Notes under the pieces: generated by a model | What the model was told of the DNA's origin: nothing | Seen by the model: the letters and a program-made list of their open reading frames with translations, nothing else | Databases searched by the model: none | Sequence record: MN871445.1 | Direction: 5' to 3' (one strand) | Length of the DNA: 64,000 bases | Translations under genes and position numbers: made by a program | In this document: piece by piece, positions 1 through 64,000 of the stretch | How positions within the stretch are numbered: position 1 is the first letter of the stretch | Layout of the letters: the number at the start of each line of letters is the position of its first letter

Positions 1-2
1 AA

Positions 3-371
3 AAATCGGGTTTTTATGCTGCGACTTTGAAACGTCGGGCAGAAAATAAACTCGCCGCTCTCGCGTCCGGTGAAGTGTCTTTAGCGGCAGCCAGTAGTCT
101 CATCATCATTAGTAAAGAAACCCAGCTGAAAGTTGAAGCAGCTCTGGGTGGTAAGCTGGACAATGATCGCATTCGTGAAATCATTTTCCAAACCACTTCA
201 TCCATGATTCTCGCCGTGGTTGATACCAAATGGGAAGAGGTCACCATGTACGTTAAGTCGCAAGACCTGCCGTACGAAGCACCGGTCTCTCGCCTGAAAC
301 AACTGAACAAAGATGGTGGTGAAGGCATTCTGGACGCCATGCAGAAACTGCTGGCCGGCAAACCGCTCTAA
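3..371 (+). CDS. 5'-truncated probable virion/head protein (C-terminal part)
   Basis: Frame is open from base 3 (KSGFYAATLKRR...) to TAA at 369-371, so the true start is upstream of the window. Capsid-like codon bias; lies in the head-protein cluster. Confidence 0.6.
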   Translation, partial: KSGFYAATLKRRAENKLAALASGEVSLAAASSLIIISKETQLKVEAALGGKLDNDRIREIIFQTTSSMILAVVDTKWEEVTMYVKSQDLPYEAPVSRLKQLNKDGGEGILDAMQKLLAGKPL

Positions 372-384
372 GAGGTTAACGGAC

Positions 385-1296
385 ATGAGCTTATTTGATT
401 TTGTAAAAGGCATCACCCAGAAATTCGAGCGTAACGAGGTCTATGACGATATCGACCAACTGCGTAAATTTCTGACGGGCGATCTGGGCGCCAAATATAA
501 AGACGTCGCTAAACAGTTTGCGCGTGGAGGCTTTGATTCCCCTTACGCCAAGAAAGTTACCGACGTCTACGTTTCAGCTATCAATGACCGTCGACCAACT
601 GAAAACTACCTGGTGTATACCTCGGAAGTGTTGGAAAAAATGGCGGGGCACACCAAAGTACTGCGTGAGCTGGCTGCAACTCATCTGAACAATACCGTTC
701 AAAAAGACGGGCTATCGTTTACGGCGTCTTATCTCCTACAGGTCATTACTGTAGCTGATTTCGTCGTTGAATACGCCAGCCGTAATCTGTATGCGACGAT
801 GGCTAATCTAGCATATCAGAACTCTAAAGGCGATACACTAGTTGCCCCTCAGTTAGTCCCAGCTGAAATTTCTTGGTTGGACGATAACTGCCGTGCATTC
901 TTCACGGCGTTGAAATTGTTCGATGTTGACTCCGCCACGTTGAAACGTAAATTGAATTCTGTACCGGACATGGTCCCGGATATGGCTGATTTCCAGGCCA
1001 TCGCAGAAACGGTCGGTGTTTATACATTGGACCCACTCGGCGTCGGTTTTGTAGAAACCCGTCAAGGTAATCCGTTGCTGCAATTCCGTCTTTGGGTAGC
1101 TAACCGTCAGGTTGCCAAGTATCGTGCGATGGAAGCTGAAATGCAGGCGATTGAGCTGCGTCTGCTGCAACTGAAATATCAGACGGCGGGCAAACCCGAT
1201 CCGGCCGTAGACCAGGAAGTGCGGTATGCGGAAGAGCATCTGTCTTCTTTATATTCTAAGAAGGCCAAGCTTGACGAAAAATACGGGCTGGTCTGA
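385..1296 (+). CDS. Probable virion head-associated protein (phiKZ-like conserved)
   Basis: ATG at 385 after AGAGG (ORF-track start 313 overlaps the previous gene). C-terminal coiled coil; position just before the inner-head paralogs. Confidence 0.55.
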   Translation: MSLFDFVKGITQKFERNEVYDDIDQLRKFLTGDLGAKYKDVAKQFARGGFDSPYAKKVTDVYVSAINDRRPTENYLVYTSEVLEKMAGHTKVLRELAATHLNNTVQKDGLSFTASYLLQVITVADFVVEYASRNLYATMANLAYQNSKGDTLVAPQLVPAEISWLDDNCRAFFTALKLFDVDSATLKRKLNSVPDMVPDMADFQAIAETVGVYTLDPLGVGFVETRQGNPLLQFRLWVANRQVAKYRAMEAEMQAIELRLLQLKYQTAGKPDPAVDQEVRYAEEHLSSLYSKKAKLDEKYGLV

Positions 1297-1311
1297 TAAA
1301 GGAGCACCATC

Positions 1312-1806
1312 ATGGCTATGCCGTACACGCGTATTTATTCCATCGGTTATACTCGCACTACTACGGATGCGGGTTCCATCATGGAACTCAATTCGGATAG
1401 TGAGGCGATTGCTCTGTTTGAGCAGTTAGCCCAAGGTGATGTGGGTCTGAGTAATTGGCCGTATACCAGAAACGCTATTACCTGTGCCAGTCGATTATTC
1501 GGTTCCGATCTCCAAGAATGGTTCGATTCCCAGGCATCGAATGACCGACTGACCGCCAATGCCCGTGGATTGCTCAATGACACCATCGGTTACATTAATA
1601 CGGGCAATCGCAAGGTGTCCTTGCAGTCATGGGCTCGCATCTTAATGCGTGAGCAGGATATGGACTTACCTAAAGGTCCAGGCAAAATTGAAGTCATTAC
1701 CGACCTCAAAACAAATGCACTCACTCAGTGGCTTCGTCACGACCGTGGGCTTATCGACCTGGTAACCACCATGAATATTTTATTCGGGAAAGGGGTTAGC
1801 CAGTAA
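1312..1806 (+). CDS. Conserved hypothetical protein, likely virion-associated
   Basis: AAGGAG SD, 164 aa, operonic with head genes; function not recognised. Confidence 0.55.
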   Translation: MAMPYTRIYSIGYTRTTTDAGSIMELNSDSEAIALFEQLAQGDVGLSNWPYTRNAITCASRLFGSDLQEWFDSQASNDRLTANARGLLNDTIGYINTGNRKVSLQSWARILMREQDMDLPKGPGKIEVITDLKTNALTQWLRHDRGLIDLVTTMNILFGKGVSQ

Positions 1807-1807
1807 G

Positions 1808-1816
1808 ATAGTATGC
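1808..1816 (+). promoter_or_regulatory. Late promoter candidate ATAGTATGC
   Basis: Same 9-mer at 21651 (before capsid) and 42680 (before tail fibre); contains TATG, the phiKZ nvRNAP late-promoter consensus. Confidence 0.6.
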
Positions 1817-1895
1817 TTTTGACGGTTGTTATTTCGACCGTCGCAAACGACATGTCTATTTGAGTTATAACGTTAACGTTTAAAGGATAAATACC

Positions 1896-3323
1896 ATGGT
1901 AATGAAATTGAAAGGTCGCCGTATTAGCCTGGAAGAGCTGGCTGAAGGCAACGTAGACGCAGGCGCCGCGGATGCAGTTGCAGCAGGCGACATCGAAACC
2001 CGTCTGGAAGTGGAAACCCGTCCGGATGTAGACCTGGTTATTGCTGAAGGCGATATCGACGACGCAGCTACTGATGTTGAAGTAGCTGAAGATAACGTCG
2101 ATACTCTCGTTGACACCGGTGAAGAGCTGGCGGTCATCCGCAACCAAATCGCCGATACCCTGGAAGATGAAGGTCTGGACGAAGTTAGTGCCGGCCTGGC
2201 GCGCACTGCCGCCAACATCGCACTGCGTCGCGTTGACAGCGAGCTGGTAACTCCGGCCACTGAAAGCTTCGGCGGTTCTGCCACCGCACGTATGGACAAT
2301 ACCCGCGTAACGATGGAAGCCATCGACGGCAAACTGCGCCAAATCTGGGAAGCAGTTAAGAAAGCAATGATCGAAGCCTGGAACGCATTCAAGGCCCTGG
2401 TCAAACAACTGTTTGACGGTAAAGCCCGCGTAAAAGCACAAGCTGAGAAACTGCTGGAAACCATCAAAGCGACTGCCGGCAATGCCGCTGGCGGTGAGAA
2501 GATCGAAATCAAAGACGCGACCCTGAAAATGATCGCGGTTCAGCGCCCGCTGGCGGCTGATTGGGAAACTCCGGTTCAAGCTATTCTGGCTGGCGTGGCC
2601 GCTGCTGATAAACTGGCTGAGCAGGAAATCGCGTTTAATAACGGTCTGGCGTCTGCGCTGCAGGGTGTTAACCCGGAAGCGGGTCTGGACGAAGCAACTC
2701 GTAAAGTGCTGGGCTTCCTGTCCAGTTACAAACAAGCGGCTGAAGCCGCAGCGACCGCATTCAAAACCATCGGCGGCGAAGCGAAAGCAGACATCGACGT
2801 ACCGGACGGTTTTGAAGTAGTCGTATCCAACGTTCTGCCGGGTGGCTACGCATTTTACATCGTTGCACCGAAAGAAGGTTCTGATCTGTCTCTGCCGGTT
2901 ATCCTGGCCAATACCAAATCCGGTATTACCGAAGTCGAAGTTACTGGCGAATTCTCCGGTGACGTAACTGCGGTATCTGCTGCATCTGCCGTTTCCCTGC
3001 TGGAATCTGTCATTGCCGCAGTTGATGCGCTGGCTTCCGATAAACTCGAAGAGCTGGTTGCTGCACAGGACAAAGTCATCAAAGCCGGTGATGCGCTCGC
3101 CAATAAAGGTGGCGAAGCTGGCCCGCTGGGTGCCCTGCTGCGTTCCCTGCCGCGCGTTGTTCGCGGCGTTGCCAAAGGTTCGGCTGACTGTGAAAAATAC
3201 GCAGTTAAACTGTCCTTCGCGGTAGTCGAAGTTGTTCGTGCTTCTGCACGTACTTACGGCAAAACCGGTACTGATGTTGCAGAAGGTAGCGACGCCGCTA
3301 AAGGCGCTGCTGCTGAAGCCTAA
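1896..3323 (+). CDS. Inner head (ejection) protein, phiKZ gp93-family paralog 1
   Basis: Acidic propeptide with S/A-x-E protease sites (ISLE, ATE, TME at E141), then the amphipathic motif AIDGKLRQIWEAVKKAMIEAWNAFKALVKQLFD typical of phiKZ internal head proteins; strong high-expression codon bias. Confidence 0.85.
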   Translation: MVMKLKGRRISLEELAEGNVDAGAADAVAAGDIETRLEVETRPDVDLVIAEGDIDDAATDVEVAEDNVDTLVDTGEELAVIRNQIADTLEDEGLDEVSAGLARTAANIALRRVDSELVTPATESFGGSATARMDNTRVTMEAIDGKLRQIWEAVKKAMIEAWNAFKALVKQLFDGKARVKAQAEKLLETIKATAGNAAGGEKIEIKDATLKMIAVQRPLAADWETPVQAILAGVAAADKLAEQEIAFNNGLASALQGVNPEAGLDEATRKVLGFLSSYKQAAEAAATAFKTIGGEAKADIDVPDGFEVVVSNVLPGGYAFYIVAPKEGSDLSLPVILANTKSGITEVEVTGEFSGDVTAVSAASAVSLLESVIAAVDALASDKLEELVAAQDKVIKAGDALANKGGEAGPLGALLRSLPRVVRGVAKGSADCEKYAVKLSFAVVEVVRASARTYGKTGTDVAEGSDAAKGAAAEA

Positions 3324-3333
3324 AGCATTGAAT

Positions 3334-3377
3334 TAACACTGCTAAGGGCGGGGGGTGACCTCCGCCCTTTTGTGTTA
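3334..3377 (+). terminator. Intrinsic terminator, two-tier hairpin
   Basis: AAGGGCGGGGG-GTGA-CCTCCGCCCTT (3344-3369) then TT; outer helix TAACAC/GTGTTA. Confidence 0.85.
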
Positions 3378-3395
3378 TCGATAGAGGAATAAATA

Positions 3396-5567
3396 ATGAC
3401 TGCATCAAAATTATTGCGAATCCCTACTCACGTTAAGCGCACTAACGTCTCTCTCGAAGAACGTGAAGCTGTTGCTGAGCGCGATCCGGATATTGTCGAC
3501 ATGTCTCAAACTCCTGATGACGTTAATCCTGATGATGCGGGCCAAGCTGCAACTGCTTCTTCAGAGGCGACATCTCAGGACGGTGACGTGGCAGGCTCTG
3601 CTGATGTCGCCGAGACAAGCACTGACGCGGGTGTTGCGTCTACAGAAGCTACCGGCGACGTTGCCACTGGGGCAGAACCAGATGCCGCTGCATCTGCAGA
3701 TGACACTACGGCGAGTGCCGACGAAACCCAAACCGATGAATCCGGTACCGCTGGCGGTGACGAAGCCACCTCTGCAGCGGCTGATGTCGGTGCAACTACC
3801 GATACCGAAGCCACGCCCCCGGCCGACGATAGCGTCGTAGATAGTGGTAGCGATGCTGCTAACGCCGATCTTGACGTGCAAGCTGATATCACACCGCCTG
3901 AAGAAGCACAGACCACCGAAGCAGATACCGGTTCAGATACTGCAACCGATGCCGGTGACCTGGGTGGCGATGCAGGTATTGGGGAAGATACTGGTTCTTC
4001 CGTAGAACCAGCTGCTGAGTCCACCAACACTGATGTTGAAACCACTACGGATACAACAGATGTTGATACCACCGCATCAACAGATGAAGCTGAACCAGTT
4101 GAAAATCCGGCAGCCGACATTCCGGAAGAAGCTCTTACTTCGGCCTGGGTTCAGGGCGTAGCCGTGGATAACCACGATGACGTCACCGACCTCAAAGATG
4201 GCGAAGAAGAACTGGATGTCTATCAGCACAATGAAAATGAACTTCATGATGCTGCGACCAGTCTGGAAGAGTTACGCAACTGTTGTGTCCCAGTTGCCGT
4301 TGTTACTCACACTGAAACTGATGACCTGAGCACGCCGGTGCAAACCGAAATGGTTGCTGATATCAGTGATAAAGCTGTTGACTTACTGACGGCCAGTAGC
4401 AACCAAGTACTTTCACGCCTGGGAAGTCAATTGGACCTGCCGGCAACTACTGAATCTGCAGGTACTTCGGTTGAGCGTCTTCAGGTCACCATGGAAGCCA
4501 TCGATGGTAAGCTCAAACAGATTTGGGAAGCCATCAAGAAAATGGCTGTCGCTGCCTGGGAAGCATTTGTTAATTTTGTCAAGGGCATCTTTGACAAAGC
4601 ACAACGTATTCGCAACCAGGTGAGTGGCCTGCGTAAATTCGTTGCGCAATACAAAGGCGCTACGCCAGAAGCTACTGAATTTGAAAACAACGCCGTCTGG
4701 GCCGCATGTAGTCTGGAAGTAGGTACCCAGAAATTCGAATTCGACGCAAATAAAATCTCGCCGACATTTGAAACCTACTTGAGTGCGGCGAAACCATATC
4801 TGCTGAATGCAAGCCGTGCCCTTGCGCCGGGTCTTAACATGGTCTTCGATCGGGTTGCCGCAATCGACCCGGAAAACGAGGAAACTAAGAAAGCAATGTG
4901 GGACGCATTTGGTAATCTGATGAATCGGTATACTAAATCCGTCATTATGGTTACCAAAATGGTTGGTGGCGAAACCAAACTGGGTGACCATGAATTAGAA
5001 GGTGGTTCCCTTACTGATGGGTTGCAGCCGATTTATTCTGCCCCTGGTCTGGGTGGTGGTTTCTTGTATGTCGATGTAATGGACCCGAAAGTCAGCGTAG
5101 ATGTCGCTGCGGTTGCATTCTGGAATCGTGCAGGTGCGCGGTATGTTCGGAATCATCCGGTTGTTCCAGAAGGTGCAACAGTTCAGACTCTTTCCGTTGA
5201 ACAAATGGAAACCATGCTGGATCAGATCGACGAAGCCATGGAAACTGTGTTAGAATATCGTTCAACCTTTACGGTGTTCGAACAGCAATTAGCAAAAGGT
5301 CAGCAGGCTACCTCCAAGTTGGCAAATAAACTGGAAAATAGTAGTGAGGCCAATATTGCTATTTTCGCATCGATGAAGTTGGTGCCTAAACTGACTGGAT
5401 TCAACCAAGCCGTAATCAATGGTTTGTATTTCCAATCCAGTGCGATGCTTCAATACATCGTAGCGTCTACCAAGCAATATTCAGCCAATGAAAGCGCTGT
5501 AGATTCAACAGCGCAGGGTGTGGCCGACAAGGGTGCAGGTAAACTGCCAGCACCTGAGGCAGCATAA
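3396..5567 (+). CDS. Inner head protein, phiKZ gp93-family paralog 2, with very long acidic propeptide
   Basis: About 250 aa D/E/A/T-rich region, then ATES...VTMEAIDGKLKQIWEAIKKMAVAAWEAFVNFVKGIFD, nearly the same motif as in 1896..3323. Confidence 0.85.
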   Translation: MTASKLLRIPTHVKRTNVSLEEREAVAERDPDIVDMSQTPDDVNPDDAGQAATASSEATSQDGDVAGSADVAETSTDAGVASTEATGDVATGAEPDAAASADDTTASADETQTDESGTAGGDEATSAAADVGATTDTEATPPADDSVVDSGSDAANADLDVQADITPPEEAQTTEADTGSDTATDAGDLGGDAGIGEDTGSSVEPAAESTNTDVETTTDTTDVDTTASTDEAEPVENPAADIPEEALTSAWVQGVAVDNHDDVTDLKDGEEELDVYQHNENELHDAATSLEELRNCCVPVAVVTHTETDDLSTPVQTEMVADISDKAVDLLTASSNQVLSRLGSQLDLPATTESAGTSVERLQVTMEAIDGKLKQIWEAIKKMAVAAWEAFVNFVKGIFDKAQRIRNQVSGLRKFVAQYKGATPEATEFENNAVWAACSLEVGTQKFEFDANKISPTFETYLSAAKPYLLNASRALAPGLNMVFDRVAAIDPENEETKKAMWDAFGNLMNRYTKSVIMVTKMVGGETKLGDHELEGGSLTDGLQPIYSAPGLGGGFLYVDVMDPKVSVDVAAVAFWNRAGARYVRNHPVVPEGATVQTLSVEQMETMLDQIDEAMETVLEYRSTFTVFEQQLAKGQQATSKLANKLENSSEANIAIFASMKLVPKLTGFNQAVINGLYFQSSAMLQYIVASTKQYSANESAVDSTAQGVADKGAGKLPAPEAA

Positions 5568-5602
5568 CCTCCAGGGGAGGGCGAAAGCCCTCCCCTTTAT
5601 GC
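5562..5602 (+). terminator. Intrinsic terminator, two-tier hairpin
   Basis: AGGGGAGGGC-GAAA-GCCCTCCCCT then TTATGC, which can pair with upstream GCATAA (last codon plus stop). Confidence 0.9.
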
Positions 5603-5661
5603 CCACACCTATTCTCATCCTATGACCATTTCTTTATCAAGCGGCATTAGAGGACGACATT

Positions 5662-6954
5662 ATGACTGGGTTGGTGAACACCCCACAATCAGAATTACCG
5701 AATTCCCCGACGTCGTATGCCGAAGTTCATCAGATGGTGACTGAACTCGCGCACCAACAAAACGACATTAGCAAAAAAGACCAGCAGGTGCAAGAACACA
5801 CTCAGGTCGTTGACGAGCTTCGCAATACTGGCGACATGATATCCGCATTGGGGGCTATCGTTAAATACAATATTGATGGCAAGCCAATGTCGCCGTTCCA
5901 GTCTTCACTGATGAAAAATGCCTTATGGCATAGTGGAAGCATCAGTCAAGAAGCGTATAACAGCGATACCGTCATCTCTATGGAGTCCTTACGCAAAATC
6001 CTGGCCGACATATGGGTTGCAATTAAAAACAGCCTAAAACGTCTTTTAGAGCGTTTAATTGACTTCTTAACGACATACTACGGAATGCTAAATACCGTAG
6101 AAGATTTGGCTTTGAAATTAAAAGCCATACTCAAAGAAAATAATTGGCAGACCGTAACGGTAACCTCGTTTCCATCTAACAATGCGCGCAAAATTGCCGT
6201 TGGTGGAAAACTGAAGTCAACCTGGGTGGAAGACATCGCTGGAACATTGACGGTATTAGCGGACTCGGACAAAAATGTCATTGACGCAATTGGTGACTTT
6301 AATCTTCGCGCTACCGACCAGGTAATTAAAACATTAAAAACGGATAAACTTCCCGATTTCAATTGGGCTGTGTTATCCGGCACAATCGGTACCCTGCGGC
6401 GGACTATGACTGCCACCATATCACGATATGGCGTGACATCATACGCCAAGCCTTTTGGTATTGAAACCTATTACTGTAGTGGTGTATTACCTGGCGAATG
6501 GCAATTGGGCTGTAAACAAATTCCAATTCAAAATGCCGATAGTCAGCATGATGCTGCGCGAGCAATCATTGAGGGTATGGGTGATCAGTATTTCGTCATC
6601 CTGTCTAAAGAACAAGCAGGGCCCGATGCTTTGCCATTACCTTCCTTAAACGTCATTGAATCTGCATGCGACGATATCATCAAAGTAGTCACTACGTTGA
6701 AAGATTCTACTCGCAAACTGGATGTAGAACTCAACGGCACCTTGAAAAAATCCATTGATACAATCGATGGACTGATGCACCGCATTCAGGGAAGTACCGA
6801 AATCAAAGATCGAGAAGCGGTGGACTTCGTCATGCGGGCGACTCAAATATCCAGTAAACTTAGTCGTCCTTATTTGCAATTGCTGGGAAATATCCTACCC
6901 GCATACACTCGGGCCTTATTGCAATGTGTTCTGGTCTATCGTGATGGAGCATAA
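5662..6954 (+). CDS. Inner head protein, phiKZ gp93-family paralog 3
   Basis: ISMESLRKILADIWVAIKNSLKRLLERLIDFL motif after a propeptide; SGVLPG motif matches SNVLPG and SGILPG in other paralogs. Confidence 0.8.
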   Translation: MTGLVNTPQSELPNSPTSYAEVHQMVTELAHQQNDISKKDQQVQEHTQVVDELRNTGDMISALGAIVKYNIDGKPMSPFQSSLMKNALWHSGSISQEAYNSDTVISMESLRKILADIWVAIKNSLKRLLERLIDFLTTYYGMLNTVEDLALKLKAILKENNWQTVTVTSFPSNNARKIAVGGKLKSTWVEDIAGTLTVLADSDKNVIDAIGDFNLRATDQVIKTLKTDKLPDFNWAVLSGTIGTLRRTMTATISRYGVTSYAKPFGIETYYCSGVLPGEWQLGCKQIPIQNADSQHDAARAIIEGMGDQYFVILSKEQAGPDALPLPSLNVIESACDDIIKVVTTLKDSTRKLDVELNGTLKKSIDTIDGLMHRIQGSTEIKDREAVDFVMRATQISSKLSRPYLQLLGNILPAYTRALLQCVLVYRDGA

Positions 6955-6990
6955 ACTCAATGAGGGAGGCTAATGGCCTCCCTTTTATGC
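6949..6990 (+). terminator. Intrinsic terminator, two-tier hairpin
   Basis: AGGGAGGC-TAATG-GCCTCCCT then TTTATGC, pairing with GCATAAA at 6949. Confidence 0.85.
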
Positions 6991-6996
6991 TGAATA

Positions 6997-7255
6997 TAAA
7001 AAAATACTATTTAGGATTACAATTTGAGTACACTTGGGGATGAAACATAAAAGACCTAAGGAAACGTTCCGTGCGAAGCACTCCACGTTACTATCACTAA
7101 TTAAAAAAGATAAAATAAATATACTTAGTAAGAAAGAAAAAAGATCTTAGATTTGGGGGTTTGGGGGAGGGGTAGGAGGAGCGAAGCTCCTCCGTAGGGG
7201 AGGGCCATAAAACATGATCGTGTGGGGAAGGGAAGTAAACCCTTCCCAAATATGC
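6997..7255. other. Structured non-coding element A (GNA mini-hairpins, A-tract, G-tracts)
   Basis: No credible ORF. Two GCGAAGC mini-hairpins (7071-7081, 7175-7193), A-rich tract 7100-7142, five G-runs 7155-7204, hairpin 7225-7247 followed by AAATATGC; layout shared with 48573-48737. Confidence 0.7.
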
Positions 7256-7312
7256 TGATTAATCGTTATTCAGAATTATCGTGTGTTTAACTCTACTAAG
7301 AGGTTTACTATT

Positions 7313-7750
7313 ATGAAACATTCTATTGTCCCTACACAAGCACCTAAATTCAGTATGATGGTAGGTTCCAGATCGTTGGAGACGGGTGTCAAGCTCACCT
7401 TAGAAGGCAATGGTCGCATTGATTTCTCACCGGTAATGTCCCAGGTGGTTGCGCCGAACAATGCACTGCAATCGACGGCATATTGGTCAGAGCGCGAACC
7501 ATCAACCTACTTTCTTAGTCTAGGCCAATATTCGTGTACGCCGTGTGGAATCATCAAATTCCATGAGGGGGATGTTGAAGAACCTAATGGAACGACGGTG
7601 GAGTCTTTGCTTCATGTCGTTGAACATCGACTCGAGTACCATCAATCCGGCGAATATCCCTGTAAGGAAAATGCAGCGGCATTGAGTGCCGTACGGGCCG
7701 CTTTGGTCGCGTTACATCATCGTAGCGAAAAACAAGGAAAAGTATCATGA
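7313..7750 (+). CDS. tad1: Tad1-like (Thoeris anti-defence 1 family) immune-signal sponge, divergent
   Basis: IKFHEG...NGTTVESLLHVVEHRLEYHQSGEYPCKENAAALSAVRAALVALHHR aligns with the recalled cbTad1 core IKFQKG...[46 protein letters not shown]. ATG at 7313 after AAGAGG. Confidence 0.75.
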   Translation: MKHSIVPTQAPKFSMMVGSRSLETGVKLTLEGNGRIDFSPVMSQVVAPNNALQSTAYWSEREPSTYFLSLGQYSCTPCGIIKFHEGDVEEPNGTTVESLLHVVEHRLEYHQSGEYPCKENAAALSAVRAALVALHHRSEKQGKVS

Positions 7751-8610
7751 TTCAAGTTGTATCTGCCTTTCCTGGCTGTGGGAAGAGTTGGTTTCATCGA
7801 CAGTTTACTGATGTTCTGGATAGCGATTCCAGTGCTTTTGATAAATCGGCATTCCCACAAAACTATATCTGCCATATCCGCAATACGATGGTACGAGATA
7901 AATGTATCTTTGTTAGCAGCCACGGTATGGTCAGGACTGCCATGATTGATTCTGGAATAGAATATATCCTGGTTTACCCCAGCCACGATATCAAAGAGGA
8001 GTTCCTCGAACGGTATCGCAAGCGCGGCAGTGAACCTCAATTTATTGAATTGTTGGATAAGAACTGGGATGGCTGGATTGGGGAATGTCAGGGGCAGCAA
8101 GGCTGCGTGCACGTGGTATTGCAATCAGGCCAATATCTCGCGGACGTCATTGAGTACGACCCACTTTATCGTCGCTTCACAATTAAAGAAGATGCGACTA
8201 CGTTTACCCCACAGCCGCACAAACATAAAACGGAATACATTGCCGTAGACTTCGATGGGACAATTGTAACCAATGATTGGCCTGAGGTTGGTAAAGATAC
8301 GGGTGCAATTGCGGTGCTGAGGGATTTACTTAGCGCGGGCTGTAAGTTAATCTTACATACGGTCAGAGAAGGAAAAGAGCTTAATGAAGCATTAGCTTAT
8401 TGCGCCAAACATGGAATCGATTTTATCGGAGTTAATGAGAATCGTGAGTTTCCTCCCGGCGGCGTCATCAGAGATAAACCTTATGCGGACGTATATATCG
8501 ATGACCGGGCGATGGGGTGTCCGCTTACTCACAATCCACTCACGCATAAAGAACCTTATGTAGATTGGTTTGCGATTAGAAAACAACTGGAGAAACGAGG
8601 AGTACTATAA
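7747..8610 (+). CDS. P-loop kinase / HAD-family phosphatase fusion protein
   Basis: N-terminal Walker A (SAFPGCGKS); C-terminal HAD motifs AVDFDGT, LHTVR, KPYADVYIDDR; ATGA overlap with the upstream gene. Confidence 0.8.
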   Translation: MIQVVSAFPGCGKSWFHRQFTDVLDSDSSAFDKSAFPQNYICHIRNTMVRDKCIFVSSHGMVRTAMIDSGIEYILVYPSHDIKEEFLERYRKRGSEPQFIELLDKNWDGWIGECQGQQGCVHVVLQSGQYLADVIEYDPLYRRFTIKEDATTFTPQPHKHKTEYIAVDFDGTIVTNDWPEVGKDTGAIAVLRDLLSAGCKLILHTVREGKELNEALAYCAKHGIDFIGVNENREFPPGGVIRDKPYADVYIDDRAMGCPLTHNPLTHKEPYVDWFAIRKQLEKRGVL

Positions 8611-10154
8611 TGCCGAGTATCGGACTTAACCTCCCTGAGGGGTATGAGTTAATCTCACGCCCTGTTGCTCAGGGTATTGCTCAGCGGGTGATATCACATC
8701 TGGGAATTCAAGATAAAGTCAGTATCCTGTTTCCTGGTGATGCTGAGGTAGCGGCTCAGGCCGGCAGTACATTGGGGGAACAGAAGGAAGGGGGTCCGAA
8801 TACACGCTTTGCCAGTACTCAAAGACTTCAAGTCAGCATGAATGAACAGGTTCTGGAGGGGGAGGTTTTAGCAACCCCAACTTGGCAAGTTAACCAACCC
8901 CCCATTTTCTCCGACCCTAAACTAGGCATCGCCATGAAACCTATCTACCATTTGGTGGAAGGGGTATTGTCTTTTACTTATCGTGCCGCTGACCAGACCA
9001 GTGCAGAACAATGGAAAAATAGACTGTTACGATATATTTCCCAAAACCGCGCTGAAATGTACCATGAAATTATTTATGCGTATACCATCCCAGGCCAGTT
9101 CATTACCATCTTGGCTGAAATTCACAAGTTGCGAGAACAAATCGCACCGTATGGCGATACCGTCATTGAATATCTGCGCAACCATTTCAGTGATAGAGTA
9201 GATGTTAAAACTAACATGGCTGGTAAGGGTGCTGCGTTTGCCGTGGATGAAATTCAGAAAGGTGTCATCGGTTGGTTTGATTGGACTATCCCACCAACCC
9301 CAGAAAAAACCAGTGAAGAAAGCACGTATACCGCTACCTTTGAGTTCCATTATCAATATCAGCAGGTTACTGGGGTACATCTGAAATATCCTATTATCGT
9401 ACACCAACAGCTTTTGCCCAGTAATTTACGTCCGTTGAATTTATCCTACGAACTTAATCGCAGCTTACCGACGTATATGTCTTTAGCTAAGCAGGAATAT
9501 CAGGCGGTTAAAAAGGAAACAGACGGCTATTATGCAACGCAGGAAGGTATCCGTTATCCTGATTTTGATGAATGGGCGCCAAATCACGTGATAGCCGATC
9601 AGATTCCATTACTGACCGTAATGTTGACTATTTCTGCGGATGACCCTCGATTTCTTTTGAACATCCAAGAACTATCCCATTGGAATTTTAATCCAGATAT
9701 TCTCGAGTTTCTGCTGGCTGAACCTAAATGGGCAACATTAACCAAATTTACCCCAGTCTTAATCACGCTGTATTGTGATGGCGACAAATGCGATGACCAG
9801 ATCGTACAGTTGGATGCTTCCGGCGATGTACGTACAACCATCGATTTGGACTTAAGGCGCCAATACCACATCGTCATTAGTGCGATGTCTGATTTATCAC
9901 AGTTGAATAAAAATAACACCGATCTTTTGCGACAATACCCTAAAGCCGCCATGGTTGTGCTGTATGCCTTAGAACCTCGTTTAGAATCTTGGGGTAAATT
10001 ACCAGAAGTATTGGGTGATAAGCTTGTATCTCGCGTGGGTTGGTTGGAAGCAATCAACGTCATTAAAACAACTTCCCCTATTTTCCGTACAGCAAAATAC
10101 TACTCACGTTTTACGGTGGGGTCTTACATCCTGGCTACAGCGGAGAAAAAATAA
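8610..10154 (+). CDS. Probable virion structural protein (phiKZ-like tail/baseplate block)
   Basis: 514 aa, TAATG-coupled to the upstream gene; position between inner-head genes and the hub-like gene. Confidence 0.55.
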   Translation: MPSIGLNLPEGYELISRPVAQGIAQRVISHLGIQDKVSILFPGDAEVAAQAGSTLGEQKEGGPNTRFASTQRLQVSMNEQVLEGEVLATPTWQVNQPPIFSDPKLGIAMKPIYHLVEGVLSFTYRAADQTSAEQWKNRLLRYISQNRAEMYHEIIYAYTIPGQFITILAEIHKLREQIAPYGDTVIEYLRNHFSDRVDVKTNMAGKGAAFAVDEIQKGVIGWFDWTIPPTPEKTSEESTYTATFEFHYQYQQVTGVHLKYPIIVHQQLLPSNLRPLNLSYELNRSLPTYMSLAKQEYQAVKKETDGYYATQEGIRYPDFDEWAPNHVIADQIPLLTVMLTISADDPRFLLNIQELSHWNFNPDILEFLLAEPKWATLTKFTPVLITLYCDGDKCDDQIVQLDASGDVRTTIDLDLRRQYHIVISAMSDLSQLNKNNTDLLRQYPKAAMVVLYALEPRLESWGKLPEVLGDKLVSRVGWLEAINVIKTTSPIFRTAKYYSRFTVGSYILATAEKK

Positions 10155-11546
10155 ATGGCCATCATTAACCCGAACGCAGATAACCCGGCGAGCGTCACAG
10201 TCAACCCCAACATCAAACCCAACGAATATCGTGGTGTGGTTGAATCTAACCGATATACCCCCGCACGTTCTTTGCTGACCCACATCAGCGGCTATCCCAT
10301 GGAAGTGGAGTATTATAGCCAATATTTGAACGTAGACAACGCGGTATCCGGCCAGCAAATTAATCGCATTTCTCCGGTACAACAATATCTGCGCATCAGA
10401 AAAATGGAGTTGATGGTATCAACCCCCATTAATCAGTCGCAGGACCAGACCTCCAGAGAAATGTCTGCGGTAGGTAATGCTACCACATATCCAGGCATCA
10501 TCCCTAATGACGGGGATATGTTTATTGCAGATGGCTTGGACGGTAATCGCTACCTGTATCAGATCCGAAATGTAGAACAGAAAACGATTTTAAAAGACAC
10601 CTGTTATACTTTTGAGTTCTTCATGATTGAAATATTGTCGACTCAACGTAACAGCGATCTTTTAACTAAAACCGTTAAAGACACTACGTTTGTCCGCGAT
10701 TTCGTTTATACCAATCAACGACCTTTATTGGTCGATGAAGAATATACCTTCGTATTAAAGGGACGTCAATTCATCAAAGATAGTCAGGATAGGTATCTAA
10801 AAGACTACCTCAATAAACGGTACCTTACGTTTATCATACCGGGACAAGAGTTGACTTCATACGACCCCTATTTGAGTAAAGCGGTTTATGCATTGCTTGA
10901 TGGTCGAGAACACTCAAGGAAAGCAGATATTCGCCTGCAGAACTGTGAGGGGGGATATGCTTACCCGATTGAAACTGTTTGGGATGGTATTTTAAATTGC
11001 AACGGTGATAGTCGGGATACTTGGGCAACCAAGATGGGCATGATTTACAGTAGCGACCTGGCCAACCAGCCGATGTACGGCAGCATTAAATATTCCGGTA
11101 TCTTCCAGTTCTATTCGCCATACGGACATCCAGATACAATTGCCACATTACCCGATGATTTTTATTTGCTGTATTACGGGATGGGTGAAATTACTGAAAC
11201 CACATTGCGGCCGCCCTATCGCCCTCTGTCCATTTCTGCTTTTGCTCCCGCTACGGATTTGGGTAATGTAGACCAAGTTGGCAATAACGTGGCCACTACA
11301 GCACCGACGTTGGTACGTCCTACGGGAAGCGATGATTATTATGTTTTCAGTGAAAACTTTTATCTCAAAACAACCAATCAAACGGTGCTTGAATCTCAGG
11401 TAAATGCGCTGTTGGATGGGATTACTTTAAACCGACCGCATCTGTTGCAGCTAATCAACGATTCCTATCGTTGGGGGCATTTAGATAGATTCTACTATCT
11501 TCCGGTATTATGGGTACTGATACGCAAAGCACTATTAGAGGTGTAA
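10155..11546 (+). CDS. Probable virion structural protein
   Basis: 463 aa, abuts the previous gene; N-terminal beta-rich segment (PNDGDMFIAD) resembles head-tail joining/baseplate folds. Confidence 0.55.
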   Translation: MAIINPNADNPASVTVNPNIKPNEYRGVVESNRYTPARSLLTHISGYPMEVEYYSQYLNVDNAVSGQQINRISPVQQYLRIRKMELMVSTPINQSQDQTSREMSAVGNATTYPGIIPNDGDMFIADGLDGNRYLYQIRNVEQKTILKDTCYTFEFFMIEILSTQRNSDLLTKTVKDTTFVRDFVYTNQRPLLVDEEYTFVLKGRQFIKDSQDRYLKDYLNKRYLTFIIPGQELTSYDPYLSKAVYALLDGREHSRKADIRLQNCEGGYAYPIETVWDGILNCNGDSRDTWATKMGMIYSSDLANQPMYGSIKYSGIFQFYSPYGHPDTIATLPDDFYLLYYGMGEITETTLRPPYRPLSISAFAPATDLGNVDQVGNNVATTAPTLVRPTGSDDYYVFSENFYLKTTNQTVLESQVNALLDGITLNRPHLLQLINDSYRWGHLDRFYYLPVLWVLIRKALLEV

Positions 11547-11547
11547 C

Positions 11548-12246
11548 ATGGCACGCATCACCGCTGAGGATTTGGTTAAGCCAATTCCAAAACACAAAGT
11601 AAAAGAATTCCTTAAAAAACAAATTGACGATATGTCACCAGTTGACCGTATCTTTCAATTAAAATTTAAGGTAAGTATTCCGGCAGCTTATCTCTATAAC
11701 GATGAAGATTTTGCGCGGGGCGTTCACGTCACTGGTGACCGAGAAAGGGATGCTCGTGCTGCCCAGGAAATTGAAACGTTATTCATGCCCATAGTGGCCA
11801 ACGATAAACCTCGACCACTGCCTTGCATTTTGTTATACCACAAACAAAACGTACCTGGTTTTAATTTGGTACATGCTGAGGATGTTCCCCGTGTTTATCA
11901 GATTATCGTTGATTATCTGGAGTTCCAATCCAGAAATTTGAATGAGAATTTAAATCTTCCGGAAGCAAAAAGGATTGAGCTATATAACGACCTGGAAGAT
12001 TTGAATAAACTCGCAGCATTTATTCATCCGAACGCCCACGCCACCGCTGTACCGAAACACCTCAATCCGGACAGCATTATTTCCAGGTTGCGCCTGAGAC
12101 CAAAAGTGGGTATCGGTGCAACCCAACGTGGCTACAGCAATGTCCCTACCTCATCGGAACCGCAGCCAATCCCGGAATATAAGGGACTAGACACCATGCT
12201 GGGTAGTCAGATACTGGAAAAATCAAAACGTTGGAAACAGGAGTAA
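11548..12246 (+). CDS. Hypothetical protein
   Basis: 232 aa, GAGGTG SD, operonic. Confidence 0.6.
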   Translation: MARITAEDLVKPIPKHKVKEFLKKQIDDMSPVDRIFQLKFKVSIPAAYLYNDEDFARGVHVTGDRERDARAAQEIETLFMPIVANDKPRPLPCILLYHKQNVPGFNLVHAEDVPRVYQIIVDYLEFQSRNLNENLNLPEAKRIELYNDLEDLNKLAAFIHPNAHATAVPKHLNPDSIISRLRLRPKVGIGATQRGYSNVPTSSEPQPIPEYKGLDTMLGSQILEKSKRWKQE

Positions 12247-12252
12247 TCCGCC

Positions 12253-13617
12253 ATGGCCTACACCGATACCGCGCTACAGGCCGATATAAAACGCGTTATT
12301 CATAGTAACAGCCAAGTGTACTCGACTTACACGATTGAGATACACTGTGGCACGTCTACAACGGTGATTACGCCATTAAAATTGTTGTCGATAGATACTT
12401 TGCACGACTATGAAAAAGGTTTTGCAGAGGAAAAACAGATTGAAGTCATTTTGGTTGAAAATGATTATCAGTCTTATATTTTCCCAAACAGGGATAATTT
12501 AAAGATAACCATTATTAGGTCTCCAATTGGTGTTGTTAGCGATAGCAAAAACTATAATGGCGTAAATACGGCTAAGACCTATAGGGCCACGTTAGTGGAC
12601 CCCTCACCGGCAAGGACCAACGAAGGTAAGGGGTTTGCTTCGGCTCAGGGGGATTATTCTAGCCAGATGATGATTTCAGTCAAATTTCAGTTGATTGATT
12701 TGGCCGTGGAACAGATGATGTTAACGAGCACTGGAGGTATCTTTAGAAACTCCACTCCAGGAAATACTCTGAAAGCCCTATTAACAACACTGTCACAAGG
12801 ACTGAAATTAGATGATGCGGATGCCGTGAAAGGAGTGAACATGGTTGACGCAGACAACATCAAACAAAGGACGCATCTGTTGGTTGACCAGGGGACCAAA
12901 CTGTATGATTTGGCCGATCATATCCATCAGAACTGCGGGGGGATTTATAACACTGGGGTAAGTTGTTATTACCATGCCAATTACTGGCATGTATTCCCGC
13001 CGTATGATGTCACCAGAATCAGTAAATCAACCAAAACCATGACCCTTATGTTGGTGCGTACGCCGGAGTTACCCGATTCAGATAGCACGTATTTACAGGA
13101 CGGAAATACCCTTTATGTAGTATCAAACGGTACTACGTTGCATATTGACCAGGTCGACCATCAAGCCGTGAATGCAGGTAATGGTGTCAGATATGCAAGG
13201 GCGACTGATTTGTTTGATAATTTTATTGATACCACCAAACAAGCAATGGCCACATCAACGGCAAATGTAATGAATGCGTTTATTACAAATAAACGAGATA
13301 GTGGTCTGAGTAACGCCCCGTTTTCCAAAAATAGAGTCACTGATAACGATTGTTTGGAATTATCAAAATTATCCCAAAGGCAAGGACAGCAAATCCAAGT
13401 CCAATGGGATAAGGCAGATCCGTCGTTGATTATTCCAGGCATGCCCGTTAAAGTGCTTTATGAATCGGAACGATTAGTTTATCAATTAGTAGGTACCATC
13501 CTCAACGTACAAAGTCAAGTACGTATGAATCAACCGGGTATGACGACCACCCGGTACGTCACTGGGGTTAGCATGACTTTATTCGTCACGGTAGACAAAA
13601 CCAGTACTGCCGCATAA
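12253..13617 (+). CDS. Probable baseplate hub-like virion protein
   Basis: 454 aa, beta-rich, C-terminal QVQWDKADPSLIIPGMPVKV resembles the end of T4 gp27-like hubs; assignment is inference. Confidence 0.5.
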   Translation: MAYTDTALQADIKRVIHSNSQVYSTYTIEIHCGTSTTVITPLKLLSIDTLHDYEKGFAEEKQIEVILVENDYQSYIFPNRDNLKITIIRSPIGVVSDSKNYNGVNTAKTYRATLVDPSPARTNEGKGFASAQGDYSSQMMISVKFQLIDLAVEQMMLTSTGGIFRNSTPGNTLKALLTTLSQGLKLDDADAVKGVNMVDADNIKQRTHLLVDQGTKLYDLADHIHQNCGGIYNTGVSCYYHANYWHVFPPYDVTRISKSTKTMTLMLVRTPELPDSDSTYLQDGNTLYVVSNGTTLHIDQVDHQAVNAGNGVRYARATDLFDNFIDTTKQAMATSTANVMNAFITNKRDSGLSNAPFSKNRVTDNDCLELSKLSQRQGQQIQVQWDKADPSLIIPGMPVKVLYESERLVYQLVGTILNVQSQVRMNQPGMTTTRYVTGVSMTLFVTVDKTSTAA

Positions 13618-13646
13618 TCGGGAGGGCGAAAGCCCTCCCTTTATGT
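13612..13646 (+). terminator. Intrinsic terminator, two-tier hairpin
   Basis: GGGAGGGC-GAAA-GCCCTCCC then TTTATGT; outer helix GCATAA/TTATGT. Confidence 0.9.
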
Positions 13647-13668
13647 CATTTTTATAAAACCATCAAAT

Positions 13669-13692
13669 AAAATAATTATAAACCTATATAAC
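13669..13692 (+). promoter_or_regulatory. Early (virion RNAP) promoter candidate
   Basis: AAAATAATTATAAACCTATATAAC aligns with 23994-24017 and 63349-63371; phiKZ early promoters carry an AT-rich tract plus TATTAC. A second TATATTAC lies at 13763-13770. Confidence 0.7.
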
Positions 13693-13700
13693 TTGGGTGA

Positions 13701-13794
13701 GTGGTACCTGATATGTTTCTTGAGTGGTAACAATGAAACATGAAACAAAAACCCTATGCACGTATATTACTTACTTAGGGTTTAAATGTACCAC
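13701..13794 (+). ncRNA. Candidate structured leader/small RNA (three-way junction)
   Basis: GTGGTAC/GTACCAC encloses ATGTTTC/GAAACAT and AAACCCTA/TAGGGTTT. Confidence 0.4.
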
Positions 13795-13831
13795 ATAAAT
13801 GTTCTTTTTTTAAATCTAAGAGGAATACATT

Positions 13832-14233
13832 ATGAAAGCCCAAGCCGTTCGCAATTCAGAAATCAAATCTCGCCGTGCTACCTGGTTGGCCATCCTGCTT
13901 ATCGCATTATTTGCGTTAATAACATCCACGGGATACGCCAAAGAAACGAACATCAAACCGGCATTCTCTAGCCTGAAGGCATTTCAATTGAAAGCCGATG
14001 ACCAAAAACTGACCGGAGCCCGTTTCGGTTGGTGCTTCCCAACGCCGAAAGATGGTGTGCAGTGTCAGACCGTTAATGGCGCTACGGTAACTGATCTTGG
14101 CCCGGGCGAAGTCGACGCTCAAGCAAACAGTAACGAATTAGGTGACGGCTCTACCGTATTTTCAGTAACCCTGTTACCAGAAACTGCGGTCAAAGAGATG
14201 AAAGCCATCTACGATTATACCTGGAGTCACTAA
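13832..14233 (+). CDS. Hypothetical exported protein
   Basis: Basic N-terminus, hydrophobic core, GYA cleavage site; AGAGGA SD. Confidence 0.7.
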   Translation: MKAQAVRNSEIKSRRATWLAILLIALFALITSTGYAKETNIKPAFSSLKAFQLKADDQKLTGARFGWCFPTPKDGVQCQTVNGATVTDLGPGEVDAQANSNELGDGSTVFSVTLLPETAVKEMKAIYDYTWSH

Positions 14234-14616
14234 TGTTAAAATTCCCGTTAGAGTTAATGGATTTACGTACTGTACGTAATACCGATGTATTCACATACGC
14301 TGATTTTGTTTTTGTCTCGTTATTAGACAAATGCCATTCACTCTACGGGACAAGTATCGAGCATCAAAATAAAAAAGATTTCAGCTACGTGGTGAGGACC
14401 GTAAAATTATTGTTCCGCGATTACCGGGTAGTGTGGGTGGATAAAAAAGATTCCCCGCATACCAGGGTAGCGACACTCCCCGAAACCACCAAAGCCGGAT
14501 ATTCCTTGGAATATTCACTGACTAACCACGGGGATGTTAGTTGGACAGTTAGATTAATTGATTCCCAAAAAATCATTTGTTCTGGGATATTTCCACCATG
14601 GGAGAAATTATGTTAG
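14233..14616 (+). CDS. Hypothetical protein, LPE-x3-AGY paralog family
   Basis: TAATG coupling; LPETTKAGY...W...KIICSG. Confidence 0.7.
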   Translation: MLKFPLELMDLRTVRNTDVFTYADFVFVSLLDKCHSLYGTSIEHQNKKDFSYVVRTVKLLFRDYRVVWVDKKDSPHTRVATLPETTKAGYSLEYSLTNHGDVSWTVRLIDSQKIICSGIFPPWEKLC

Positions 14617-15008
14617 ATTTTAAATTGGTACTTAAGCCGCTACAAGAATTAAAAACAACTAGCGCTATAGGGTATATCGATCATTACTTGATTTATGCCG
14701 CCGACTACTTAGGCGACGCCACTCGTCAACCTAATACCATGGATGCTTTGGCCGGTCATATTAAAGATACTATTTCAAGCATGATAAAAATCATGTGTTA
14801 TGACCAAACTATCGTGAAGGTACATAGCCACCGCTATTACCCTGACGGTAAATCAATTAACCTCCCCGAGTTAGCATTGGCCGGATATGAAATCCATTGG
14901 GTGGAATCAGGAATTTCCGTTAATGGGACATCGCCCGGTTTTCAATGGAAAATCATCAGAAGGGATTCAATGAAAATAGTTTGTGCTGGGAGTAGTCAAC
15001 TCCGGTAG
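14610..15008 (+). CDS. Hypothetical protein, LPE-x3-AGY paralog family
   Basis: ATG at 14610 after GGAG; LPELALAGY...W...KIVCAG. Confidence 0.7.
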   Translation: MLDFKLVLKPLQELKTTSAIGYIDHYLIYAADYLGDATRQPNTMDALAGHIKDTISSMIKIMCYDQTIVKVHSHRYYPDGKSINLPELALAGYEIHWVESGISVNGTSPGFQWKIIRRDSMKIVCAGSSQLR

Positions 15009-15062
15009 TTGGGTCCTTGGACCCAACTACCTATACCTTTATTTTTATTTTGAGGTGGTATT

Positions 15063-15452
15063 ATGAACAGTAATTTTCTTCCTGATAACATCGATGAATC
15101 TATGGGAATTACCGCCCAACAAGAAATAGAATTACTGGTGCTTCTTGATAAAAATACGGGATTGAACGGCTTATTTGAGGCATCTACTGATGACCTATCG
15201 ACTATTTTTACAAAAGCCACGGATTTATTATCGTCGGATCAAGTGTACTACAGGCCGTCCACAGCAAAGGTCGTTGACGGCATGATGGTATTATCCGTTA
15301 TGCTACCCGAATTGGAGCGCGCTGGATATACCGTTGAAATACGTAGCAAGGATTTTCGTCAATATCCTTGCTGTGTGCTGGCCAGGATAATCGCACCACA
15401 ACCATCTGGGTGTGAATTCGCCTGGGAATTTGAAATAAACCCCACGGAGTAG
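15063..15452 (+). CDS. Hypothetical protein, LPE-x3-AGY paralog family
   Basis: GAGGTGG SD; LPELERAGY. Confidence 0.7.
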   Translation: MNSNFLPDNIDESMGITAQQEIELLVLLDKNTGLNGLFEASTDDLSTIFTKATDLLSSDQVYYRPSTAKVVDGMMVLSVMLPELERAGYTVEIRSKDFRQYPCCVLARIIAPQPSGCEFAWEFEINPTE

Positions 15453-15461
15453 TTTACATAA

Positions 15462-15848
15462 ATGCGCTGGTTATTTTTAATTATATCAGTAATTATTTGT
15501 TCCAATGCCCCGGCTGAAGAAGTACGCGTCACAGACATCGTACTTTTTCCCGGTGCTCAAACCGCTATGATGCCAACTCTTTTTGACCTAAGGGAAGATT
15601 TGGTGTTGGACCCAGAAGACAGTCAGGGATACTGTTTGGGTATGCGGACGGGACATATGGGATGTTTTACGGTACGAGGCCGTTACCTCGGGGATAAGAA
15701 GGTCAGCGCATACTACAATGGTGACGACCATCACGTGTATGCCTTCGACCAGGTGCCGGTGCATTTGCGTCCGGTAGTTCAAAATGCATTCTTACGAGAG
15801 TGGGCGGTCGACCCCACTAAAGGATGGCTTGAAACTCAATCGCAGTAG
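15462..15848 (+). CDS. Hypothetical exported protein
   Basis: Signal peptide MRWLFLIISVIICSNAPA. Confidence 0.65.
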   Translation: MRWLFLIISVIICSNAPAEEVRVTDIVLFPGAQTAMMPTLFDLREDLVLDPEDSQGYCLGMRTGHMGCFTVRGRYLGDKKVSAYYNGDDHHVYAFDQVPVHLRPVVQNAFLREWAVDPTKGWLETQSQ

Positions 15849-15904
15849 TAATGCGAACCTACCATGCCGCGATAGTCACGCGTGCATTCGAGGAGAAAAT
15901 TTAA

Positions 15905-16699
15905 ATGACTACACACACGACATTCAAAACGATCGTAGTGTTAGCGATCGCAATGGTTATTGCAGGCATTTTTAGTTTATATGCCCCCAATACCAGCGCG
16001 TCACTATCCACCGCGGTACCTACTTATAATGCCGTAAAAATGCAGCCCGTACAGGCTAAACATAAATTACCCTTAGAAACTGCAACGGTTTCAAAGACAG
16101 TGGCTCTACGTTACACTACGCTCCCCAGGCCTAAGGTAAACGGTTTAGAGTCGCACAAAAATCTAATTGAATTAGTAGCAAAATACACCGGCGTACAATC
16201 TTCACTTCTCGCATCAACCGCAGGGATTGAATCAAGGTATATTAGCCACGCAAAAAATAAAGGCGGTTCATCCGCACAAGGGCTTTGTCAGTTTACTAAA
16301 TCGACCTGGCGAGCTACAGCAAAGAAATACGGCAAACAGTACGGGATAACCCCGAGCACCTCTCGGCTAGACCCTCGCGCTAATTTGCTGCTCTGTGCTG
16401 AGCACATCAAGGAAAATGACGTTTATTTGACGAAGGTACTTAAACGCCCAGCCAAACCATCTGAAATTTATATGGCCCATTTCTTAGGGAGTGGCGGTGC
16501 TGTGGCGTTGTTAAAAGCTAAACCAGGGTCCCGCGCAGACCACGCAACCCCGTCAGCTGCTCGTAATAATCCGCGTATGTTTTATGGTAAGAAAGGTAAC
16601 GCGTATACCGTGGCTGATTTCAAACGCACCATTAAAATCAAGGTGCAACGGGAGCAAAGTAATTTCGCCGCGCTCGTCAATATGACGCCAAGCGTATAA
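15905..16699 (+). CDS. Lytic transglycosylase (SLT/GH23-like) with N-terminal signal or anchor
   Basis: IES catalytic Glu motif, SSAQGLCQFTKSTW, YMAHFLGSGGA; hydrophobic N-terminus. Confidence 0.85.
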   Translation: MTTHTTFKTIVVLAIAMVIAGIFSLYAPNTSASLSTAVPTYNAVKMQPVQAKHKLPLETATVSKTVALRYTTLPRPKVNGLESHKNLIELVAKYTGVQSSLLASTAGIESRYISHAKNKGGSSAQGLCQFTKSTWRATAKKYGKQYGITPSTSRLDPRANLLLCAEHIKENDVYLTKVLKRPAKPSEIYMAHFLGSGGAVALLKAKPGSRADHATPSAARNNPRMFYGKKGNAYTVADFKRTIKIKVQREQSNFAALVNMTPSV

Positions 16700-16736
16700 A
16701 CCCACAGGGGAGAGCTGCAGCTCTCCCCTTTTATGC
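16694..16736 (+). terminator. Intrinsic terminator, two-tier hairpin
   Basis: AGGGGAGAGC-TGCA-GCTCTCCCCT then TTTATGC, pairing with GTATAAA. Confidence 0.9.
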
Positions 16737-16761
16737 CGTTGATAAACCACATGGTGATATC

Positions 16762-17493
16762 ATGACTGACCGTATTAAGTACAATGAAGAGACTGGAAAA
16801 GTGGAAGTAGACGCTGATGTCTGGGATATGATTGTGGAACAAATGCCGGGTAATTGTATCGTTGACGAAGTAAAAATGAAAAAGTTAGCGAAAAACCGTC
16901 ACACAGAAATGGCTAAATTGCTGGACATATCACCAAATCAGCCTTATAAATTCCGCGTATTTTCAGGAGTCAAGAATAAACTAACTTTATCATCCATATA
17001 CCCGGAGACCATCATTGCTCTAGTTCCAGTAAACGAATCCAAACATGAATTTAATATATCTAATTTGAAATCAATACTCAAATTAGAATTAAAGGAAATG
17101 TTGAGTCATAGCACAAAACCCGGATTAGCAATGTCTTTAGCCAATCTTATCGCGGGGAGGGCAAAAAATCCTACCCCAGCCACTGTATTCGAACTATCAA
17201 AGATATCGGGCTTTCCAACCCAAAAATTTATCATTACGCACTTACCCACTGATACCTCGGTGACAATGGCTAATATAAAGCAAATGGCCATTACTGAGAG
17301 GTCTACGATCTTAGCGGTAGTTTTACGTGAACTTCAGTTATCGCCCTCCAATTTGGCAAAAGTGACAGGAATAAATAACGGTAATATTTCTAAATGGGTA
17401 CGTCGAGGAAGAGTGCCGCGGTTAAATGCATACGTCGCCCTTTGCAAGTATTTCAACGTGCCGTTTGACTATTTTAGTGACTGGCTGGAATAA
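16762..17493 (+). CDS. Tandem XRE/Cro-C1 helix-turn-helix DNA-binding protein
   Basis: C-terminal LRELQLSPSNLAKVTGINNGNISKWVRRGRVPRLNAYVALCKYFNVPFDYF; a second degenerate HTH ends NPTPATVFELSKISGFPTQKF. Confidence 0.8.
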   Translation: MTDRIKYNEETGKVEVDADVWDMIVEQMPGNCIVDEVKMKKLAKNRHTEMAKLLDISPNQPYKFRVFSGVKNKLTLSSIYPETIIALVPVNESKHEFNISNLKSILKLELKEMLSHSTKPGLAMSLANLIAGRAKNPTPATVFELSKISGFPTQKFIITHLPTDTSVTMANIKQMAITERSTILAVVLRELQLSPSNLAKVTGINNGNISKWVRRGRVPRLNAYVALCKYFNVPFDYFSDWLE

Positions 17494-17555
17494 TAAAAAA
17501 TAGGTGATGAGTAATCGTCTGGGTCGATGTTTAACATACAACAAGAAGGTGTATT

Positions 17556-17891
17556 ATGTCAGATACTTCTCAGATTAACTCATTACTGGAATCGGATAAC
17601 ATAACCGCAGTTTGCTTTTACTCAAACCTGCACGGAAAAGTACAACTCACCCATACTTCAGTACCCTTAAAACAAGCCATGGAAGCAGTGGACGCCTCCA
17701 TGAATAACATTTATTGGTTGACCGTGTTAGGTGAGCGTACGATGCGCCCCTTTTACTACGGCACATTAAAAGGTAGATTGGTACTTATGGAAACAGCGCT
17801 TAAAAATACTCACTTCTTTTCAAAGTTCGTAGAAGACGAACCTCGTACGGCTTCCTGGCGTAAATCTGTCAGGGAGTCACTGATATGTTAG
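17556..17891 (+). CDS. Hypothetical protein
   Basis: GAAGGTG SD, 111 aa. Confidence 0.65.
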   Translation: MSDTSQINSLLESDNITAVCFYSNLHGKVQLTHTSVPLKQAMEAVDASMNNIYWLTVLGERTMRPFYYGTLKGRLVLMETALKNTHFFSKFVEDEPRTASWRKSVRESLIC

Positions 17892-18232
17892 ACTTCGACC
17901 TCGTACTCAAAACACCGACAAAATCAGAAATTTTGGCACACACTTTGGTTATCCAATTAGATGCGCTTCTTTCAGCGTATCGCTTTCCGTTGTGCCCCAA
18001 AGACTGCATGCCCGCCCTTTTCTTTCCTGAATCGGCATCGTTCACGTTATCAAACATTAAAACCACTATGTTGGATATGTTAGAAACCGGTGAACCCATC
18101 CCTACTGAATTTCTAAGTAGTTGTGGATATCGATTCGATTTAATGAAAACAAATAGTGATAATGGATGTTTCCCATCCATTGATGTCTGGGTTTACACAC
18201 CGAGAGGGCGTGTAACTTTAGAAATCATGTAA
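17885..18232 (+). CDS. Hypothetical protein, distant member of the 14233-15452 family
   Basis: Starts MLDFDLVLK (compare MLDFKLVLK at 14610); IPTEFLSSCGY; C-terminal SIDVWVYTPRG. Confidence 0.65.
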   Translation: MLDFDLVLKTPTKSEILAHTLVIQLDALLSAYRFPLCPKDCMPALFFPESASFTLSNIKTTMLDMLETGEPIPTEFLSSCGYRFDLMKTNSDNGCFPSIDVWVYTPRGRVTLEIM

Positions 18233-18254
18233 ATATTCGAACTGGAGTATAGCG

Positions 18255-18548
18255 ATGAATGCATCATTGGCGTCAAACCTCAAAAAACTGGTTTCCTCCT
18301 TTTTGGAAGGTAAACCGATATCGGCTCGTCGTACATGGACAGTAGTGAACGACCTGAGATTGATTTATTTAAATCCAAAGAAGGCCAGACAGGCTTTGAA
18401 AGAACACAGTGGGCTTGACGAGTCCCAATTTCTTTCATTTTGTTCTGACTTAGTACAAGTCATGGTCAATAACCCAGGCCAACCCGATTCACAAACTTCA
18501 ACAGTTAAAAAATCGGATCTGGCTTTCTTTTGCAGGATGAGCCAATAA
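18255..18548 (+). CDS. Hypothetical protein
   Basis: GGAG SD, 97 aa. Confidence 0.6.
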   Translation: MNASLASNLKKLVSSFLEGKPISARRTWTVVNDLRLIYLNPKKARQALKEHSGLDESQFLSFCSDLVQVMVNNPGQPDSQTSTVKKSDLAFFCRMSQ

Positions 18549-18895
18549 TGCACTATACCCAGACAAGAATACTCACTGAAAAAATCCACGACTTTCTGGA
18601 AAGCGGGGAATACCACCGGACCCCCAATCAAGCAATATTTGATGCGGATGGGTTAAATAGCGAAAGGCGACTTCCCGATATTTTACATCCTGTGTGGTCG
18701 GGTAAAAATGCCAAACAGCTATTCGATGCGTTGGAATTGTTTATCTCAACAGATGTTCCTGTAGGCCCGGCCATTATTTTGGGGTGTGAAGGAACTGACT
18801 ACACTGTTCGGATTTTACAGAATAATCGATTAAGTATCGATGTCGTGGTAGGCACCCCACTCGGGATTATCCCGTTGAGATTGGAAAGGATTTAA
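18548..18895 (+). CDS. Hypothetical protein
   Basis: TAATG coupling; C-terminal SIDVVVGTPLG resembles 17885..18232. Confidence 0.65.
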   Translation: MHYTQTRILTEKIHDFLESGEYHRTPNQAIFDADGLNSERRLPDILHPVWSGKNAKQLFDALELFISTDVPVGPAIILGCEGTDYTVRILQNNRLSIDVVVGTPLGIIPLRLERI

Positions 18896-18899
18896 CTTA

Positions 18900-18935
18900 G
18901 GGAGAGGCTTCGGCCTCTCCCCCCATTACTTTTTT
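18900..18935 (+). terminator. Intrinsic terminator
   Basis: GGGAGAGGC-TTCG-GCCTCTCCC, with T-tract at 18930-18935. Confidence 0.8.
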
Positions 18936-18961
18936 ATTTTTTGTTTTAATGGAGGTTTATT

Positions 18962-19468
18962 ATGGTTGAAGTAAAGTTGCAAGTAACCTACGAATCAGAA
19001 TTACTCCCACCAGTTTATGTTACCGACCATCTGTATTTAGGTGAATCTGGTGCATGCATCATTTACATGCTAGGCACTGAAATTAACGGGATGTTTATTC
19101 GATACGCTACCGCAGATGCTCCTCAAACACTCGAGAACATTATTAAACTGGGTGCGGCTACCAATTCCCTGGTTAAAGCTTATGCCGGTAATACGGCGCA
19201 GCCTGTGATTGTTATTACAGGCACTTTAACCGCTGATGTTTTTGCATCGAAAGAAATGAAATTGACATCAGTGGCGCTGCGCATGGGTGCAATCATATTT
19301 GCCAAAGCAGACTACCTCGGCACTTATCCGCCAAGCAAAACCGCAACACCATCCCAACAGTACCTTTGCTTTGACGCCAGTATGTCTAGCGATTACGTTA
19401 CTGCCGCGGTGGAGCAGGTAGTCGCAGTTAATCTTAAGAAAGCCATTATTGCTAAGTTCTATAGTTAA
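18962..19468 (+). CDS. Hypothetical protein
   Basis: GGAGG SD, 168 aa. Confidence 0.7.
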   Translation: MVEVKLQVTYESELLPPVYVTDHLYLGESGACIIYMLGTEINGMFIRYATADAPQTLENIIKLGAATNSLVKAYAGNTAQPVIVITGTLTADVFASKEMKLTSVALRMGAIIFAKADYLGTYPPSKTATPSQQYLCFDASMSSDYVTAAVEQVVAVNLKKAIIAKFYS

Positions 19469-19507
19469 CGGCATAAAAGGGAGGGCGAAAGCCCTCCCAA
19501 TATGTTG
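19465..19507. terminator. Bidirectional terminator; exact inverted copy of 56016-56058
   Basis: GGCATAAAA-GGGAGGGC-GAAA-GCCCTCCC-AATATGTT between convergent genes. Confidence 0.9.
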
Positions 19508-19509
19508 TC

Positions 19510-21051
19510 TTACATCCACTCTGGATTATGGTCAGGCGCATCAGAACCAAATTTCTTCTGTGAGCGGTCTGCACCATTGATATCATCCGGTATACACCCA
19601 AACTCAGCAAAGGGCAGTACACAGTAATGGTCTTCCGGAGGGGTGGGTAGTGGTTTACGATGTTTGCCGCGATGGATGGTCAAGAATGACTTACCATAAA
19701 GCACCTCGATGTGCAGTAGGATTTCTAAGTCTACTTCTTGCTGTAATACCTTACAACTATCCCAATACCCTTTCTTCGCAATTTGTTTTACGAAATCATC
19801 CGTGTTCATTCGAAGTAGGTTGTACGCCTCGGACGAAATCTGGTGCGGCGTAATAAACGCAATTCCTTTAGGGTTTGTGTACGAACGGATTATCCTAAAC
19901 AACTCACGCACATCCCCACCAATTGTACTTGCATGACATCCTTGTTTAGAACACATGTTTAAATAGTCAAATACAATTGCGTGAATTTCATATCCCTGAG
20001 ATTCATAAAACTTAATGATCTGAAATATTTTATCGTACGTGGTAGTTGGGCCGTTCAGTCGAATGAATTCGACATTATAGCCAGTACGTGTTAACTTATC
20101 CATAACGTAGTCAGCAATTTCCTGATAACGTTGAGGGTTGGTTTTTGCTTCCTCTTTTAATACATCTACATCCACCCTGGTTTGGAATTCATCTTCGTAT
20201 AGATGACAATACATGATGATCATATTGTCTTCTTGCGAGTTCTCCGTGGAGATATGCAACATGAGTGGTTTCTTTGCCGGGTCTAGCATGTATGGCGTGT
20301 TATGCATGCACATTTGTCTGAACATCGACAAAGTAAAACCTGTTTTAAAGTTGTTGGTCAATGCACCAACCACCACCATATCCCCTCGACGAATGCCTTT
20401 TAATTCACCCATCATGCGGTTGACGCCTTGCCACCCTAAAGTTAACACCCCCTCAGGTGAACTCTGCTCAACCGCTTTTTGTACCGCATCCGCCACCGCC
20501 CCTCTATTGTTAGAGCCAAATGAAGTTACTGCTTCAAATGCAGCTTTTACCGTAGTGGGTTTGATGGCATCTAGTTTATTCTGTAGTTCGGAGAAATACG
20601 TCGTCACATCCATGTTATCGAAATTAAACAAACAATCTCGTTGTGCTTGTTTAATAACAGAAGCAAATCTTGTCTTTTGTTGATAGCTTTCTAGCTCAGC
20701 ACGTATTTCACTAATTTTAATTTCTAACTCTTCTTGGGTTTCCGGTTCCATTAAACCCAACCTGAAACTGTCCCACAGCGAGTCATCTCCCTTGATGTTT
20801 ATACGTATCCTTTGAAGCAGCCCCGTATGGTCATAAGTATGTTCCAACGGTTGGTCTACCATCCATAACACCGTCTTACGTAGCTCATTCTGTGAAAGTT
20901 TGCTGTCGTCTAGGTCGTAAGCATTCTCGGATACCTTGATACCGTTAACAATCTCCCTCACCAACACCGCTGAGTTATCATATTGAGATAGGCGTCTTGA
21001 TTCCAAATAAAGCAAAGTTATGCTGCGAACCAGTAAAAGTTTGGCGTCCAC
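19510..21051 (-). CDS. dnaB: DnaB-like replicative helicase (phiKZ gp118-like)
   Basis: TLGWQGVNRMMG, variant Walker A GALTNNFKTG, ISTEN, Walker B AIVFDYLNM, FITPHQ, RGKHR. Confidence 0.9.
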   Translation of the reverse strand: MDAKLLLVRSITLLYLESRRLSQYDNSAVLVREIVNGIKVSENAYDLDDSKLSQNELRKTVLWMVDQPLEHTYDHTGLLQRIRINIKGDDSLWDSFRLGLMEPETQEELEIKISEIRAELESYQQKTRFASVIKQAQRDCLFNFDNMDVTTYFSELQNKLDAIKPTTVKAAFEAVTSFGSNNRGAVADAVQKAVEQSSPEGVLTLGWQGVNRMMGELKGIRRGDMVVVGALTNNFKTGFTLSMFRQMCMHNTPYMLDPAKKPLMLHISTENSQEDNMIIMYCHLYEDEFQTRVDVDVLKEEAKTNPQRYQEIADYVMDKLTRTGYNVEFIRLNGPTTTYDKIFQIIKFYESQGYEIHAIVFDYLNMCSKQGCHASTIGGDVRELFRIIRSYTNPKGIAFITPHQISSEAYNLLRMNTDDFVKQIAKKGYWDSCKVLQQEVDLEILLHIEVLYGKSFLTIHRGKHRKPLPTPPEDHYCVLPFAEFGCIPDDINGADRSQKKFGSDAPDHNPEWM

Positions 21052-21083
21052 ATTACGCTCCGTATTTTTTGAGGGGTTAGAAC

Positions 21084-21632
21084 ATGAATGTTATTCCCAC
21101 TTCCAGTCGGATTGGCATCGCACTTATCCCGCCGCGTCTGTCTGATGGGTTATTAAATGAGTCTGATATTCAATGTCTGGATAGTTTTTCCGATCTGAAC
21201 GAACTATCAGGTATACTATCGGATGAAGATGTAGCTTATTACTTGTGGTACAATTCTCGCATTGGCGATTTCATGCCGGGATTTTCCGCTTCTGATTTCG
21301 TATGTGTAATTAATGACTCACGTATTTCTTCGTGGGTTCTCGAACACCAGACGGTGTATGACCGTGTGGCCAAGGAATCTGAGGCTAAATATAGTATAGC
21401 TGCAGGTGGCAGTAGACGCGCACTCGCAGTTGACTATGGCGGTGGGTGTTATTACGCTCCCATTCTGTCATCAGGTGTGCTGTATCTGGTCGGTACGGAA
21501 TCCGACCCTTATGAAGGCAGTGCTAGCCATTTCTATGATGCGGTATTAGCGCAACTTTCCAAAGTTGTACGTGTATCTGATTTGGCTCAGTATGATGTTT
21601 TTGACAAGTTTGTCATGGCAGAGCAGGCATAA
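21084..21632 (+). CDS. Conserved hypothetical protein upstream of capsid
   Basis: 182 aa, GAGGGG SD. Confidence 0.7.
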   Translation: MNVIPTSSRIGIALIPPRLSDGLLNESDIQCLDSFSDLNELSGILSDEDVAYYLWYNSRIGDFMPGFSASDFVCVINDSRISSWVLEHQTVYDRVAKESEAKYSIAAGGSRRALAVDYGGGCYYAPILSSGVLYLVGTESDPYEGSASHFYDAVLAQLSKVVRVSDLAQYDVFDKFVMAEQA

Positions 21633-21650
21633 AGGTGTAACTGACCTGAA

Positions 21651-21659
21651 ATAGTATGC
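21651..21659 (+). promoter_or_regulatory. Late promoter candidate ATAGTATGC (capsid)
   Basis: Identical to 1808-1816 and 42680-42688. Confidence 0.65.
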
Positions 21660-21687
21660 GCTGATATCGCACGTATGTGCATGTGTT

Positions 21688-21707
21688 TTTTCAATACGTA
21701 TTGAAAA
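21688..21707. repeat. Perfect 20-bp palindrome in the capsid leader
   Basis: TTTTCAATACGTATTGAAAA. Confidence 0.9.
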
Positions 21708-21731
21708 CCCTTATGTATAAAGGATGAAAAA

Positions 21732-23927
21732 ATGTCCCGACTCTCGAATAACACCGACTTCACCGCCAACTCTGACTTGGTCAAAGCAATCGGCGGTACC
21801 CTGTCTACTCAGGGAGCCCAGCTGGTTCCGAATCAACTGACCCAAGCGGTCATTTCTATGGAAGGTTTTGCGGACGAATCCGTGCGTAACAACGTACAGA
21901 TGTCGGCGGCTAACCTGCGTAACACCATCAAACAGTGTTTTGATACTGTTGGTAAAACTCGCGGCCTGAACTACAAACTGAGCGAACAGCAGCTGGAAGC
22001 GGCAGCCATCGTTGCGGCAGCACGCCCACGCGCTAAAGACTTTGCTCTGGCGTCCCGTTCTGGTCAGATTTCTCTCGAAGGCATCGATCTGCCAGCATCC
22101 GGTACCGCGTTCGGTTCCCTGAACTTCCGCGCGCCGAGCGAAGCCCTGGTCTCCATGGAAGCGTTCGACAACTCCGAACTGCAGAAAGGCATCGACGTTT
22201 CCGTCGTCTTCAACGCCCTGGCCGTTGGCCAGTCTCCGTTCAACGAAGAATGGTTCCCGCCGGTTGTGGGTACTCCGGATGAAATCGTATTCCGCATCAA
22301 TGTGCCGCGTATCCTGGTACAGAACGAATACATTCCGCCGAACCTGTCCGGTGACCCGGCCGACTTCAAAAAGAAAAACCTGATCCGCGCAGCGCTGGAT
22401 TACACGATCCTGATGAACAACTCTACTGAGATTGTTCCGATCTATCGTACCGGTGTTAACACCGACAAATTCGTTAACCTGGCACTGATCGGCGGCCAGC
22501 CGCTGAAAGCTATGGTTGGCGCTGTTGAAGTTGATACCGCCCCGCTGAAACCGGGCGTTAAAGTATCTCTGCTGAACCTGGCGTCCAACGAAGCCCTGAA
22601 ACTGGCTGGCGTTGTGAGCGAAACTGATGCTGTTGAACCAAAAGTGTCTCTGAAAAACCTGTACGTCCTGGTGACTGACAGTTCTTCGAGCGCTGGCGCT
22701 TCTTCCGTTATCAAATTCAAAGTCAAAGATTATCCGCGCGCCGGTTTCTTCAAACCGATGCAGGGTAACATCCGTGAGATGGACCTGGCCTTCCGTTCCG
22801 ACGTGCTGACCATCAAACCGGATACCAAAGACATCGCAGGCGCAGCACCGACTGCCCTGGCTGCACTGATCTCCGCAGGCTACACCCTGCGTCTGGACGC
22901 GTCCCTGAACGGCGACCTGAACATGGAAACCAGCAACCTGACTACTCAGGCTGGCGCGGTAACTGCCGCCTCCATGCTGGATGAAGATGGTAAAGCACTG
23001 TCTCTGGACAGCACCGAAGCTACTGCCATCCTGGATAACCTGACCTTTGCCGTACTGGGCTTCGACCTCGACGCTCGTCGTACCAACAGCAACCTGCGTA
23101 CCAAAGGCCTGATCCTGAACCCGGATATGGAACAGCGTCCGTACTACGTTCCGCTGAACGCACCGCTGGTGTCTCAGACTCCGATCGGTCAGGAACAGCT
23201 GGGCCTCGACCTGAACGCACTGGTTCAGGGTGTGCATATCCAAATCGAAAACAACGCAGTTACCACTCTGCTGAGCTACGCTGAAAGCCTGAAAGACCGT
23301 TTCATTTCTTCCGAAGTGATCGATCTGTATCCGTCTTTCGAAGCCGTCGGCGAACTGCTGGTCGCACCGTACTTCAAAGAAATCACCATCGACATGGTGC
23401 TGGCTCTGAACTCAGTATCTTCTGCGAATCGTGTAAACGACATCCAGGGCGTACTGAACGCGGTTATCCGTCAGGAAATGGCTCACGTTCTGCGTGAAAC
23501 TGGTTATACCGTCGCACTGCGCGCAAACAACGGTGGCGCAATCGAAAACCCGCACGTTATCGCGGTAACTGACCTGCTCCTGGAACGTTATCTGATGACC
23601 AACGGTGACGACCGTTACCTGGGCACCAACGCATCCTTCAGCGTCACCGCTGTAAGCGACCTGCGTATGCGTGACACCATCTTCCTGAGCTTCGGCCGTA
23701 AAGCCACTGGCAAACACGACCCGCTGACCTTCGGTAACATGCTGTACATTCCGGAGCTGTCAGTTTCTGCACAGGTCAACCGTAACGGCGCAACCATCTC
23801 TGAACGTCAAGTTCAGCCGCGTTTCCGCCACGTAGTTAACCTGCCGATCCTGGTGAAAATCAACGTCACCCGTCTGGCAGAAGCATCTCAGGATGCAGCT
23901 ATCATTTACAACAAACCGCAGGCCTAA
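21732..23927 (+). CDS. Major capsid protein precursor (phiKZ gp120-like)
   Basis: 731 aa; protease sites ISME, ISLE, VSME (E143); extreme high-expression codon bias; helicase-hypothetical-capsid synteny. Confidence 0.92.
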   Translation: MSRLSNNTDFTANSDLVKAIGGTLSTQGAQLVPNQLTQAVISMEGFADESVRNNVQMSAANLRNTIKQCFDTVGKTRGLNYKLSEQQLEAAAIVAAARPRAKDFALASRSGQISLEGIDLPASGTAFGSLNFRAPSEALVSMEAFDNSELQKGIDVSVVFNALAVGQSPFNEEWFPPVVGTPDEIVFRINVPRILVQNEYIPPNLSGDPADFKKKNLIRAALDYTILMNNSTEIVPIYRTGVNTDKFVNLALIGGQPLKAMVGAVEVDTAPLKPGVKVSLLNLASNEALKLAGVVSETDAVEPKVSLKNLYVLVTDSSSSAGASSVIKFKVKDYPRAGFFKPMQGNIREMDLAFRSDVLTIKPDTKDIAGAAPTALAALISAGYTLRLDASLNGDLNMETSNLTTQAGAVTAASMLDEDGKALSLDSTEATAILDNLTFAVLGFDLDARRTNSNLRTKGLILNPDMEQRPYYVPLNAPLVSQTPIGQEQLGLDLNALVQGVHIQIENNAVTTLLSYAESLKDRFISSEVIDLYPSFEAVGELLVAPYFKEITIDMVLALNSVSSANRVNDIQGVLNAVIRQEMAHVLRETGYTVALRANNGGAIENPHVIAVTDLLLERYLMTNGDDRYLGTNASFSVTAVSDLRMRDTIFLSFGRKATGKHDPLTFGNMLYIPELSVSAQVNRNGATISERQVQPRFRHVVNLPILVKINVTRLAEASQDAAIIYNKPQA

Positions 23928-23941
23928 TCGCCACGGTAGTT

Positions 23942-23980
23942 GCATAGACCTAGGGAGGGCGAAAGCCCTCCCTTTTATGC
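23942..23980 (+). terminator. Intrinsic terminator, two-tier hairpin
   Basis: GCATA-GACCT-AGGGAGGGC-GAAA-GCCCTCCCT-TT-TATGC. Confidence 0.9.
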
Positions 23981-23993
23981 CGCCACTGTAATG

Positions 23994-24017
23994 AAAATCT
24001 TTATAAACCTATATTAC
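23994..24017 (+). promoter_or_regulatory. Early promoter candidate
   Basis: AAAATCTTTATAAACCTATATTAC upstream of the operon with the non-virion RNAP subunit, which must be expressed early. Confidence 0.75.
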
Positions 24018-24114
24018 TAAATTGTCTAGTAATAAAGAGATTGACTTAGCATCAATTTGTTGTTCAGCCCATACGAGTATAGGAGACAAAATAATTCATT
24101 CGGAGGTATAATGA

Positions 24115-25188
24115 ATGTCTAATGGGTGGTACATGTCCATCCCTGAGTATCATGTCATGGAATCCGCCCAGGTCTCCACAGATACTCAGGTCGTGAGGAA
24201 CAATACCGAAGGGTATAAAAAAACAGTTAAGTATTATAACTATACTGGAGCTAAGTTATACGTTGTCGATCGTGCTGGATTTGCTACTGAGTTGCCACCT
24301 GCTTTAGACTATCTTCCAGATACTGAATCTCGTGGGTTAATTGTTGTTGCAACTTATGAATTGGGAATGCACAGTAGAGCCATTCCCAGGCCTTTATTGT
24401 TGCAGGACAATAAAGTGGGCATGGTCATTAGTAAAATAACTGGGCAGTTGCAAGAGAAAAGCCAATACGTCAATGGGAGGCGAACAGCGGATGTAAAGTA
24501 TGTTATTCCAGGAAATGAAATACATACCAGGGCGACGGTCTATTTACGAGATTTAGATATTCTGGTAACCACCATCACCCCACAGCCCGGATACGGGCAT
24601 CCGTACGAATATGCACAATCTCAATTTGATAGTTTATATCGAGATAGTGATACGAACGAAGTGCACACGTTCAGCCTTAAGATGAAAATAGTAAATGCTA
24701 ATAGCGTACCAACGAAATACTATTTAAATATTAACGGCAGGATATATTGCGTCAGGTCTTGTCGAGACTTGAAATTAGCAGATGGGATTTATCTGGAGGA
24801 CTCTCAACGAGTATTAGAGGGGAGTTTAACCGTACCGACAATTGTACACTACAACACCTTAGCGGATTACAATAAAGCATGTAAGGAAGATGAAACATTA
24901 CTCCCCTTGTATGCTAATTACGAAACAGCACTAACCTATGGCGATCTCGAAGCCAGAAGAAAGGAAGAAGAAAACCGACTAAAACATGAACAGACCCTAA
25001 CTGAGCAACGAATAAAACATGAACAAGCCATGAGCGAGTTAAGGGCCAAACAAGAACAAGCCGCGCTAAACAACAGAATAAAGGAACGTGAATATTTAAA
25101 CGATAACCTAAATCTTTATGTCAAGGTAATATTAGCCACAGTTGGATTAGTTGCTAGTATTGTTAAATTATCGCAACCATCAAAATAA
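24115..25188 (+). CDS. Conserved hypothetical protein with coiled coil and C-terminal hydrophobic anchor
   Basis: GGAGG SD; RLKHEQTLTEQ/RIKHEQAMSEL/RAKQEQAALNN repeats, then a hydrophobic tail. Confidence 0.75.
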   Translation: MSNGWYMSIPEYHVMESAQVSTDTQVVRNNTEGYKKTVKYYNYTGAKLYVVDRAGFATELPPALDYLPDTESRGLIVVATYELGMHSRAIPRPLLLQDNKVGMVISKITGQLQEKSQYVNGRRTADVKYVIPGNEIHTRATVYLRDLDILVTTITPQPGYGHPYEYAQSQFDSLYRDSDTNEVHTFSLKMKIVNANSVPTKYYLNINGRIYCVRSCRDLKLADGIYLEDSQRVLEGSLTVPTIVHYNTLADYNKACKEDETLLPLYANYETALTYGDLEARRKEEENRLKHEQTLTEQRIKHEQAMSELRAKQEQAALNNRIKEREYLNDNLNLYVKVILATVGLVASIVKLSQPSK

Positions 25189-25199
25189 GGGGATTGTGA

Positions 25200-26825
25200 A
25201 TGGACCCGAAATTACAAGGTATCATTCAACAAGACGTTAAACCATTTAATCGTGTTATCGTAGATGGTTTCGCTGTCCGTGAGGCTGAAAAAGTGGAGGC
25301 GTATATTGATTCCATTTGGCGTAGTGCGGAAAAGCGATTCCCCGAAAAGCTGAAATATAAAGGTTATACTCGATGCACCCCGCTGGAAGAGTATCATGAA
25401 GTTACGCGCAAAAGACAAAAACAAACGTTCGAGTTGTCTCAGTCTGATGTGTACATGGTTCGCTACCATTTAGAATGGGATGGTAAACCTTTACCTAGTA
25501 AGTGCATGTATCTGCCGTATGTTCGCCAGGCGGGAACCATGCGGGTCTATGGCTCAACGTATACCGTCAGCCCAGTGTTGGCCGATGTGGTGTTTTCGGT
25601 AGTTAAAGATACCGTCTTCATCCCACTACCCTGCGCAAAACTGACCTTTGAACGGATTAGCCATTCGTACTTCGCCAACGAAATGGTGCAGACCAACTAT
25701 GTTCCTTGTTCGGGTATTCACAACCAATATGGAAAAGGTGCAGTAAGAAATGGGGGCACGGGCCCTGGGACTAACATCGACGGTGTGACTTCCCTGGTGC
25801 ACTATTTCTTCTGTAAATATGGATTCACTCAAACATTCGAACGTTTCATTGGTACCGTACCGATTCTGAATGACGGCCCGTTCGATCCAAAACAATTCCC
25901 CATGGATGAGTGGATCATCTGTCGTAGCATCGGCGGGATGAAACCAAAAGGATTGAAGGTCAGCCCCAAAACGTATGTACCATCAAATATTCACCTAGCA
26001 ATCCGTAAAGAAGACTTTACGCCAATTGTTCGGGAATTTATTGCCAGTTTCTTCTATATCCTGGATTATTTCCCTGACCGTATTTTACCGGAACGGGAAT
26101 ACATCGATGAAACTAGGTTGTGGCGCATTTTGTTAGCCAAGTTCATCTGGAACGGAAATTCCAACGAAGGTAAATTGTCCGACGAGATAGACAGTCATAT
26201 TCGGTCACTGGATGATTATATCGATCCAGAAGCTCAGCAAATATTGGCCGATGGTAATATCTTCGTCGAAGATTTCTATGAGTTTTGTTTTAAAGTTATG
26301 TTGCTCATGGGTGATCTTATTCGACATACCGACACCTCGGACATGTATGACAAACGACTAACAGTACTACGATATTTGATGTTTGATATCGTAACGGCGA
26401 TATTTAAGTTTAGTTGGGTGTTCAATAATGCCAAAAAGGAGTTCACCGAAAAAGATATTATTAACGCAATGAATGCTCATCTCAAACCGGACCTTATATT
26501 GAATATAAGAAAAGACCACGGGGAGTGTAGCAATATCACCACCCCAGGCGATAATTATTTCTTCCGTATGACGAGCAACTTGGTACTCCAAGCCGATGCG
26601 ACGCCTAAAGGAAGACGTAATTCAAAATCCTCGGTCTCCGATCCATCAAAACTATTAAGTGCTTCAATCGTCGAGGTTGGTAGTTTTAGGAATTTACCTA
26701 AAGCAGAACCTACCGGACGTACGCGCGCAAACCCACGCGTACAAATCGCTTCTGATGGGACCATTGTTCGGGATGAGTCGCGTCGAGAGCTACTGGATGG
26801 AATCCAGAAAAAGATCCAACGGTAA
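25200..26825 (+). CDS. rpoB: Non-virion RNA polymerase beta subunit, N-terminal part (phiKZ gp123-like)
   Basis: MYLPYV...GSTYTVSPVLAD and SIVEVGSFRNLPKAEPTGRTRANP correspond to beta N-terminal conserved regions. Confidence 0.88.
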   Translation: MDPKLQGIIQQDVKPFNRVIVDGFAVREAEKVEAYIDSIWRSAEKRFPEKLKYKGYTRCTPLEEYHEVTRKRQKQTFELSQSDVYMVRYHLEWDGKPLPSKCMYLPYVRQAGTMRVYGSTYTVSPVLADVVFSVVKDTVFIPLPCAKLTFERISHSYFANEMVQTNYVPCSGIHNQYGKGAVRNGGTGPGTNIDGVTSLVHYFFCKYGFTQTFERFIGTVPILNDGPFDPKQFPMDEWIICRSIGGMKPKGLKVSPKTYVPSNIHLAIRKEDFTPIVREFIASFFYILDYFPDRILPEREYIDETRLWRILLAKFIWNGNSNEGKLSDEIDSHIRSLDDYIDPEAQQILADGNIFVEDFYEFCFKVMLLMGDLIRHTDTSDMYDKRLTVLRYLMFDIVTAIFKFSWVFNNAKKEFTEKDIINAMNAHLKPDLILNIRKDHGECSNITTPGDNYFFRMTSNLVLQADATPKGRRNSKSSVSDPSKLLSASIVEVGSFRNLPKAEPTGRTRANPRVQIASDGTIVRDESRRELLDGIQKKIQR

Positions 26826-26843
26826 TGCTCCTTTCGTAGGGGG

Positions 26844-26854
26844 TATTACTAAAT
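26844..26854 (+). promoter_or_regulatory. Early promoter core candidate
   Basis: TATTACTAAAT identical to 24012-24022; flanked by GGGGG/CCCCC. Confidence 0.45.
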
Positions 26855-26885
26855 CCCCCCACAACCACGTTTACGGGATAAAATT

Positions 26886-29258
26886 ATGAACCTCCAACAT
26901 ATCGCGGACATTGCATGGCAGTATCTTGGTACTCAGCAGCTTAACGAACATCAGGCCGCGTATGGTATTTTAGCAGAAAATGGATTTAACAATCCGGCGG
27001 CATATAGCCTGGTCGATACCTGGAATGAGTTGTATAACTTCTGGCGTGCAACTCGGGCACATGAGTTCATCAACAATGATGGCGCACTGCAAGAAAATGT
27101 CAACACCACTGTGATGATGTGTTTTCTGGCGCATCAGGTGTCCAAGTATCCCAATCTTCAGCAAACGCTTACGCAACAGGCTGCCGATACTTATAACCAG
27201 TGGTTATCATTATCGACCCAGCTGGAAGCTGAGATGGACTCGTATTACCGGACACCGCAAATGCGGGGCTATCAGCAACAGCCCAACATGTACCAGACCC
27301 AACCACAACAGAATTATGTTGACCCCAGATTCCAACGTGGAATGTCGCCGGCCCAATTCGCCAATCGGCAATATTCAGGGTATCAACAGCAGGGGTATAC
27401 CCAGCAGCCGAATATGTATCAACAAACATATCAGCAGCCGACCCCCCAACAGCAGCCGGCGTATCAGCGCCCAGCGGCACAGCCTGTGCAACAACAGTCG
27501 TATGTGTCCAATAACGGGAGAACGCATCATCGGTACGGTTCTTCCCAACAACAAGCACCACAACCAACCCATCAACCTCAACCAACAGGTCAGGCTACGG
27601 TGGGTCGTAAGTATGAAGCAAAAACGGCTCAACCGGTCCAGCAAAGCCAGCCAAACAACCCGCAGTACCAACGTACCCTGACTCCACAACAACAGCAACA
27701 TGCACAGCAAATGCACGATAGCTGGCAAGTCGAAGTTGCCAGTGCCCCGACAGCTACAATGAAAGGGCGTGATTTAGCTGAGGCCCGCCACGGTGATGTG
27801 ACTTCAGGCAGTTGGGATGGCGATGTCATTTCTGGGGACCATTCGTTTGATGCCATGGCCCCACTGTTTGAAGAACGTATTAGTTCTACCAATGGTGGCG
27901 CTCGTCTGACCTACGTAAATGCTGATGGTAAACCATTTACGATTGATGATTGGCGTAAGAAACCCGATCCCGATTTCCCGTATGAACTCGGTTATGCACC
28001 ACGCACCCATCGTCGGATAATTGCGTGGGACCACAAAAAAGAATGTTACATTCAACTTGTAGAGGAGCATGGTCAAGTGGACTATGATGCACACAAACAA
28101 CTCGAGGGTAGCGCCGTCGTACGTAAACGCACCTCTGCCGAACGCGAACGCAATCCGTTCGATCCGGCTGGAGCCAAAGTAACGACACTGGGTGGTGCTA
28201 TTGAAAGACGCCAAGAAATTATTGATCGGAGAGTGGCGGCCGCACAGGAGGCCTGGGCAAAACAGGAAGCGGAAGCCGCAGAAGCTGCAGAGAACGGGAA
28301 CGCATATGTAGCCCCGGATTTAATCCCGCCAGCAGATGTTGTCGAATCTACCCCACTTCCTGAAGAAACTCAAGACGAGATCGATGCAGGTAGCGGTAGA
28401 TTAGATAATGGCGTGCTAGATGCAGGTAGTTTGAAAAATGCCTACATCAGCATTGAACACGCACTCTACGGTCTGCGCGCTGGCAACGTCCTGGCTGACC
28501 TCGACGATAACCAGGTATCTTCAACCGAATTTGTTTTCCATGAAGTAACGCCGTTCATTCTTGATTGCGGTGATTATGATTTTGTTCGCAGTCAATTAAC
28601 TGAACTTACCCCGGAAAGCAAAATCAGAACGTTGCTGGATATCCCAGTCCATCTCAAAAAGATCGCCAAATTGGTGCCTCAGGAACTCTGGACCAAATAC
28701 AACGATCAAGCAACGATCTACATCAACAGCATTTTGGCTAATGAGCTGAATCTGGAAGGCGTTAGCATCGATAACTTTGCCGATGACCTGGCGGAACTTC
28801 CGGGCTACCTCAAATCCAAATATCCTGCCGCACTGGAGGCGTTGACAAAGAACGGCGGTAAACTGTTCCGTAATCTGATGTGTATTCTGCCGGCAGTCAC
28901 CATGGAATCTTACGAGAAAATCGCTCGTAATCTCTACGGCGACCAAACTGAGCAGCTCAATGAACGTTCTGTATTCCTGGCCCGTAAAGTTGCCGTAGCT
29001 AAGGTAAAAGCATCCACAGAGCAGCTGGGTCTGTATAGTGACAGTCGTTCATGTGCGGTGACTGAAAAATCCCATCCGGAATTGTGGCATATGCTGGGTG
29101 GTATTCTGTCCCGCAACGCAGAACGCATCGAACGGGAAGAGTTTGATGGGGCTGCGCAATATCTGGTCACCTCAGATAACGCTCTGTTTACCATCCATGA
29201 AAACTGGCTGAGCGATGATGTTGACACCATTATCGTTCGTCGCCAGCGTGTTCTTTAA
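26886..29258 (+). CDS. Large hypothetical protein with Q/P/Y-rich low-complexity domain
   Basis: 790 aa; residues about 120-278 are prion-like, flanked by apparently folded regions. Confidence 0.8.
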   Translation: MNLQHIADIAWQYLGTQQLNEHQAAYGILAENGFNNPAAYSLVDTWNELYNFWRATRAHEFINNDGALQENVNTTVMMCFLAHQVSKYPNLQQTLTQQAADTYNQWLSLSTQLEAEMDSYYRTPQMRGYQQQPNMYQTQPQQNYVDPRFQRGMSPAQFANRQYSGYQQQGYTQQPNMYQQTYQQPTPQQQPAYQRPAAQPVQQQSYVSNNGRTHHRYGSSQQQAPQPTHQPQPTGQATVGRKYEAKTAQPVQQSQPNNPQYQRTLTPQQQQHAQQMHDSWQVEVASAPTATMKGRDLAEARHGDVTSGSWDGDVISGDHSFDAMAPLFEERISSTNGGARLTYVNADGKPFTIDDWRKKPDPDFPYELGYAPRTHRRIIAWDHKKECYIQLVEEHGQVDYDAHKQLEGSAVVRKRTSAERERNPFDPAGAKVTTLGGAIERRQEIIDRRVAAAQEAWAKQEAEAAEAAENGNAYVAPDLIPPADVVESTPLPEETQDEIDAGSGRLDNGVLDAGSLKNAYISIEHALYGLRAGNVLADLDDNQVSSTEFVFHEVTPFILDCGDYDFVRSQLTELTPESKIRTLLDIPVHLKKIAKLVPQELWTKYNDQATIYINSILANELNLEGVSIDNFADDLAELPGYLKSKYPAALEALTKNGGKLFRNLMCILPAVTMESYEKIARNLYGDQTEQLNERSVFLARKVAVAKVKASTEQLGLYSDSRSCAVTEKSHPELWHMLGGILSRNAERIEREEFDGAAQYLVTSDNALFTIHENWLSDDVDTIIVRRQRVL

Positions 29259-29264
29259 CATAAC

Positions 29265-29304
29265 GGCATAAAGGGAGAGGCTTCGGCCTCTCCCTGTTTA
29301 TGTT
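29265..29304. terminator. Bidirectional terminator, two-tier hairpin
   Basis: GGCATAAA-GGGAGAGGC-TTCG-GCCTCTCCC-TG-TTTATGTT between convergent genes. Confidence 0.9.
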
Positions 29305-29320
29305 GCCTTTTATTTTTTCT

Positions 29321-31885
29321 TTACTCTTCTGGGAAATTGAACCCACCCAGATCATCTTCGTCGTTTGTTTCTTTTGTTCCCGGCTCAGGCTCACCCTCAC
29401 CAAAACTACCAAAATCATCAGCGCCCGTGTCAGCCGGCGGAGTTTCAGATTCAGTACCGTTTTTGGTTGCCAGTTGTTTCATAACTTGCTGTACCACCAG
29501 AGAAATATTAGTCACTTTCTCCAATCTAGCAGCCATGAAATTATAACCCGGGTTATCATCGTCATTACCGATATTAACGAGTTTATAAAGCTCCGGCATG
29601 ATGTTATTTTGTATCATCCAGTCTACCGCATAATTATTTCTGAACGCCTGGTAAATGGCAGTGGCCTGCATTCCAGCTTCGGTCCCCAGCGTTTCGGTAA
29701 TAACTTGTTCATTAACATACAGTGGCAAGGTGACGTCTAACAATGCTAAGAAATCATTCACATCTTGCAGCTGTGTCGCTAAACGTGCGGTATCCATGGT
29801 TGGTAAAGTGAGCTTCAGAGAGTTAAGATAACGTTCCATGATTTCACTGTAACGGATCTTATCTTCTTCACGATAATAATCTTTCAATTTAGCCTTGTGC
29901 TTATCAATCGCCTCCTTCAGGCTCTCGAGTAAGAATCCATTCGATACGGTATAGATCTGCACCAAATATTTCATTTGTTTCAGAAGTATGGCCTGTTTCT
30001 GGGCTGACCGTTTAGCCAACAGCAGGTTACTCGAGAAGATAGTTGCAGCAAACTCAACACCCTGAGTAGCATCAATAATTTCCGGCGGGATACCAATACC
30101 CATAAACATCATATTTTTGATACTCGTGGACAACTCATTATCCGGACGAGCTAAAGACGATGTTGTTTCCGTGGTGGTTAGTTTCGTATTCGGGTATTGG
30201 GGGTGTCCTGAAATACTCCACGTAATACCCGCTTTTTGCAACATATCCAGCTGTGTTCTTGGGTCAGTAACCCCCAAAGGAAATGCCGAGTTCTGAGTTT
30301 TAGCAAACTCATGCTGGATGGTTTCAACCGTTTTCCACGGATCGGGGTCCTGCTCGTCAAGTAAGATCTCATTCTCGCGGCGCGGGATACTATTGCGGAT
30401 AGCCCCCTGAACATCAGCAAACAGTAGCAGGGAACGTAAAGCCCCAATGATTTTAGCATCGGACAGTAAACTTTTGCCCAACCCAGCATTGGTGTAATCA
30501 AAAGCAAAGTATGCACACTGCTCTACTGGGATGTACACGATGTTGGTACGCATATTCGCCAGAGAACGAGAAAGCATAATTGCATATGCAGAACGCTCAA
30601 CGTCTGCAAGTTCCACGTTCTCACCATGCAGCCCCCGCTTCAATCGAATTAACAGCTCTTTTTTCATGAGCTGACCATACGCGTGAAGTAACTGAAGACT
30701 ATCGTATTTATTGGCTTTTTCGTTTGGACCAAAATACGTTTTGACGTTTTCCAGGATGGTGCCGGCTTGGTTATTATAATTATCCATCGGACTTTGCATG
30801 TTCGATGTTAATTGATTATAATAATCCTGAGATGAAACTCGGGTAACCGGATTACCGTATTCATCGATTAATCCGAAATAACCCAAATGGTCCGTCGGAG
30901 AACCGGGGCGATGGATTGGAATCAGTGATTCCGAAGGCCAACGGATGACCAATGGATTACCTTTACTTTCTTTACCGCCGCCACGTGAAGAAATATTCAC
31001 TACCGGAGTAGTGACTGACCCACGGCGCGCAAATAAGGCAGAATCGAGAGCTTCCAATTCCTTATCCCGTTGATTATCCTCAACAGAGATCCTACCGTAA
31101 AGCCTGGTTTTTCGCAATGCGTCTGCACGTCGTTTATCGTGGAGTTTCGGCAGTTTGAGGTTGTCCAAGTTATCCAGAACTTGTAAATGGTCATCAAACC
31201 AAACCTTGGCTACGGCAGGCTGGGTTTCTGGAATAAGCGAATATGCCTCCAACGAAACCGTTGCTTTTGCAGCATTATTTTTTGCATCCTCCACACCAGC
31301 GTAGCCTGGACCTAAAATACCTACTGATTTTACGGTCATATCCGGGTTTAATGCAGCCTGATATGACTCTAATGAAATGTCCGTTTTTTGGTTGATGATG
31401 TCATCAAGACTAGATTCAGGAATAACCACCAATGGATAACTGCCGGTCTCAAATAGGGCTTGTTCACAAATTGGTAACAGTAAATCGTTAATTTTATAGT
31501 CCTGTGTGAAATGTTCCTTCATTACGTTGGTCAAATCACCAACGAGTTCTGGGGGTAGTTCACACTTATCTGAGGCCCATCCTAATTCGAATGTGGTTAA
31601 ATCCTTAGGAGCCACAATTAGGGACGTCATAATTTCTTTTGCCAAACCAAGGTCAGGCAAAATTTGCATTAGGTTATTGGTGTCGTCAATATCGGAAGCT
31701 TGTAATTTACTGATGCGTTCCAAGCTACCGTGGTCTGGAGCGATATCGGAACCTTGACTGGTTTGATTGGTTGAACCGCTACGCACCAAAGACGGGACCA
31801 TTTTTGTTGCGATGGCCTGTGCCAGTTTATTCTCCCTAAAAAAGGGGATTCTGGCAAATTGGCTCGTCAATGTACTATTAGACAT
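29321..31885 (-). CDS. Probable portal protein (phiKZ gp129-like)
   Basis: 854 aa; ILPDLGLAKEIMTSLIVAPKD, ALFETGSYPLVVIPE, WPSESLIPIHRPG; ISLE/VSLE processing sites; divergent from a large structural gene as in phiKZ relatives. Confidence 0.75.
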   Translation of the reverse strand: MSNSTLTSQFARIPFFRENKLAQAIATKMVPSLVRSGSTNQTSQGSDIAPDHGSLERISKLQASDIDDTNNLMQILPDLGLAKEIMTSLIVAPKDLTTFELGWASDKCELPPELVGDLTNVMKEHFTQDYKINDLLLPICEQALFETGSYPLVVIPESSLDDIINQKTDISLESYQAALNPDMTVKSVGILGPGYAGVEDAKNNAAKATVSLEAYSLIPETQPAVAKVWFDDHLQVLDNLDNLKLPKLHDKRRADALRKTRLYGRISVEDNQRDKELEALDSALFARRGSVTTPVVNISSRGGGKESKGNPLVIRWPSESLIPIHRPGSPTDHLGYFGLIDEYGNPVTRVSSQDYYNQLTSNMQSPMDNYNNQAGTILENVKTYFGPNEKANKYDSLQLLHAYGQLMKKELLIRLKRGLHGENVELADVERSAYAIMLSRSLANMRTNIVYIPVEQCAYFAFDYTNAGLGKSLLSDAKIIGALRSLLLFADVQGAIRNSIPRRENEILLDEQDPDPWKTVETIQHEFAKTQNSAFPLGVTDPRTQLDMLQKAGITWSISGHPQYPNTKLTTTETTSSLARPDNELSTSIKNMMFMGIGIPPEIIDATQGVEFAATIFSSNLLLAKRSAQKQAILLKQMKYLVQIYTVSNGFLLESLKEAIDKHKAKLKDYYREEDKIRYSEIMERYLNSLKLTLPTMDTARLATQLQDVNDFLALLDVTLPLYVNEQVITETLGTEAGMQATAIYQAFRNNYAVDWMIQNNIMPELYKLVNIGNDDDNPGYNFMAARLEKVTNISLVVQQVMKQLATKNGTESETPPADTGADDFGSFGEGEPEPGTKETNDEDDLGGFNFPEE

Positions 31886-31923
31886 AAGACAATAGCTCCT
31901 AAGGGTAATCGGAGGAATAACAC

Positions 31924-34602
31924 GTGTCCAGCACTTATCAGGAACTCTATCGCCAAGACATTTTCACGCTGGTGAGAACCATGGTTGTGAAAAGCGTTGC
32001 TACGGCGGAGGCCATAAACTCTGAATTAAGTGGAATGGGGTATGCGGTATCGTCAGATGAAACGACCTGGAAATACTACAAAAATATATCCGGGCAGTAT
32101 CATTCTACAGACACCCTAATGCAGGTGACATCTCTTGATAGTTTAGAGACCATTGATTTTACGGTGGAAAACCTAGCCATTAATGTGGCGACTAAAGAAG
32201 CCTACGCATATGGTTCTAGTTATTATACCAACCTCGTTTCTCAATATCCTTTACAAGAACAATTAATACTGGGCATTCTTAACCCAGTCGATATCGATAC
32301 CGCCATAGCGGCCGATGATAATGAAATCCTTTACTATGACCAGAATCTGGTTGAGCCCAACGAAACCAATTTAATACCTTCATTGCAGGCGTGGACAAAA
32401 GCATTCTTTTTAAGATGGGCCCACCCCGCTTACGACATGGTTGATGATTTATATCGTGCAGCAGTATTGGCACTTTACTGGTCGAAAATGCCCGTACAGA
32501 TTGAACTCATACGTTTGCGTAATTGCAAGACCAGATATGCACATAGTTTTCACATATGGACTTATCTGGAATCTAATGGGCATTTGAGGCCGTACAAAGA
32601 TTACCTTACCACCAAACAAGCATTGTGGTTGTATCGGAATGTTAATTACCTGCAGCTCAATGCTGGCAAGAAAGAGATTCAGTCAACCTTAATAGAACAC
32701 ATCATGACTGAACGAAACCTGCCAGTCGCGTCGTATGACTTGGCGCACGATATCACTGATTTTGAAGAACTGGAAGATTTGTTGCCAGCCATTACCATGT
32801 TGCGGTCTAGTAGAAACACCATTGACTCGACCACAAATTCAAACGCAGGGCAAACCGTTCAAGCCATCCTGAACAAAGAAATAAAACTCGCAAGAGATAA
32901 TGGCAACACACTCACGGATGATGAAAGTAGCATTACCTCCGACATGCAAACTTCGATCACAAGTCGATTGTCGACAAAGGTCCTAGAGTCCAACATGTTG
33001 GTATCCGACGCGGGTGACGTGTATCCGTATGCATCAGTTCTATGGAACGAATGGTTGCACAAAGGAGTGACCGGATACTACACAGCGAATATTCAAGTAA
33101 ACAACCCATCAACTGGCGACATTATGTCGATGACTCCGGTCGATGCATTTATTGTTTATTTGTATTGTTTCAATCGCAGTGTGGGTATCACCATGGATAC
33201 CATACCCGATGTGCCTGCTTGGCGAGTCAGAAAAATACCATTACCGACGCTGTCTGATTTACGAAAAATAGTTGATAGTGACTATGTCGATGATGATAAA
33301 CTGCAATGGATCTTAGATTCAAATGTAGTTATCACGAACATGCCGTCGCGCCAAAGCTTTTTTGATACCATGTTGTCCGTGCATGATGCTCAGACAAATC
33401 AGTACTTTTATTATTCTGAACACGAACACAAAACAGTGTATGGCCAATTGGAATGTGCGCTTAATGCCTGTTATGACACCGTGTTATGTGTATTAGACCC
33501 GCAACATCGCACCTTTGAAGAATACTTCACATTAAAGGGATGGGCATTAGATAATCTTAGCATTGATTATTACACCACCATCGCTGCCGATGTATTGAAG
33601 TATGCGACTGCCCAAGATTTAACCAACGCTAAGTCAGTCAAAGACATTCAGACCGCCATGCTGTCTCTAATGACGAAGATGTCGTCCTACTCTACGCAGT
33701 GGTTACAATCCATCAACGGAGATACGTTGAAGTTATCTGACGGCGCCAATCATCGCTTTGGTGATGATGCGACTCAGCTATTCAGTCATACTTATTTAAA
33801 AGGCAGTATACCTGAAATTATCGGACTTAAAACCGTAATCTACGATCGTGAAGAATTAGATATATTTGCTGATTCAAACATGGAAGATACAGCCTGGCTG
33901 CAAATAAAGGATTATGCCGAAGTAGATCCTGCACCAGACGTCACCTACGTGAGTCAAGGTTATGATTATAGTGCGGTTAGAAATCCAACACCATATGCGA
34001 AATTACGTATACAGGACCTGGTGGAAAAGTTACTTATTACCGACCTGCCGGGTTTAACGGTGACCCAATTGGAACCTATTGACCCAGACAATCCAGATAA
34101 TATCGATATCAATGATCTTATCCAGGTGTCTGATTTACCAGGATTGGTTTACCCGTTAGCATACCTCAACCCAGTCGATGAACTATCTGGATTGGTTATT
34201 CCGTTATCAAGTATGATAACCAACACAGTACTGGATGGTTTAGGTGTATCGTTAAGTTCTAGAATCACTGAGGTGGATCTTAATGGTCTTTCCATTGCAC
34301 TTAATTTGGAATTGCCAAATAACGTCCTCGATGGTTTGGGGTTAACTTTAGGTAGTCAAATCACCAAGACGGAATTGGATGGGTTGGATCTAGGCATTGC
34401 TTACTCTTTGGGCAATACTGTTTTGAATGGCCTGGGCATTTCCTTAGCGCAAGAACTGGCCACCACGGAACTCAACGGGTTAGGTATATCTGTAGCAGCA
34501 TCAATCACCGACGTCAATCTGGATGGTTTGGTGTTCCCAACGAATTACGGGGTGGGTAATGGACTCATTAACACGGTACTTAACGGTATCTTTATTCAAT
34601 AA
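31924..34602 (+). CDS. Virion structural protein (phiKZ gp128-like) with C-terminal 16-aa repeats
   Basis: GTG start after GGAGG; WKYYKNISGQYH and AHSFHIWTYLES conserved blocks; repeats at 34204-34539. Confidence 0.7.
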   Translation: MSSTYQELYRQDIFTLVRTMVVKSVATAEAINSELSGMGYAVSSDETTWKYYKNISGQYHSTDTLMQVTSLDSLETIDFTVENLAINVATKEAYAYGSSYYTNLVSQYPLQEQLILGILNPVDIDTAIAADDNEILYYDQNLVEPNETNLIPSLQAWTKAFFLRWAHPAYDMVDDLYRAAVLALYWSKMPVQIELIRLRNCKTRYAHSFHIWTYLESNGHLRPYKDYLTTKQALWLYRNVNYLQLNAGKKEIQSTLIEHIMTERNLPVASYDLAHDITDFEELEDLLPAITMLRSSRNTIDSTTNSNAGQTVQAILNKEIKLARDNGNTLTDDESSITSDMQTSITSRLSTKVLESNMLVSDAGDVYPYASVLWNEWLHKGVTGYYTANIQVNNPSTGDIMSMTPVDAFIVYLYCFNRSVGITMDTIPDVPAWRVRKIPLPTLSDLRKIVDSDYVDDDKLQWILDSNVVITNMPSRQSFFDTMLSVHDAQTNQYFYYSEHEHKTVYGQLECALNACYDTVLCVLDPQHRTFEEYFTLKGWALDNLSIDYYTTIAADVLKYATAQDLTNAKSVKDIQTAMLSLMTKMSSYSTQWLQSINGDTLKLSDGANHRFGDDATQLFSHTYLKGSIPEIIGLKTVIYDREELDIFADSNMEDTAWLQIKDYAEVDPAPDVTYVSQGYDYSAVRNPTPYAKLRIQDLVEKLLITDLPGLTVTQLEPIDPDNPDNIDINDLIQVSDLPGLVYPLAYLNPVDELSGLVIPLSSMITNTVLDGLGVSLSSRITEVDLNGLSIALNLELPNNVLDGLGLTLGSQITKTELDGLDLGIAYSLGNTVLNGLGISLAQELATTELNGLGISVAASITDVNLDGLVFPTNYGVGNGLINTVLNGIFIQ
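34204..34539 (+). repeat. Seven tandem 16-aa (48-nt) protein repeats, consensus L-x3-I-x4-L-[DN]-G-L
   Basis: LSSMITNTVLDGLGVS / LSSRITEVDLNGLSIA / LNLELPNNVLDGLGLT / LGSQITKTELDGLDLG / IAYSLGNTVLNGLGIS / LAQELATTELNGLGIS / VAASITDVNLDGLVFP. Confidence 0.9.
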
Positions 34603-34619
34603 CTTAGGAGGGCGACGCC

Positions 34620-35552
34620 ATGGCTAATCCATACGCTTACCCCTCTAGGGTGTTGGTGTATAGTTTAATCAATACCACCAACGGCACTCGTTACAATCCA
34701 ACGGATGTGGCTATTACAAACATCCGTGAAGATACCACGACGACCGATTTTAGGGATACAAAAGCGGACGTTGTGGGGGTAACTGAAGAAGGGTTTTCGG
34801 GGACAATAACGGTGAGGTATGCTCGGCTTGATGTAGCCGAAGTATTTGGATTAGTGACTAACCTGGCAGTTCGCTGGGAAGGGCAAACAAGTACGTTGGA
34901 GTTAATGGAATACATTAACTCGTTATACGGAACGAAATTTAATGAAGAAGATGTAGTCATTGAATATTTTAATCCCAATACCTTACCAATCACGGTCGCG
35001 GTGACAATGTCACCCACCTCCCCTGCATGGAAGGGCACTCTCAACGTCCAAGTGGTTCCGTTTAGTCAGGCATTAGCCGCCGGATTAACCAGCCGGACAG
35101 TGCAACCCTGGAGCTACCCTACGGGTCAAGTGGTTAAAACACAAGGCCCGCTATATCTTCGTCCGTATGATTTTGATTCGTATTGGGCCTTACTGCGACC
35201 CCTTCAAGTAGGGGTTCAGACAAATGCGATATCTCAATCCATAGCAACCGTAATCAACGGATTTGTCCCTATCACACATGCATGGACCGTGTCGATGCTC
35301 GCTACATCACACAACCTGACCAGTGATGTAGATGTCAACGGATTGCCGGCACTTTATATTGTTTATGCCGGTGCTCCTACGGCGACTTATACCCATCGGT
35401 TGGGTGTAGACCGAATTATCGTGATACGTTTATCAAATACGCTTTGTACCGATGTAGCCGGCTATTTAGTTATGCACTTCAGCGAACAATCCGTTGATTT
35501 AGATACCGTATTCTCCGTGAAATCAATCGGTCAGCTCGAGGTGGGATCATGA
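34620..35552 (+). CDS. Virion/tail-associated protein with shared N-terminal adaptor domain
   Basis: GFSGTITVRYARLDV...YGTKF...PAWKGTL domain shared with 35549, 38156 and 40297. Confidence 0.65.
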   Translation: MANPYAYPSRVLVYSLINTTNGTRYNPTDVAITNIREDTTTTDFRDTKADVVGVTEEGFSGTITVRYARLDVAEVFGLVTNLAVRWEGQTSTLELMEYINSLYGTKFNEEDVVIEYFNPNTLPITVAVTMSPTSPAWKGTLNVQVVPFSQALAAGLTSRTVQPWSYPTGQVVKTQGPLYLRPYDFDSYWALLRPLQVGVQTNAISQSIATVINGFVPITHAWTVSMLATSHNLTSDVDVNGLPALYIVYAGAPTATYTHRLGVDRIIVIRLSNTLCTDVAGYLVMHFSEQSVDLDTVFSVKSIGQLEVGS

Positions 35553-35995
35553 GTGGATATTCGGACATCATTGCAGCACTAAATGCAAAAAACTCGGCTA
35601 CGCTTGCCCAGCCCCTGACAACAACAAATGTTAGTCTTGGAACAATGGAGTCCATCAATACTGCAATCAGCAGCTATAACACAAGGGCGCCATTGACTCC
35701 AACTGTCGATGGTGGGTTTACGGGTGGTGGGGCATATGTAGCCTGGCGTAGGATAGACTTTGGTACGTTGTTCAAAGGAATCCCGATCAGCATCAAAGAT
35801 AGCGTCAGCACTACAGTCGCTGGACTAATACCCAGATTGAATGAAATGTACGGGTACACCATCGGCACCGATGATGTGGTTAACAATCTATTGCCTTCAC
35901 CTGCCGCGGGGCAATCTGCGGTAGTAACTATCACCGCATCCAGTACATCAAATAAATTCGTGGGTAGCTTCACCATCACCTACCGTAAAAGTTAA
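35549..35995 (+). CDS. Virion/tail-associated protein, adaptor domain only
   Basis: GFTGGGAYVAWRRIDF...YGYTI...KFVGSF; ATGA overlap. Confidence 0.65.
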   Translation: MSGYSDIIAALNAKNSATLAQPLTTTNVSLGTMESINTAISSYNTRAPLTPTVDGGFTGGGAYVAWRRIDFGTLFKGIPISIKDSVSTTVAGLIPRLNEMYGYTIGTDDVVNNLLPSPAAGQSAVVTITASSTSNKFVGSFTITYRKS

Positions 35996-35999
35996 CGTG

Positions 36000-36026
36000 G
36001 GGATGATATCATTTAGATATCATCCC
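36000..36026. promoter_or_regulatory. Perfect 11-bp hairpin between structural genes
   Basis: GGGATGATATC-ATTTA-GATATCATCCC; no T-tract. Confidence 0.5.
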
Positions 36027-36052
36027 TAATTAATAAAGGATTGGCAAATATC

Positions 36053-36913
36053 ATGGCTAAAGCAATTCAGCGTACGGTACTGGCAGCATCACTGTCTACC
36101 GCCAAAATTTTGGGTTTAGCGTACCCTTTGGTGCCTAATACCACTTTAAATGAAAAACTGTCTATTCAGTCCGGCGTAATTAGCTCGGACAGTACAGTTA
36201 CACCCACCTTAAAATATTGGGTAATTGGTGATGGCGGGCACAACATCACCTCGAATGGCTCAAGCCAACCTTACGTTACTCCGGTCCAACACCGACCATC
36301 TGATTTCGGCCTATTTAACCAGGTGCCGTTTGTGTTGCGTTTACCGGCAGATGACCTGACTGCTGCGCAACAAGCTAACTATGGGCTTCGTCGCGTAGAG
36401 ACGCATGGTGGTACTCAGTACGTGGCTTATTATGCAAAACGTCTCGATACCAGCACTACCGCGGTTACGCTACACAAAACCGTTATTGTTGACGGGGTGT
36501 CTACGACCACGACGTTTGTCCCAGATGAGTCGAATCTAAACCCAACGAAACCTGTGGTTACCAGTACCACCACCACTACGGCGAACGGTACTTATTTGTC
36601 CGCATCGGCGCCACTGACTATTACCTTCAGTGAATTTGATGCAACTGAGTTCTTAAATGTCGCCAAAATCCTTTATGGCGATGAAAATACCGCAGCTATT
36701 TCTGAAATTGCTTTAGTGACTGGTATCGATTTATCGGTGCCATTAACTAACTCCAGCTCCACGGCAAGCACTTTCAACGAAATCATCATGGCACAAATCT
36801 ATACGCATTTTAGTGCTTATTATGCGGTCGCTTTCGCTGAGCAGGGCTTTGAATTCACCGTGGATGTTGGCCACACTGAGCCATTGGCTGCTGAGGGTAA
36901 TGTGAGTGCCTAA
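36053..36913 (+). CDS. Virion structural protein (phiKZ gp139-like)
   Basis: TLNEKL...PTLKYWVIGDGGH...VPFVLR...YYAKRL...ISEIALVTG; alternative TTG start at 36041. Confidence 0.65.
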   Translation: MAKAIQRTVLAASLSTAKILGLAYPLVPNTTLNEKLSIQSGVISSDSTVTPTLKYWVIGDGGHNITSNGSSQPYVTPVQHRPSDFGLFNQVPFVLRLPADDLTAAQQANYGLRRVETHGGTQYVAYYAKRLDTSTTAVTLHKTVIVDGVSTTTTFVPDESNLNPTKPVVTSTTTTTANGTYLSASAPLTITFSEFDATEFLNVAKILYGDENTAAISEIALVTGIDLSVPLTNSSSTASTFNEIIMAQIYTHFSAYYAVAFAEQGFEFTVDVGHTEPLAAEGNVSA

Positions 36914-37511
36914 CTATATTCCTTATCACGTTATCGTGAAAGAGGAATGGGCATCCACATACCGCATCGCGGCAATCGACCCAGGGAGCGATACCCTGGG
37001 TTTTACTATTATTGATATTGACCTTCGTACTGGGAAAATCATCGTAGTTTATTCAGATACGTATGAAGCCTCACGCCAGTTGCGTTACCTCAATCCGCAG
37101 TACGTCGAATCCGTAGGTAATATGCGCGCACGGTTTGAATGCCACGAGCGTACGTTAGTCAATCTCTTCAATCAGTTTAAACCGCATAGCGTTATCGCAG
37201 AATCCGCATTCCTGAAAAAGAGGTTTCCGCATAGCTTTGAATCTTTGACCATTGGTCTTGAGATGATACGTCGTGCACTTTATCAATATAACCCAACGCT
37301 TAAGTTAAAAACAGTAGAACCTACCGCAGCGAAAAAAGTCGTTATATTAAAAGGCGATCCTTTTAATGATAAAGCATCTGTACGTCGTGGTGTTTTAGCT
37401 TACCCTGAACTCCATTGGGAAATCGACTCATCCCAGTTAGATGAGCATGCTTTTGACTCTGTTGCTATTGGTATTTATGAAGCGTTATCCGTCATCGGAG
37501 AGTTTGTATGA
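36906..37511 (+). CDS. ruvC: RuvC-like Holliday junction resolvase
   Basis: AIDPGSDTLG, VIAES, DEHAFDSVAIG acidic motifs. Confidence 0.85.
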   Translation: MPNYIPYHVIVKEEWASTYRIAAIDPGSDTLGFTIIDIDLRTGKIIVVYSDTYEASRQLRYLNPQYVESVGNMRARFECHERTLVNLFNQFKPHSVIAESAFLKKRFPHSFESLTIGLEMIRRALYQYNPTLKLKTVEPTAAKKVVILKGDPFNDKASVRRGVLAYPELHWEIDSSQLDEHAFDSVAIGIYEALSVIGEFV

Positions 37512-38110
37512 AGGGTAAGTATTACGTTATTGAAGGTTTGGATGGCACGGGGAAAAGCACCCTGATTGAGAAGCTTAAAGCGGCCCATCCTGAATGGGTT
37601 TTTGTGGCTGAACCCGGAGGGACACCGATAGGGCAAATGCTGCGCGCTTTAGTGAAGGAAGGTTTGGGTGAAGAAGTAATTACTCCCATTTCTGAACTGC
37701 TCATGTTCTCGGCCGCCAGGACACAACTGTTGTCTCAAATTATCGCACCTGCGTTAGCCGAAGGGAAAACAGTCATCAGCGACCGTAACTGGGTATCCAC
37801 ACTGATGTATCAGGGTCATGGGTTTGGTACTTCCGCGATTAATACCGTGCTGGATTTGCATAAGCTTATCTTAAAAGACCTCCCGGTACCGACCGGTTAT
37901 TTATATCTATCACTCTCTATGGAACAAAGGGCGTTGCGTTTACGTCACCGTGGAGAAGCCCCGGATCGTTTAGAATCGCGAAATAGTGATTATTATGTGC
38001 GGGTACACGCTGGATACGAAGCCTGGGCGAAAGCCAACCCCAATGTGTTTAAATTGGACGCGTCAAAATCTTCTGATGATGTATTCACATCCGCACTAAC
38101 ATTCATTTAG
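37508..38110 (+). CDS. tmk: Thymidylate kinase
   Basis: IEGLDGTGKST, EPGGTPIG, ELLMFSAAR, DRNWVSTLMYQG. Confidence 0.95.
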   Translation: MKGKYYVIEGLDGTGKSTLIEKLKAAHPEWVFVAEPGGTPIGQMLRALVKEGLGEEVITPISELLMFSAARTQLLSQIIAPALAEGKTVISDRNWVSTLMYQGHGFGTSAINTVLDLHKLILKDLPVPTGYLYLSLSMEQRALRLRHRGEAPDRLESRNSDYYVRVHAGYEAWAKANPNVFKLDASKSSDDVFTSALTFI

Positions 38111-38135
38111 AGGGCTTTGGCCCTCTTCTTTTTTT
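38109..38135 (+). terminator. Intrinsic terminator
   Basis: AGAGGGC-TTTG-GCCCTCT then T-tract; overlaps the tmk stop. Confidence 0.8.
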
Positions 38136-38155
38136 GATCATTTAAGGAATCTTCC

Positions 38156-40282
38156 ATGCACGCCAATCGCATACAAAAAGTGCTGGACCTGGTTGCTGCC
38201 GCAGAGCCCTCACTTCCAATCCCTATAGCCACTGGAAATATCAGCATATCTAATATCACCCCGGTGACTGGAAAGGATTATAATACTGATGCAACTTTCG
38301 GGGCCATCGACCAAGATACGCCAGTACAATATCGCGGTTCTACGGTATTGAATTATGGTCGAATTGATATCAGTCATTATTTTCCCAACAATGTGGTTTA
38401 TGAATCACCTAATTTGGTGACCTACGCTGATTTATTGGCCGAACTAAATGCCAAACATCAGTTAGATGTTTATGCCGATGAGATTCACGGGGCAGATACA
38501 CTCCTACCGCAAGATGGCCAAATTACCATCGCAATTAATGATGTTAACTCACCGGCGTATTGCGGAACCATCTCTCTATTGTTCAGTAAAGATACCGGGT
38601 TATTGTATCAGCGGGGGATTGAATACACGTTTATTACTCAAGCTGCGCTACCCATACTGGGGTATGTGGAGACGCAAGTTTCTGGATTACAATACTCCAT
38701 TAACGGCTCATCATGGAGTAATGAATTAACCCTCACCAAAACAGACAATGGTAGATATGCCATCCGACCAGTATCTCAGGTGGCAATTAATGCCCTGACT
38801 ACTATTCGTTTGCGTGGGGCTAATATTTATCTGCAGGATGTGGGTAATATTAACGCCATTCAAATTAAAACGTTATTGAAATATCGTAGTACTACTAATG
38901 GTCGTAATTTTTGTGCTGGTATTACCACCCTAACTTCGGTGGCCGATGATTGCTTTATTTATGCAACTGATTTGACTTCGGCCGACAATTTCTTTTATGG
39001 ATGTGTAGGTTTAACGGCGATACCTAGTAAGTTATTTGGTTACTGTGAATCTTTAACTTCGGCAAAGGGATGTTTTAGCGGTACTGGAATTACAGCCGTC
39101 CCAGCACAACCTTTCGGTGGTGCAATTAATTTAAAATATCTTGATAACGTGTATGCAAATTGCCTCTCTTTAGCCAGCGTATCTGGAGATGCTTTTTTGG
39201 GGCTCTATAACGTTCTATCCGCGTCGCGGGCATTTGCGGGATGTATTTCCCTTACTAGCATTCCAAAATCAATATTAGCGCCATTGACTGCGATTCAAGA
39301 CGTCAGTTATTTTATCGCTTCTACTGGAATTACAGTTGTAGATAAAACCTTCTTCAATCAGTCAACGACCATCCGGGATATATCGGGTATTTTTTATCGT
39401 TTGGGTTTAACTAGCCTACCGCAAACTTTATTGACTGGAATGACCGCGTTAAATCGGATGGACTATTTCTGCTATGGGTGTTCTGGGATTACTGTTATCC
39501 CCTATGCTTTTTTAGACGGACTTAATCAACTCGAATACGCTGATTATGCTTTTTCTAAAACAGGAATTATTCAGTTACCGAATAACTTCTTTACTAACTG
39601 CCGTCGTCTTTTAAGTATCGATTACTTATTCGACGGGTGTGTTTCTCTACTAAGTATTCCTACTGGATTCTTATCGCCGCTTCAGCGACTGGTTTCAGCG
39701 GTAGGCATTTGGCATAACTGCACCTCTATTACGTCTTTACCTGCAGACATCTTGACAGGCAATCCAAATTTAGTTACAATACAGTGGTTGTTCTATAATA
39801 CCAACATCACTAGTATTCCGGCAGGTTCATTGAATGGACTTACTGGAGCTAAAGATATTACTGGGTTATTTGCGGGTACTCGTATTTCTTCAGTGCCTGC
39901 GGGTCTACTAGCAACGGCAACAAACCTTCAAGTAATCGCACAGCTATTTTGGAAGTGTTCTTTATTGACTAATCTGCCGGCGACTACTTTCTCGACAAAT
40001 AGTGCGCTCACTTCGGCGTATGGTGCACTAGCTGGTTGTGGGTTACTTACTGGAGCCATTACGACTTGGTTCGGTAATAATAGTTCACTCAAACAAATTT
40101 CTGGTATGCTGCAAGGCTGCACTAGCATTACTGGAAGTTTAGGTGCTCTTCGCACGCAGTTGACCTCAGTGGATTGGCTGAACAACGATTATGTCGAAGG
40201 GGTAGTTGCACTGGATACGCAATTAACGGATTATACTTCGATAGGTATTGCCTATAAAACCGTGGTTGCTGATTTAATTTAA
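38156..40282 (+). CDS. Adaptor-domain plus BspA/TpLRR-like leucine-rich-repeat protein, probable virion adhesin
   Basis: N-terminal YRGSTVLNYGRIDI...PAYCGTI domain; about 15-16 repeats of 26-27 aa (F-x2-C/T-x2-L/I-T-x-I-P-x2-L-F). Confidence 0.8.
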   Translation: MHANRIQKVLDLVAAAEPSLPIPIATGNISISNITPVTGKDYNTDATFGAIDQDTPVQYRGSTVLNYGRIDISHYFPNNVVYESPNLVTYADLLAELNAKHQLDVYADEIHGADTLLPQDGQITIAINDVNSPAYCGTISLLFSKDTGLLYQRGIEYTFITQAALPILGYVETQVSGLQYSINGSSWSNELTLTKTDNGRYAIRPVSQVAINALTTIRLRGANIYLQDVGNINAIQIKTLLKYRSTTNGRNFCAGITTLTSVADDCFIYATDLTSADNFFYGCVGLTAIPSKLFGYCESLTSAKGCFSGTGITAVPAQPFGGAINLKYLDNVYANCLSLASVSGDAFLGLYNVLSASRAFAGCISLTSIPKSILAPLTAIQDVSYFIASTGITVVDKTFFNQSTTIRDISGIFYRLGLTSLPQTLLTGMTALNRMDYFCYGCSGITVIPYAFLDGLNQLEYADYAFSKTGIIQLPNNFFTNCRRLLSIDYLFDGCVSLLSIPTGFLSPLQRLVSAVGIWHNCTSITSLPADILTGNPNLVTIQWLFYNTNITSIPAGSLNGLTGAKDITGLFAGTRISSVPAGLLATATNLQVIAQLFWKCSLLTNLPATTFSTNSALTSAYGALAGCGLLTGAITTWFGNNSSLKQISGMLQGCTSITGSLGALRTQLTSVDWLNNDYVEGVVALDTQLTDYTSIGIAYKTVVADLI

Positions 40283-40296
40283 TATCGGAGGTCCAC

Positions 40297-40746
40297 GTGG
40301 CAGTAACAACTATACTAACAAAACAAACCGCAACGTTAATTTATGATTTAATTAACGAAGCCAATGAAATCAATATTAACGCAACCATTCTTTCGCTCAG
40401 TGCGCCTACTGCGCTGAGTGGGGATGCTACAGGTAAAAATACTTCAGTTGTTGGGACTCCCTTACCTGGCTCTGGTTATAAGAACACCGTGAGGTTGACT
40501 TATGACCGATTAGACATGACGGTATTATTAGAAAAATTAGTTAAGCAGGTAGTTGTACCTAACCTCACTCAAACCACGGATGTGTTGAGTGCATTTAACG
40601 AAAAATATGGGTTTCTCTTGGCGGCCAGTGATGTGGTTAACCAATCAATTACCCCCACTGGCGGAACACAATCCATTACCGTAACAATGGCAGATTCATG
40701 TCCTGCATTTATTGGCGCCTTTGAACTCACTGTTTCTCCTTCTTAA
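40297..40746 (+). CDS. Virion/tail-associated protein, adaptor domain only
   Basis: GYKNTVRLTYDRLDM...YGFLL...PAFIGAF; GTG after GGAGG. Confidence 0.65.
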   Translation: MAVTTILTKQTATLIYDLINEANEININATILSLSAPTALSGDATGKNTSVVGTPLPGSGYKNTVRLTYDRLDMTVLLEKLVKQVVVPNLTQTTDVLSAFNEKYGFLLAASDVVNQSITPTGGTQSITVTMADSCPAFIGAFELTVSPS

Positions 40747-40758
40747 CCGAGGTGTGGT

Positions 40759-41370
40759 ATGATTACGGTAGATATTCTTAAATTGATTGGTGCAGCGCAA
40801 GTAGCTGTAGCCCATCCGCAAGGAAGCTTATTTGTTGAAACATTTAACGGCATTACGGGAACCACGACATTGGCAGCAACCGTATCGGGTACGGAAGCTC
40901 TTGCAGCATTCGAAAAATTGGATGTAACAAATCAGGTTAAAGTCAATGCTATTTTTGACCAGTATCGCAAAGTAATAACAGGTTGTGGTGCAACTACGGT
41001 ATTTGCTAATGGCGTACATCGTCAACGTAACTACCGTAGTTTCATGGCACTGATGATGGCGGTTGCTTTAACGATCATGGCGGTCACTATCGTCGCCATT
41101 GAATGTTATATCGGCATCATGACTAAGACTCAATTGGAAAGCGGTCAGTTTACGGTTCCGTTGATGTGCCTTGCATTGGTGGTGTGGAGTTATAATGGAC
41201 TGCTGACAAAAGAAAACCGGGAAGCCATCGCTGCTGGGTTGGCTCGAGCACCCAGTGGTTTTGTTAACAGTTTTCTGGATTCTATCCGCGGACGTAATCA
41301 GTACCAGACCACGATGCAACAACAACCCGCGCCTCAGCCGGACGACCCACAAAATCAAAGACCACAATAA
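40759..41370 (+). CDS. Two-transmembrane-helix membrane protein
   Basis: Two hydrophobic segments and a Q/P-rich C-terminal tail. Confidence 0.7.
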   Translation: MITVDILKLIGAAQVAVAHPQGSLFVETFNGITGTTTLAATVSGTEALAAFEKLDVTNQVKVNAIFDQYRKVITGCGATTVFANGVHRQRNYRSFMALMMAVALTIMAVTIVAIECYIGIMTKTQLESGQFTVPLMCLALVVWSYNGLLTKENREAIAAGLARAPSGFVNSFLDSIRGRNQYQTTMQQQPAPQPDDPQNQRPQ

Positions 41371-41372
41371 CG

Positions 41373-41407
41373 GCATAGGAGGAGGCTTTCGCCTCCTCCT
41401 TTTATGC
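41373..41407. terminator. Bidirectional terminator, two-tier hairpin
   Basis: GCATA-GGAGGAGGC-TTTC-GCCTCCTCC-TTT-TATGC. Confidence 0.9.
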
Positions 41408-42652
41408 GGTCACTAATTCAATTCTTTTAATATCCATTCTTCTTACTTCGGCATAGGTTCTTGGTTGCGGACCAACTAAACTGTTGTTGACAATCCCAGA
41501 ACTGCTAGCAGATACGGTATGTCGGGTCGATTGGTCAACAAGATAACCATCAATAACGACGACATAATCATCGATTTCTTTTTCTACTACGTATTCAGCT
41601 AATCTACCCATATTAACGCGCATGGGTTCGGTGGGGGCCGTATCAGACTGAATATAAACCCCAGGTAACCCAGTGGGTTGCATCGCGGCATATTCCACAA
41701 CAACGTTTGTTGCGTCCACTACGATTAAAAAAGTTTGGGGTGAATTCAACATTTTTGTAATAGTGTCGTCAGATAAGAAAATATCGAGGTTGACGCGATC
41801 TGGGTTATGGTCTGATTCGTAAGGCACATAAACATCGGACCAGTCGATATAGTTTCTAGAATCGAAATAGCGTGAAACCAAATCCATATTTCGGGTATTG
41901 ATTTTCAACATTCGATTACCGACAACATCATAATTGTTATCCAGGGCAAACAAATATCCCATCCAGGATAACAACACAGTTTTTCCGAATAAATCAACGT
42001 TTGTTTTGACGTACACTGATTCATAACTCGGTACGTCTGGCTCGGGGTCAACCACCATGTCTGAGGTGATGTCCACTTGGGTAATTGAACCGATACCCGA
42101 AAAATCAAGAAAACCCACTAATGGCTTATTTGCTTTACGTGCTGAAATGACGCCATCAAGGACATAGACACCATCTGAGGTGCTGGATATCCGATGACAA
42201 AACCCATTGACGGTCGCAATACAATTTTGCTCTACATTGCTGTAATTTACTCCGGCCTTAGATAAAAGAATATCTACCTGTTGGTCGTAATCTAAAACGG
42301 CATCTGGGGATTTGGTGTGGTCACTTGGTTTTGATTTGAATCCCCAGTAAAATGCATCTACGTGGCGGACGGTCGTAGTGCCCTCAACCAGAACACTATA
42401 GGTTACTGGAAGTGACGTATTGCCGATTTGACCTAGCCACGTAACAAAAGTAATTGTCAATACTCTGAGGTAATCTGGCAAATCATCGAAGTCAACCGTA
42501 GCCGCGGAACTGTACGCCGGATTCGTAACGGTCGCTTTTATCTCCGAGTAAGTATTGTACACTTGATACAGGGGAATGGTGGATAAATCGATGGACTTCC
42601 ATTCGACACCACCCCCCTTGACACGGGCGATAGCGCTAACGTATGTATACAT
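41402..42652 (-). CDS. Probable virion structural protein
   Basis: 416 aa, beta-rich, CIATVNGFCHR and YLFALD motifs; divergent from the tail fibres. Confidence 0.6.
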   Translation of the reverse strand: MYTYVSAIARVKGGGVEWKSIDLSTIPLYQVYNTYSEIKATVTNPAYSSAATVDFDDLPDYLRVLTITFVTWLGQIGNTSLPVTYSVLVEGTTTVRHVDAFYWGFKSKPSDHTKSPDAVLDYDQQVDILLSKAGVNYSNVEQNCIATVNGFCHRISSTSDGVYVLDGVISARKANKPLVGFLDFSGIGSITQVDITSDMVVDPEPDVPSYESVYVKTNVDLFGKTVLLSWMGYLFALDNNYDVVGNRMLKINTRNMDLVSRYFDSRNYIDWSDVYVPYESDHNPDRVNLDIFLSDDTITKMLNSPQTFLIVVDATNVVVEYAAMQPTGLPGVYIQSDTAPTEPMRVNMGRLAEYVVEKEIDDYVVVIDGYLVDQSTRHTVSASSSGIVNNSLVGPQPRTYAEVRRMDIKRIELVTA

Positions 42653-42679
42653 GGGGTTCTTCCTGTATTTTATTTAAAA

Positions 42680-42688
42680 ATAGTATGC
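42680..42688 (+). promoter_or_regulatory. Late promoter candidate ATAGTATGC
   Basis: Third copy of the 9-mer, upstream of the tail-fibre/lysis operon. Confidence 0.6.
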
Positions 42689-42735
42689 ATGCCACCCTTT
42701 CATTGGGGGGGTAACTCCAACGAGGATTAGCAAAT

Positions 42736-44160
42736 ATGGCAACGACCTATGCTTACCCCTACAACCCAAATGCAAATTTATCCGCTGCATTTATCACCGG
42801 GGAAACGCACACAATTACGACGGACCCATCCAGAACTTATAACTGGTTTGTTCCGTTTGCAGCCCCTTTTTTCTCAAAGGGTTTGGTATTAACACACGTT
42901 ACTTCGGGACGGGTTCTCACCCCTGGAGTGGATTTTAATTTTGGTTTGGAATATCATATTTTCAATAGTACTGTTGCTTTTTATCCAGTCTACGGCGCTA
43001 TTGTTATTATGGACAGTACTTTGATCGGTACCTTTTCCATCAGCTATTATACCCTGGGTGACCGGTACGCAATCAACGAAGCCAAAGCGCTGGCTTTGGT
43101 TGCTAATACCGCGATTGACCCAAGACAAACGTATTGGGAATCCGTTACTGATATCCCTTCTCAGTTTCCGGTATCAGACCATCAGCATGATGTATCTGAT
43201 TTAACTGGCATGGCTGACGTGGTTGCCTCGATTAACGCACTGACCGCATCACTGACCAATGAAGGCGGTAAATGGTGGCAGGCACTGAATGAGCACCTGA
43301 CCGACTATAATGACCCTCACCATGTGTTGGACATGATTCCTAGTGGCGGAACATCGATTGCTAAGGCAACACAGCAGCAGGCCGAGCAGGGCACCGATAA
43401 CACCGCCTATGCTACATCTTTGCGCGTAGCGCAATATGCTGCCGCAAATATCTTCCCTACTTTGAATAATCACATCAACGCCACGGGTAACGTCCACGAC
43501 CTTACGGCCGCGGATCTTAATCTTGGTAATGTTCCAAATTATGCAGCGGCCACCCAAAACGATGTGGACAACAACGTTACTCCGGGTAGCTTAATTACCA
43601 CGGTAAGTATTGTCCAGTACATCGTAAATAATGCTCTTCAGAATGCATCTTTGGACCAATATCAAACCAGTACCGATGTTACAAACGCTATTCAGTCGGC
43701 AATGGGTTCAATTTCTAATTATCCAATCGCTACTGATGAATTAGCCACATTAGGTCAAGATGCTGCTACTCTGATGACACCACGCGCAACCACACTGACC
43801 ATTGATGGTTATCAGATGAATACTACTCTCGGTGTGTGCGTGTTAGCTACCGAAGTTACGGCCTATCTGGCGCAAGGTAGTATTACCGATACCTGTTTGG
43901 ATATGGTTAACAGCGTGGTGTATACCTATAACACCAATACCTCGGCATGGGAGCTGAATAGCGGGGTTCTTCCAACCACTTATCTGAATAATGGAAGAAC
44001 TTATTATAATCGGGTTTCCGGAAAAGGCTTTTTGTACCGTAATAACGCGCTGGTTAACGTTACTGGAAATGCGATTAATAATGTTACGGTATCAACCAGC
44101 GCACCGCCAGTTTCCACCACGGGATATGCCGATGGGTATGTTTGGTACCAAGTGGTATAA
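42736..44160 (+). CDS. Tail fibre protein 1 (phiKZ gp145/146-like)
   Basis: YPYNPNANLSAAFITGETH, FAAPFF, FPVSDHQHD, H-x6-PH fibre motifs. Confidence 0.75.
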   Translation: MATTYAYPYNPNANLSAAFITGETHTITTDPSRTYNWFVPFAAPFFSKGLVLTHVTSGRVLTPGVDFNFGLEYHIFNSTVAFYPVYGAIVIMDSTLIGTFSISYYTLGDRYAINEAKALALVANTAIDPRQTYWESVTDIPSQFPVSDHQHDVSDLTGMADVVASINALTASLTNEGGKWWQALNEHLTDYNDPHHVLDMIPSGGTSIAKATQQQAEQGTDNTAYATSLRVAQYAAANIFPTLNNHINATGNVHDLTAADLNLGNVPNYAAATQNDVDNNVTPGSLITTVSIVQYIVNNALQNASLDQYQTSTDVTNAIQSAMGSISNYPIATDELATLGQDAATLMTPRATTLTIDGYQMNTTLGVCVLATEVTAYLAQGSITDTCLDMVNSVVYTYNTNTSAWELNSGVLPTTYLNNGRTYYNRVSGKGFLYRNNALVNVTGNAINNVTVSTSAPPVSTTGYADGYVWYQVV

Positions 44161-44173
44161 TTGAGGAAGAATC

Positions 44174-45595
44174 ATGTCAACGATTACCTGGACGTACCCT
44201 GAAGACTTAACGGGGGAGGCTTCCTCTAATTTAGTCTCCAATGAAGTACATACGGTTCCATATGAGAACACGTACGCCTTTGTAATGAACTACGGCCCCT
44301 TCTATGGGGATTCCGTGGTGATCACCAAATCTTCTGATGGAAGCATATTGACAAAAGGCATTGACTATAAGTGTCTTTACCTGTACCCTGAGGCCGTAGC
44401 TAAATCAGGTATGCCAGTATATTCTGTTATCCAGATTCTGGATAGAACCATTGCAGAAGACCTGAACGTAACCTATCAAGTTGTCGGTGGTATCTTTTCA
44501 TCCTACGCGTATGCCCTGGATGAAATTATTGCATTGCTGCAAATCGATAACCGCAGCATTTCTTGGGAAAATATCCTCAATAAGCCTACTACATTTCCGC
44601 CGGCCCCGCATATCCACGATGCCAGCGACCTGTATGGGCTGCAATCACTAAATGATGCCATCAATGATCTGAAGCAGGCTATTCTTTATGGTGATGTGGC
44701 GAGCCACGACCAGATTTATGACCGCATTGCCACGGTTAAAACTCAGGTCACCACCGGATATACTGATGCGGATACCGCGCTGCAAACGCAAATCACTCAG
44801 AATACAACCGATATTGCGACCTTAAATACCAATTTATCCGCGCAATTGACGGCCTTGTCACAAACGCTGACATCACATACGACGAATCAGAATAACCCAC
44901 ACAACACTACATATGTTCAAGTAGGAGCCCCATCGATTACTTGGACCATTAACGGGGTAACGTTTAACCAGAGCATCACTTTAACGCCGGCCAATATCGG
45001 GGCGTTGTCTACTTCTACGGGCGGTACGGTCGCTGGTGCGACAACATTTAACGCCGCGCTGACTGTTGCTGGTCAGGGTAGCTGGTTGACTAAAACGGGG
45101 GTATACCAGCCTTCCGGCACCTCTGATTATAAGGTCGATGGGATTCGATTCCAAGCCAACAGTAACCAGTATACTGACATATTCTGGTACAATACTACTG
45201 GCGGTCCACACACCGCATTTTACGTCAAAGATGGGTCTACTGTCTCTATCTTTAGAATGTGGGCGACCGGCGGGATGACCATCCCCGGGAACCTGGGTGT
45301 TGGCTCTGCAATTTATCAAACTGATGGTAACCTCACGGGTACTGCTTGGGGTGGCTTCTTATCGGATTATTTGAATAACCGATTTAACACCGTTTCCAAT
45401 ACCTCTGCTAGCACTTATGTCAGAGGTATTCGGTTTGGTGCCCAGCAATCATTCCATAAACGTGACGGTACGGAATATGTAGCTGGCGGAGTAATGACGG
45501 CATGGGCTGACTTCGGTAACTCGGATTATTGGGTATACTTACGTCCGCTACAATACAACATCAACGGCAACTGGACTACTGCGCCGTACACTTAA
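44174..45595 (+). CDS. Tail fibre protein 2 with enterobacterial-phage-type tip
   Basis: YPEDLTGEASSN, YGPFY, FPPAPHIHD, NNPHNTT; C-terminal IYQTDGN...LRPLQYNINGNWTT. Confidence 0.85.
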   Translation: MSTITWTYPEDLTGEASSNLVSNEVHTVPYENTYAFVMNYGPFYGDSVVITKSSDGSILTKGIDYKCLYLYPEAVAKSGMPVYSVIQILDRTIAEDLNVTYQVVGGIFSSYAYALDEIIALLQIDNRSISWENILNKPTTFPPAPHIHDASDLYGLQSLNDAINDLKQAILYGDVASHDQIYDRIATVKTQVTTGYTDADTALQTQITQNTTDIATLNTNLSAQLTALSQTLTSHTTNQNNPHNTTYVQVGAPSITWTINGVTFNQSITLTPANIGALSTSTGGTVAGATTFNAALTVAGQGSWLTKTGVYQPSGTSDYKVDGIRFQANSNQYTDIFWYNTTGGPHTAFYVKDGSTVSIFRMWATGGMTIPGNLGVGSAIYQTDGNLTGTAWGGFLSDYLNNRFNTVSNTSASTYVRGIRFGAQQSFHKRDGTEYVAGGVMTAWADFGNSDYWVYLRPLQYNINGNWTTAPYT

Positions 45596-45612
45596 TCAAG
45601 CCAGGTATTCCC

Positions 45613-46143
45613 ATGATTAAACTCAAAAACCTATCCATCAAACATCACGCCATAATCAATTTGGGTACTGACATAAAAAAGGTGCCTATATACCAGGATG
45701 ATTTAGGTCGACTGGTTACCGATATGTTTAAGCGCATGTCTCCCATTACGCTTAAACTACTGGTGGTGGATGATGGTTTTATCCGGGGGTGGGACCAGGA
45801 TGTCACCATGTTAACCTTATATGAAAAATGCAGTATCATTGAGGTTGACCCGAAAACACTACCCCCTGGATTTTTTAATGAGTCTAATCGCCCGTATTGG
45901 ATGTGGACTGAGGAACAGGGCGTTAGTCGACGCCCATTAACCCCCGAAGAACTGATTTACAACAATACCGCCGAAAGGGATAAACGATTAACTGCTGCCC
46001 TGACTCGATATCAAACGCTACAAATAGTATCAGGTGTTAGGGCATTGTCTCAAAGTGAGAGGCAAGACCTGGATGATGTCAAACATAAAGTCGTTGTTTT
46101 AAACGATCTTGATTTGACAAAAGAAATCACCGATTGGCCTTAG
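45613..46143 (+). CDS. Tail fibre assembly chaperone (Tfa-like)
   Basis: Follows the fibre; DGFIRGWDQDVTML and terminal LNDLDLTKEITDWP typical of Tfa family. Confidence 0.75.
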   Translation: MIKLKNLSIKHHAIINLGTDIKKVPIYQDDLGRLVTDMFKRMSPITLKLLVVDDGFIRGWDQDVTMLTLYEKCSIIEVDPKTLPPGFFNESNRPYWMWTEEQGVSRRPLTPEELIYNNTAERDKRLTAALTRYQTLQIVSGVRALSQSERQDLDDVKHKVVVLNDLDLTKEITDWP

Positions 46144-46151
46144 GAGGTATC

Positions 46152-46790
46152 ATGGCACTCGATTTAACCAAACTCACCACCGCGAGTTTTACCCAACAGT
46201 TTATTATCACCAATCGGGTAAATGTGGAAGCGGGGTATACCAACAACCCGGATGATTTGGGTGGTGAGACTAACCATGGCATTACAAAGGCGACCTCCCT
46301 GGAATGGAAATCTCTGTGGGCGAAATACAATTGGAATGGCGATATGAAAACCATGCCGTATGCGTTAGCTTACGACATTTACGTTCAAGGTTGGTGGAAT
46401 AAAATGCTGCTTGACCAGGTGAGTGCGGTACACCCGGTATTAGCTGACCGTCTGTTTGATTGGGGGATTAACTCCGGTCGTCAAAAAGGCGTGCTTGCTC
46501 TGCAACGCATTTTGAATGTCTGCAATCGCAACGGTAAGGATTATGCAGACATCACAACGGATGGGGCTATGGGGTCCGGTACCATGACTGCTTTAAAAGC
46601 ATTTATGGGTGTGCGCGGAAAACCAGGTCTGCGATATCTTATCACCACACATAGCGGCATGCAGAATTCCTATTACGTGGACATCTCTGAACAACGCGCC
46701 GCGAATGAAACGTTCACCAATGGTTGGTTGAGCCGCGGATATTTTAACGACTCAATGTATGCTGCATTGATTATGAACGGTACGCTCTAA
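46152..46790 (+). CDS. Endolysin, glycoside hydrolase family 108 with C-terminal PG-binding domain
   Basis: EAGYTNNPDDLGGETNHGIT, LFDWGINSG, LQRILN, NETFTNGWLSR; AGGAGG SD before ATG 46152. Confidence 0.93.
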   Translation: MALDLTKLTTASFTQQFIITNRVNVEAGYTNNPDDLGGETNHGITKATSLEWKSLWAKYNWNGDMKTMPYALAYDIYVQGWWNKMLLDQVSAVHPVLADRLFDWGINSGRQKGVLALQRILNVCNRNGKDYADITTDGAMGSGTMTALKAFMGVRGKPGLRYLITTHSGMQNSYYVDISEQRAANETFTNGWLSRGYFNDSMYAALIMNGTL

Positions 46791-46804
46791 AAAATAACAG
46801 GGAT

Positions 46805-46854
46805 ATAGTTGGTGATTGGAGGGGTTATCCTTCGGTCACCAACTATGTTTTATG
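46805..46854 (+). terminator. Long hairpin between endolysin and spanins
   Basis: ATAGTTGGTGATTGGAGG-GGTTAT-CCTTCGGTCACCAACTAT (18 bp with G-U pairs), then GTTTTATG. Confidence 0.55.
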
Positions 46855-46871
46855 TCGCCTTAGGAGGCGCT

Positions 46872-47282
46872 ATGTCCGTTATAGAGTCAACACTCAACAC
46901 TTATGGGGTTTGGATTAAAGGGATTTTGTGGGTTGCCAGTATTGCTCTGGCGGGTTGGCTTGGCCATCACATGACAGCACTCAGTTATGAGTTGGACCAA
47001 ACCAAATCTCAACTATCTACCGTATCTAATAATTATACCGAATATCAGCAGTTGGTAAAAGAACGTGATGACCTTAAAGATAAGTACATCAACGCCAAAG
47101 CTGATTTAGACAAACTACAGCAGGATAAACAAAATGACCTTACTAATAAAACTCAGCAGCTTCTTGATACTTTGCGCAGCCCTAACAGCGTGTACGCCAA
47201 AGCAGATTGTGGAGAAGCCGGTAGTTATCCAACAGTCTTTGGAACCAGTTTCGGCACAACTGATGCAGCCCCATCCAAATAA
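46872..47282 (+). CDS. Rz: Inner-membrane spanin (i-spanin)
   Basis: AGGAGG SD; N-terminal TMD then coiled coil and one C-terminal Cys. Confidence 0.8.
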   Translation: MSVIESTLNTYGVWIKGILWVASIALAGWLGHHMTALSYELDQTKSQLSTVSNNYTEYQQLVKERDDLKDKYINAKADLDKLQQDKQNDLTNKTQQLLDTLRSPNSVYAKADCGEAGSYPTVFGTSFGTTDAAPSK

Positions 47283-47460
47283 CTTCAATGACCGGATGCA
47301 AATCTTTTTACGTAATAAAGATGGCCAAATCCGGTTCTCCCAAAAGGATGCTACGTGGCTGACTTTATTCGCAGGGGAAGCCGATAGCGTAACACAACAA
47401 ATGTCCGGATTGCAGGAACAAACTACACTGGACCGTAACCTCATCAATCAGAAAAAATAA
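47134..47460 (+). CDS. Rz1: Outer-membrane lipoprotein spanin (o-spanin)
   Basis: Lipobox LTAC (Cys20); overlaps the i-spanin 3' end by 149 nt in another frame. Confidence 0.8.
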   Translation: MTLLIKLSSFLILCAALTACTPKQIVEKPVVIQQSLEPVSAQLMQPHPNNFNDRMQIFLRNKDGQIRFSQKDATWLTLFAGEADSVTQQMSGLQEQTTLDRNLINQKK

Positions 47461-47499
47461 CAACATAACTGGAGGAGGCTTTCGCCTCCTCCTATGCTG
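47461..47499. terminator. Two-tier hairpin without a T-tract
   Basis: CAACATA-ACT-GGAGGAGGC-TTTC-GCCTCCTCC-TATGCTG. Confidence 0.75.
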
Positions 47500-47587
47500 C
47501 GTGTAATCTATTTTAAGAAGACCAAAAATACTTTGATGTAACCGCCCAACTCTATTATAATAACGTCGTATAATTGTTCTTAGGCAG

Positions 47588-48535
47588 TTATACGTTAGGC
47601 GCATCGATATTTGTTTGGGATATGACTTTATTGGCGGTAAGGGTTTTCGTAACGGTAACATCTTGTTCCATGGCGACATCCCGTTTCATGGTCACTTCGC
47701 CATCGATAACTGCTTTACCGTCATAACCATTTTCGGTGGTTGTCGACAGTGAACCCACTTTCACCAATCCTGTAAATTCACTCAACGGACACTCGACTTT
47801 CATGCTGTCTGCTTTAACCTTGAAGTCTTTGCAGGTGAAGTCAATAGTTTTAGCTTCCACCGATAATGTTTCAGGCGCAACCATCGCTAGGTTGTTTTTA
47901 TTCAACTCTACTTTGGTGCCAGTACTCAATTGAGCCAACATCGCTAAAGCCACGGCGTCTAAACTAAATTCATGGCCGTTATCCGTAACAACATTCAATA
48001 CCCCTTCTTTGGTATTCACCTGTATTGTCCAGGCTACAGGCTCACCATTACTTTTATTAGTTGCTAAGGTAACCTGTCCGGTATGTGTAGATACCTCTGT
48101 GTAATATGAATTTTCTGGTGATGGTTCTGGGTTATCTCCGTCGGGATTGGGGTTGTTGTTATAAACATGCGTCACTGTTTCTTGCCTACGCAAGTTATTG
48201 TCCAAACCCGATTCACGCCAGTAATACTTATCTTGGTTAGCAAACTGATATAGCTTTACACGTTCACCACGACGTACGTCTGGTGGAGTTGTTCGGTTAC
48301 CCGTTTCTGGGTACCAGGTTGCGGTAAGAGTAATGTCAGTCATGGTGGAGACTTCATAATTCTTACCTTCTGCATCGGTACCTTTGGCCTGAATAATGGA
48401 CGGGTTAGATCTAAACTCCCCATCCATATGTGGGACCCACTCTATCGGGGTAACCAGGATATCTCTCGAACCTATCTCTTTATGTTGGGTTACCCGACCT
48501 ATTCCGATTTCACGTAAACCGCCTTCATACGTCAT
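47588..48535 (-). CDS. Baseplate central spike (gpV/gp5-like; phiKZ gp164-like)
   Basis: OB-fold-like N-terminus (TPPDVRRGERVKLY), C-terminal beta-helix-type repeats; divergent from sbcC. Confidence 0.75.
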   Translation of the reverse strand: MTYEGGLREIGIGRVTQHKEIGSRDILVTPIEWVPHMDGEFRSNPSIIQAKGTDAEGKNYEVSTMTDITLTATWYPETGNRTTPPDVRRGERVKLYQFANQDKYYWRESGLDNNLRRQETVTHVYNNNPNPDGDNPEPSPENSYYTEVSTHTGQVTLATNKSNGEPVAWTIQVNTKEGVLNVVTDNGHEFSLDAVALAMLAQLSTGTKVELNKNNLAMVAPETLSVEAKTIDFTCKDFKVKADSMKVECPLSEFTGLVKVGSLSTTTENGYDGKAVIDGEVTMKRDVAMEQDVTVTKTLTANKVISQTNIDAPNV

Positions 48536-48572
48536 GGTAATTCCTCTTTTACTGGAGTAAATACAAATAATG

Positions 48573-48737
48573 TAAAAAAATACTGGCTTGACTAATTCAA
48601 TGCCCTATTACTTAGGTTTGGACCTTCCTGCCACGTAGTGGCGTTTATGATCTTAATATAAAAGAGAGATCATAGAAATAAGTATATTAAGATCAGATCC
48701 GGGGATATACCCATGGAGGTATATCCCTTATATGCCG
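48573..48737. other. Structured non-coding element B (homologous to 6997-7255)
   Basis: TAAAAAAATACT, TATTAC (48606), GCCAC-GTA-GTGGC (48630-48642), A-rich tract, AAGATCAGATCCGGGG, hairpin 48702-48727 then TTATATGCCG. Confidence 0.65.
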
Positions 48738-48836
48738 TCTAAACCTAAAAGATAGGATACTGTCAGATAATGTCCAAGCTAAAATTATATCGATGAGAAA
48801 CATATTTTAGTAGCCCATCACGGTGAGTAATTAACC

Positions 48837-51287
48837 ATGGAATTAGATTCTCTTTTATTGGTGGGGTATAGACCCTTCCTGTTGAACAACATCAATGAAT
48901 TACTCTATACCCCACAGAGTGCGTATCAAATCATCTTAGGGATGAACGGGTGTGGTAAATCTTCACTGATGCGTGAATTGAGTCCTCTGCCTGCGACTCC
49001 CGGGGATTTTACTGAAGGTGGGGTAAAGAAATGGATTGGTCGTCACGAAGGGAACCAATACGAACTGAATAGTGAAATCGGTAAACGAAGTGCGAAGCAC
49101 TCTTTTATTTGTAACGGGGAAGAATTAAACCCTGGCGGTACCGGCGCCGTACAGAAAGAATTAGTACAACAACATTTTAAATTAACCCCCGAAATACACC
49201 AGGTACTGCTTGGTAAAACCCGGGTTAAATTCACTAACATGGCACCGGCTAAACGTCAAGAGTGGTTTCAACTCATCGCTCCAGTCGACATCAGTATTGC
49301 TCGCAAACAGTATCAATACTTTCTTAGTAAGGGACGTTCTCTTACAGAAGTCGAAAAACATCAAAAGCAAGAGTTGGTGGAGGCCAGTAAACGTTTAGGT
49401 GATGGGGTTGCGGTTCGATTACTTGAAGAAGAAATCCAAAAGTTAAGAGAACAAGCCCAGATTTATATGGAGGCCAAAGTTCCCGTCACCACGACGCAAG
49501 CAATCAGTTTATCCGAACTGGAGAAAGCCAGTCGAGACGTACTTAATTTTATTCCGGATACAGACTACCCAACTACCGATAGTGTCATGTTGGGAATTGC
49601 AGCCACTGAGCAGAAAATTGATGGCTTGGAGCGTCGCTACAAGGAACACGTTGACGCGTGCGTTAGAATTGAAAAACAGATTGCAGAAATTGGTGACATT
49701 GGTCATTTAGATATTTCATTGCTGATGGAACAATTAGGTCAGTTAGCCGCTGAATTAGCAGTGTGCTCGGTCAGGGAACATGTTGTTCCAGAATCTCAGG
49801 TCAATTCTGTTATTGATATGGTTTCTGCTAGAATGACGGAAATTACCCAAGTACTCGGAACCATGCCAGTTAAACGAGATGATTTTACTAAGGAGCAGTG
49901 GACCTCTCGTGGCGATATTTTAAATCGGTTGATGACGACTATTCAGAGTGACGAATACAAATTAACCAATCTTCAAAATCAGTTATATCAAGTAGAGTCG
50001 GCGCAATCGGTTAAATGCCCAGCATGTGACCATCAATTTAAACCCGGTATCGAGCACAATGCAGCAGACCACATTAAATCACTTATAGAAAGCACCAATT
50101 TAAGCATACTCACCAATAAGGCTCAAGCAGATAAACAGCGAGAATACCTGGATGAGTTTGAGGCATGGTACGGACCAGCCAAACAACTTGCAAGTTTGTT
50201 GAATAGCGAAAGCATGCATTATGTTAAAGAGATGCTGTATGGGTTGGATGATTTATGGACTGCCCCCCGAAAGGCTATTCCTGAGTTGATGTCTTGGCTC
50301 AATACCTTGAAAGAATATCAGCACTATTTATCTTTACGTGATGCCCATGCAACTACCCAAAAAACCTACAGCATGGCAGTAGATGCTACCGCCAAAGCAA
50401 AACGCCAACAGGTGGATGCGTATAAACAACAATACGCAGATGAAGAACTTGCATTATCTAAAGTGCAGTCAAACCTATTAGGCTGTAGGGAAACCTTAAC
50501 CCGGTTAATTCAAATTAAACGTAGATACGTGGAGTTTGAACAGAACCAAACTGTCCTGTTACAGCAATACAATAAAACCATCGATGCTGAGATCGCCTAC
50601 GCAAATCGTGGCTTTAATGCCATTCTTGATAATTACATTGGGGAGATACATAGTCGATTGGGTCTGTTGGAAAATCAACGGATTGCTTTGATACAGGCCG
50701 CAAGTCATGTAGAGAGATTGAATGCGTCTTTAAAAGTATTGTCGCAAGATATAGAGGCATGTCAGGTATTGGCCTCTATTCTTTCCCCCAAGGATGGTTT
50801 TATCGCAGAACAGTTATCAACTTCAGTAAATGCACTGTGCGATGCCATGAATGCGGTTATTCGAAACGTTTGGACTTACGACCTAGAAATATTGCCGTGT
50901 GGAGTAGATTCAGGGGAGCTTAATTATAAATTCCCCTTACGAGTCTACGGTAATGATGAATTGCCTCTCGACGATATCTGTGAAGGGAGTGAGTCTCAAT
51001 GTGAGATGGTCAATTTAGCATTTAGATTGATTGTAATGGCATATTTATCGCTTGCCGGATATCCGCTTTATTTGGATGAACTTGGTAGGGAATTTGATGA
51101 AACCCATGGAAGTCGAGTGATGCAATATTTGAAATTATTGGTTGACTCCCAACAAGTGAGTCAGGTATTTCTTATCTCACATAACCCGGCGTTACATAGC
51201 GTATTTACATTAGCGGATGTAAACATCATCAACACAACCAATATCACCCTTCCGGCGGAGTATAATACCTGCATGACGATACAATAA
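48837..51287 (+). CDS. sbcC: SbcC/Rad50-like SMC ATPase
   Basis: Walker A GMNGCGKS, long coiled coils, CPAC zinc hook, signature SESQ, Walker B LYLDE, H-loop LISH. Confidence 0.93.
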   Translation: MELDSLLLVGYRPFLLNNINELLYTPQSAYQIILGMNGCGKSSLMRELSPLPATPGDFTEGGVKKWIGRHEGNQYELNSEIGKRSAKHSFICNGEELNPGGTGAVQKELVQQHFKLTPEIHQVLLGKTRVKFTNMAPAKRQEWFQLIAPVDISIARKQYQYFLSKGRSLTEVEKHQKQELVEASKRLGDGVAVRLLEEEIQKLREQAQIYMEAKVPVTTTQAISLSELEKASRDVLNFIPDTDYPTTDSVMLGIAATEQKIDGLERRYKEHVDACVRIEKQIAEIGDIGHLDISLLMEQLGQLAAELAVCSVREHVVPESQVNSVIDMVSARMTEITQVLGTMPVKRDDFTKEQWTSRGDILNRLMTTIQSDEYKLTNLQNQLYQVESAQSVKCPACDHQFKPGIEHNAADHIKSLIESTNLSILTNKAQADKQREYLDEFEAWYGPAKQLASLLNSESMHYVKEMLYGLDDLWTAPRKAIPELMSWLNTLKEYQHYLSLRDAHATTQKTYSMAVDATAKAKRQQVDAYKQQYADEELALSKVQSNLLGCRETLTRLIQIKRRYVEFEQNQTVLLQQYNKTIDAEIAYANRGFNAILDNYIGEIHSRLGLLENQRIALIQAASHVERLNASLKVLSQDIEACQVLASILSPKDGFIAEQLSTSVNALCDAMNAVIRNVWTYDLEILPCGVDSGELNYKFPLRVYGNDELPLDDICEGSESQCEMVNLAFRLIVMAYLSLAGYPLYLDELGREFDETHGSRVMQYLKLLVDSQQVSQVFLISHNPALHSVFTLADVNIINTTNITLPAEYNTCMTIQ

Positions 51288-51333
51288 TCATATGGCTACT
51301 GCTATCCTTACTTACTCATTTGATTGAATTAAC

Positions 51334-51369
51334 AACATATCGGGAGGGCTTTCGCCCTCCCATTTTTTT
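51334..51369. terminator. Bidirectional terminator
   Basis: AACATATC-GGGAGGGC-TTTC-GCCCTCCC-ATTTTTTT. Confidence 0.9.
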
Positions 51370-51370
51370 G

Positions 51371-51997
51371 TCAAGTTAATAAACCGTGGTCCCTAAGGAT
51401 TTGAGCCATCCTAGCATTTGTCGCCTTGGAGGTTGCCAACTGATTTTCTAAATCAACGATTCTGCTAGATAATGTCGTATTGTTAGTGATTGCAGCCTGC
51501 CTGTTCGCCTCGGCTATTTCATGCTGCTCGGCTGTCACGGTAGTAACTAAAGTAGCCGTGTTAACCGTAACTGGGGCAACTACACCGAGTACACTCACCG
51601 CAAGTTCACCCACCTGCTCAACAAAATTCGATAGATCCACACCAGAATACAATGCCCCCAAATTAACACCTACCACAGTGTATTTATATTCCACCGTAGA
51701 TTGGTTTGGATATTGGGCGATATACGTGCTAGGTACGTACATCGTAGCGACACCAGTATTTGCCCCGGCCAGAGTCACCAACATCGCCCCGGTATTTAAA
51801 TCCTCCAGGTAGTTCTGCTGGGTTAAACCTTTAGGTGAATAATATTCACTATATACGTCCACCCCCGCAGTGGCTAAATCCTCGAAGCGTCGAACGGCAA
51901 TGCACGTGTACTCGTGTGTCAGGTCGGACACCCACGGCGTCCTCAGGGTATAAATACCCTTTGCATTCAGTGGTGGTACGATGCTGATGTTTGCCAT
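51371..51997 (-). CDS. Conserved hypothetical protein, likely virion-associated
   Basis: 208 aa, PPLNAKGIYTLRTPW start, C-terminal coiled coil. Confidence 0.65.
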   Translation of the reverse strand: MANISIVPPLNAKGIYTLRTPWVSDLTHEYTCIAVRRFEDLATAGVDVYSEYYSPKGLTQQNYLEDLNTGAMLVTLAGANTGVATMYVPSTYIAQYPNQSTVEYKYTVVGVNLGALYSGVDLSNFVEQVGELAVSVLGVVAPVTVNTATLVTTVTAEQHEIAEANRQAAITNNTTLSSRIVDLENQLATSKATNARMAQILRDHGLLT

Positions 51998-52009
51998 GGG
52001 ATGGTCCTA

Positions 52010-53338
52010 TTACGAATTAAAGAAGGCTTTGGTCAATACCAAATAGTCGGCGTCATTATAAGTGGCTGACACGTATGTAATTCCCCCGCGAACTACGCGC
52101 AGCATACCTTGAGGTACGTCGCTGGTTGGGGTCATACTCTCAGCAGCATAGAGTAGACTATTTAATAGGATACAAAATCCTTGAGTGTTGGTTGACATTC
52201 TGTCAAAATCAGCGGATGTGGTGGACACAGCCAAATAGTCAGGATATTGCGCAGTTAGTGTAGTCTCAGCCAACCTGTTTTCTTGACTACCGATAGCTAA
52301 AAACATAACTGACTTATACGGGCTTGCGTGAATCGAACAGCCCTGAGCTATCCAGGTCGGACTATAACCATACATCGCAGATTGTGCTGTCGTTAACAGA
52401 CCTGGAATTTGGACACCAGAACCATAGACCCCACTTAATACCGTTTGGAATTCTATTGCAATGTTGTTCCATAGTGGAACAATGTAGAATTCAGTGGGAA
52501 TAAAAAGGTCTGGAAAGTGCACCCTCCAGATGCTTTCACTGTAACTGGTATTCGACAAGATATAATTTTTAATGGCGTCACGAATGGCATCATCATTATT
52601 TCCTGCCTCACCCCAAATGGTGACTAAGAAAGTTACTTTGGTATGCTGGGTGCTATCCGTGCTATCGTACCAAATATAATCGCGAGCAACGAGATGGGTA
52701 TATGCCGTACCCCCATACGCCTGGTTTGCTTTGTTAACCATATCCATGGTATCGATGCTGGCAATTAATGGGATAAAGGTTTCGGCGCTTTGATGCATCA
52801 AATCAACACTATCAGTCGGGATGGTAATACCCATCTCGAAGAAACTGTATTGGTTTTCAAAAGCGCTATTTGCAAACCACATTTTAACACTACTACCGTC
52901 GGTATCAGATACCAACGATAACGTAATGTATTGCGGCAAATAACGACCATGGGCATCCACCACCATGGCACCGATATCTTCGATATTGAAGATGGTGGAA
53001 AACTCAGAATTAAACACCTGCGCACATGCAGTAGCATCACTGGTAAATACCAAATTGATGCATTGGGTGTAAAACCACTGTGCCGCATGAAGTAATGGGG
53101 TTTGATATCCGGTCGGCATCACGATGTTATTGGTGACCGTCGAACCCGAAGATTCCGTAATCGTTTCTACAGAACGAAAACATAATAAAATGGCGTCGGG
53201 ATATGTATCGCTACCATAAATTCCCATATCGCGGGAATAGGTTTTCGATTTACGGGACAGCTCGCCTAGCGTGGCAACTGCCCCGTAAGTATTATCGATC
53301 AGTCCCTTCATGCCGACGAAACAATGAGCACTGTACAT
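52010..53338 (-). CDS. Probable virion structural protein
   Basis: 442 aa, TLGELSRKSKTYSRD and FPDLFIPTEFYIVPLW blocks; AAGATATG late-type motif upstream on the minus strand. Confidence 0.65.
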   Translation of the reverse strand: MYSAHCFVGMKGLIDNTYGAVATLGELSRKSKTYSRDMGIYGSDTYPDAILLCFRSVETITESSGSTVTNNIVMPTGYQTPLLHAAQWFYTQCINLVFTSDATACAQVFNSEFSTIFNIEDIGAMVVDAHGRYLPQYITLSLVSDTDGSSVKMWFANSAFENQYSFFEMGITIPTDSVDLMHQSAETFIPLIASIDTMDMVNKANQAYGGTAYTHLVARDYIWYDSTDSTQHTKVTFLVTIWGEAGNNDDAIRDAIKNYILSNTSYSESIWRVHFPDLFIPTEFYIVPLWNNIAIEFQTVLSGVYGSGVQIPGLLTTAQSAMYGYSPTWIAQGCSIHASPYKSVMFLAIGSQENRLAETTLTAQYPDYLAVSTTSADFDRMSTNTQGFCILLNSLLYAAESMTPTSDVPQGMLRVVRGGITYVSATYNDADYLVLTKAFFNS

Positions 53339-53370
53339 TTGCTGCCCCTTGGGTTATGATTTGGCAATAA

Positions 53371-53384
53371 TAAGATGATAAAAT
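53371..53384 (+). promoter_or_regulatory. Promoter candidate TAAGATGATAAAAT
   Basis: 13/14 match to 53994-54007; contains extended -10-like TGnTAAAAT. Confidence 0.4.
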
Positions 53385-53421
53385 GACACTTAACTGGGTC
53401 ATATCTTAACGGAGAAAACCT

Positions 53422-53973
53422 ATGTTCTCAACTTTTTTTAAAATTTTGCCGGCATTGTGGCCGTTTTTCGTCGAAATTATTACCGGCGGTAAGAAAGACG
53501 ATTTTTACGATACACCCAGCAAATTAAAATCACTCTTTATTATTTTCGCGGTGCTAGTTGCACTGCTTGGTTACGGGTCATATCAGTTATATAGCGCTTG
53601 GGTTGAAATCCAAGAAAGCCGGCAGACCATTAATCAATTACAATCAAAGTTAGGTGCCTTGACTCCGCAATTGGACGAAAAGAGTTCTCAGATTGTAGAA
53701 TTGAAACGAGAACTCGCGGAAAGTAAGTCGGAAGCTCAAGGCTTGCGTTATGACAAGGATGAATGGCGCTCGAAATATGAAGAAGAACACCACGAGGCTC
53801 AACTTCATGAATTCGAATCGACACAGTTAAGGTTGTTGTTAAATCAATGTTTAGTGTTAACCCCCACGTTACAAAAATTCAAAGAAACTAAAAATACGCC
53901 TGAGAAATTGCGTGAACATAATCGTGCAATTGATAAATTAAATGGAATCAAACATCAGGCGTTATCTGAGTGA
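53422..53973 (+). CDS. Single-TMD membrane protein with long coiled coil
   Basis: Amphipathic N-terminal helix, TMD LFIIFAVLVALLGYG, heptad-rich C-terminus. Confidence 0.75.
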   Translation: MFSTFFKILPALWPFFVEIITGGKKDDFYDTPSKLKSLFIIFAVLVALLGYGSYQLYSAWVEIQESRQTINQLQSKLGALTPQLDEKSSQIVELKRELAESKSEAQGLRYDKDEWRSKYEEEHHEAQLHEFESTQLRLLLNQCLVLTPTLQKFKETKNTPEKLREHNRAIDKLNGIKHQALSE

Positions 53974-53993
53974 AAAGTTACGTGGGGGATTAA

Positions 53994-54007
53994 TAACATG
54001 ATAAAAT
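53994..54007 (+). promoter_or_regulatory. Promoter candidate TAACATGATAAAAT
   Basis: Second copy, upstream of RNase H. Confidence 0.4.
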
Positions 54008-54034
54008 TTGGACGATTAATTTAAGGGTATCGCG

Positions 54035-55594
54035 ATGAGCAAACTTGAAATGGTCATTTATACGGATGGCGGTTGTAATCCAAATCCCGGAGGTCCGTGT
54101 GGGTGGGGATTTCATGGATACGTTTATTCTAGCGATACGCTAGTAGACGCAGTCCCAAAAAAGATAGACACTCCCACGAACTTAGGTTACCTCAATGGTA
54201 ATAACCTAAAGGAAGCCCAGTCACAAATTTCGGCTTCCGCACATACCTCCAACCTTCCGAAAATCATGGGTTGCAAACCCGAGAGTACTGTAGATGGGTG
54301 GGGAGCAATTTATGCGGATACTCTCGGCGTAGATAAAACCACCAATAATGTCGCAGAACTTATGGCGGCAACACGCGGCGTGCAACTGGCCATTAAAAAA
54401 GAAGTATCTCGCGTACATCTTATTCTGGATTCTGAATATGCGCTTGGTATTACTAAAGCGGCACAGTCATGGAAACGCAACGGTTGGTTACGTTCGGACA
54501 TGACCCCACCCAAAAATCTGGAGTTATGGAAAACATTAGATGCCGTCGTGGAAGAGGCAAAATCCAGAGGGATTCAGATATCGTGGCAATGGACCAAAGG
54601 TCATTCAGATAACCTCGGCAATAAACGTGCAGATTTAAATGCCAACCGCGGTATTAAACTGTACAAGCTCGATCGAATGACTGAAATATTCGAAGAATTC
54701 CCATTCAACAAATATGTTACCGGGGATTCCAGACCAAGTCGTTTCTTTGGTCACGGCGCTTGGTATTTTTATACTCATCTCGGTGAAGTACCAAAAACAG
54801 AAGATGGCCGATTCATCTATTATTGTGGGGTGCATGATAAGCAAACCACGAAACAGGGTACTCCAAAAATAACGGCTAGCCGCCGCAAAAATGAGCTTTT
54901 TGGCAAAGCTTCTGGAGACTCTCGTTACTCAATACTGTTTACTAAGGAAAGTGACCCAGTATTGGAAGTTATTCGCCAGCACCAAGATGTAGTTTGTGAA
55001 AACCCGTATAGTAACGTGGTGGTGGCTGATTTAGATGCCATATTTAAAGCACAAAACTATGCGGATATTAGTCGACATGGTCCGGATTATCTGAATGTGA
55101 TTTATCCGAATAATGACCTATGGACATTATCTGACGACATGCTGACCTTTGAAGCCAATCCACCACGCCTAGCTTTAAATGCGATGGAAGACCTCGAATT
55201 TTTATCTCGGGTCCTGAAATCACATGTCGGATTGGAATCGTCAGTATCGTTGACAAAGACCGATGTGACCTCAGCATTTTTTGATGTTGAGGAGAAGAAA
55301 GGCAAGTCTGTGAAGAAAATCAAAGCCCATCTCAAACCTGGGGTCAAGTCGATTGACCTCGAGGTAAAATACAATTTGGGGGGTGAAATCAGGACAATGC
55401 CTACCACACTTGCTTTTGGAATACATTGTCCAGATCGCAATGTGCTTTCTTCACAGGCTGAGCGGGATGCTTCTGTTTATTTAGTGACCTGGCCTGAATC
55501 GGTATTATCATTTCGGTACGCCTTTGTCTTTGAAGCAGGTGGTGACAGTAGTTTGTATTGTGCTGTTGATGCCAACCACGTATTCACGAAATAA
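54035..55594 (+). CDS. rnhA: RNase HI with C-terminal extension (phiKZ gp155-like)
   Basis: IYTDGGC, TNNVAELMAA, LDSEY, WTKGHSDNLGNKRAD. Confidence 0.93.
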   Translation: MSKLEMVIYTDGGCNPNPGGPCGWGFHGYVYSSDTLVDAVPKKIDTPTNLGYLNGNNLKEAQSQISASAHTSNLPKIMGCKPESTVDGWGAIYADTLGVDKTTNNVAELMAATRGVQLAIKKEVSRVHLILDSEYALGITKAAQSWKRNGWLRSDMTPPKNLELWKTLDAVVEEAKSRGIQISWQWTKGHSDNLGNKRADLNANRGIKLYKLDRMTEIFEEFPFNKYVTGDSRPSRFFGHGAWYFYTHLGEVPKTEDGRFIYYCGVHDKQTTKQGTPKITASRRKNELFGKASGDSRYSILFTKESDPVLEVIRQHQDVVCENPYSNVVVADLDAIFKAQNYADISRHGPDYLNVIYPNNDLWTLSDDMLTFEANPPRLALNAMEDLEFLSRVLKSHVGLESSVSLTKTDVTSAFFDVEEKKGKSVKKIKAHLKPGVKSIDLEVKYNLGGEIRTMPTTLAFGIHCPDRNVLSSQAERDASVYLVTWPESVLSFRYAFVFEAGGDSSLYCAVDANHVFTK

Positions 55595-55606
55595 AGGAGA
55601 AACCGC

Positions 55607-56014
55607 ATGTGGTTACGAAAACTCTTCATCCGGTTACTGCCCGCCCGCATTAAGCGGGCTTTTGTATTAACCGGACTATATTCTATCTTGACGAAACAGA
55701 CCCAAATTAATCCTGAGGTTCTGGCGTCATTAAATGAAAGTTTACGGTTAGTATCCAATCCCAGTAGTTTACAATTTCCAGCGATGATGGCCTATTGGCT
55801 AGACATGCCTGGATTAGTTGGATTAGACAACCCCGTTCAATTGATTGAAGAAGTAACCAATAAACTCCCTACGTATTGGAAATACGGTATCGAGTTGGAT
55901 TTTAAGCATGATTTGCAGGAATTAGTAAAATATATTAGGCCCGGCACTTACTTCTCAAACATGGTGGTGCAGCCCAACGTATTCCCACATTCCGCATCAT
56001 GGCATCGGACATAA
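55607..56014 (+). CDS. Conserved hypothetical protein
   Basis: AAGGAG SD, 135 aa. Confidence 0.7.
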   Translation: MWLRKLFIRLLPARIKRAFVLTGLYSILTKQTQINPEVLASLNESLRLVSNPSSLQFPAMMAYWLDMPGLVGLDNPVQLIEEVTNKLPTYWKYGIELDFKHDLQELVKYIRPGTYFSNMVVQPNVFPHSASWHRT

Positions 56015-56015
56015 T

Positions 56016-56058
56016 CAACATATTGGGAGGGCTTTCGCCCTCCCTTTTATGCCGTTAA
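56016..56058. terminator. Bidirectional terminator; exact inverted copy of 19465-19507
   Basis: CAACATATT-GGGAGGGC-TTTC-GCCCTCCC-TTTTATGCCGTTAA. Confidence 0.9.
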
Positions 56059-56930
56059 TGTTTGCTAACGTATTTCTTACCAGCTTCTTCTACGGCGACC
56101 GCCAGTGCTTCGGCCGACGCACATACCAGGCCGTAGAATTCCAACATCTTCGCCAAATTGGCTACGTGTCTAGCCAGAGCATCGATATTGCGTGGCGCAG
56201 CAATATAGGTTTTATCGGGGTCCACCAGACCGTCGATTAATTCGCCGAGCATGGTATCCAGATTACGAACAGTTTCGCTTACTGCTTGCGGTGAATGCTC
56301 ACCCGACATTTTACCGAGCAGTTCATTCAGTTTGGTTTCCAGCAGTTCCCAATCACTGTTACGCTTAATCACCTGGCGGTATTTAACTTCAACCGCATGT
56401 CCTTTAAATGATTTTGCATGCAAATCGATGAACTGGGTTGGGTCAAATGTTTTTAGATAATTTCCAGGGGCGATAGTGGAGATTTTCTCCGGGTTATTCA
56501 ATACCGAACCAACCCAGGTTTTAAACGGAATCAACCCCGAATCGTAAAACTCATCCACTGCGTCAGCCATGCCGATAAGCAGTTCCACATATTCAAGGTA
56601 ACTGACTTGCAGCCCTTCCGGCACCGGCATCTTTAATTCGACATCGTTAAGATAGGGGCTGTTTTGTGCAGCCCGAATCACCTCACCCAAAGTTACTGCG
56701 GCGCGAAGTTGCTTTGGGGTACTATCAAATAGAGTAGAAATGTATTCGGTAGTGGTGCCCCAGAGTTTTTTCAACTGCTCTGCCAATTTCTTATGAACGA
56801 AGTTGACTTTGAGTGCTTCCGTGGAAATATTGCGTCCCACGGTAGGGAGTTGAAGGTAGGCGTTACTACCAATCACTTTAGAGTCCCGGATGATGTCCGG
56901 TAGCGTAGAACGAAATTGATAAGCCATCAC
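56055..56930 (-). CDS. Probable processed head protein
   Basis: 291 aa; ISTE protease-type site near residue 38; operonic with an inner-head paralog. Confidence 0.6.
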   Translation of the reverse strand: MMAYQFRSTLPDIIRDSKVIGSNAYLQLPTVGRNISTEALKVNFVHKKLAEQLKKLWGTTTEYISTLFDSTPKQLRAAVTLGEVIRAAQNSPYLNDVELKMPVPEGLQVSYLEYVELLIGMADAVDEFYDSGLIPFKTWVGSVLNNPEKISTIAPGNYLKTFDPTQFIDLHAKSFKGHAVEVKYRQVIKRNSDWELLETKLNELLGKMSGEHSPQAVSETVRNLDTMLGELIDGLVDPDKTYIAAPRNIDALARHVANLAKMLEFYGLVCASAEALAVAVEEAGKKYVSKH

Positions 56931-56938
56931 TGACCCCT

Positions 56939-58609
56939 TTATTTTGCAGCCTGCGGCTTCAGGGCCACTTTAGCTGACATGCTGAGATAATCGATAAGTG
57001 TTGGAACAAACTTAGACATGTACTGTGCAGTTGTCTGCCCCGAGTTAGTGGCGTATACCGGCATCCAGATTGCGTAGTCTTTTAGGGCACGCAGGATATA
57101 CAGTAAGGCTGCATTGGGGTCTTCTACATTAATCCCTTTAGGATCTTTGATGAATTTGGCCAATACCCCGCCAATTGCCCCACCACCAATGATTGCTGGA
57201 AACGCCCAAATGTTGCTGGCTTTACCTGCAGCATCAAGAAATACCAATGCCCGATAACCAGCCGGAAGCCCTAAACCTTTAATGCCATTCAGCGCCAAAA
57301 CCCCTTTGCCGATAGATGTAAGTTGGATTACTTTCATGGCAACATCCGACCCTTTAATCACCCCATCGAGAACTGACATTTTTCCTGGGTCCAGTTCTAC
57401 CGAGCGAATTTCGCTAAACGAATCGGCTATTTTTTCGAAGGTGGCTAAGGTATCATCGTAGGAATCACCTACTTTGCGATAAGCACCCACCAGGGCATGG
57501 TAATTGGTGGTGGCACCAATAGCTGCATCGAGAATGGCTAAAGCCTGGGTTTTGGTTGCCGCTGGAATACCGGCCGGGATTTTACCCAATTTATTGGCTT
57601 TTGTTAAATCGAGTGTGCACTCACCCAGGGCCGAAATAATACCGCCACCGATTTTAACATTGTCTTTACTGTTCTTCAGATTTAATTGAGTGGACTCAAG
57701 CTGCATGCCACCAGGCAATATTCCCGAAGTTTCCACAACGTAATCGTGGTATTGCGTTCCACTAGTGGAACCATACCCAAGGCGCAGCAGCGCATCACGA
57801 CGTTCGGTTTCTTCATTCATCCACTGAACTACATCTTCCGGAGTGATGGTTGGAACGCCATCTTTGATCGCACTGAATGCTTTCAGGCGACCTTCTAATT
57901 CCGTTACGCCGGAAGTACTATAGGTGTGTGCGAAATCACCCAGTGCTTTTAGAGTATTGATGTACAGTTGGTCGGCCCGTGAAAAGTTCGGGTCGCCATA
58001 GTACAAGCCAGAAACCACAGAGCCTGAAAGTGTTTGTTCCCCACCTTCTGCTTCGATAGATAGCCACTGAGACCTTAGCTTTTTAAGTTTATCCAACATC
58101 TTCTCTTGAACTTTCTCTGAGTTAGAGAAAAAGTCACGCAGATGCCGCCCCATCTTATTAACTGCATTGGATACTCCGATTTCAATTTTCTTCAGAGACT
58201 CTTGCAGATTTTCCAGTGAGACGCATGTCTTTTCCAAATCAGTGACATTGTTGTCTTCAAGAGACGGACATAATACTAAGTCCATTGAGGCGCGACTGAG
58301 TTGGTCTTGGACACCATATTCGAGAGCCATCAGCGTTTGGGCATTGAGTCCGGTACCTGCCTCAAGGCTTTCCATAATCAACATACCGGTACGTTCTAAC
58401 GAGGTGCTAACGTTGGTTAGATCGGCGACATCACCTTGGGCCTGGCCCATACCTACGACTTCGCTGTTGGCCTGGTCAATTAACGTACTTAAATCGTGGT
58501 CAACCCCGATTTCAAGGGTCCCCGCATCTACATGCTCAGCGGGTAAAATAAGTTCAGCTGGTTCTTTTGGAGTAATATAATCGCTTACGCGACGCTGTGC
58601 GGTAGACAT
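56939..58609 (-). CDS. Inner head protein, phiKZ gp93/gp162-family paralog 4
   Basis: TSLE, PSLE, VSLENLQESLKKI...MGRHLRDFF; SGILPGG. Confidence 0.75.
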   Translation of the reverse strand: MSTAQRRVSDYITPKEPAELILPAEHVDAGTLEIGVDHDLSTLIDQANSEVVGMGQAQGDVADLTNVSTSLERTGMLIMESLEAGTGLNAQTLMALEYGVQDQLSRASMDLVLCPSLEDNNVTDLEKTCVSLENLQESLKKIEIGVSNAVNKMGRHLRDFFSNSEKVQEKMLDKLKKLRSQWLSIEAEGGEQTLSGSVVSGLYYGDPNFSRADQLYINTLKALGDFAHTYSTSGVTELEGRLKAFSAIKDGVPTITPEDVVQWMNEETERRDALLRLGYGSTSGTQYHDYVVETSGILPGGMQLESTQLNLKNSKDNVKIGGGIISALGECTLDLTKANKLGKIPAGIPAATKTQALAILDAAIGATTNYHALVGAYRKVGDSYDDTLATFEKIADSFSEIRSVELDPGKMSVLDGVIKGSDVAMKVIQLTSIGKGVLALNGIKGLGLPAGYRALVFLDAAGKASNIWAFPAIIGGGAIGGVLAKFIKDPKGINVEDPNAALLYILRALKDYAIWMPVYATNSGQTTAQYMSKFVPTLIDYLSMSAKVALKPQAAK

Positions 58610-58722
58610 AATTGTGTCCTTTATGGGTTGCGGGATTATAGGAGTAGGAAATAATGAGCGTCATATTTTACGGATGCTAGGCATTACATGTACAGAATGA
58701 CATCTTTTATTGAGGAAGCCTC

Positions 58723-60162
58723 ATGCGCGCGAATTTGGTAAACATGAATAATTATTTTCAAAAGAGTGAAGAGGTTAGACCTATTTGGAACCTGGGGTAT
58801 CCGTTTGATTGCATGTCTGGGGAGTATACCCAAGGCAAGCATGGTGAATCCATTTCCCTCGGTGGACTATGGCCGACAGTAGGTATTGGTGGGCCAGGTA
58901 ATACTAACAAATCCACACTATCACATCACTTTGTCCTGACAGTGATGGCCCGTTATATGGCTCAGGCCCTCAACTACGATACCGAAGCCAGTGCCTCACG
59001 TAATCGCTGGTATGGTCTAGCACAGCGTTTCCCTGAACTCTGCGGCGTAGATCTCATCGAAGAGAATCAGCTGATGCTGACCGATTCAACGATGATGTAC
59101 GGTAATGAATTTTTCGAAATGTACAAGAAGATGTCGGATGATAAAATAGCCGCTAAGAAAGACCTGCTATTAACGACACCAATTGTAGATAGTAAAGGTA
59201 AACAAATTACTATTGCGGCACCAACCGCCGTAGAGATTGATTCATTATCGATGTTTGGTGTGAAATCAGTCGAAGAAATGGCCGATAAATCTGAGCTGGG
59301 TGATTCTGGACGTAATACCATGGCGATGCGTTCCGCCGGGGTTAAAGCGCAGATGCTCCAAGAAATACCGGTGATTGTTAACCGAGCATCCATGCCGACC
59401 ATTTTTACGGCACACATCGGTAAAGAAATAAAAATTGACCCTTATGCACCGTCTGCTAAAAACCTGACGTATCTCAAAAATGGGATGAAATTTAAGCACA
59501 TCCCAGAAAACTTTACTTTCGTAGTCAATACTTGCTGGTACATTTTTGCTGTTGATATTCTCAAACATAAGGATGGTGGACCGGAATATCCTTCTGACAG
59601 CAAAGATAAATTTAAAGGTGACACTGATTTACAAGAAATCTTTGTTACAACCTTACGTAACAAAGGTATGATTTCCGGTATTCCTTTCAGTGTTGTCATT
59701 TCACAACGCGAAGGTGTTTTGCCTGAGCTTACTGCGCTTGTCGCATTGAAAGCAGGCGGTCGTTTTGGTCTTTGTAGTGATACTAAAAAACTGGATTTGG
59801 ATCTATACCCAGAGGTGTCATTGGACCGTGTAACCGTGCGCAGCAAAATCGATACCGATCATCGTTTGCGTCGTGCTTTTGAAATCACTGGCGAAATGCA
59901 GCAGATTTTTAACTTCCATGATAAACTCAATGCCAAATATCGCTGCACTCCAAAACAACTCCGCAAAGAGCTGGAAGAAAAAGGGTACGATTGGCAGCGC
60001 CTGCTGAACACTCGGGGTTATTGGATTCCGGATGAACACACGAGCGAATATGAATTCTTATCAACCATGGATTTACTCAAAATGCGAGTTGGTGAATATC
60101 ATCCATGGTGGTATGGCGATTTAAACAAAAAGACAGAATCAGAGCCCACTCTGAAAGTCTAG
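58723..60162 (+). CDS. uvsX: UvsX/RecA-like recombinase (phiKZ gp152-like)
   Basis: Variant Walker A GGPGNTNKST, YDTE, VEIDSLS, FTAH, LRNKG...SGIPF, SQREG. Confidence 0.88.
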   Translation: MRANLVNMNNYFQKSEEVRPIWNLGYPFDCMSGEYTQGKHGESISLGGLWPTVGIGGPGNTNKSTLSHHFVLTVMARYMAQALNYDTEASASRNRWYGLAQRFPELCGVDLIEENQLMLTDSTMMYGNEFFEMYKKMSDDKIAAKKDLLLTTPIVDSKGKQITIAAPTAVEIDSLSMFGVKSVEEMADKSELGDSGRNTMAMRSAGVKAQMLQEIPVIVNRASMPTIFTAHIGKEIKIDPYAPSAKNLTYLKNGMKFKHIPENFTFVVNTCWYIFAVDILKHKDGGPEYPSDSKDKFKGDTDLQEIFVTTLRNKGMISGIPFSVVISQREGVLPELTALVALKAGGRFGLCSDTKKLDLDLYPEVSLDRVTVRSKIDTDHRLRRAFEITGEMQQIFNFHDKLNAKYRCTPKQLRKELEEKGYDWQRLLNTRGYWIPDEHTSEYEFLSTMDLLKMRVGEYHPWWYGDLNKKTESEPTLKV

Positions 60163-60179
60163 ATTAAGGTATAATCATA

Positions 60180-60578
60180 ATGTCGAATACACTGGTCCCA
60201 GAAAGTTTGAGCCGGTACTTTATTAAGGCGACCCCCGCATCGTGGGGGGCTTTGCCCCTTAATCAAACGTACTATTTTGTATCATCCAGTTTAGATGCCT
60301 ATTTGACCGAGTTGGAGTTGATGGCCACTGAGCCAGATAACCACCCAACAACGCATGCGTCCATGGTGGTATTAAAAGATTGGATCGGTAATGTGACTCT
60401 CACTGAATTACAAAACCGTCTTGCTACACTGGAAACTAACTACGCCGAACTTCAGATCACTCGTCCTGAAGCGGCCATCCGTCAAACGGTCGCAACCAGT
60501 ATGCGACTAGCTGACCTGCAAAACCTTGGAGTGCGCCTTTATGGAAGCGGAACTGAACTGGGACTGTATTTGTCCTAA
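60180..60578 (+). CDS. Hypothetical protein
   Basis: AAGG SD, 132 aa, operonic. Confidence 0.65.
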   Translation: MSNTLVPESLSRYFIKATPASWGALPLNQTYYFVSSSLDAYLTELELMATEPDNHPTTHASMVVLKDWIGNVTLTELQNRLATLETNYAELQITRPEAAIRQTVATSMRLADLQNLGVRLYGSGTELGLYLS

Positions 60579-60582
60579 ACCC

Positions 60583-60864
60583 ATGGGTCAGCCATCGAGT
60601 GTAGATTTGGTGGCAACGGCTCTATTCGACGTCAATCCCGGCTTGGCTTACCAATGGGTGCGTGAATACCCAAAAACGATAGCTTCTGGTTCTTTGTCTA
60701 GTTTGGCACGATTGACGACATATTGGAAGCGCGTATTAGAATCAGCTGGTGAGTCCTCTGCCAGTGAATCCCTACGTCCAGACATGAAAGATGAAGAATG
60801 GTTATCATCATTTCACAACCACGTCATTCCGGTTTTGAAAAACAATCATCGGATTGTTCTGTAA
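60583..60864 (+). CDS. Hypothetical protein
   Basis: ATG at 60583 after the previous stop (ORF-track start 60526 overlaps); 93 aa. Confidence 0.6.
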   Translation: MGQPSSVDLVATALFDVNPGLAYQWVREYPKTIASGSLSSLARLTTYWKRVLESAGESSASESLRPDMKDEEWLSSFHNHVIPVLKNNHRIVL

Positions 60865-60919
60865 TGGTTTGCTAGCGACGATTCAATAGAGTCGTCGCAT
60901 CATCCATTGCGAGGTTATC

Positions 60920-61585
60920 ATGTCAAACAGAAAAGCAGCAGAAACCCTCATCCTTGATACTTTGGCTAAAATCGATAATAACGGACCTAATCGAGGTATT
61001 TGGACCAAGAAATTTTCAACTATGTCCGATGAAGCCTTTGAGGCTTTTATTGACGCCCTAGATTCCGGCGAACAAACATTACACATGTTTGTACCAAATA
61101 AATCGGAACACGGCGTAGACGCACTGCGCAATATTAAAATAGCCAAGGAATTGGGGCATGATTTCTTTGAACGTCTGTGGTTAACCGATGAACGTACGGG
61201 GAAAACATTTTTGACTCCCAAGAAGTACATGGTTATCGACATGATCGTTCGTCGACAAGAACAAACATTAGAAAAGAAAATCAGCATTCCAGATCACAAT
61301 CGCACTATCGACGATATGACTGGCCAACCCACCGGGGATTCTAAAGGCAGCGCAATCTCGTTCCCAGAATTTCAAATTTTAACTTCAAAAGACCTGGATA
61401 GATCAATCGAAGAATTATTTAAAGTTCGCGGTGGAGATGAAAAAGCATTCCGTGAACAAAATAGACTTATTCTTCAAACCGGCGAGGGGCCTTTAGATAC
61501 CCTAAAACAAACCCCTACTCGCGTAAGGTCTACTGAATCACTTAAGTGCATTTTACTGGCTATGCACATGGGTAACTCATTATGA
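60920..61585 (+). CDS. rpoB: Virion RNA polymerase beta subunit, C-terminal part (phiKZ gp149-like)
   Basis: YMV...RRQEQTLEKK...MTGQPTGDSKGSAISFPE...ELFKVRGGD parallels RpoB YMLKL...VTQQPLGG...EMLTVKSDD. Confidence 0.9.
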   Translation: MSNRKAAETLILDTLAKIDNNGPNRGIWTKKFSTMSDEAFEAFIDALDSGEQTLHMFVPNKSEHGVDALRNIKIAKELGHDFFERLWLTDERTGKTFLTPKKYMVIDMIVRRQEQTLEKKISIPDHNRTIDDMTGQPTGDSKGSAISFPEFQILTSKDLDRSIEELFKVRGGDEKAFREQNRLILQTGEGPLDTLKQTPTRVRSTESLKCILLAMHMGNSL

Positions 61586-62112
61586 TAACTGATGCACTTT
61601 CTTCCGAACACACTCGTCTAATGAGCGAGGCAATTGGCATTGCCACGCAATATTTTCATGAAGCCCTATCACAAGAGTTACTGGGTGAATACACCGCCGA
61701 CCAACAACAAAAAATTATACGTGATTGTCTTGGATTAGTCACTAATCCTACATGGTTTCAGGCGTTGAATGAAACTAACCTTAAGTCTTTATGGATGGCA
61801 ATACGTAGCAACCCACACACTGAAGCGGTAACATTATCTACGGCTCAAAGACTCAGGGTGTTTTATAACGAACAGACTTGGGGAGAAATTATATCCAGGT
61901 TAGCTTCCTCGACAAAAATCTTTACCCCAGCAAATAAAAAGTATAGTGTTTTCACCGAGGAAGAATTGGGGCGCATGGGTTGCGTCAATGCATTGGATTA
62001 TCTGGCTAATAATACCTGGGTAGTTCCACTCATGCTATTGAATCAAATCGAATACAGCGCACTGCTGTCAGATAAGACGCGGGTAATTTACAATAAATCC
62101 GTTAAGGGGTAA
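61582..62112 (+). CDS. Conserved hypothetical protein
   Basis: ATGA overlap; NNTWVVPLMLL. Confidence 0.7.
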   Translation: MITDALSSEHTRLMSEAIGIATQYFHEALSQELLGEYTADQQQKIIRDCLGLVTNPTWFQALNETNLKSLWMAIRSNPHTEAVTLSTAQRLRVFYNEQTWGEIISRLASSTKIFTPANKKYSVFTEEELGRMGCVNALDYLANNTWVVPLMLLNQIEYSALLSDKTRVIYNKSVKG

Positions 62113-62115
62113 ATC

Positions 62116-62862
62116 ATGGCCGGAGATCGTTTACTGGTTGATTTAGATTCTATCTTGGATTTTAGATTATCCACCCTGGCCATTCTCAATGACGAGTACG
62201 CCAGTACTTTAATTGGAAATCCAAAATATATTGATAGAACCAGAGATGATGAGTTCTATTTGGCTGGAGGTATTTCACATACCGAATACCTTATGACGTA
62301 TGGTAATCGAGGGATTGATTTCAAACACCACGTGGCCAAACCCACCGGTATTTTTATGTTGTTGGGTAAAATCATTTCTGAGCGTTTGGTTCGTTCTGAA
62401 GCACCTTTATCAGAACGAAAATTTTATATTGAAATAAATGTTTATCCATTTAGACTCAATGAGGATGCTTGCAGGTCTATCGCAAATGCAGTAGCCATTT
62501 ATCTGGATACACAACTCTACATCGAGACGGTATCCTATTCCCCAACCCAACTTACCCCCAACTTAATTCGCGATACTTATAGTGACGTTGTACTCTATGA
62601 TTTCAATGAGTGGTATGTCGCTAATCACTTAACCGTCCCGGGTATCTTCATGCCGGAAGTTAGGTTTCATACTCCGGCAATTGCCAGAGGTAAGCGAGTT
62701 AATGAAATGGACCAAGATATTTTGCGGGAAGTTGTCGATACCACGGGTTCACTGAACCCATTTGAAGTGACCATGTACGAGTTATCAGATAACTTGTCGC
62801 TTCGGTATGAAGACACCCGTTTCTTTACAATAGAAACTGCTTCCAAACCGGTTGGGGCATAA
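62116..62862 (+). CDS. Conserved hypothetical protein
   Basis: LLVDLDSILDFRL start (HAD-like DxD), INVYPFRL. Confidence 0.7.
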   Translation: MAGDRLLVDLDSILDFRLSTLAILNDEYASTLIGNPKYIDRTRDDEFYLAGGISHTEYLMTYGNRGIDFKHHVAKPTGIFMLLGKIISERLVRSEAPLSERKFYIEINVYPFRLNEDACRSIANAVAIYLDTQLYIETVSYSPTQLTPNLIRDTYSDVVLYDFNEWYVANHLTVPGIFMPEVRFHTPAIARGKRVNEMDQDILREVVDTTGSLNPFEVTMYELSDNLSLRYEDTRFFTIETASKPVGA

Positions 62863-62886
62863 GAGAGGGCAATTGCCCTCTCTATT
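62857..62886. terminator. Bidirectional terminator
   Basis: GCATA-AGAGAGGGC-AATT-GCCCTCTCT between convergent genes. Confidence 0.8.
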
Positions 62887-63292
62887 AGGAACGTGGGGTA
62901 AGGTCCATTTCGCCATCAGCAATATCGATTGCTGGAAGCTGTGATAAATCGGGAGTCGGAGCTTTTTCTGCCGCCGGCCTTGCTGATTTATCTTCGAACG
63001 GATTAACACCACCTAATCCGGCTGCAAATCTAGCAATCTCACGCGCCAATTGTTCATTCGCACTGACGCCCTGCTTATCGATGTCAAGCCGCATTTTGGT
63101 CAGCTCTTGTTTGCTCATATCACCGAGCAGTTTGATGAGCAAAGCTTGTTCTTTTGTATCCTGAGGCATCTTACCAGTAAACAGATAACTGGTGATTAAT
63201 TGCCTTTGAATATTCTCAGCAAAAGCCAGCCCGTTGGTGGTTTCCGGGATGGTTATTGTCATGTTCGGGTGGATCGATTCTTGTTCGGCCAT
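62885..63292 (-). CDS. Hypothetical protein
   Basis: 135 aa, AGGAG SD on the minus strand. Confidence 0.7.
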   Translation of the reverse strand: MAEQESIHPNMTITIPETTNGLAFAENIQRQLITSYLFTGKMPQDTKEQALLIKLLGDMSKQELTKMRLDIDKQGVSANEQLAREIARFAAGLGGVNPFEDKSARPAAEKAPTPDLSQLPAIDIADGEMDLTPRS

Positions 63293-63348
63293 AATGGAGG
63301 AACTCCTTGTAGAAAATAGGGTCTCTACACTATTACCTGCAACATACT

Positions 63349-63371
63349 AAAATAATTAACATCTATATTAC
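63349..63371 (+). promoter_or_regulatory. Early promoter candidate
   Basis: AAAATAATTAACATCTATATTAC. Confidence 0.7.
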
Positions 63372-63407
63372 TATTGAGACTGATTCATAGCGTATTGGGA
63401 CAACATC

Positions 63408-63923
63408 ATGTTACGTTGGATATGCCGATATAAACTGCGGAACATTCGTAATAAATACCAACGATTGGATGTCTTGGAGCGAACCTGGGCTACCGCAGAA
63501 GAGTATAACCGCTGGATAAAAATGCCTAATATTATCCAGGCATTTCCAAAGGGAGCCATTGTCCACAATGAAATTACTACGGCCTTTTTAAATGCCGTAC
63601 ATTACCACGATGCATTACTTCGCTGCGCCGCCCGCATCCGCGCTCGAGAATACATCGATATGGACGACAAGGTTTCAAAAACGAACAAGTATATTTTTGA
63701 TGATTGGATTGTGGATAATCGGGGATACGATGTGGATGTTGAACAACTCATCCGCATTATTTTCCCTACTATCCGCGAAGTCATTATAAACGTGGAGGCG
63801 TGTAGATTATCTCGACAAGACCTCTATGAATACTATCGAAACCAGCTCCGGTCTTATTTAGAGACCTATATTCACCTTGTCGATTTGGGGATGGAGTTGT
63901 ATCTTACTGGAGTACAGCGATGA
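63408..63923 (+). CDS. Conserved hypothetical protein
   Basis: 171 aa downstream of the early promoter motif. Confidence 0.7.
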   Translation: MLRWICRYKLRNIRNKYQRLDVLERTWATAEEYNRWIKMPNIIQAFPKGAIVHNEITTAFLNAVHYHDALLRCAARIRAREYIDMDDKVSKTNKYIFDDWIVDNRGYDVDVEQLIRIIFPTIREVIINVEACRLSRQDLYEYYRNQLRSYLETYIHLVDLGMELYLTGVQR

Positions 63924-64000
63924 CTCAGAATAAAAAATCTTCTGATGCAGAAATACAAAATGTGTTAAATACCGTTAATAGCGGATTTGAAACCAGCGGT
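63920..64000 (+). CDS. 3'-truncated hypothetical protein
   Basis: ATGA overlap at 63920; frame open to the window end. Confidence 0.5.
   Translation, partial: MTQNKKSSDAEIQNVLNTVNSGFETSG

Follow-up and report, generated by a model that had tools for sequence, protein, structure and literature searches.

A Tad1-family gene and a kinase-HAD gene at the head of a putative late neck-gene unit in the phiKZ-like phage KpHz_2

The closest described counterpart of the locus analysed here is gp184 of phage phiKZ, a Tad1 protein and protease-processed sponge of Thoeris and CBASS signals. It lies on the inner capsid surface, belongs to the capsid vertex-binding complex and has interaction partners among the inner-body proteins; the protein is packaged into the phage head, from which it is injected. 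PhiKZ can grow without gp184, of which the N-terminal region is the capsid part. Late transcription in phiKZ uses a TATG promoter with the G as the start site, a motif that is needed but insufficient alone, and the intrinsic terminator motif of this phage is a GC hairpin followed by TTAT. In N4-like Pseudomonas phages, an anti-signalling gene hotspot with several proven inhibitors has been described, in which adjacent accessory genes counter signalling defences and are set against structural-protein triggers, namely tail fibres (bioRxiv 10.64898/2026.06.04.730250).

Here, we analysed a window of 64,000 nucleotides (record MN871445.1), which matched Serratia phage KpHz_2 at 100% and Klebsiella phage Eowyn at 97.6%. 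KpHz_2 is a phiKZ-like (Chimalliviridae) jumbo phage of 270 kb with Klebsiella as isolation host. The first-pass annotation had proposed that a counter-defence cassette, consisting of a tad1-like gene and a kinase/HAD gene, heads a late structural operon. The Tad1-family gene 1 and a hairpin-TATG unit upstream of it support this proposal, while the role of gene 2 and the partly lost, lidless pocket of gene 1 weaken it.

Layout and surroundings of the six-gene block

Six tightly packed plus-strand genes occupy positions 7313-13617 (Table 1). The stop codon of gene 1 (TGA, 7748-7750) overlaps the ATG of gene 2 at 7747 as ATGA, and the stop codon of gene 2 (TAA, 8608-8610) overlaps the ATG of gene 3 at 8610 as TAATG, followed by junctions of 0, +1 and +6 nt after genes 3, 4 and 5. 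The two overlaps and the close gene spacing proposed earlier were thus borne out by the coordinates of starts and stops. Every start in the block is preceded by its own Shine-Dalgarno sequence (for gene 1, GAGG at 7300 upstream of the ATG at 7313), so that translational coupling is possible but not required. Overlapping starts are frequent in this genome, judged by the annotation of Eowyn.

Table 1. Features of the six-gene block and its flanks, in window coordinates.
Feature	Coordinates	Strand	Description	Basis
Upstream hairpin-TATG unit	6963..6989	+	GC-rich hairpin 6963-6983, then TTTTATG (TATG 6986-6989); terminator-type unit at the end of the internal-head-protein cluster, possible late start site	
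Leader	6990..7224	+	Non-coding; invariant blocks, internal two-step hairpin, G-run tract, hairpin 7175-7193	
Promoter-side hairpin-TATG unit	7225..7254	+	GC-rich hairpin 7225-7247, then AAATATG (TATG 7251-7254); candidate late promoter for all six genes, 59 nt ahead of the gene 1 start	
Gene 1	7313..7750	+	145 aa, divergent Tad1-family protein	phmmer, family profile, Foldseek
Gene 2	7747..8610	+	287 aa, P-loop kinase-like domain (~3-138) and BT0820-type HAD phosphatase (~160-260)	PHROG, PDB, domain mapping, model
Gene 3	8610..10154	+	514 aa, collar/tail-terminator, phiKZ gp98 homologue	PDB, phrog_3289
Gene 4	10155..11546	+	463 aa, head-to-tail adaptor, phiKZ gp99 homologue	Pfam PF24214, PF24215; PDB PHIKZ099 (E 7e-47)
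Gene 5	11548..12246	+	232 aa, phiKZ gp100 counterpart by position only	Synteny; weak phrog_5833 match
Gene 6	12253..13617	+	454 aa, baseplate spoke, phiKZ gp101 homologue	PDB, phrog_3245
Downstream hairpin-TATG unit	13620..13645	+	GC-rich hairpin 13620-13639, then TTTATG (TATG 13642-13645); putative terminator of the six-gene unit, possible start site of the next unit	

The last four genes probably represent the universal neck/baseplate block of these phages (phiKZ gp98-gp101). Gene 3 matched PDB chain 11lc_D (E 2.5e-62), the collar protein gp126 (36za, E 3e-60) and PHIKZ098 (E 1.2e-39), and gene 6 matched PHIKZ101 (E 1.3e-45) and the Goslar spoke gp220 (E 5.7e-41). Gene 5 had no match in PDB and no informative homology. 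The genes directly upstream of genes 1 and 2 encode a homologue of gp91 and three internal head proteins of the PF12699 family, and the pair sits between this internal-head-protein cluster and the neck genes.

All relatives found retain the pair with its ATGA overlap, the most distant having 69% identity in the gene 1 protein. The slot ahead of the collar gene, which the first-pass annotation had proposed to check as a variable anti-defence hotspot, differs among lineages, but these two genes occur there only in the Eowynvirus clade; the slot is at most a candidate hotspot. The locus resembles the N4-like hotspot in having adjacent accessory genes, but it belongs to a different phage family and has a counter-defence homologue for one of its two genes, recognised by sequence.

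Gene 1 as a divergent Tad1-family member

Although gene 1 alone fell below every Pfam threshold, a phmmer search of PDB recovered gp184 (E 7.6e-5) and Tad1 chains (E 1.5e-4 to 2.7e-4), and 463 remote relatives were reached via the Acb2/Tad1 hairpin domain. The family profile matched Tad1 over its full length (E 5e-32) and residues 101-227 of gp184 (E 1.4e-24). In a Foldseek search with the gene 1 model, the top 20 matches were all Tad1 and the next had an E value of 0.8, a fold match that is biased since the model was built on an alignment of Tad1 relatives. The model has pLDDT below 50 over the first 52 residues and predicts an N-terminal beta-sheet and two C-terminal helices, as in the stand-alone sponges CbTad1 and CmTad1 (PDB 7UAV, 7UAW and 8KBB-8KBH), which are of the same size class. 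Judged by profile and predicted fold, gene 1 is a real but divergent Tad1-family member, in agreement with the earlier "tad1-like" label. A genome scan identified it as the sole Tad1/gp184 homologue of the phage.

Gene 1 retains all 17 positions that are nearly invariant in the family, including N120 and R137, the equivalents of the validated CbTad1 residues N92 and R109. The gcADPR pocket keeps two of its four validated residues: the R113 position, which is R in 92 of 99 relatives, is Q in gene 1, and the F82 position is H, as in 7 of the 99. The chain ends 8 residues after R137, where relatives have a median of 15, so the C-terminal lid is absent. At the trinucleotide site, R90 and T97 are conservatively replaced by K118 and S125. 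The first ~60 residues diverge from CbTad1 and CmTad1 and did not align to the Tad1 family profile, and the protein is conserved over its whole length, N-terminus included, across the clade. No conserved S-x-E protease motif was found in gene 1, and it has no N-terminal peptide in common with other proteins of the phage. The label "structural protein" given to gene 1 in Eowyn is annotation only and was perhaps copied from phiKZ gp184.

The sequestering of nucleotide immune signals is the most likely role of gene 1. Because the gcADPR/dinucleotide pocket is altered while the trinucleotide-site residues are conservatively kept, cyclic trinucleotides would be the more likely ligand.

Gene 1 and gp184, which come from the same phage family, have homologous Tad1 domains (E 4e-10, with 37% identity across 46 residues), and both genes lie on the late/structural strand in the company of virion genes. 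The interaction of gp184 with inner-body proteins has a positional parallel in gene 1, which directly follows three inner-body-type genes. However, gp184 comprises 230 aa with ~100 N-terminal residues before its Tad1 domain, an anchor that is missing from gene 1, and differs further in the lid and at the R113 position. Its gene follows the tail lysin genes gp181-183 rather than preceding the collar gene, and the kinase-HAD neighbour is absent in phiKZ. The earlier suggestion that counter-defence proteins are packaged into the virion has a published precedent in gp184, but the missing anchor argues against it; by analogy, we infer that the gene 1 protein may be packaged.

Domain make-up and possible roles of gene 2

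The "kinase/HAD" label was confirmed by matches of gene 2 to phrog_4182 and phrog_1238, to PDB 2obb (E 3.6e-13) and to NF046079 (E 1.5e-23, under the cut-off of that model). Its Walker A and HAD motif D-x-D-G-T are intact. No match was obtained in PADLOC or Pfam, and no defence-related match was found. An analogue elsewhere, in which a dNMP-kinase-like domain has been joined independently to a HAD domain of this type, is encoded among ThyX and NrdD/NrdG genes. These results give no support to gene 2 as a counter-defence gene; a role in nucleotide metabolism is at least as likely as an anti-defence role.

The strongest competing explanation, which we rate at somewhat below even, is that there is no functional cassette: gene 1 alone would be counter-defence, and gene 2 would be an auxiliary nucleotide kinase and nucleotidase lying beside it by chance. 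Besides the missing PADLOC match and the analogue among nucleotide-metabolism genes, this is favoured by the HAD domain, which belongs to the BT0820/5'-nucleotidase-like group, by kinase-domain relatives annotated "nucleotide kinase" in T5-like phages, and by the occurrence of the two domains mostly apart, in hundreds of phages. Nevertheless, the pair and its overlap have been kept in all relatives found, and a nucleotide-pool enzyme, normally needed early or in mid-infection, would be unexpected in a late structural operon. In addition, the kinase domain occurs joined to a TIR domain in a single metagenomic protein, hinting at a link to immune signalling, and in T5-like phages the kinase-domain gene lies among the small unknown genes of the early accessory region.

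We consider it unlikely that gene 2 is an end-healing enzyme like T4 Pnkp (5' kinase and 3' phosphatase) that repairs RNA, tRNA included, after cleavage by host anticodon nucleases, which would make the cassette one of sponge and RNA repair. The gene 2 protein resembles T4 Pnkp and bacterial Pnkp1 in length and domain order, with the P-loop kinase at the N-terminus and a capless HAD phosphatase at the C-terminus, and its catalytic motifs are intact. Full-length Foldseek matches included Pnkp1 (E 1.1e-4, probability 0.94) and T4 Pnkp (E 1.6e-3 and weaker), BFVD matches include proteins named polynucleotide kinase, and one T5-like homologue is labelled "putative polynucleotide kinase". However, TM-scores to Pnkp were just 0.22-0.25, the HAD domain is of BT0820 type, the Pfam polynucleotide kinase/phosphatase families did not match, and a search of PDB by sequence with the kinase-family profile found nothing. 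A partner RNA ligase was not found in the genome by a single-sequence search, which is a weak test.

Transcription of the block and proposed function

Hairpin-TATG units stand at both ends of the six-gene block and none lies inside it. Of the 190 hairpin orientations in the genome, 68 have a TATG within the next 0-4 nt, where 1.8% would be expected (binomial P ~1e-67), and therefore the hairpin-TATG unit is a real recurrent element. The TATG reported earlier ahead of the cassette is indeed present and belongs to such a unit, beginning 3 nt past its hairpin. In relatives whose gene 1 proteins are 79% and 69% identical, the stems upstream of gene 1 are altered in sequence but are still stems, and TATG is retained; this holds for the unit at 6963 and for that at 7225. 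The collar gene is directly preceded by a hairpin-TATG unit in phiKZ, FLC9 and Moabite, and in Goslar an equivalent unit precedes gp52 and collar. The putative unit of KpHz_2 shares with phiKZ the short motif, its place relative to a GC-rich hairpin and the location upstream of the collar gene. It agrees with the published late-promoter and terminator motifs of phiKZ, the latter matched also by the unit at 6963-6989; the copy ahead of gene 1 has AAATATG rather than a T-run after the stem. The first plus-strand hairpin of this family after 7247 lies 3 nt past the gene 6 stop; no terminator occurs within the block, as had been claimed, but the coordinate given for the terminator (13612) was a few bases off. 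Late co-transcription of the six genes is well supported by this arrangement of predicted signals.

About as improbable as RNA repair is a cassette on its own schedule, with the 235-nt leader carrying a promoter of the early or middle class or else a regulatory RNA, and the neck genes transcribed from an internal TATG. The leader is conserved beyond the coding DNA (~95% identity in KpGz_1, against 85.6% across the whole 6.7-kb region), with long blocks invariant even in the relative with 69% gene 1 identity, and could carry another promoter class; it matched no Rfam family. Its AT-rich stretch contains a TTAC-type element resembling the phiKZ middle-promoter motif, and phiKZ makes short leader RNAs with conditional terminators at their boundaries. 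TATG occurs twice within the final 130 nt of gene 2 (8482 and 8557) and 25 times within the block, so internal starts are possible, but bare TATG is not significantly enriched there (22.7 expected). Moreover, the overlap of genes 2 and 3 leaves no space for a terminator, and the T-rich motif class of the genome was not found upstream of gene 1.

Least probable is that gene 1 now lacks sponge activity and is mainly a head-associated structural or scaffolding protein retaining the Tad1 fold, as the losses at R113, F82 and the lid, its site amid head and neck genes, the gp184 vertex complex and the Eowyn label might suggest, given that the 17 family positions with pocket residues N120 and R137 are kept, the trinucleotide-site replacements are conservative, gp184 is dispensable with its capsid part absent from gene 1, and the Goslar capsid map shows no gp184 homologue.

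We slightly favour, over its being wrong, the reading of one late unit in which an accessory sponge-type gene 1 and a co-expressed gene 2 precede the neck genes. Transcription would probably start at the G of TATG 7251-7254, beside the conserved hairpin, and end at the downstream hairpin, with the two accessory genes, present in the Eowynvirus clade only, lying between promoter unit and collar gene. Gene 2 would supply a two-domain kinase-phosphatase together with gene 1, which would sequester nucleotide immune signals, more likely cyclic trinucleotides, from within a structural operon rather than the early accessory region of stand-alone Tad1 sponges. Late expression beside head proteins would let gene 1 act late in infection, and its protein could enter the head and accompany the DNA into the next infected cell, as shown for phiKZ gp184. 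Since it echoes the packaged and injected phiKZ Tad1, the cassette would be a variant of a known strategy rather than a new one, and its novelty is modest because of this precedent.

The phage and the six-gene block

Position 1 of the window corresponds to position 62001 of MN871445 (270,429 bp), the genome record of phage KpHz_2. The region 7000-13700 was 100% identical to KpHz_2 and shared 97.6% identity with Klebsiella phage vB_KvM-Eowyn (genus Eowynvirus) and 85.6% identity with KpGz_1. The record is flagged UNVERIFIED_ORG and is unannotated, with a Serratia phage in its name, Klebsiella pneumoniae in the host field and sea water as the source. Since the structural genes of the window are homologous to virion proteins of phiKZ, the phage was classified as a phiKZ-like (Chimalliviridae-type) jumbo phage.

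The six consecutive genes on the + strand described in the first-pass annotation were recovered, together with the ATGA (7747-7750) and TAATG (8608-8612) overlaps, and the junctions after gene 3 were 0, +1 and +6 nt. A Shine-Dalgarno sequence was present at every start of genes 1-6, and start overlaps are frequent elsewhere in the Eowyn annotation, so translational coupling is possible but ordinary. Gene 3 matched solved collar/tail-terminator proteins including PHIKZ098 (E 2.5e-62 to 1.2e-39), and gene 6 matched both PHIKZ101 and a baseplate spoke protein. Gene 5 gave no informative homology match and was assigned by position. The block of genes 3-6 is kept in phiKZ, Goslar, FLC9 and Moabite, and on its 5' side lie a homologue of the vertex protein gp91 and three PF12699 internal head proteins, comparable to phiKZ gp91-97. 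The base composition of genes 1 and 2 gave no foreign signal. Two GC-rich islands (about 0.55 versus 0.45 for the window) lie inside long genes, one of these genes being the PF12699 internal head protein gene at 3396-5567.

Features of the window considered in this analysis
Feature	Position	Strand	Length	Assignment
Gene 1	7313-7750	+	145 aa	Tad1-family homologue
Gene 2	7747-8610	+	287 aa	P-loop kinase + HAD phosphatase
Gene 3	8610-10154	+	514 aa	Collar/tail-terminator, PHIKZ098 homologue
Gene 4	10155-11546	+	463 aa	PHIKZ099 homologue, Pfam head-tail joining domains
Gene 5	11548-12246	+	232 aa	Counterpart of gp100 by position
Gene 6	12253-13617	+	454 aa	PHIKZ101 homologue, baseplate spoke
Internal head protein gene	3396-5567			PF12699
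Leader	6990-7224			Non-coding
G-run tract of the leader	~7155-7205			
Hairpin in the leader	7175-7193			
Hairpin before gene 1	7225-7247			GC-rich
TATG before gene 1	7251-7254			
Hairpin after gene 6	13620-13639			Followed by TTTATG; TATG on both strands
Other hairpins with TATG on both strands	19479-19498, 29272-29295, 47471-47492, 51342-51361, 56025-56044			
T-rich motif of the TTTTATTTTTTG type	15038-15046, 18933-18941, 29309-29317			
GC-rich islands	2001-4000, 22001-24000			

Family membership, ligand pocket and possible packaging of gene 1

A phmmer search of gene 1 against the PDB returned phiKZ gp184 (E 7.6e-5) and Tad1 chains (E 1.5e-4 to 2.7e-4), with residues 75-140 as the matching segment, and a remote search of 1.8 billion representatives yielded 463 relatives with E below 1e-3, nearly all through the same segment. 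This segment is the Acb2/Tad1 helical hairpin domain of Pfam, PF24729, which was matched by 20 of 104 aligned sequences. The profile built from these 104 relatives aligned with full-length Tad1 (E 5e-32) and with residues 101-227 of gp184 (E 1.4e-24), placing gene 1 within the Tad1 family by sequence similarity. Only the PDB search and the remote searches revealed this link: gene 1 had no matches in Pfam, NCBIfam or PADLOC, and its close relatives carry only a precomputed PF24729 match designated 'weak'.

The AlphaFold model of gene 1 (mean pLDDT 59, residues 1-52 below 50) contains strands at residues 27-31, 35-39, 54-58, 65-70 and 77-83 and helices at 96-111 and 118-140, so that the predicted fold has, as in Tad1, an antiparallel beta-sheet at the N-terminus and two long helices at the C-terminus. 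In a Foldseek search of the PDB with this model, the top 20 hits were all Tad1 (E 1.5e-5 to 8.5e-4, TM 0.49-0.68) and the next hit had an E value of 0.8; the fold match is not fully independent of the sequence match, because the alignment used by the predictor consisted of Tad1 relatives. A genome scan identified gene 1 as the sole Tad1-family gene and sole gp184 homologue of KpHz_2, and tBLASTn against 50,697 phage records found its own clade only (4 records).

Gene 1 and 99 relatives were then compared with CbTad1, a stand-alone Tad1 sponge in which residues F82, N92, R109 and R113 of the pocket for gcADPR and cyclic dinucleotides, and R90 and T97 of the cyclic-trinucleotide site, have been validated by mutation.

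Ligand-site positions of CbTad1 and their equivalents in gene 1
CbTad1	Gene 1	Observation
N92	N120	Kept
R109	R137	Kept
F82	H110	F in 85 and H in 7 of 99 relatives
R113	Q141	R in 92 of 99 relatives
C-terminal lid 116-122	Absent	8 residues after R137, median 15
R90 (trinucleotide site, hexamer interface)	K118	Column varies in the family
T97 (trinucleotide site, hexamer interface)	S125	Column varies in the family

The lid was scored as absent on account of the few residues that follow R137, and a tail of 8 residues or fewer after the equivalent position was found in only 3 of the 99 relatives. The replacements at the trinucleotide site, K118 and S125, are conservative. Throughout the Eowynvirus clade (hereafter the Eowyn clade), the pocket features are maintained, as is the shortened C-terminus, and gene 1 was therefore filed as a homologue of Tad1. 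As judged from these residues, the ligand range of gene 1 may have shifted toward cyclic trinucleotides, in which case it would help to map the pocket features that set Tad1 specificity.

The closest parallel for the fate of the protein is gp184 of phiKZ, one of the minor capsid proteins, which belongs to the inner vertex-binding complex, is processed by the head protease, was found as an inner-body interactor and was validated as an injected protein. According to a 2026 review and a transposon-sequencing preprint, both of which cite the Tad1/phiKZ paper, gp184 is Tad1, the N-terminus being lodged in the capsid while the C-terminal part is set free and injected, and phiKZ Tad1 is the only anti-defence protein described so far in nucleus-forming jumbo phages. 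The Tad1 domain of gp184 occupies residues 101-227 of 230 and is preceded by about 100 N-terminal residues for inner-capsid binding, whereas gene 1, at 145 aa in total, lacks a long anchor of this type and showed no similarity to gp184 outside the helical hairpin. It nevertheless carries 65 residues before the conserved Tyr against a median of 32, about 30 more than a typical Tad1, and these extra residues are well conserved. N-terminal extensions of at least 40 residues were present in 24 of about 147 Tad1-family representatives (about one in six), indicating that extended forms are a recurrent class. No N-terminal targeting peptide common to gene 1 and other proteins of this phage was detected. 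The head protease of phiKZ recognizes sites of the type S/A/G-x-E; the S-L-E at residues 21-23 of gene 1 was rejected as such a motif, being not conserved in relatives with 79% and 69% identity. Gene 1 directly follows the three PF12699 genes, and it is labelled 'structural protein' in Eowyn, a label that is annotation only and may derive from PHIKZ184. By analogy with gp184, packaging of gene 1 is plausible, and if it is packaged without the long anchor, it would show that a jumbo-phage head can be loaded with a sponge in a second way.

Hairpin-TATG units, the conserved leader and the slot before the collar gene

The TATG noted before gene 1 in the first-pass annotation was confirmed, and the terminator placed there at 13612 corresponds to a terminator-like hairpin a few bases from that position. 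Bare TATG on the + strand inside the block is at chance level (25 occurrences versus 22.7 expected). The TATG before gene 1, by comparison with such bare copies, lies 3 nt after a GC-rich hairpin. TATG stood within 0-4 nt after the hairpin in 19 of the 38 orientations scored for the window and in 68 of 190 genome-wide, against an expected 1.8% (P ~1e-67), and the most over-represented 10-mers of the genome all derive from this combination. The resulting hairpin-TATG unit, a GC-rich hairpin with (T)TATG a few bases on, recurs between genes, and a hairpin scan found none between 7254 and 13620. It matches two published elements of phiKZ, the TATG late promoter, at whose G transcription starts, and the intrinsic terminator, a GC hairpin followed by TTAT. 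In phiKZ, FLC9 and Moabite the collar gene has such a unit directly in front of it; the Goslar unit stands before gp52 (127 aa), which overlaps the collar gene. In metagenomic relatives with gene 1 proteins of 79% and 69% identity, both stems flanking the leader are altered yet still pair, and the TATG is kept.

Taken together, the evidence on these units makes one transcription unit of genes 1-6 with a late-type start the best reading. Its late timing is inferred from phiKZ, and hairpin-TATG units would putatively start transcription at the G of TATG late in infection. The proposed anti-defence cassette at the head of a structural operon is partly supported: late control of the Tad1-like gene together with structural genes is well supported, packaging is plausible, and the assignment of gene 2 to anti-defence is unsupported. 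The analysis also provides a simple sequence rule to mark transcription-unit borders in unannotated phiKZ-like genomes.

Two further patterns were observed around the hairpins. One is another recurrent motif with a T-rich run (TTTTATTTTTTG type), which follows hairpins at a distance of a few bases and precedes start codons by 10-25 nt, at about 30 sites genome-wide; it could be another promoter class, and it is absent upstream of gene 1. Several hairpins carry TATG on both strands, typically TTTTATGCCG on one side and AATATGTTG on the other; they appear to be bidirectional units, one such case lying between the convergent genes at 19468 and 19510.

The 235-nt non-coding leader that separates gene 1 from the last internal head protein gene is more conserved than the nearby coding DNA, with about 95% identity to KpGz_1 versus 85.6% for the whole region, and it includes long stretches that do not change even at 69% identity of the gene 1 protein. 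Besides the G-run tract and the hairpin at 7175-7193, it contains a two-step hairpin. Rfam gave only a chance-level match for the leader, and in an RNAalifold analysis of four leaders the variation was too low to test structure, except for the two flanking hairpins. The element could function as a leader RNA or as a platform for binding.

The first-pass annotation asked whether the slot before the collar gene is a variable anti-defence hotspot. The slot does vary between lineages, being occupied by an internal head protein in phiKZ and by unknown proteins of 455 aa in FLC9, 358 aa in Moabite and 127 aa in Goslar, but a Tad1-like gene stands there only in the Eowyn clade. A search of the slot with the Tad1 profile found no Tad1-like gene in phiKZ, Goslar, FLC9 or Moabite; the slot is not a shared Tad1 site. 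The Goslar occupant, gp52 (5625-6008 of the Goslar segment compared), overlaps the collar start by 8 nt and is not Tad1-like by profile. Within the Eowyn clade, the gene arrangement is fixed down to 69% protein identity.

The kinase-HAD protein of gene 2 and the reading of the locus

Gene 2 has two domains. The first, residues 3-138, is a P-loop domain (phrog_4182) whose family keeps the Walker A loop, an invariant L-D-S-D-S-S segment and an R-x-x-x-R-G segment; the second, residues 160-260, is a BT0820-type HAD phosphatase that has no cap and whose catalytic motifs are intact. Both the G-C-G-K-S loop and D-F-D-G-T can be read from the translated gene and from the alignments, giving the Pnkp-like arrangement of an N-terminal P-loop kinase and a C-terminal HAD domain with Walker A and HAD motif I intact. 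The HAD domain matched PDB 2obb (E 3.6e-13; Foldseek target TM 0.76), and gene 2 scored 83.6 bits against NF046079, clearly related and below the equivalog cut-off of 165. The HAD domain is part of a fusion and not an equivalog of the BT0820 family. The RefSeq name of the Eowyn counterpart gp124 (NC_070650; 8747-9610 of the Eowyn segment compared), 'phosphoheptose isomerase', also used for PHROG 1238, looks like an annotation error carried forward, as the domain is a HAD phosphatase.

The full fusion was found in the Eowyn clade only. Many phages encode the kinase domain on its own, those of the T5-like group in their early accessory region, and the contexts of these stand-alone homologues, accessory regions full of unknown genes, were uninformative. 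In metagenomic proteins a kinase-like domain of this kind is fused to TIR (P0008, 395 aa) or to KTSC (P0027 and P0028), a hint that the family may act in NAD-derived signalling contexts. Gene 2 has no Pfam family, and the kinase-domain profile found no relative in the PDB. Foldseek aligned gene 2 over its full length with Pnkp1 (E 1.1e-4) and T4 Pnkp (E 1.6e-3), but with TM of only 0.22-0.25, and BFVD matches were named nucleotide kinase, 5'-nucleotidase or polynucleotide kinase. Another fusion, of a dNMP-kinase-like domain with the same HAD type, lies among ThyX, NrdD and NrdG, and an RNA ligase is encoded at a distance of 3.7 kb. Among all KpHz_2 reading frames, no ligase was found with one metagenomic RNA ligase as query, a single-sequence search and hence a weak test, and no paralogue was found. 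Gene 2 may be a nucleotide-pool, end-healing or signal-modifying enzyme, the evidence favouring none of these, and calling it a counter-defence gene is not yet justified.

Because a packaged and injected Tad1 is known from phiKZ, where it is also made late, the locus is a variant of a known strategy, and the gain is incremental. It has three particulars: a Tad1 that is short and has no lid, a kinase-phosphatase as its constant partner, and a leader of unusual conservation. A bolder scheme, to which we give very little credence, would make genes 1 and 2 a two-part counter-signalling module and the leader a regulatory RNA that sets its dose. Both proteins would be loaded into the head beside the internal head proteins and injected with the DNA, after which the lid-less Tad1 variant would bind an immune nucleotide of the host and the kinase-phosphatase would inactivate that nucleotide chemically. 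We know of no Tad1 sponge coupled to an enzyme. Read as a variant of the phiKZ strategy, the locus shows that in a distant clade, with Klebsiella and Serratia as hosts, a single Tad1-family gene has likewise been kept, again tied to late virion-gene expression, and that this gene has in the Eowyn clade a short form, a remodelled pocket and a conserved enzyme partner.

Follow-up and report, generated by a model that had tools for sequence, protein, structure and literature searches.

A leucine-rich-repeat domain fused to a DUF7941 baseplate module in phage KpHz_2: a candidate host-surface binder

Little is understood of how nucleus-forming jumbo phages recognise their hosts, and the 'fiber cloud' of DUF7941 proteins is a model derived from a single phage. 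The gene at positions 38156-40282 of the window, by which we mean the whole 64,000-nucleotide stretch of record MN871445.1 analysed here, raises the question of what a leucine-rich-repeat (LRR) protein contributes to such a phage. In sequence the window matches Serratia phage KpHz_2 at 100% identity; this phage of 270 kb has K. pneumoniae as its host, and its record gives sea water as the isolation source. The named phage most closely related to it is Klebsiella phage Eowyn (genus Eowynvirus, Chimalliviridae; 98% identical), in which the orthologue of the gene is PP187_gp154, annotated 'gp353'. A sequence-only reading had described the product as a BspA-like LRR solenoid on a probable virion adaptor and had proposed a receptor-like binder or a decoy.

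We find that the gene joins a DUF7941 module to a 16-turn LRR module. The architecture is real, but its kind has already been described, in the phage Goslar in 2026. New here are that the protein is the sole DUF7941 paralogue of its genome with a large extra domain, that it diverges under purifying selection, that the x position of its L-T-x-I-P motif is a variability hotspot, and that a homologue of its LRR module is fused to the unrelated baseplate protein gpI. We consider it probable that the product is a virion protein, anchored by DUF7941, whose LRR head is displayed for first contact with the host surface. A single DUF7941 paralogue with a large extra domain offers, in this Klebsiella phage lineage, a clean genetic and biochemical handle on the role of the filaments in adsorption, and one that could lead to a conserved Klebsiella surface receptor, relevant to the choice of therapeutic jumbo phages.

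Domain architecture of the gene product

The gene and its parts, all on the + strand, are as follows.

38156..40282, +, whole gene (P0001): ATG start, 708 aa, free of internal stops; DUF7941 module fused to LRR module
38156..38596, +, DUF7941 N-terminal globular domain, residues 1-147 (Pfam PF25613; fold match to phiKZ gp127)
38597..38746, +, DUF7941 linker, residues 148-197 (Pfam match extent, pLDDT, paralogue alignment)
38747..38890, +, predicted beta-rich connector and LRR N-cap, residues 198-245 (AF2 model, similarity to the gpI-fused LRR)
38891..40162, +, 16 LRRs of 26 or 27 aa, residues 246-669 (self-comparison, L-T-x-I-P anchoring, AF2)
40163..40279, +, predicted helical C-terminal cap, residues 670-708 (L-T-D-Y motif, AF2 model)

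By profile and model, residues 1-197 are a DUF7941 module, composed of a globular N-terminal domain (NTD) and a linker predicted to be disordered. Pfam PF25613 is matched with 42.3 bits (cut-off 27; E 8.6e-11), residues 8-197 aligning to profile positions 11-205 of 276, and a six-frame search of the whole KpHz_2 record recovers the same match. The family residues T44, R69 and G137 are present in the globular part, which AF2, given the paralogue alignment as input, models with a pLDDT of about 88-92. Against the PDB, this model has a sole significant fold match, 9xqd_0 (Foldseek E 4.5e-5, probability 1.00, TM 0.61 over 146 columns), and a profile of the paralogues that includes this NTD matches phiKZ gp127 in the same entry, PDB 9XQD, with an E-value of 6e-23. 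9XQD is the outer peripheral baseplate of phiKZ (Nat Commun 2026;17:5148; PMC13250141). The linker (residues 148-197) has a pLDDT of 40-52 and is predicted to be disordered on its own; it keeps the Q-A-x-L...G-Y stretch of the family and aligns to the linker positions of the HMM and to the linkers of the paralogues. Since a DUF7941 domain with the fold of phiKZ gp127 points to the outer baseplate, the N-terminus may be regarded as the virion attachment module. What had been called a probable virion adaptor can thus be named.

The remainder of the protein is repetitive. On self-comparison of residues 240-680, identity peaks at lags of 27, 53, 80 and 106, and the best adjacent-lag identity is 0.33 as compared to 0.187 +/- 0.011 in 2000 shuffles (z = 13.4), so the repeats are far beyond chance. 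Anchored on L-T-x-I-P, 16 consecutive units of 26 or 27 residues each are counted at 246-669, in agreement with the about 15-16 LRRs seen before. Their consensus is roughly x-L-x-s-a-x-x-x-F-x-G-C-x-x-L-T-S-I-P-x-x-x-F/L-x-x-x. AF2, modelling the protein as a monomer, predicts a curved horseshoe with pLDDT >90 in the repeats and beta-ladders at repeat positions 3-5 and 16-17. Foldseek returned 417 PDB matches for the LRR model at E <= 0.001, and all among the matches listed are LRR proteins, including 4fs7 from Bacteroides. VIA-align superimposes the model on the LGR4 ectodomain with a Z of 26.2 and an rmsd of 3.9 over 419 residues. The structure prediction therefore bears out the LRR solenoid.

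The branch of LRRs to which the module belongs is less directly read. Against Pfam, the protein remains below every LRR threshold, the only match being LRR_8 (23.2 bits, cut-off 27); NCBIfam gives no usable match (TIGR02167, E 1.6), and phmmer of the whole protein against the PDB yields weak generic LRR matches only. Orthologues and HMMER relatives carry Pfam LRR_5 (PF13306) and DUF285 (PF03382), each found in 8 of 30 homologues at E <= 0.001, and the orthologue P0007 exceeds the LRR_5 threshold (31.3 vs 27.7). The viral structural neighbours of the LRR model are annotated as BspA-family or 26-residue-repeat proteins. Because a direct match above threshold is lacking, membership in the BspA/DUF285 branch rests on homology, by which it is supported. 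The earlier description of TpLRR/BspA repeats holds for its second half; the TpLRR subtype is rejected, as the unit is 26 or 27 residues throughout and not 23.

In bacteria and protists, LRR proteins of the BspA type act as adhesins, attaching to host matrix and to other cells. With bacterial surface proteins of the BspA, DUF285 or 26-residue-repeat type the module shares the 26-27-residue F-x-G-C...L-T-S-I-P unit with one Cys per repeat, the solenoid fold and the C-terminal cap, whose L-T-D-Y motif is common to distant bacterial and phage BspA-type relatives. In the HMMER relatives (E 1e-59 to 1e-8) the BspA-type Pfam domains occur together with BACON, fimbrillin-like or PKD domains, whereas the phage protein has a baseplate-filament module in place of such bacterial anchoring parts. 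Searches of Pfam and NCBIfam revealed no secretion or cell-anchor domain in it, and searches of PHROG and Pfam no tail-fibre or tailspike match. Classical receptor-binding proteins (RBPs) are recognised by a trimeric beta-helix or fibre, or by homology to an RBP family; the fold predicted here is an LRR horseshoe.

Baseplate gene context and related phages

The neighbourhood of the gene contains the following features.

31924..34602, +, phiKZ gp128 homologue, baseplate wedge protein (E 3e-119; PMC13250141)
34620..35552, +, full-length DUF7941 paralogue of 310 aa, phiKZ gp127 homologue; candidate baseplate anchor or filament subunit
35549..35995, +, DUF7941 paralogue, NTD only, 148 aa (Pfam)
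38109..38126, +, hairpin rich in G+C with a T-run behind it, past the thymidylate kinase stop and ahead of the ribosome-binding site of the LRR gene
40297..40746, +, DUF7941 paralogue, NTD only, 149 aa, directly downstream of the LRR gene
40759..41370, +, 203-aa ORF in the same frame as 40297..40746, with one TAA between them
41402..42652, -, phiKZ gp130 homologue, outer peripheral baseplate (E 3e-33; PMC13250141)

The 203-aa ORF begins with a continuation of the DUF7941 linker, after which come two hydrophobic helices and a Q/P-rich tail. The hairpin looks like a terminator that would separate the LRR gene from the metabolic genes upstream; shuffled sequence has at least as many sigma-70-like promoter matches as the region does. 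As in phiKZ, the block lies between the gp128 and gp130 homologues, and in phiKZ fibres dock beneath gp130 (PMC13250141). The NTD is homologous to phiKZ gp127, which belongs with gp126 to the outer peripheral baseplate. phiKZ gp127 differs in that its 290 aa are all DUF7941 (NTD, linker and C-terminal domain, CTD) with no binding domain, and its direct counterpart in the window is the 310-aa gene at 34620-35552, not the LRR protein.

DUF7941 is matched 10 times in each of KpHz_2, Eowyn and Goslar and 20 times in pEa_SNUABM_54, and in none of 14 control genomes. Among the 10 matches in the KpHz_2 record, the LRR protein is the only one with a large extra domain. In a lineage at 37% identity the gene order is conserved; the LRR gene stands there at the head of an array that comprises eight more DUF7941 genes, seven of them 272-298 aa long and the eighth 354 aa, and in which a single non-DUF7941 gene intervenes.

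The closest precedent is Goslar, for which mass spectrometry found all 10 DUF7941 proteins in virions (Sci Adv 2026;12(45):eaei4524; PMC13742148). Goslar gp22 forms filaments when purified, gp22 and gp23 share an anatomy of NTD and disordered linker, and for gp86, gp92 and gp161, which have carbohydrate-active or LRR domains, a role as host-recognition heads was proposed (PMC13742148). The filament or 'fiber cloud' model is itself a proposal, built on AlphaFold, on copy numbers and on negative-stain EM of a single protein (PMC13742148). The predicted disorder of the linker in the LRR protein matches the published anatomy of gp22 and gp23. Like the LRR protein, Goslar gp161 comes from the Chimalliviridae and combines DUF7941 (residues 4-186 on profile positions 5-192, as compared to 8-197 on 11-205) with DUF285-type repeats, the CTD being replaced by a putative recognition domain. 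In gp161, however, the DUF285 match (385-456; about three repeats by eye) follows an unrelated middle domain, whereas in the LRR protein the linker leads straight into a full horseshoe of 16 turns. Goslar gp86 differs by its TIM-barrel domain, and Goslar has three fusions where KpHz_2 has one. Searching Goslar with the whole LRR protein gave no match, and BLASTP against gp86, gp92 and gp161 gave nothing significant; since pairwise similarity is not significant outside the DUF7941 module, kinship to the Goslar fusions is one of architecture and Pfam module only. By analogy with them, the LRR protein may serve as a host-recognition head on baseplate-anchored DUF7941 filaments, and the receptor-like binder proposed from the sequence would agree with the published hypothesis for DUF7941 fusions. 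Literature searches found no proteome of KpHz_2 or Eowyn.

A further relative of the LRR module is found on another baseplate protein. In P2-like Klebsiella prophages, a homologue is fused to the baseplate wedge protein gpI and a Big_2 domain, as in the 1008-aa 'tail protein I' ST16-OXA48phi5.4 gp35 (tblastn E 2e-16 to 2e-15, query residues 197-681, identity ~23%). Homologous LRR, attachment to a baseplate protein and host genus are the same. Different are the unrelated anchor (Pfam Tail_P2_I plus Ig-like Big_2) and the phage, a small temperate myovirus. Downstream of the fusion gene lies one with the annotation 'tail collar fiber protein'. On account of this fusion, LRR modules appear to have been joined to baseplate proteins of Klebsiella phages at least twice, and the parallel suggests a class of phage binding modules, LRR heads, that recurs but has been overlooked. 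The term LRR has 0 occurrences in the preprint of a Klebsiella RBP atlas.

Sequence variability of the LRR module

The LRR gene is under strong purifying selection (overall omega 0.04-0.15, dS saturated) and, on this ground, functional. Hypervariable arms-race evolution of the whole LRR is therefore rejected, and the selection argues, as far as sequence comparison can tell, for a conserved ligand over an arms-race decoy. The gene is also the most diverged of its neighbourhood, with 81.6% identity as compared to 87-95% for its neighbours.

Variability on the concave face had been suggested as a mark of a binding surface. The hotspot of variability is one strand position, repeat position 16 (the x of L-T-x-I-P), which varies in 11 of the 16 repeats among five close orthologues (binomial p 4.8e-4; 0.013 corrected for 27 positions). 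In three informative comparisons, dN at position 16 is 2.5-4.4 times the LRR mean, and its omega remains below 1 (0.42 where computable). Position 16 is predicted to face the concave side, an assignment from motif register and DSSP beta-bridges in the model, not from measured coordinates.

Proposed role and alternatives

In the mechanism that we favour, the DUF7941 NTD and the flexible linker would plug the LRR protein into a head-to-tail network of DUF7941 filaments, which would in turn be anchored at the outer periphery of the baseplate. The monomeric 16-turn horseshoe would replace the DUF7941 CTD and be displayed outward as a binding head. Its L-T-x-I-P strand ladder would line the concave face, where the exposed, lineage-variable x may contact the ligand. 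Most likely, such a head would make the first, reversible contact with a Klebsiella surface component that is conserved, and would thereby supplement the tail fibres and depolymerase tailspikes of the phage. We put forward a narrower version tentatively, as a possibility that we would not count on: the horseshoe, borne by flexible DUF7941 filaments, may be a monomeric, non-enzymatic receptor-binding head for a conserved, capsule-independent Klebsiella surface target, the same solution having arisen independently on gpI of the P2-like Klebsiella prophages. The target would then be a protein, for instance of fimbriae or of the outer membrane, or else a core glycan. If this version is true, the protein would offer the first LRR-type receptor binder of a phage that is amenable to experiment, and with it a direct test of the 'fiber cloud' model.

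LRRs are general scaffolds for protein-protein interaction, and the horseshoe could instead bind other virion proteins, for example as a docking platform for tailspikes or fibres on the peripheral baseplate. Eowynviruses are reported to have about nine depolymerase tailspikes (preprint 10.64898/2026.05.12.724579), and these require points of attachment. The position of the gene among baseplate-periphery and fibre genes suits such an internal adaptor, and strong purifying selection fits a conserved partner within the virion. We nevertheless judge it unlikely: the greatest divergence of the block, together with variability concentrated at a single exposed position of the strand, is more in keeping with a surface that faces outward, and the gpI-Big_2-LRR parallel has adhesin-like domains and lies upstream of the 'tail collar fiber protein' gene.

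That the LRR attaches to mucin, to another bacterium or to the surface of an animal or plant, retaining the phage near hosts, or that it soaks up a host factor as a decoy, seems to us quite improbable. The adhesin function of BspA-type proteins elsewhere speaks for it, as do close variants of the gene, whose DNA occurs in freshwater, surface and wastewater metagenomes (sequencing runs of about 10 studies; clean RNA evidence for the gene was not found in them). None of the results speaks specifically for it, however; the recorded isolation source of the phage is sea water, and the habitats are aquatic or sewage rather than mucosal. The LRR homologues on the baseplate protein of Klebsiella prophages point to a bacterial surface as the target.

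Still less probable is an effector that is ejected or acts inside the cell, where the LRR would bind a host protein in the manner of LRR effectors of secretion systems. Chimalliviruses inject many virion proteins, and PHROG files the N-terminal family under 'head and packaging / virion structural protein'. This label is a generic one. In phiKZ gp127, the homologous NTD has been modelled in the outer baseplate and not in the head, the context of the LRR gene is that of a baseplate, and the families described as injected are those of PF12699 rather than DUF7941. Equally improbable is a cytoplasmic or non-structural protein whose only tie to the structural paralogues is a shared domain, which the terminator-like hairpin upstream would allow; against it stand the detection of 10 of 10 Goslar DUF7941 proteins in virions and a DUF7941 fold known only from a baseplate structure.

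We return to the favoured host-surface binder with two minor observations on its gene. A pattern scan of IMG/VR yielded one further orthologue locus. The gene had also been noted to be more AT-rich than the capsid gene, which is true (42.0% GC vs 54.6% for the major capsid gene at 21732-23927) but carries no signal: among the 55 ORFs of the window (mean 45.0%) its GC content has a z of -0.9, within 1 sd, and a foreign origin on grounds of AT-richness is therefore rejected. The outliers in GC content among the window ORFs are the capsid gene itself and one gene for an internal head protein (55.1%).

A DUF7941 module joined to leucine-rich repeats

The ORF at 38156-40282 (+) is open over 708 codons, and its 2127 nt are those of Serratia phage KpHz_2 (MN871445; 100% identity), whose 270,429-bp record is without annotation and gives Klebsiella pneumoniae as host and sea water as source. 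In Klebsiella phage vB_KvM-Eowyn the stretch is 98.1% identical, and the gene, PP187_gp154, is annotated solely as "gp353". Eowynvirus is classified in the Chimalliviridae, the nucleus-forming jumbo phages; for a third Eowynvirus a nuclear shell, PhuZ and split RNA polymerases were reported in a 2026 genome announcement (PMC13757433). None of the papers retrieved mentions the protein itself, and a Klebsiella RBP atlas preprint covers Eowynvirus depolymerases without mentioning any leucine-rich repeat (LRR).

Residues 8-197 score above the threshold of Pfam DUF7941. Folded with the profile alignment, residues 1-147 (N-terminal domain, NTD) form a confident globular domain (pLDDT ~88-92), and residues 148-197 (linker) are predicted to be disordered (pLDDT 40-52). 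A profile of the DUF7941 region together with 14 orthologous and paralogous sequences had a single match among PDB sequences, phiKZ gp127 (E 6e-23; entry 9XQD, [quoted passage not shown]), and the gp127 chain was also the sole significant structural match of the NTD model in the PDB (E 4.5e-5, TM 0.61). The fusion point is sharp, since the resemblance to LRR modules in other phages starts at residue 197. By sequence comparison, the LRR module takes the place of the DUF7941 C-terminal domain (CTD), directly after NTD and linker.

Residues 246-669 consist of 16 uninterrupted repeats, each 26 or 27 residues long (F-x-G-C-x-x-L-T-S-I-P-x-x-x-F/L), where the sequence-only reading had counted about 15-16; their periodicity far exceeds what chance would give (z = 13.4 versus 2000 shuffles). 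The 16 repeats hold fifteen cysteines, with a concentration at repeat positions 8 and 11. Structure prediction, a check proposed by that reading, returned an LRR fold (AlphaFold2, alignment of 30 sequences; mean pLDDT 84.9, >90 across residues 246-708). Foldseek gave 417 PDB matches at E <= 0.001, LRR proteins throughout among the matches listed, including Bacteroides ovatus 4fs7; the top VIA-align hit was the LGR4 ectodomain (Z 26.2, 419 residues, rmsd 3.9), followed by other horseshoe LRRs. Neighbours among predicted viral structures come from phages and bear BspA-family LRR or "26-residue repeat" annotations; they include a Klebsiella jumbo phage N1M2 protein and Bacillus phage G gp353, from which the Eowyn gene has its name. 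The protein passes none of the curated LRR thresholds (LRR_8 23.2 versus 27; TIGR02167 E 1.6). "BspA-like" is nevertheless correct by homology, because an orthologue passes the LRR_5 threshold and HMMER relatives, one of them named Tannerella LRR protein, carry LRR_5 and DUF285, in addition to BACON, fimbrillin-like and PKD domains. The TpLRR subtype suggested alongside it is excluded by the 26/27-residue unit, TpLRR units having 23 residues.

As had been noticed from the sequence, the LRR gene is more AT-rich than the major capsid gene (GC 42.0% versus 54.6%). This is uninformative on its origin and is ruled out as a sign of it, since its GC lies less than one standard deviation from the mean of the 55 ORFs in the window; the outliers are the major capsid gene (21732-23927, 54.6%) and an internal-head-protein gene (1896-3323, 55.1%), which exceed the mean of the window, 45%, by about 10 points. 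Their high GC may reflect codon usage tied to very high expression.

Relatives, divergence and parallel fusions

Full-length orthologues share 82-98% identity, those of a second lineage 36-38%; IMG/VR holds one more orthologue. The distant lineage, represented by a 271-kb metagenomic chimallivirus contig (L006), keeps synteny, and its identity is 39-45% in the NTD and 35-38% in the LRR. NTD and LRR thus diverge together, which argues for an old, vertically inherited fusion and contradicts a recent cassette swap. Across Eowynvirus lineages dS is saturated and omega is 0.04-0.15 in all domains; judged from these alignments, the LRR gene is clearly functional. Even so, no gene in its neighbourhood has diverged further (81.6% versus 87-95%; in a second comparison 89.0% versus 90-99%).

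Among close orthologues repeat position 16, the x of L-T-x-I-P, is variable in 11 of the 16 repeats (binomial p 4.8e-4; 0.013 corrected for 27 positions), with a mean entropy of 1.62 versus 0.5-1.3 at other repeat positions and a dN 2.5-4.4 times the LRR mean in three informative comparisons. DSSP places beta-bridges at positions 16-17 and 3-5. In the canonical LxxLxL register position 16 would be the exposed "x3" of the concave-face strand, a placement taken from the motif, not from coordinates.

The next-best phage matches of the LRR module are 1008-aa "tail protein I" (gpI) sequences of P2-like Klebsiella prophages (E 2e-16 to 2e-15, query residues 197-681), in which Pfam finds the baseplate wedge domain Tail_P2_I, Ig-like Big_2 and then LRR_5/DUF285 repeats. 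On this domain order, gpI is an enlarged protein of the baseplate that bears an adhesin-like head with LRRs homologous to the module described here, and the fusion is an independent parallel. One example is gp35 of Klebsiella phage ST16-OXA48phi5.4 (L002:5107-8133); 14 similar prophage records exist besides. The genome of Erwinia jumbo phage pEa_SNUABM_54 contains 20 DUF7941 matches. Its genes 00038, 00040 and 00041 (L004:1-7806) encode DUF7941-headed giants of 893, 937 and 1014 aa, the first two separated by gene 00039, a DUF7941 gene of 264 aa; the 1014-aa giant carries an LRR related to the present module.

Baseplate context and putative function

The LRR gene is located in a block corresponding to phiKZ gp126-gp130.

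Genes and features around the LRR gene, in order
Upstream: gp128 homologue (E 3e-119)
Upstream: full-length DUF7941 protein, 310 aa, matching phiKZ gp127
Upstream: NTD-only DUF7941 protein
36041-38110: DUF7208 protein, RuvC-like resolvase, thymidylate kinase
38109-38126: terminator-like hairpin and T-run
38156-40282 (+): LRR gene
40297-41370 (+): NTD-only DUF7941 protein, then 203-aa ORF
Downstream, opposite strand: gp130 homologue (E 3e-33)
42736-45595: two tail-fibre paralogues; then fibre assembly protein, baseplate protein

The DUF7208, RuvC-like and thymidylate kinase genes sit inside the baseplate block, between gp126/127-like and gp130-like genes; the strong hairpin closes off this insertion, which is kept in the 37%-identity lineage. 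The adjacent tail-fibre paralogues (474 and 473 aa) have the N-terminal domain phrog_2163 in common and diverge at the C-terminus, resembling the shared-N-terminus fibre sets of phiKZ gp131-135; neither matched PDB sequences.

In the outer baseplate of phiKZ, the gp139 spoke has gp127 at its end, and gp130 lies above the fibre-docking sites (Nat Commun 2026, PMC13250141). DUF7941 has been described as a chimallivirus-specific family with NTD, disordered linker and optional CTD (bioRxiv April 2026, later Sci Adv 2026;12(45):eaei4524; PMC13742148). In the same work on phage Goslar, mass spectrometry of virions detected all ten DUF7941 paralogues, two of them with copy numbers in the hundreds to thousands; purified gp22 formed filaments, head-to-tail docking was predicted, and a "DUF7941 fiber cloud" was proposed that would be attached to the peripheral baseplate and mediate first host contact (PMC13742148). 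Our own domain check shows that Goslar gp161 joins DUF7941 (residues 4-186) to DUF285-type repeats (E 4.5e-22), as the KpHz_2 protein joins it to BspA-type LRRs, and that gp86 joins it to a TIM-barrel domain. With these fusions the architecture is of a kind known since 2026, and the present protein, of putative function, is a further example. Of the ten DUF7941 matches in the whole KpHz_2 record, none but the LRR gene carries a large extra domain (open frame 714 aa versus 165-365 aa). This single fusion in the lineage makes the fiber cloud hypothesis directly testable, which gives the gene moderate interest.

We consider it probable that the protein belongs to the baseplate filaments and carries an LRR binding head for a conserved Klebsiella surface ligand. 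The DUF7941 module would insert it into the baseplate-anchored filament network; with Goslar/phiKZ polarity, a protomer ahead of it in the filament, for example the gp127-like protein, would hold its NTD by means of that protomer's linker, while the linker of the LRR protein itself may dock on another NTD. As a monomeric binding head, the LRR horseshoe would be displayed by this network, and the conservation pattern fits a conserved ligand on the Klebsiella surface, with a degree of adjustment to single lineages along one strand ladder. Architecture, folds, homology, gene context and selection are what the analysis shows directly, whereas incorporation into virions, docking, binding and the ligand are inferences. 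The LRR solenoid first noticed in the sequence is thus confirmed, and its interpretation as a receptor-like binder on a probable virion adaptor is supported in part. The horseshoe could instead serve within the virion as a docking platform for fibres or tailspikes, which we regard as unlikely. Adherence to non-host surfaces or a decoy role, both raised by the sequence-only reading, is distinctly improbable, and we give even less credence, in equal measure, to an ejected or intracellular effector and to a non-virion protein.

Split DUF7941 copies

Directly downstream of the LRR gene, the NTD-only protein (149 aa) and the 203-aa ORF lie in the same frame, with one TAA and 12 nt between them. Read through, the pair covers DUF7941 profile positions 3-243 and aligns across the stop to an unbroken 287-aa paralogue of a distant relative (E 7e-15). 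Beyond its DUF7941 part the 203-aa ORF encodes a pair of hydrophobic helices and a tail rich in Q and P. Both Eowyn and the lineage at 82% identity keep the split; the two genes may form a stable arrangement, yield a read-through product or provide a membrane-tethered DUF7941 linker. At this site the distant contig has eight DUF7941 genes directly after the LRR orthologue (L006:11194-19632; seven consecutive ones of 272-298 aa, a 385-aa non-DUF7941 gene and one of 354 aa), whereas in KpHz_2 the split copy stands there alone and the other paralogues are scattered over the genome. Another DUF7941 match with one in-frame TAA lies beyond the window at KpHz_2 5928-6434 (-), and in Eowyn at 31218-31724 (-).

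Follow-up and report, generated by a model that had tools for sequence, protein, structure and literature searches.

In the jumbo phage KpHz_2 the spike and SbcC-like genes diverge from a 301-bp spacer, which is most likely a transcription control region assembled from the standard signals of the phiKZ-like phage family. In the arrangement that we favour, at about even confidence, a promoter box would be followed by a structured leader RNA of ~120-135 nt and a phiKZ-type terminator ahead of the SbcC-like gene, and the TATG in the terminator tail might start the mRNA as well. The terminator with no gene to end is most likely a standard family terminator sitting in a promoter-proximal leader, judged by its sequence, and such an arrangement is already known in phiKZ-like phages. 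By itself the spacer, here called element B, is routine annotation, one of four candidate leader RNAs.

The phage, the locus and its sequence features

The window is a 64,000-nt stretch of sequence record MN871445.1. A blastn search with 701 bases around the hairpin identified it as the Serratia/Klebsiella jumbo phage KpHz_2 (100% match). The same 701 bases are 98.6% identical in the Klebsiella phage vB_KvM-Eowyn (Eowyn) and 87% identical in KpGz_1, which is 84.4% identical to Eowyn over the whole genome. No related records beyond these three were returned by blastn from the phage collection, and no more distant relatives of the spacer were found in protein-anchored scans of IMG/VR and metagenome contigs or in two DNA-pattern scans of viral contigs. 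Phages of the KpHz_2/Eowyn type are phiKZ-like, nucleus-forming jumbo phages, because the Eowyn genome encodes chimallin (nuclear shell), PhuZ tubulin and split RNA polymerase subunits. Members of the phiKZ-like family transcribe their genomes with their own virion and non-virion polymerases and, to our knowledge, do not use the host polymerase.

The spacer and its neighbours contain the following features (window coordinates):

47588-48535, minus strand: baseplate/spike gene, homologue of phiKZ gp164; the Eowyn counterpart, gp163, is annotated in RefSeq as 'baseplate assembly protein; ORF164'
48573-48584, plus strand: TAAAAAAATACT box, in which TACT follows an A-rich run; candidate middle promoter element of the phiKZ type; exact match, fully kept in KpGz_1
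48604-48623, plus strand: outer inverted repeat, 5' arm CCTATTACTTAGGTTTGGAC; 20 nt, 80% complementary to 48737-48756, paired by RNAalifold
48606-48611, plus strand: TATTAC, within the outer 5' arm, in the region of the expected transcript start
48629-48649, plus strand: H1, TGCCAC-GTA-GTGGCG, a small hairpin of 6 pairs (-7.1 kcal/mol) with TTTATG after it; unchanged across KpHz_2, Eowyn and KpGz_1
48648-48660 with 48683-48695, plus strand: H2, AT-rich inverted repeat whose 13-bp arms TGATCTTAATATA/TATATTAAGATCA pair perfectly around a 22-nt loop, from the inverted-repeat scan
48667-48674, minus strand: TATGATCT, at which the spike/baseplate gene may have a late (TATG) start site, a putative function assigned from the motif
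48689-48704, plus strand: AAGATCAGATCCGGGG motif, seen on direct check
48701-48728, plus strand: H3, terminator-type hairpin GGGGATATACC-CATGGA-GGTATATCCCT; 10 perfect pairs and a G.T pair, 11 bp in all
48702-48711/48718-48727, plus strand: perfect 10-bp arms of H3, GGGATATACC/GGTATATCCC, from the inverted-repeat scan
48729-48738, plus strand: tail TATATGCCGT, with TATG at 48731-48734; invariant in KpGz_1
48737-48756, plus strand: outer inverted repeat, 3' arm GTCTAAACCTAAAAGATAGG, from the inverted-repeat scan and folding
48837-51287, plus strand: SbcC-like ATPase gene, homologue of phiKZ gp165 by tblastn, downstream of the leader

Direct inspection confirmed each motif that an earlier note had listed for element B, at its coordinates, and the gene coordinates agree with its description of the flanking genes as divergent, with spike on the minus and the SbcC-like gene on the plus strand. 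It had also remarked that the hairpin ends no gene. This is correct: 48561-48836 contains no plus-strand ORF of at least 20 aa, and the nearest approach to one is a 54-aa plus-strand frame that lies nearly all within the spike gene and ends at 48560. The ORFs of the leader itself are one 12-codon frame that has no ribosome-binding site and one 36-aa minus-strand frame. Searches with tblastn returned homologues of the SbcC-like gene in 290 jumbo-phage records, many of them labelled SbcC-like; the protein matches SMC_N weakly, at 32.8 bits, which is under the cut-off. The phiKZ gp164/gp165 pair is likewise divergent. Since that homologous junction measures only 64 bp, the ~190-nt structured stretch would be a lineage-specific insertion between the SbcC-like gene and its upstream signals.

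The proposed sequence of events is as follows. The A-rich TACT box at 48573-48584 would be used by a phage RNA polymerase as a promoter element of the middle type, with transcription starting ~20-35 nt downstream, at ~48605-48616. The transcript would fold into hairpins H1, H2 and H3. H3 and TATATGCCGT would act as an intrinsic terminator at which a large share of transcripts stop, giving the ~120-135 nt leader RNA, and the remaining transcripts would read through into the SbcC-like gene. The non-virion RNA polymerase may also start at the TATG of the tail; a small-RNA end and an mRNA start (with a 103-nt 5'UTR) would then be fused in one module. From the box to the SbcC-like ATG, which follows the terminator by 103 nt, there is no plus-strand ORF of at least 20 aa; the promoter is a motif-only prediction. 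That the box is an active promoter, the start and end points of the RNA and a regulatory function for it, if any, are all inferred from the sequence.

The hairpin+TATG family and the role of the tail

Hairpins followed by TATG are abundant in this phage type. Counting stems of at least 7 bp with at least 4 G-C pairs and TATG within a few bases after them, we detected 112 strand-modules in Eowyn, compared with 11-19 in five shuffled genomes. The usual stem is GGGAGGGC-GAAA/TTTC-GCCCTCCC, and the commonest 8-mer tails are TATGCCGT (20 of the 112 modules) and TATGTTGT (14 of the 112). Between Eowyn and KpGz_1 the stems of the modules are 93%, the loops 60-69% and the TATG 94-100% identical. By sequence, the family matches the published intrinsic-terminator consensus of phiKZ, in which YTTATKYYGT follows a hairpin. 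As a side observation, TATG flanks most terminator hairpins on either side (CATA-hairpin-TATG), including hairpins that lie between two plus-strand genes (for example Eowyn 143764/143790, 77912/77938 and 26120/26146).

H3 is a typical member of this family. Its tail TATATGCCGT contains TATGCCGT, the commonest 8-mer, and its folding energy of -16.5 kcal/mol is close to the family median of -16.9. It combines a stable stem-loop with a TTAT-K-YY-GT-type tail, as phiKZ-type terminators do, and it has evolved as the family has, with a conserved stem, a freely varying loop and an unchanged TATG: stem and tail are the same in KpHz_2, Eowyn and KpGz_1, and the loop is different in each. Because the tail is the commonest one, the stem energy lies at the median and the pattern of conservation is shared, we predict with high confidence that H3 and its tail are a functional member of the hairpin+TATG family. 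H1 with its TTTATG is such a terminator module in miniature; its GCCAC-GTA-GTGGC core occupies 48630-48642.

The placement of H3 is rare. In Eowyn, 58 modules come after a co-oriented gene, and only four plus-strand modules have no co-oriented gene end within 120 nt upstream: element B, element A (the other box-containing spacer of the window), one bidirectional terminator and one weak case. None of the ~18 other divergent (-/+) junctions in the genome has a hairpin+TATG module.

One alternative requires no RNA from the spacer. Here H1 and H3 would be insulating terminators only, which stop leaked plus-strand transcripts running antisense to spike and so shield the SbcC-like gene; the leakage would come from the upstream tail-fibre operon or from a AAAAATACT box at 47524-47532. 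The phage has and conserves TATG-tailed hairpins on both strands, also at sites where no gene requires them, which suggests policing of read-through and antisense transcription, and plus-strand genes end 211 nt before the terminator at Eowyn 135212-135234. A possible source of antisense transcription is the A5TACT box AAAAATACT at Eowyn 135265, just past the bidirectional tail-fibre terminator, which on the plus strand is aimed into the spike gene, antisense to it. However, the ~18 other divergent junctions do without such a module, and the insulator leaves unexplained both the conserved box and the ~100 nt of conserved sequence before H3. We therefore regard insulation as the sole function of the hairpins as unlikely.

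A second alternative turns on the tail. The non-virion RNA polymerase (nvRNAP) of phiKZ binds TATG single-stranded in the non-template strand and starts at its G. The TATG at 48731-48734 could thus be the late or middle nvRNAP start of the SbcC-like mRNA and nothing more; the hairpin would be no more than its companion or insulator, and no RNA would end there. Late structural genes in Eowyn carry a hairpin-less WWTATG(C/T) 27-100 nt before their start codons, and the TATG after H3 has the same WWTATGC context. It is one of only two plus-strand TATG in the spacer, lying 103 nt before the ATG (the other, at 48646-48649, follows H1), and the equivalent TATG of element A is the sole plausible late start for the neck operon. 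Against this, typical late promoters are hairpin-less, as is the phiKZ late promoter P119L; TATG tails at convergent gene ends and on antisense sides, neither of which requires a promoter, are conserved to the same degree; and the region upstream of phiKZ gp165 has no TATG. A promoter that is accompanied by, but makes no use of, a terminator is in our view a rather improbable explanation.

In the leader-RNA reading the H3 TATG could have a dual role, as the end of the leader RNA and as the start of the mRNA, which is plausible on sequence grounds. One observation counts against this reading and makes the role of the tail uncertain: TATG is kept to the same extent on hairpin sides with no gene opposite, on antisense sides within plus-strand gene arrays and at convergent gene ends, so its function at hairpins should be independent of a downstream gene. 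A more speculative idea, which we think has only a slim chance of being right, is that hairpin and TATG form a single 'punctuation' unit for the polymerase: its TATG pocket for the non-template strand would cause elongating polymerase to pause or be released at the hairpin, and transcription could restart from there. This suggestion comes from the identity of the tail with the TATG bound by the non-virion polymerase in the non-template strand. If it were true, elements A and B would be places where a small-RNA end and an mRNA start are physically fused. A tail that equals the polymerase's TATG start motif and is kept on both strands offers a testable lead on termination and reinitiation by the sigma-less polymerases of jumbo phages.

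The A-rich TACT box, the predicted leader and its folding

The middle promoters of phiKZ have been described as a TACT centred at about -22 with an A-rich repeat before it (Wicke 2020, PMC8244752), and as AAanTTACc at about -24, with late promoters consisting of TATG whose G is +1 (Yakunina 2015, PMC4666361; Wicke 2020, PMC8244752). The TAAAAAAATACT box of element B fits the middle-promoter description and would be a likelier promoter element than the TATTAC from which the earlier note had its RNA start. The early promoter box of phiKZ is TATATTAC, and the sequence TATATTACT is strongly enriched in Eowyn intergenic DNA. A weight matrix built from 16 Eowyn early-promoter sites separated 24 sites at 23 bits or more from all else in Eowyn, at 10.6 bits or less. 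The TATTAC/CCTATTACT box scored -8.2 bits (rank ~1540) and was rejected as an early promoter; the start that the note had proposed at TATTAC is not supported. A search for host sigma-70 promoters found 3 sites compared with 3.3 expected, none of them on the plus strand of the spacer.

The 24 early-type promoters have the consensus CAAAA..(8-10 nt)..TATATTACT...GA, and none is in the RefSeq annotation; examples are those upstream of chimallin (Eowyn 52108) and of an RNA polymerase subunit (65281) and those at 101423/101501. Most Eowyn early promoters lie 37-137 nt from their genes.

The 12-mer TAAAAAAATACT is indeed identical, as claimed, at 6997 and 48573, but within the window alone this recurrence is not beyond chance: at up to one mismatch 0.91 matches are expected, and 23 of 100 shuffles had two or more. 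It gains weight because A6-7TACT recurs ahead of long leaders across the genome. There are six occurrences in Eowyn, and four of the six are in four of the longest intergenic regions, aimed at the next gene (Eowyn 40846, 48317, 94737, which is element A, and 136315, which is element B). Each of these four boxes precedes 185-314 nt that contain no ORF, and the stretches after them are locally well conserved with respect to KpGz_1.

Element B had been called a second copy of element A. Pairwise local alignments of the four box-containing spacers contradict this, with only (A)AT(R)TAAAAAAATACT(GG) shared. Homology of A and B as repeats was rejected: their best alignment is the 16-nt box, no other segment scored above shuffled controls, and what they have in common amounts to those 12-16 nt. 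Their other resemblances (a triloop hairpin, an A-rich stretch, AGAT..GGGG and a hairpin with TATG) are short or generic. The leaders also differ in composition. Runs of G4-G5 tracts on the plus strand, prone to G-quadruplex or R-loop formation, are present at Eowyn 40846-41037 and in element A (window 6997-7255), and these two leaders are 95-98% conserved with respect to KpGz_1. Element B and the Eowyn 48317 leader lack such series of tracts, and instead share CCCTATT..TTAG.AGGT.

This shared motif bears on the start site, and element B departs in its spacing from the other three boxes. The middle-promoter sequence element is present in element B, a motif-based prediction in which the motif spacing is ~12 nt longer than at Eowyn 48317. 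Since CCCTATT..TTAG.AGGT is that much farther from the box in B, its start site is uncertain (near 48605 or 48615), which counts against the reading that we favour. Element B also has no TATG 22 nt downstream of the box.

The leader at Eowyn 48317-48502 has a AAAAAATACT box and, ~85 nt later, GCCTCTCC-TTCG-GGAGAGGC followed by T7, a classical intrinsic terminator with no TATG; from there it is 75 nt to the start of gp086, the homologue of phiKZ ORF050. By sequence it is the cleanest small-RNA candidate among the four box leaders.

The spacer of element B is predicted to fold stably. The plus strand folds at -52 kcal/mol (z = -4.7 compared with shuffles) and the minus strand at -50.9 kcal/mol (z = -4.4), nearly equal values because the signal arises from inverted repeats in the DNA. 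Folding energy alone thus indicates neither the strand nor the level, RNA structure or DNA palindrome, at which the repeats act. None of the 49 pairs has a compensatory change among the three genomes. Two one-sided A>G changes in KpGz_1, in the outer repeat at 48604-48623, preserve U.G pairs on the plus strand, and the G.U pairs together with these two changes would fit pairing in a plus-strand RNA. As the outer stem (48604-48623 with 48737-48756) encloses the terminator tail, it could form only in RNA that reads past H3. The arms of H2 are conserved in KpGz_1 and its loop contains indels, despite which AGATCATA is retained; in the inverted-repeat scan the segment 48667-48674 within that loop is also an alternative 8-bp pairing partner of 48646-48653.

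Conservation of the spacer is moderately raised at its core and not exceptional. Between Eowyn and KpGz_1, the identity of the core is 91.9% compared with a genome mean of 84.4%, which ~16% of 150-bp windows equal or better; the whole spacer, at 87.7%, does not stand out from intergenic DNA in general (87.5%), and 48747-48836 is at 81%. We accordingly rejected exceptional conservation as an argument. A search of the whole window against Rfam returned no hits at the gathering threshold, and at E<=5 the locus had one chance snoRNA match of 15 bits. ARAGORN detected no tRNA or tmRNA.

The remaining alternative is that the nested palindromes and four GATC sites act in the DNA itself, whether in replication or recombination, by binding a protein or as a switch sensitive to Dam. 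The phage has a gene for a DNA adenine methylase (gp017), and GATC is scarce (448 observed compared with 1017 expected from base composition), yet four sites fall within 60 bp here (48649-48699), a cluster tied for densest with one coding site at Eowyn 156811. The inverted repeats are nested, and the two strands fold equally well. Moreover, the H3 loop of KpHz_2, CATGGA at 48712-48717, is the exact reverse complement of TCCATG in Eowyn (136412-136417) between identical stems, an inversion that amounts to a flip of the palindrome centre and so to an event at the DNA level. (The KpGz_1 loop is 8 nt long and resembles the Eowyn orientation.) Nevertheless, two of the four GATC sites come from one inverted repeat, element A has no such cluster, cumulative GC skew has no turning point here, the wobble positions suit plus-strand RNA only, and straightforward transcriptional readings exist for all of the signals, making a DNA-level element very improbable.

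The earlier note had proposed a small RNA, an attenuator or a DNA structure controlling sbcC. A small RNA or attenuator is the best-supported reading; the DNA structure has no specific support, because ~100 such palindromes are spread over the genome.

Comparison with known systems

The results show that the terminator consensus and the promoter classes of phiKZ also hold in a distant enterobacterial genus, and the census of 24 early promoters, ~100 hairpin+TATG modules and four A-rich-TACT boxes should be useful for engineering therapeutic phages and for transcript mapping.

The comparison with T4 origins of the oriF/oriG type, in which a middle promoter is followed by a downstream unwinding element and replication is primed by an R-loop, is one of layout only: element B too has an AT-rich palindromic stretch, downstream of a candidate middle-type promoter. 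It has only one G4 run, however, and its likeness to an origin ends with the layout. GC skew, which has no turning point at element B, gave no hint of a replication origin there.

With the middle and late promoters of phiKZ, the likeness is in the motifs. The 12-mer has TACT at the end of an A-rich run, and the TATG of the tail is A/T-flanked as it is upstream of late genes. Unlike in phiKZ, there are only four such boxes in Eowyn, all before long leaders, and B has no TATG 22 nt downstream of its box.

The phiKZ terminator consensus, 5'-BCCYCCCCHWWDGGGRRGGBYTTATKYYGT-3', was derived from 61 mapped terminators (Putzeys et al. 2024, Microlife, PMC10914365). The modules here likewise consist of a GC-containing stem-loop and then a TTAT-G-YY-GT tail, occur in dozens per genome and are in some cases bidirectional between convergent genes. 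They differ in having TATG as the tail almost without exception, present and conserved to the left and right of most hairpins, gene-less sides included. H3 differs further, in that its stem GGGGATATACC is not of the usual GGGAGGGC type and its tail is offset by two bases (TTATATGCCGT).

Close parallels are also found in RNAs formed by premature termination in 5'UTRs. In phiKZ, a 71-nt RNA before PHIKZ221 and a 141-nt RNA before PHIKZ302 were confirmed by northern blot (PMC10914365), and 201phi2-1 has 11 sRNAs of the 5'UTR premature-termination type (PMC10914365, PMC11512511). These leaders and the predicted one of element B share a layout: a promoter (in B a candidate), a structured non-coding RNA of <250 nt, a family terminator, 60-100 nt and then the gene, all conserved within the genus. 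They differ in that there is no sequence similarity, and in that element B lies at a divergent junction, which in phiKZ measures 64 bp and has no leader.

The terminator region of the PHIKZ221 leader is reported to abort >90% of transcripts. Its stem is CATATAC(T)CC...GG(G)GTATATG, with TTATGTTGT in the loop; the ATATAC/GTATAT core resembles the H3 stem, which may be coincidence. Upstream of PHIKZ302, our own reading of the phiKZ sequence found a AAAACTACC box ~24 nt before a TATG, several hairpins, and GCCTCCC-TTCG-GGGAGGC followed by TTTAT. The AAAACTACC box of this northern-confirmed leader RNA resembles the box of element B.
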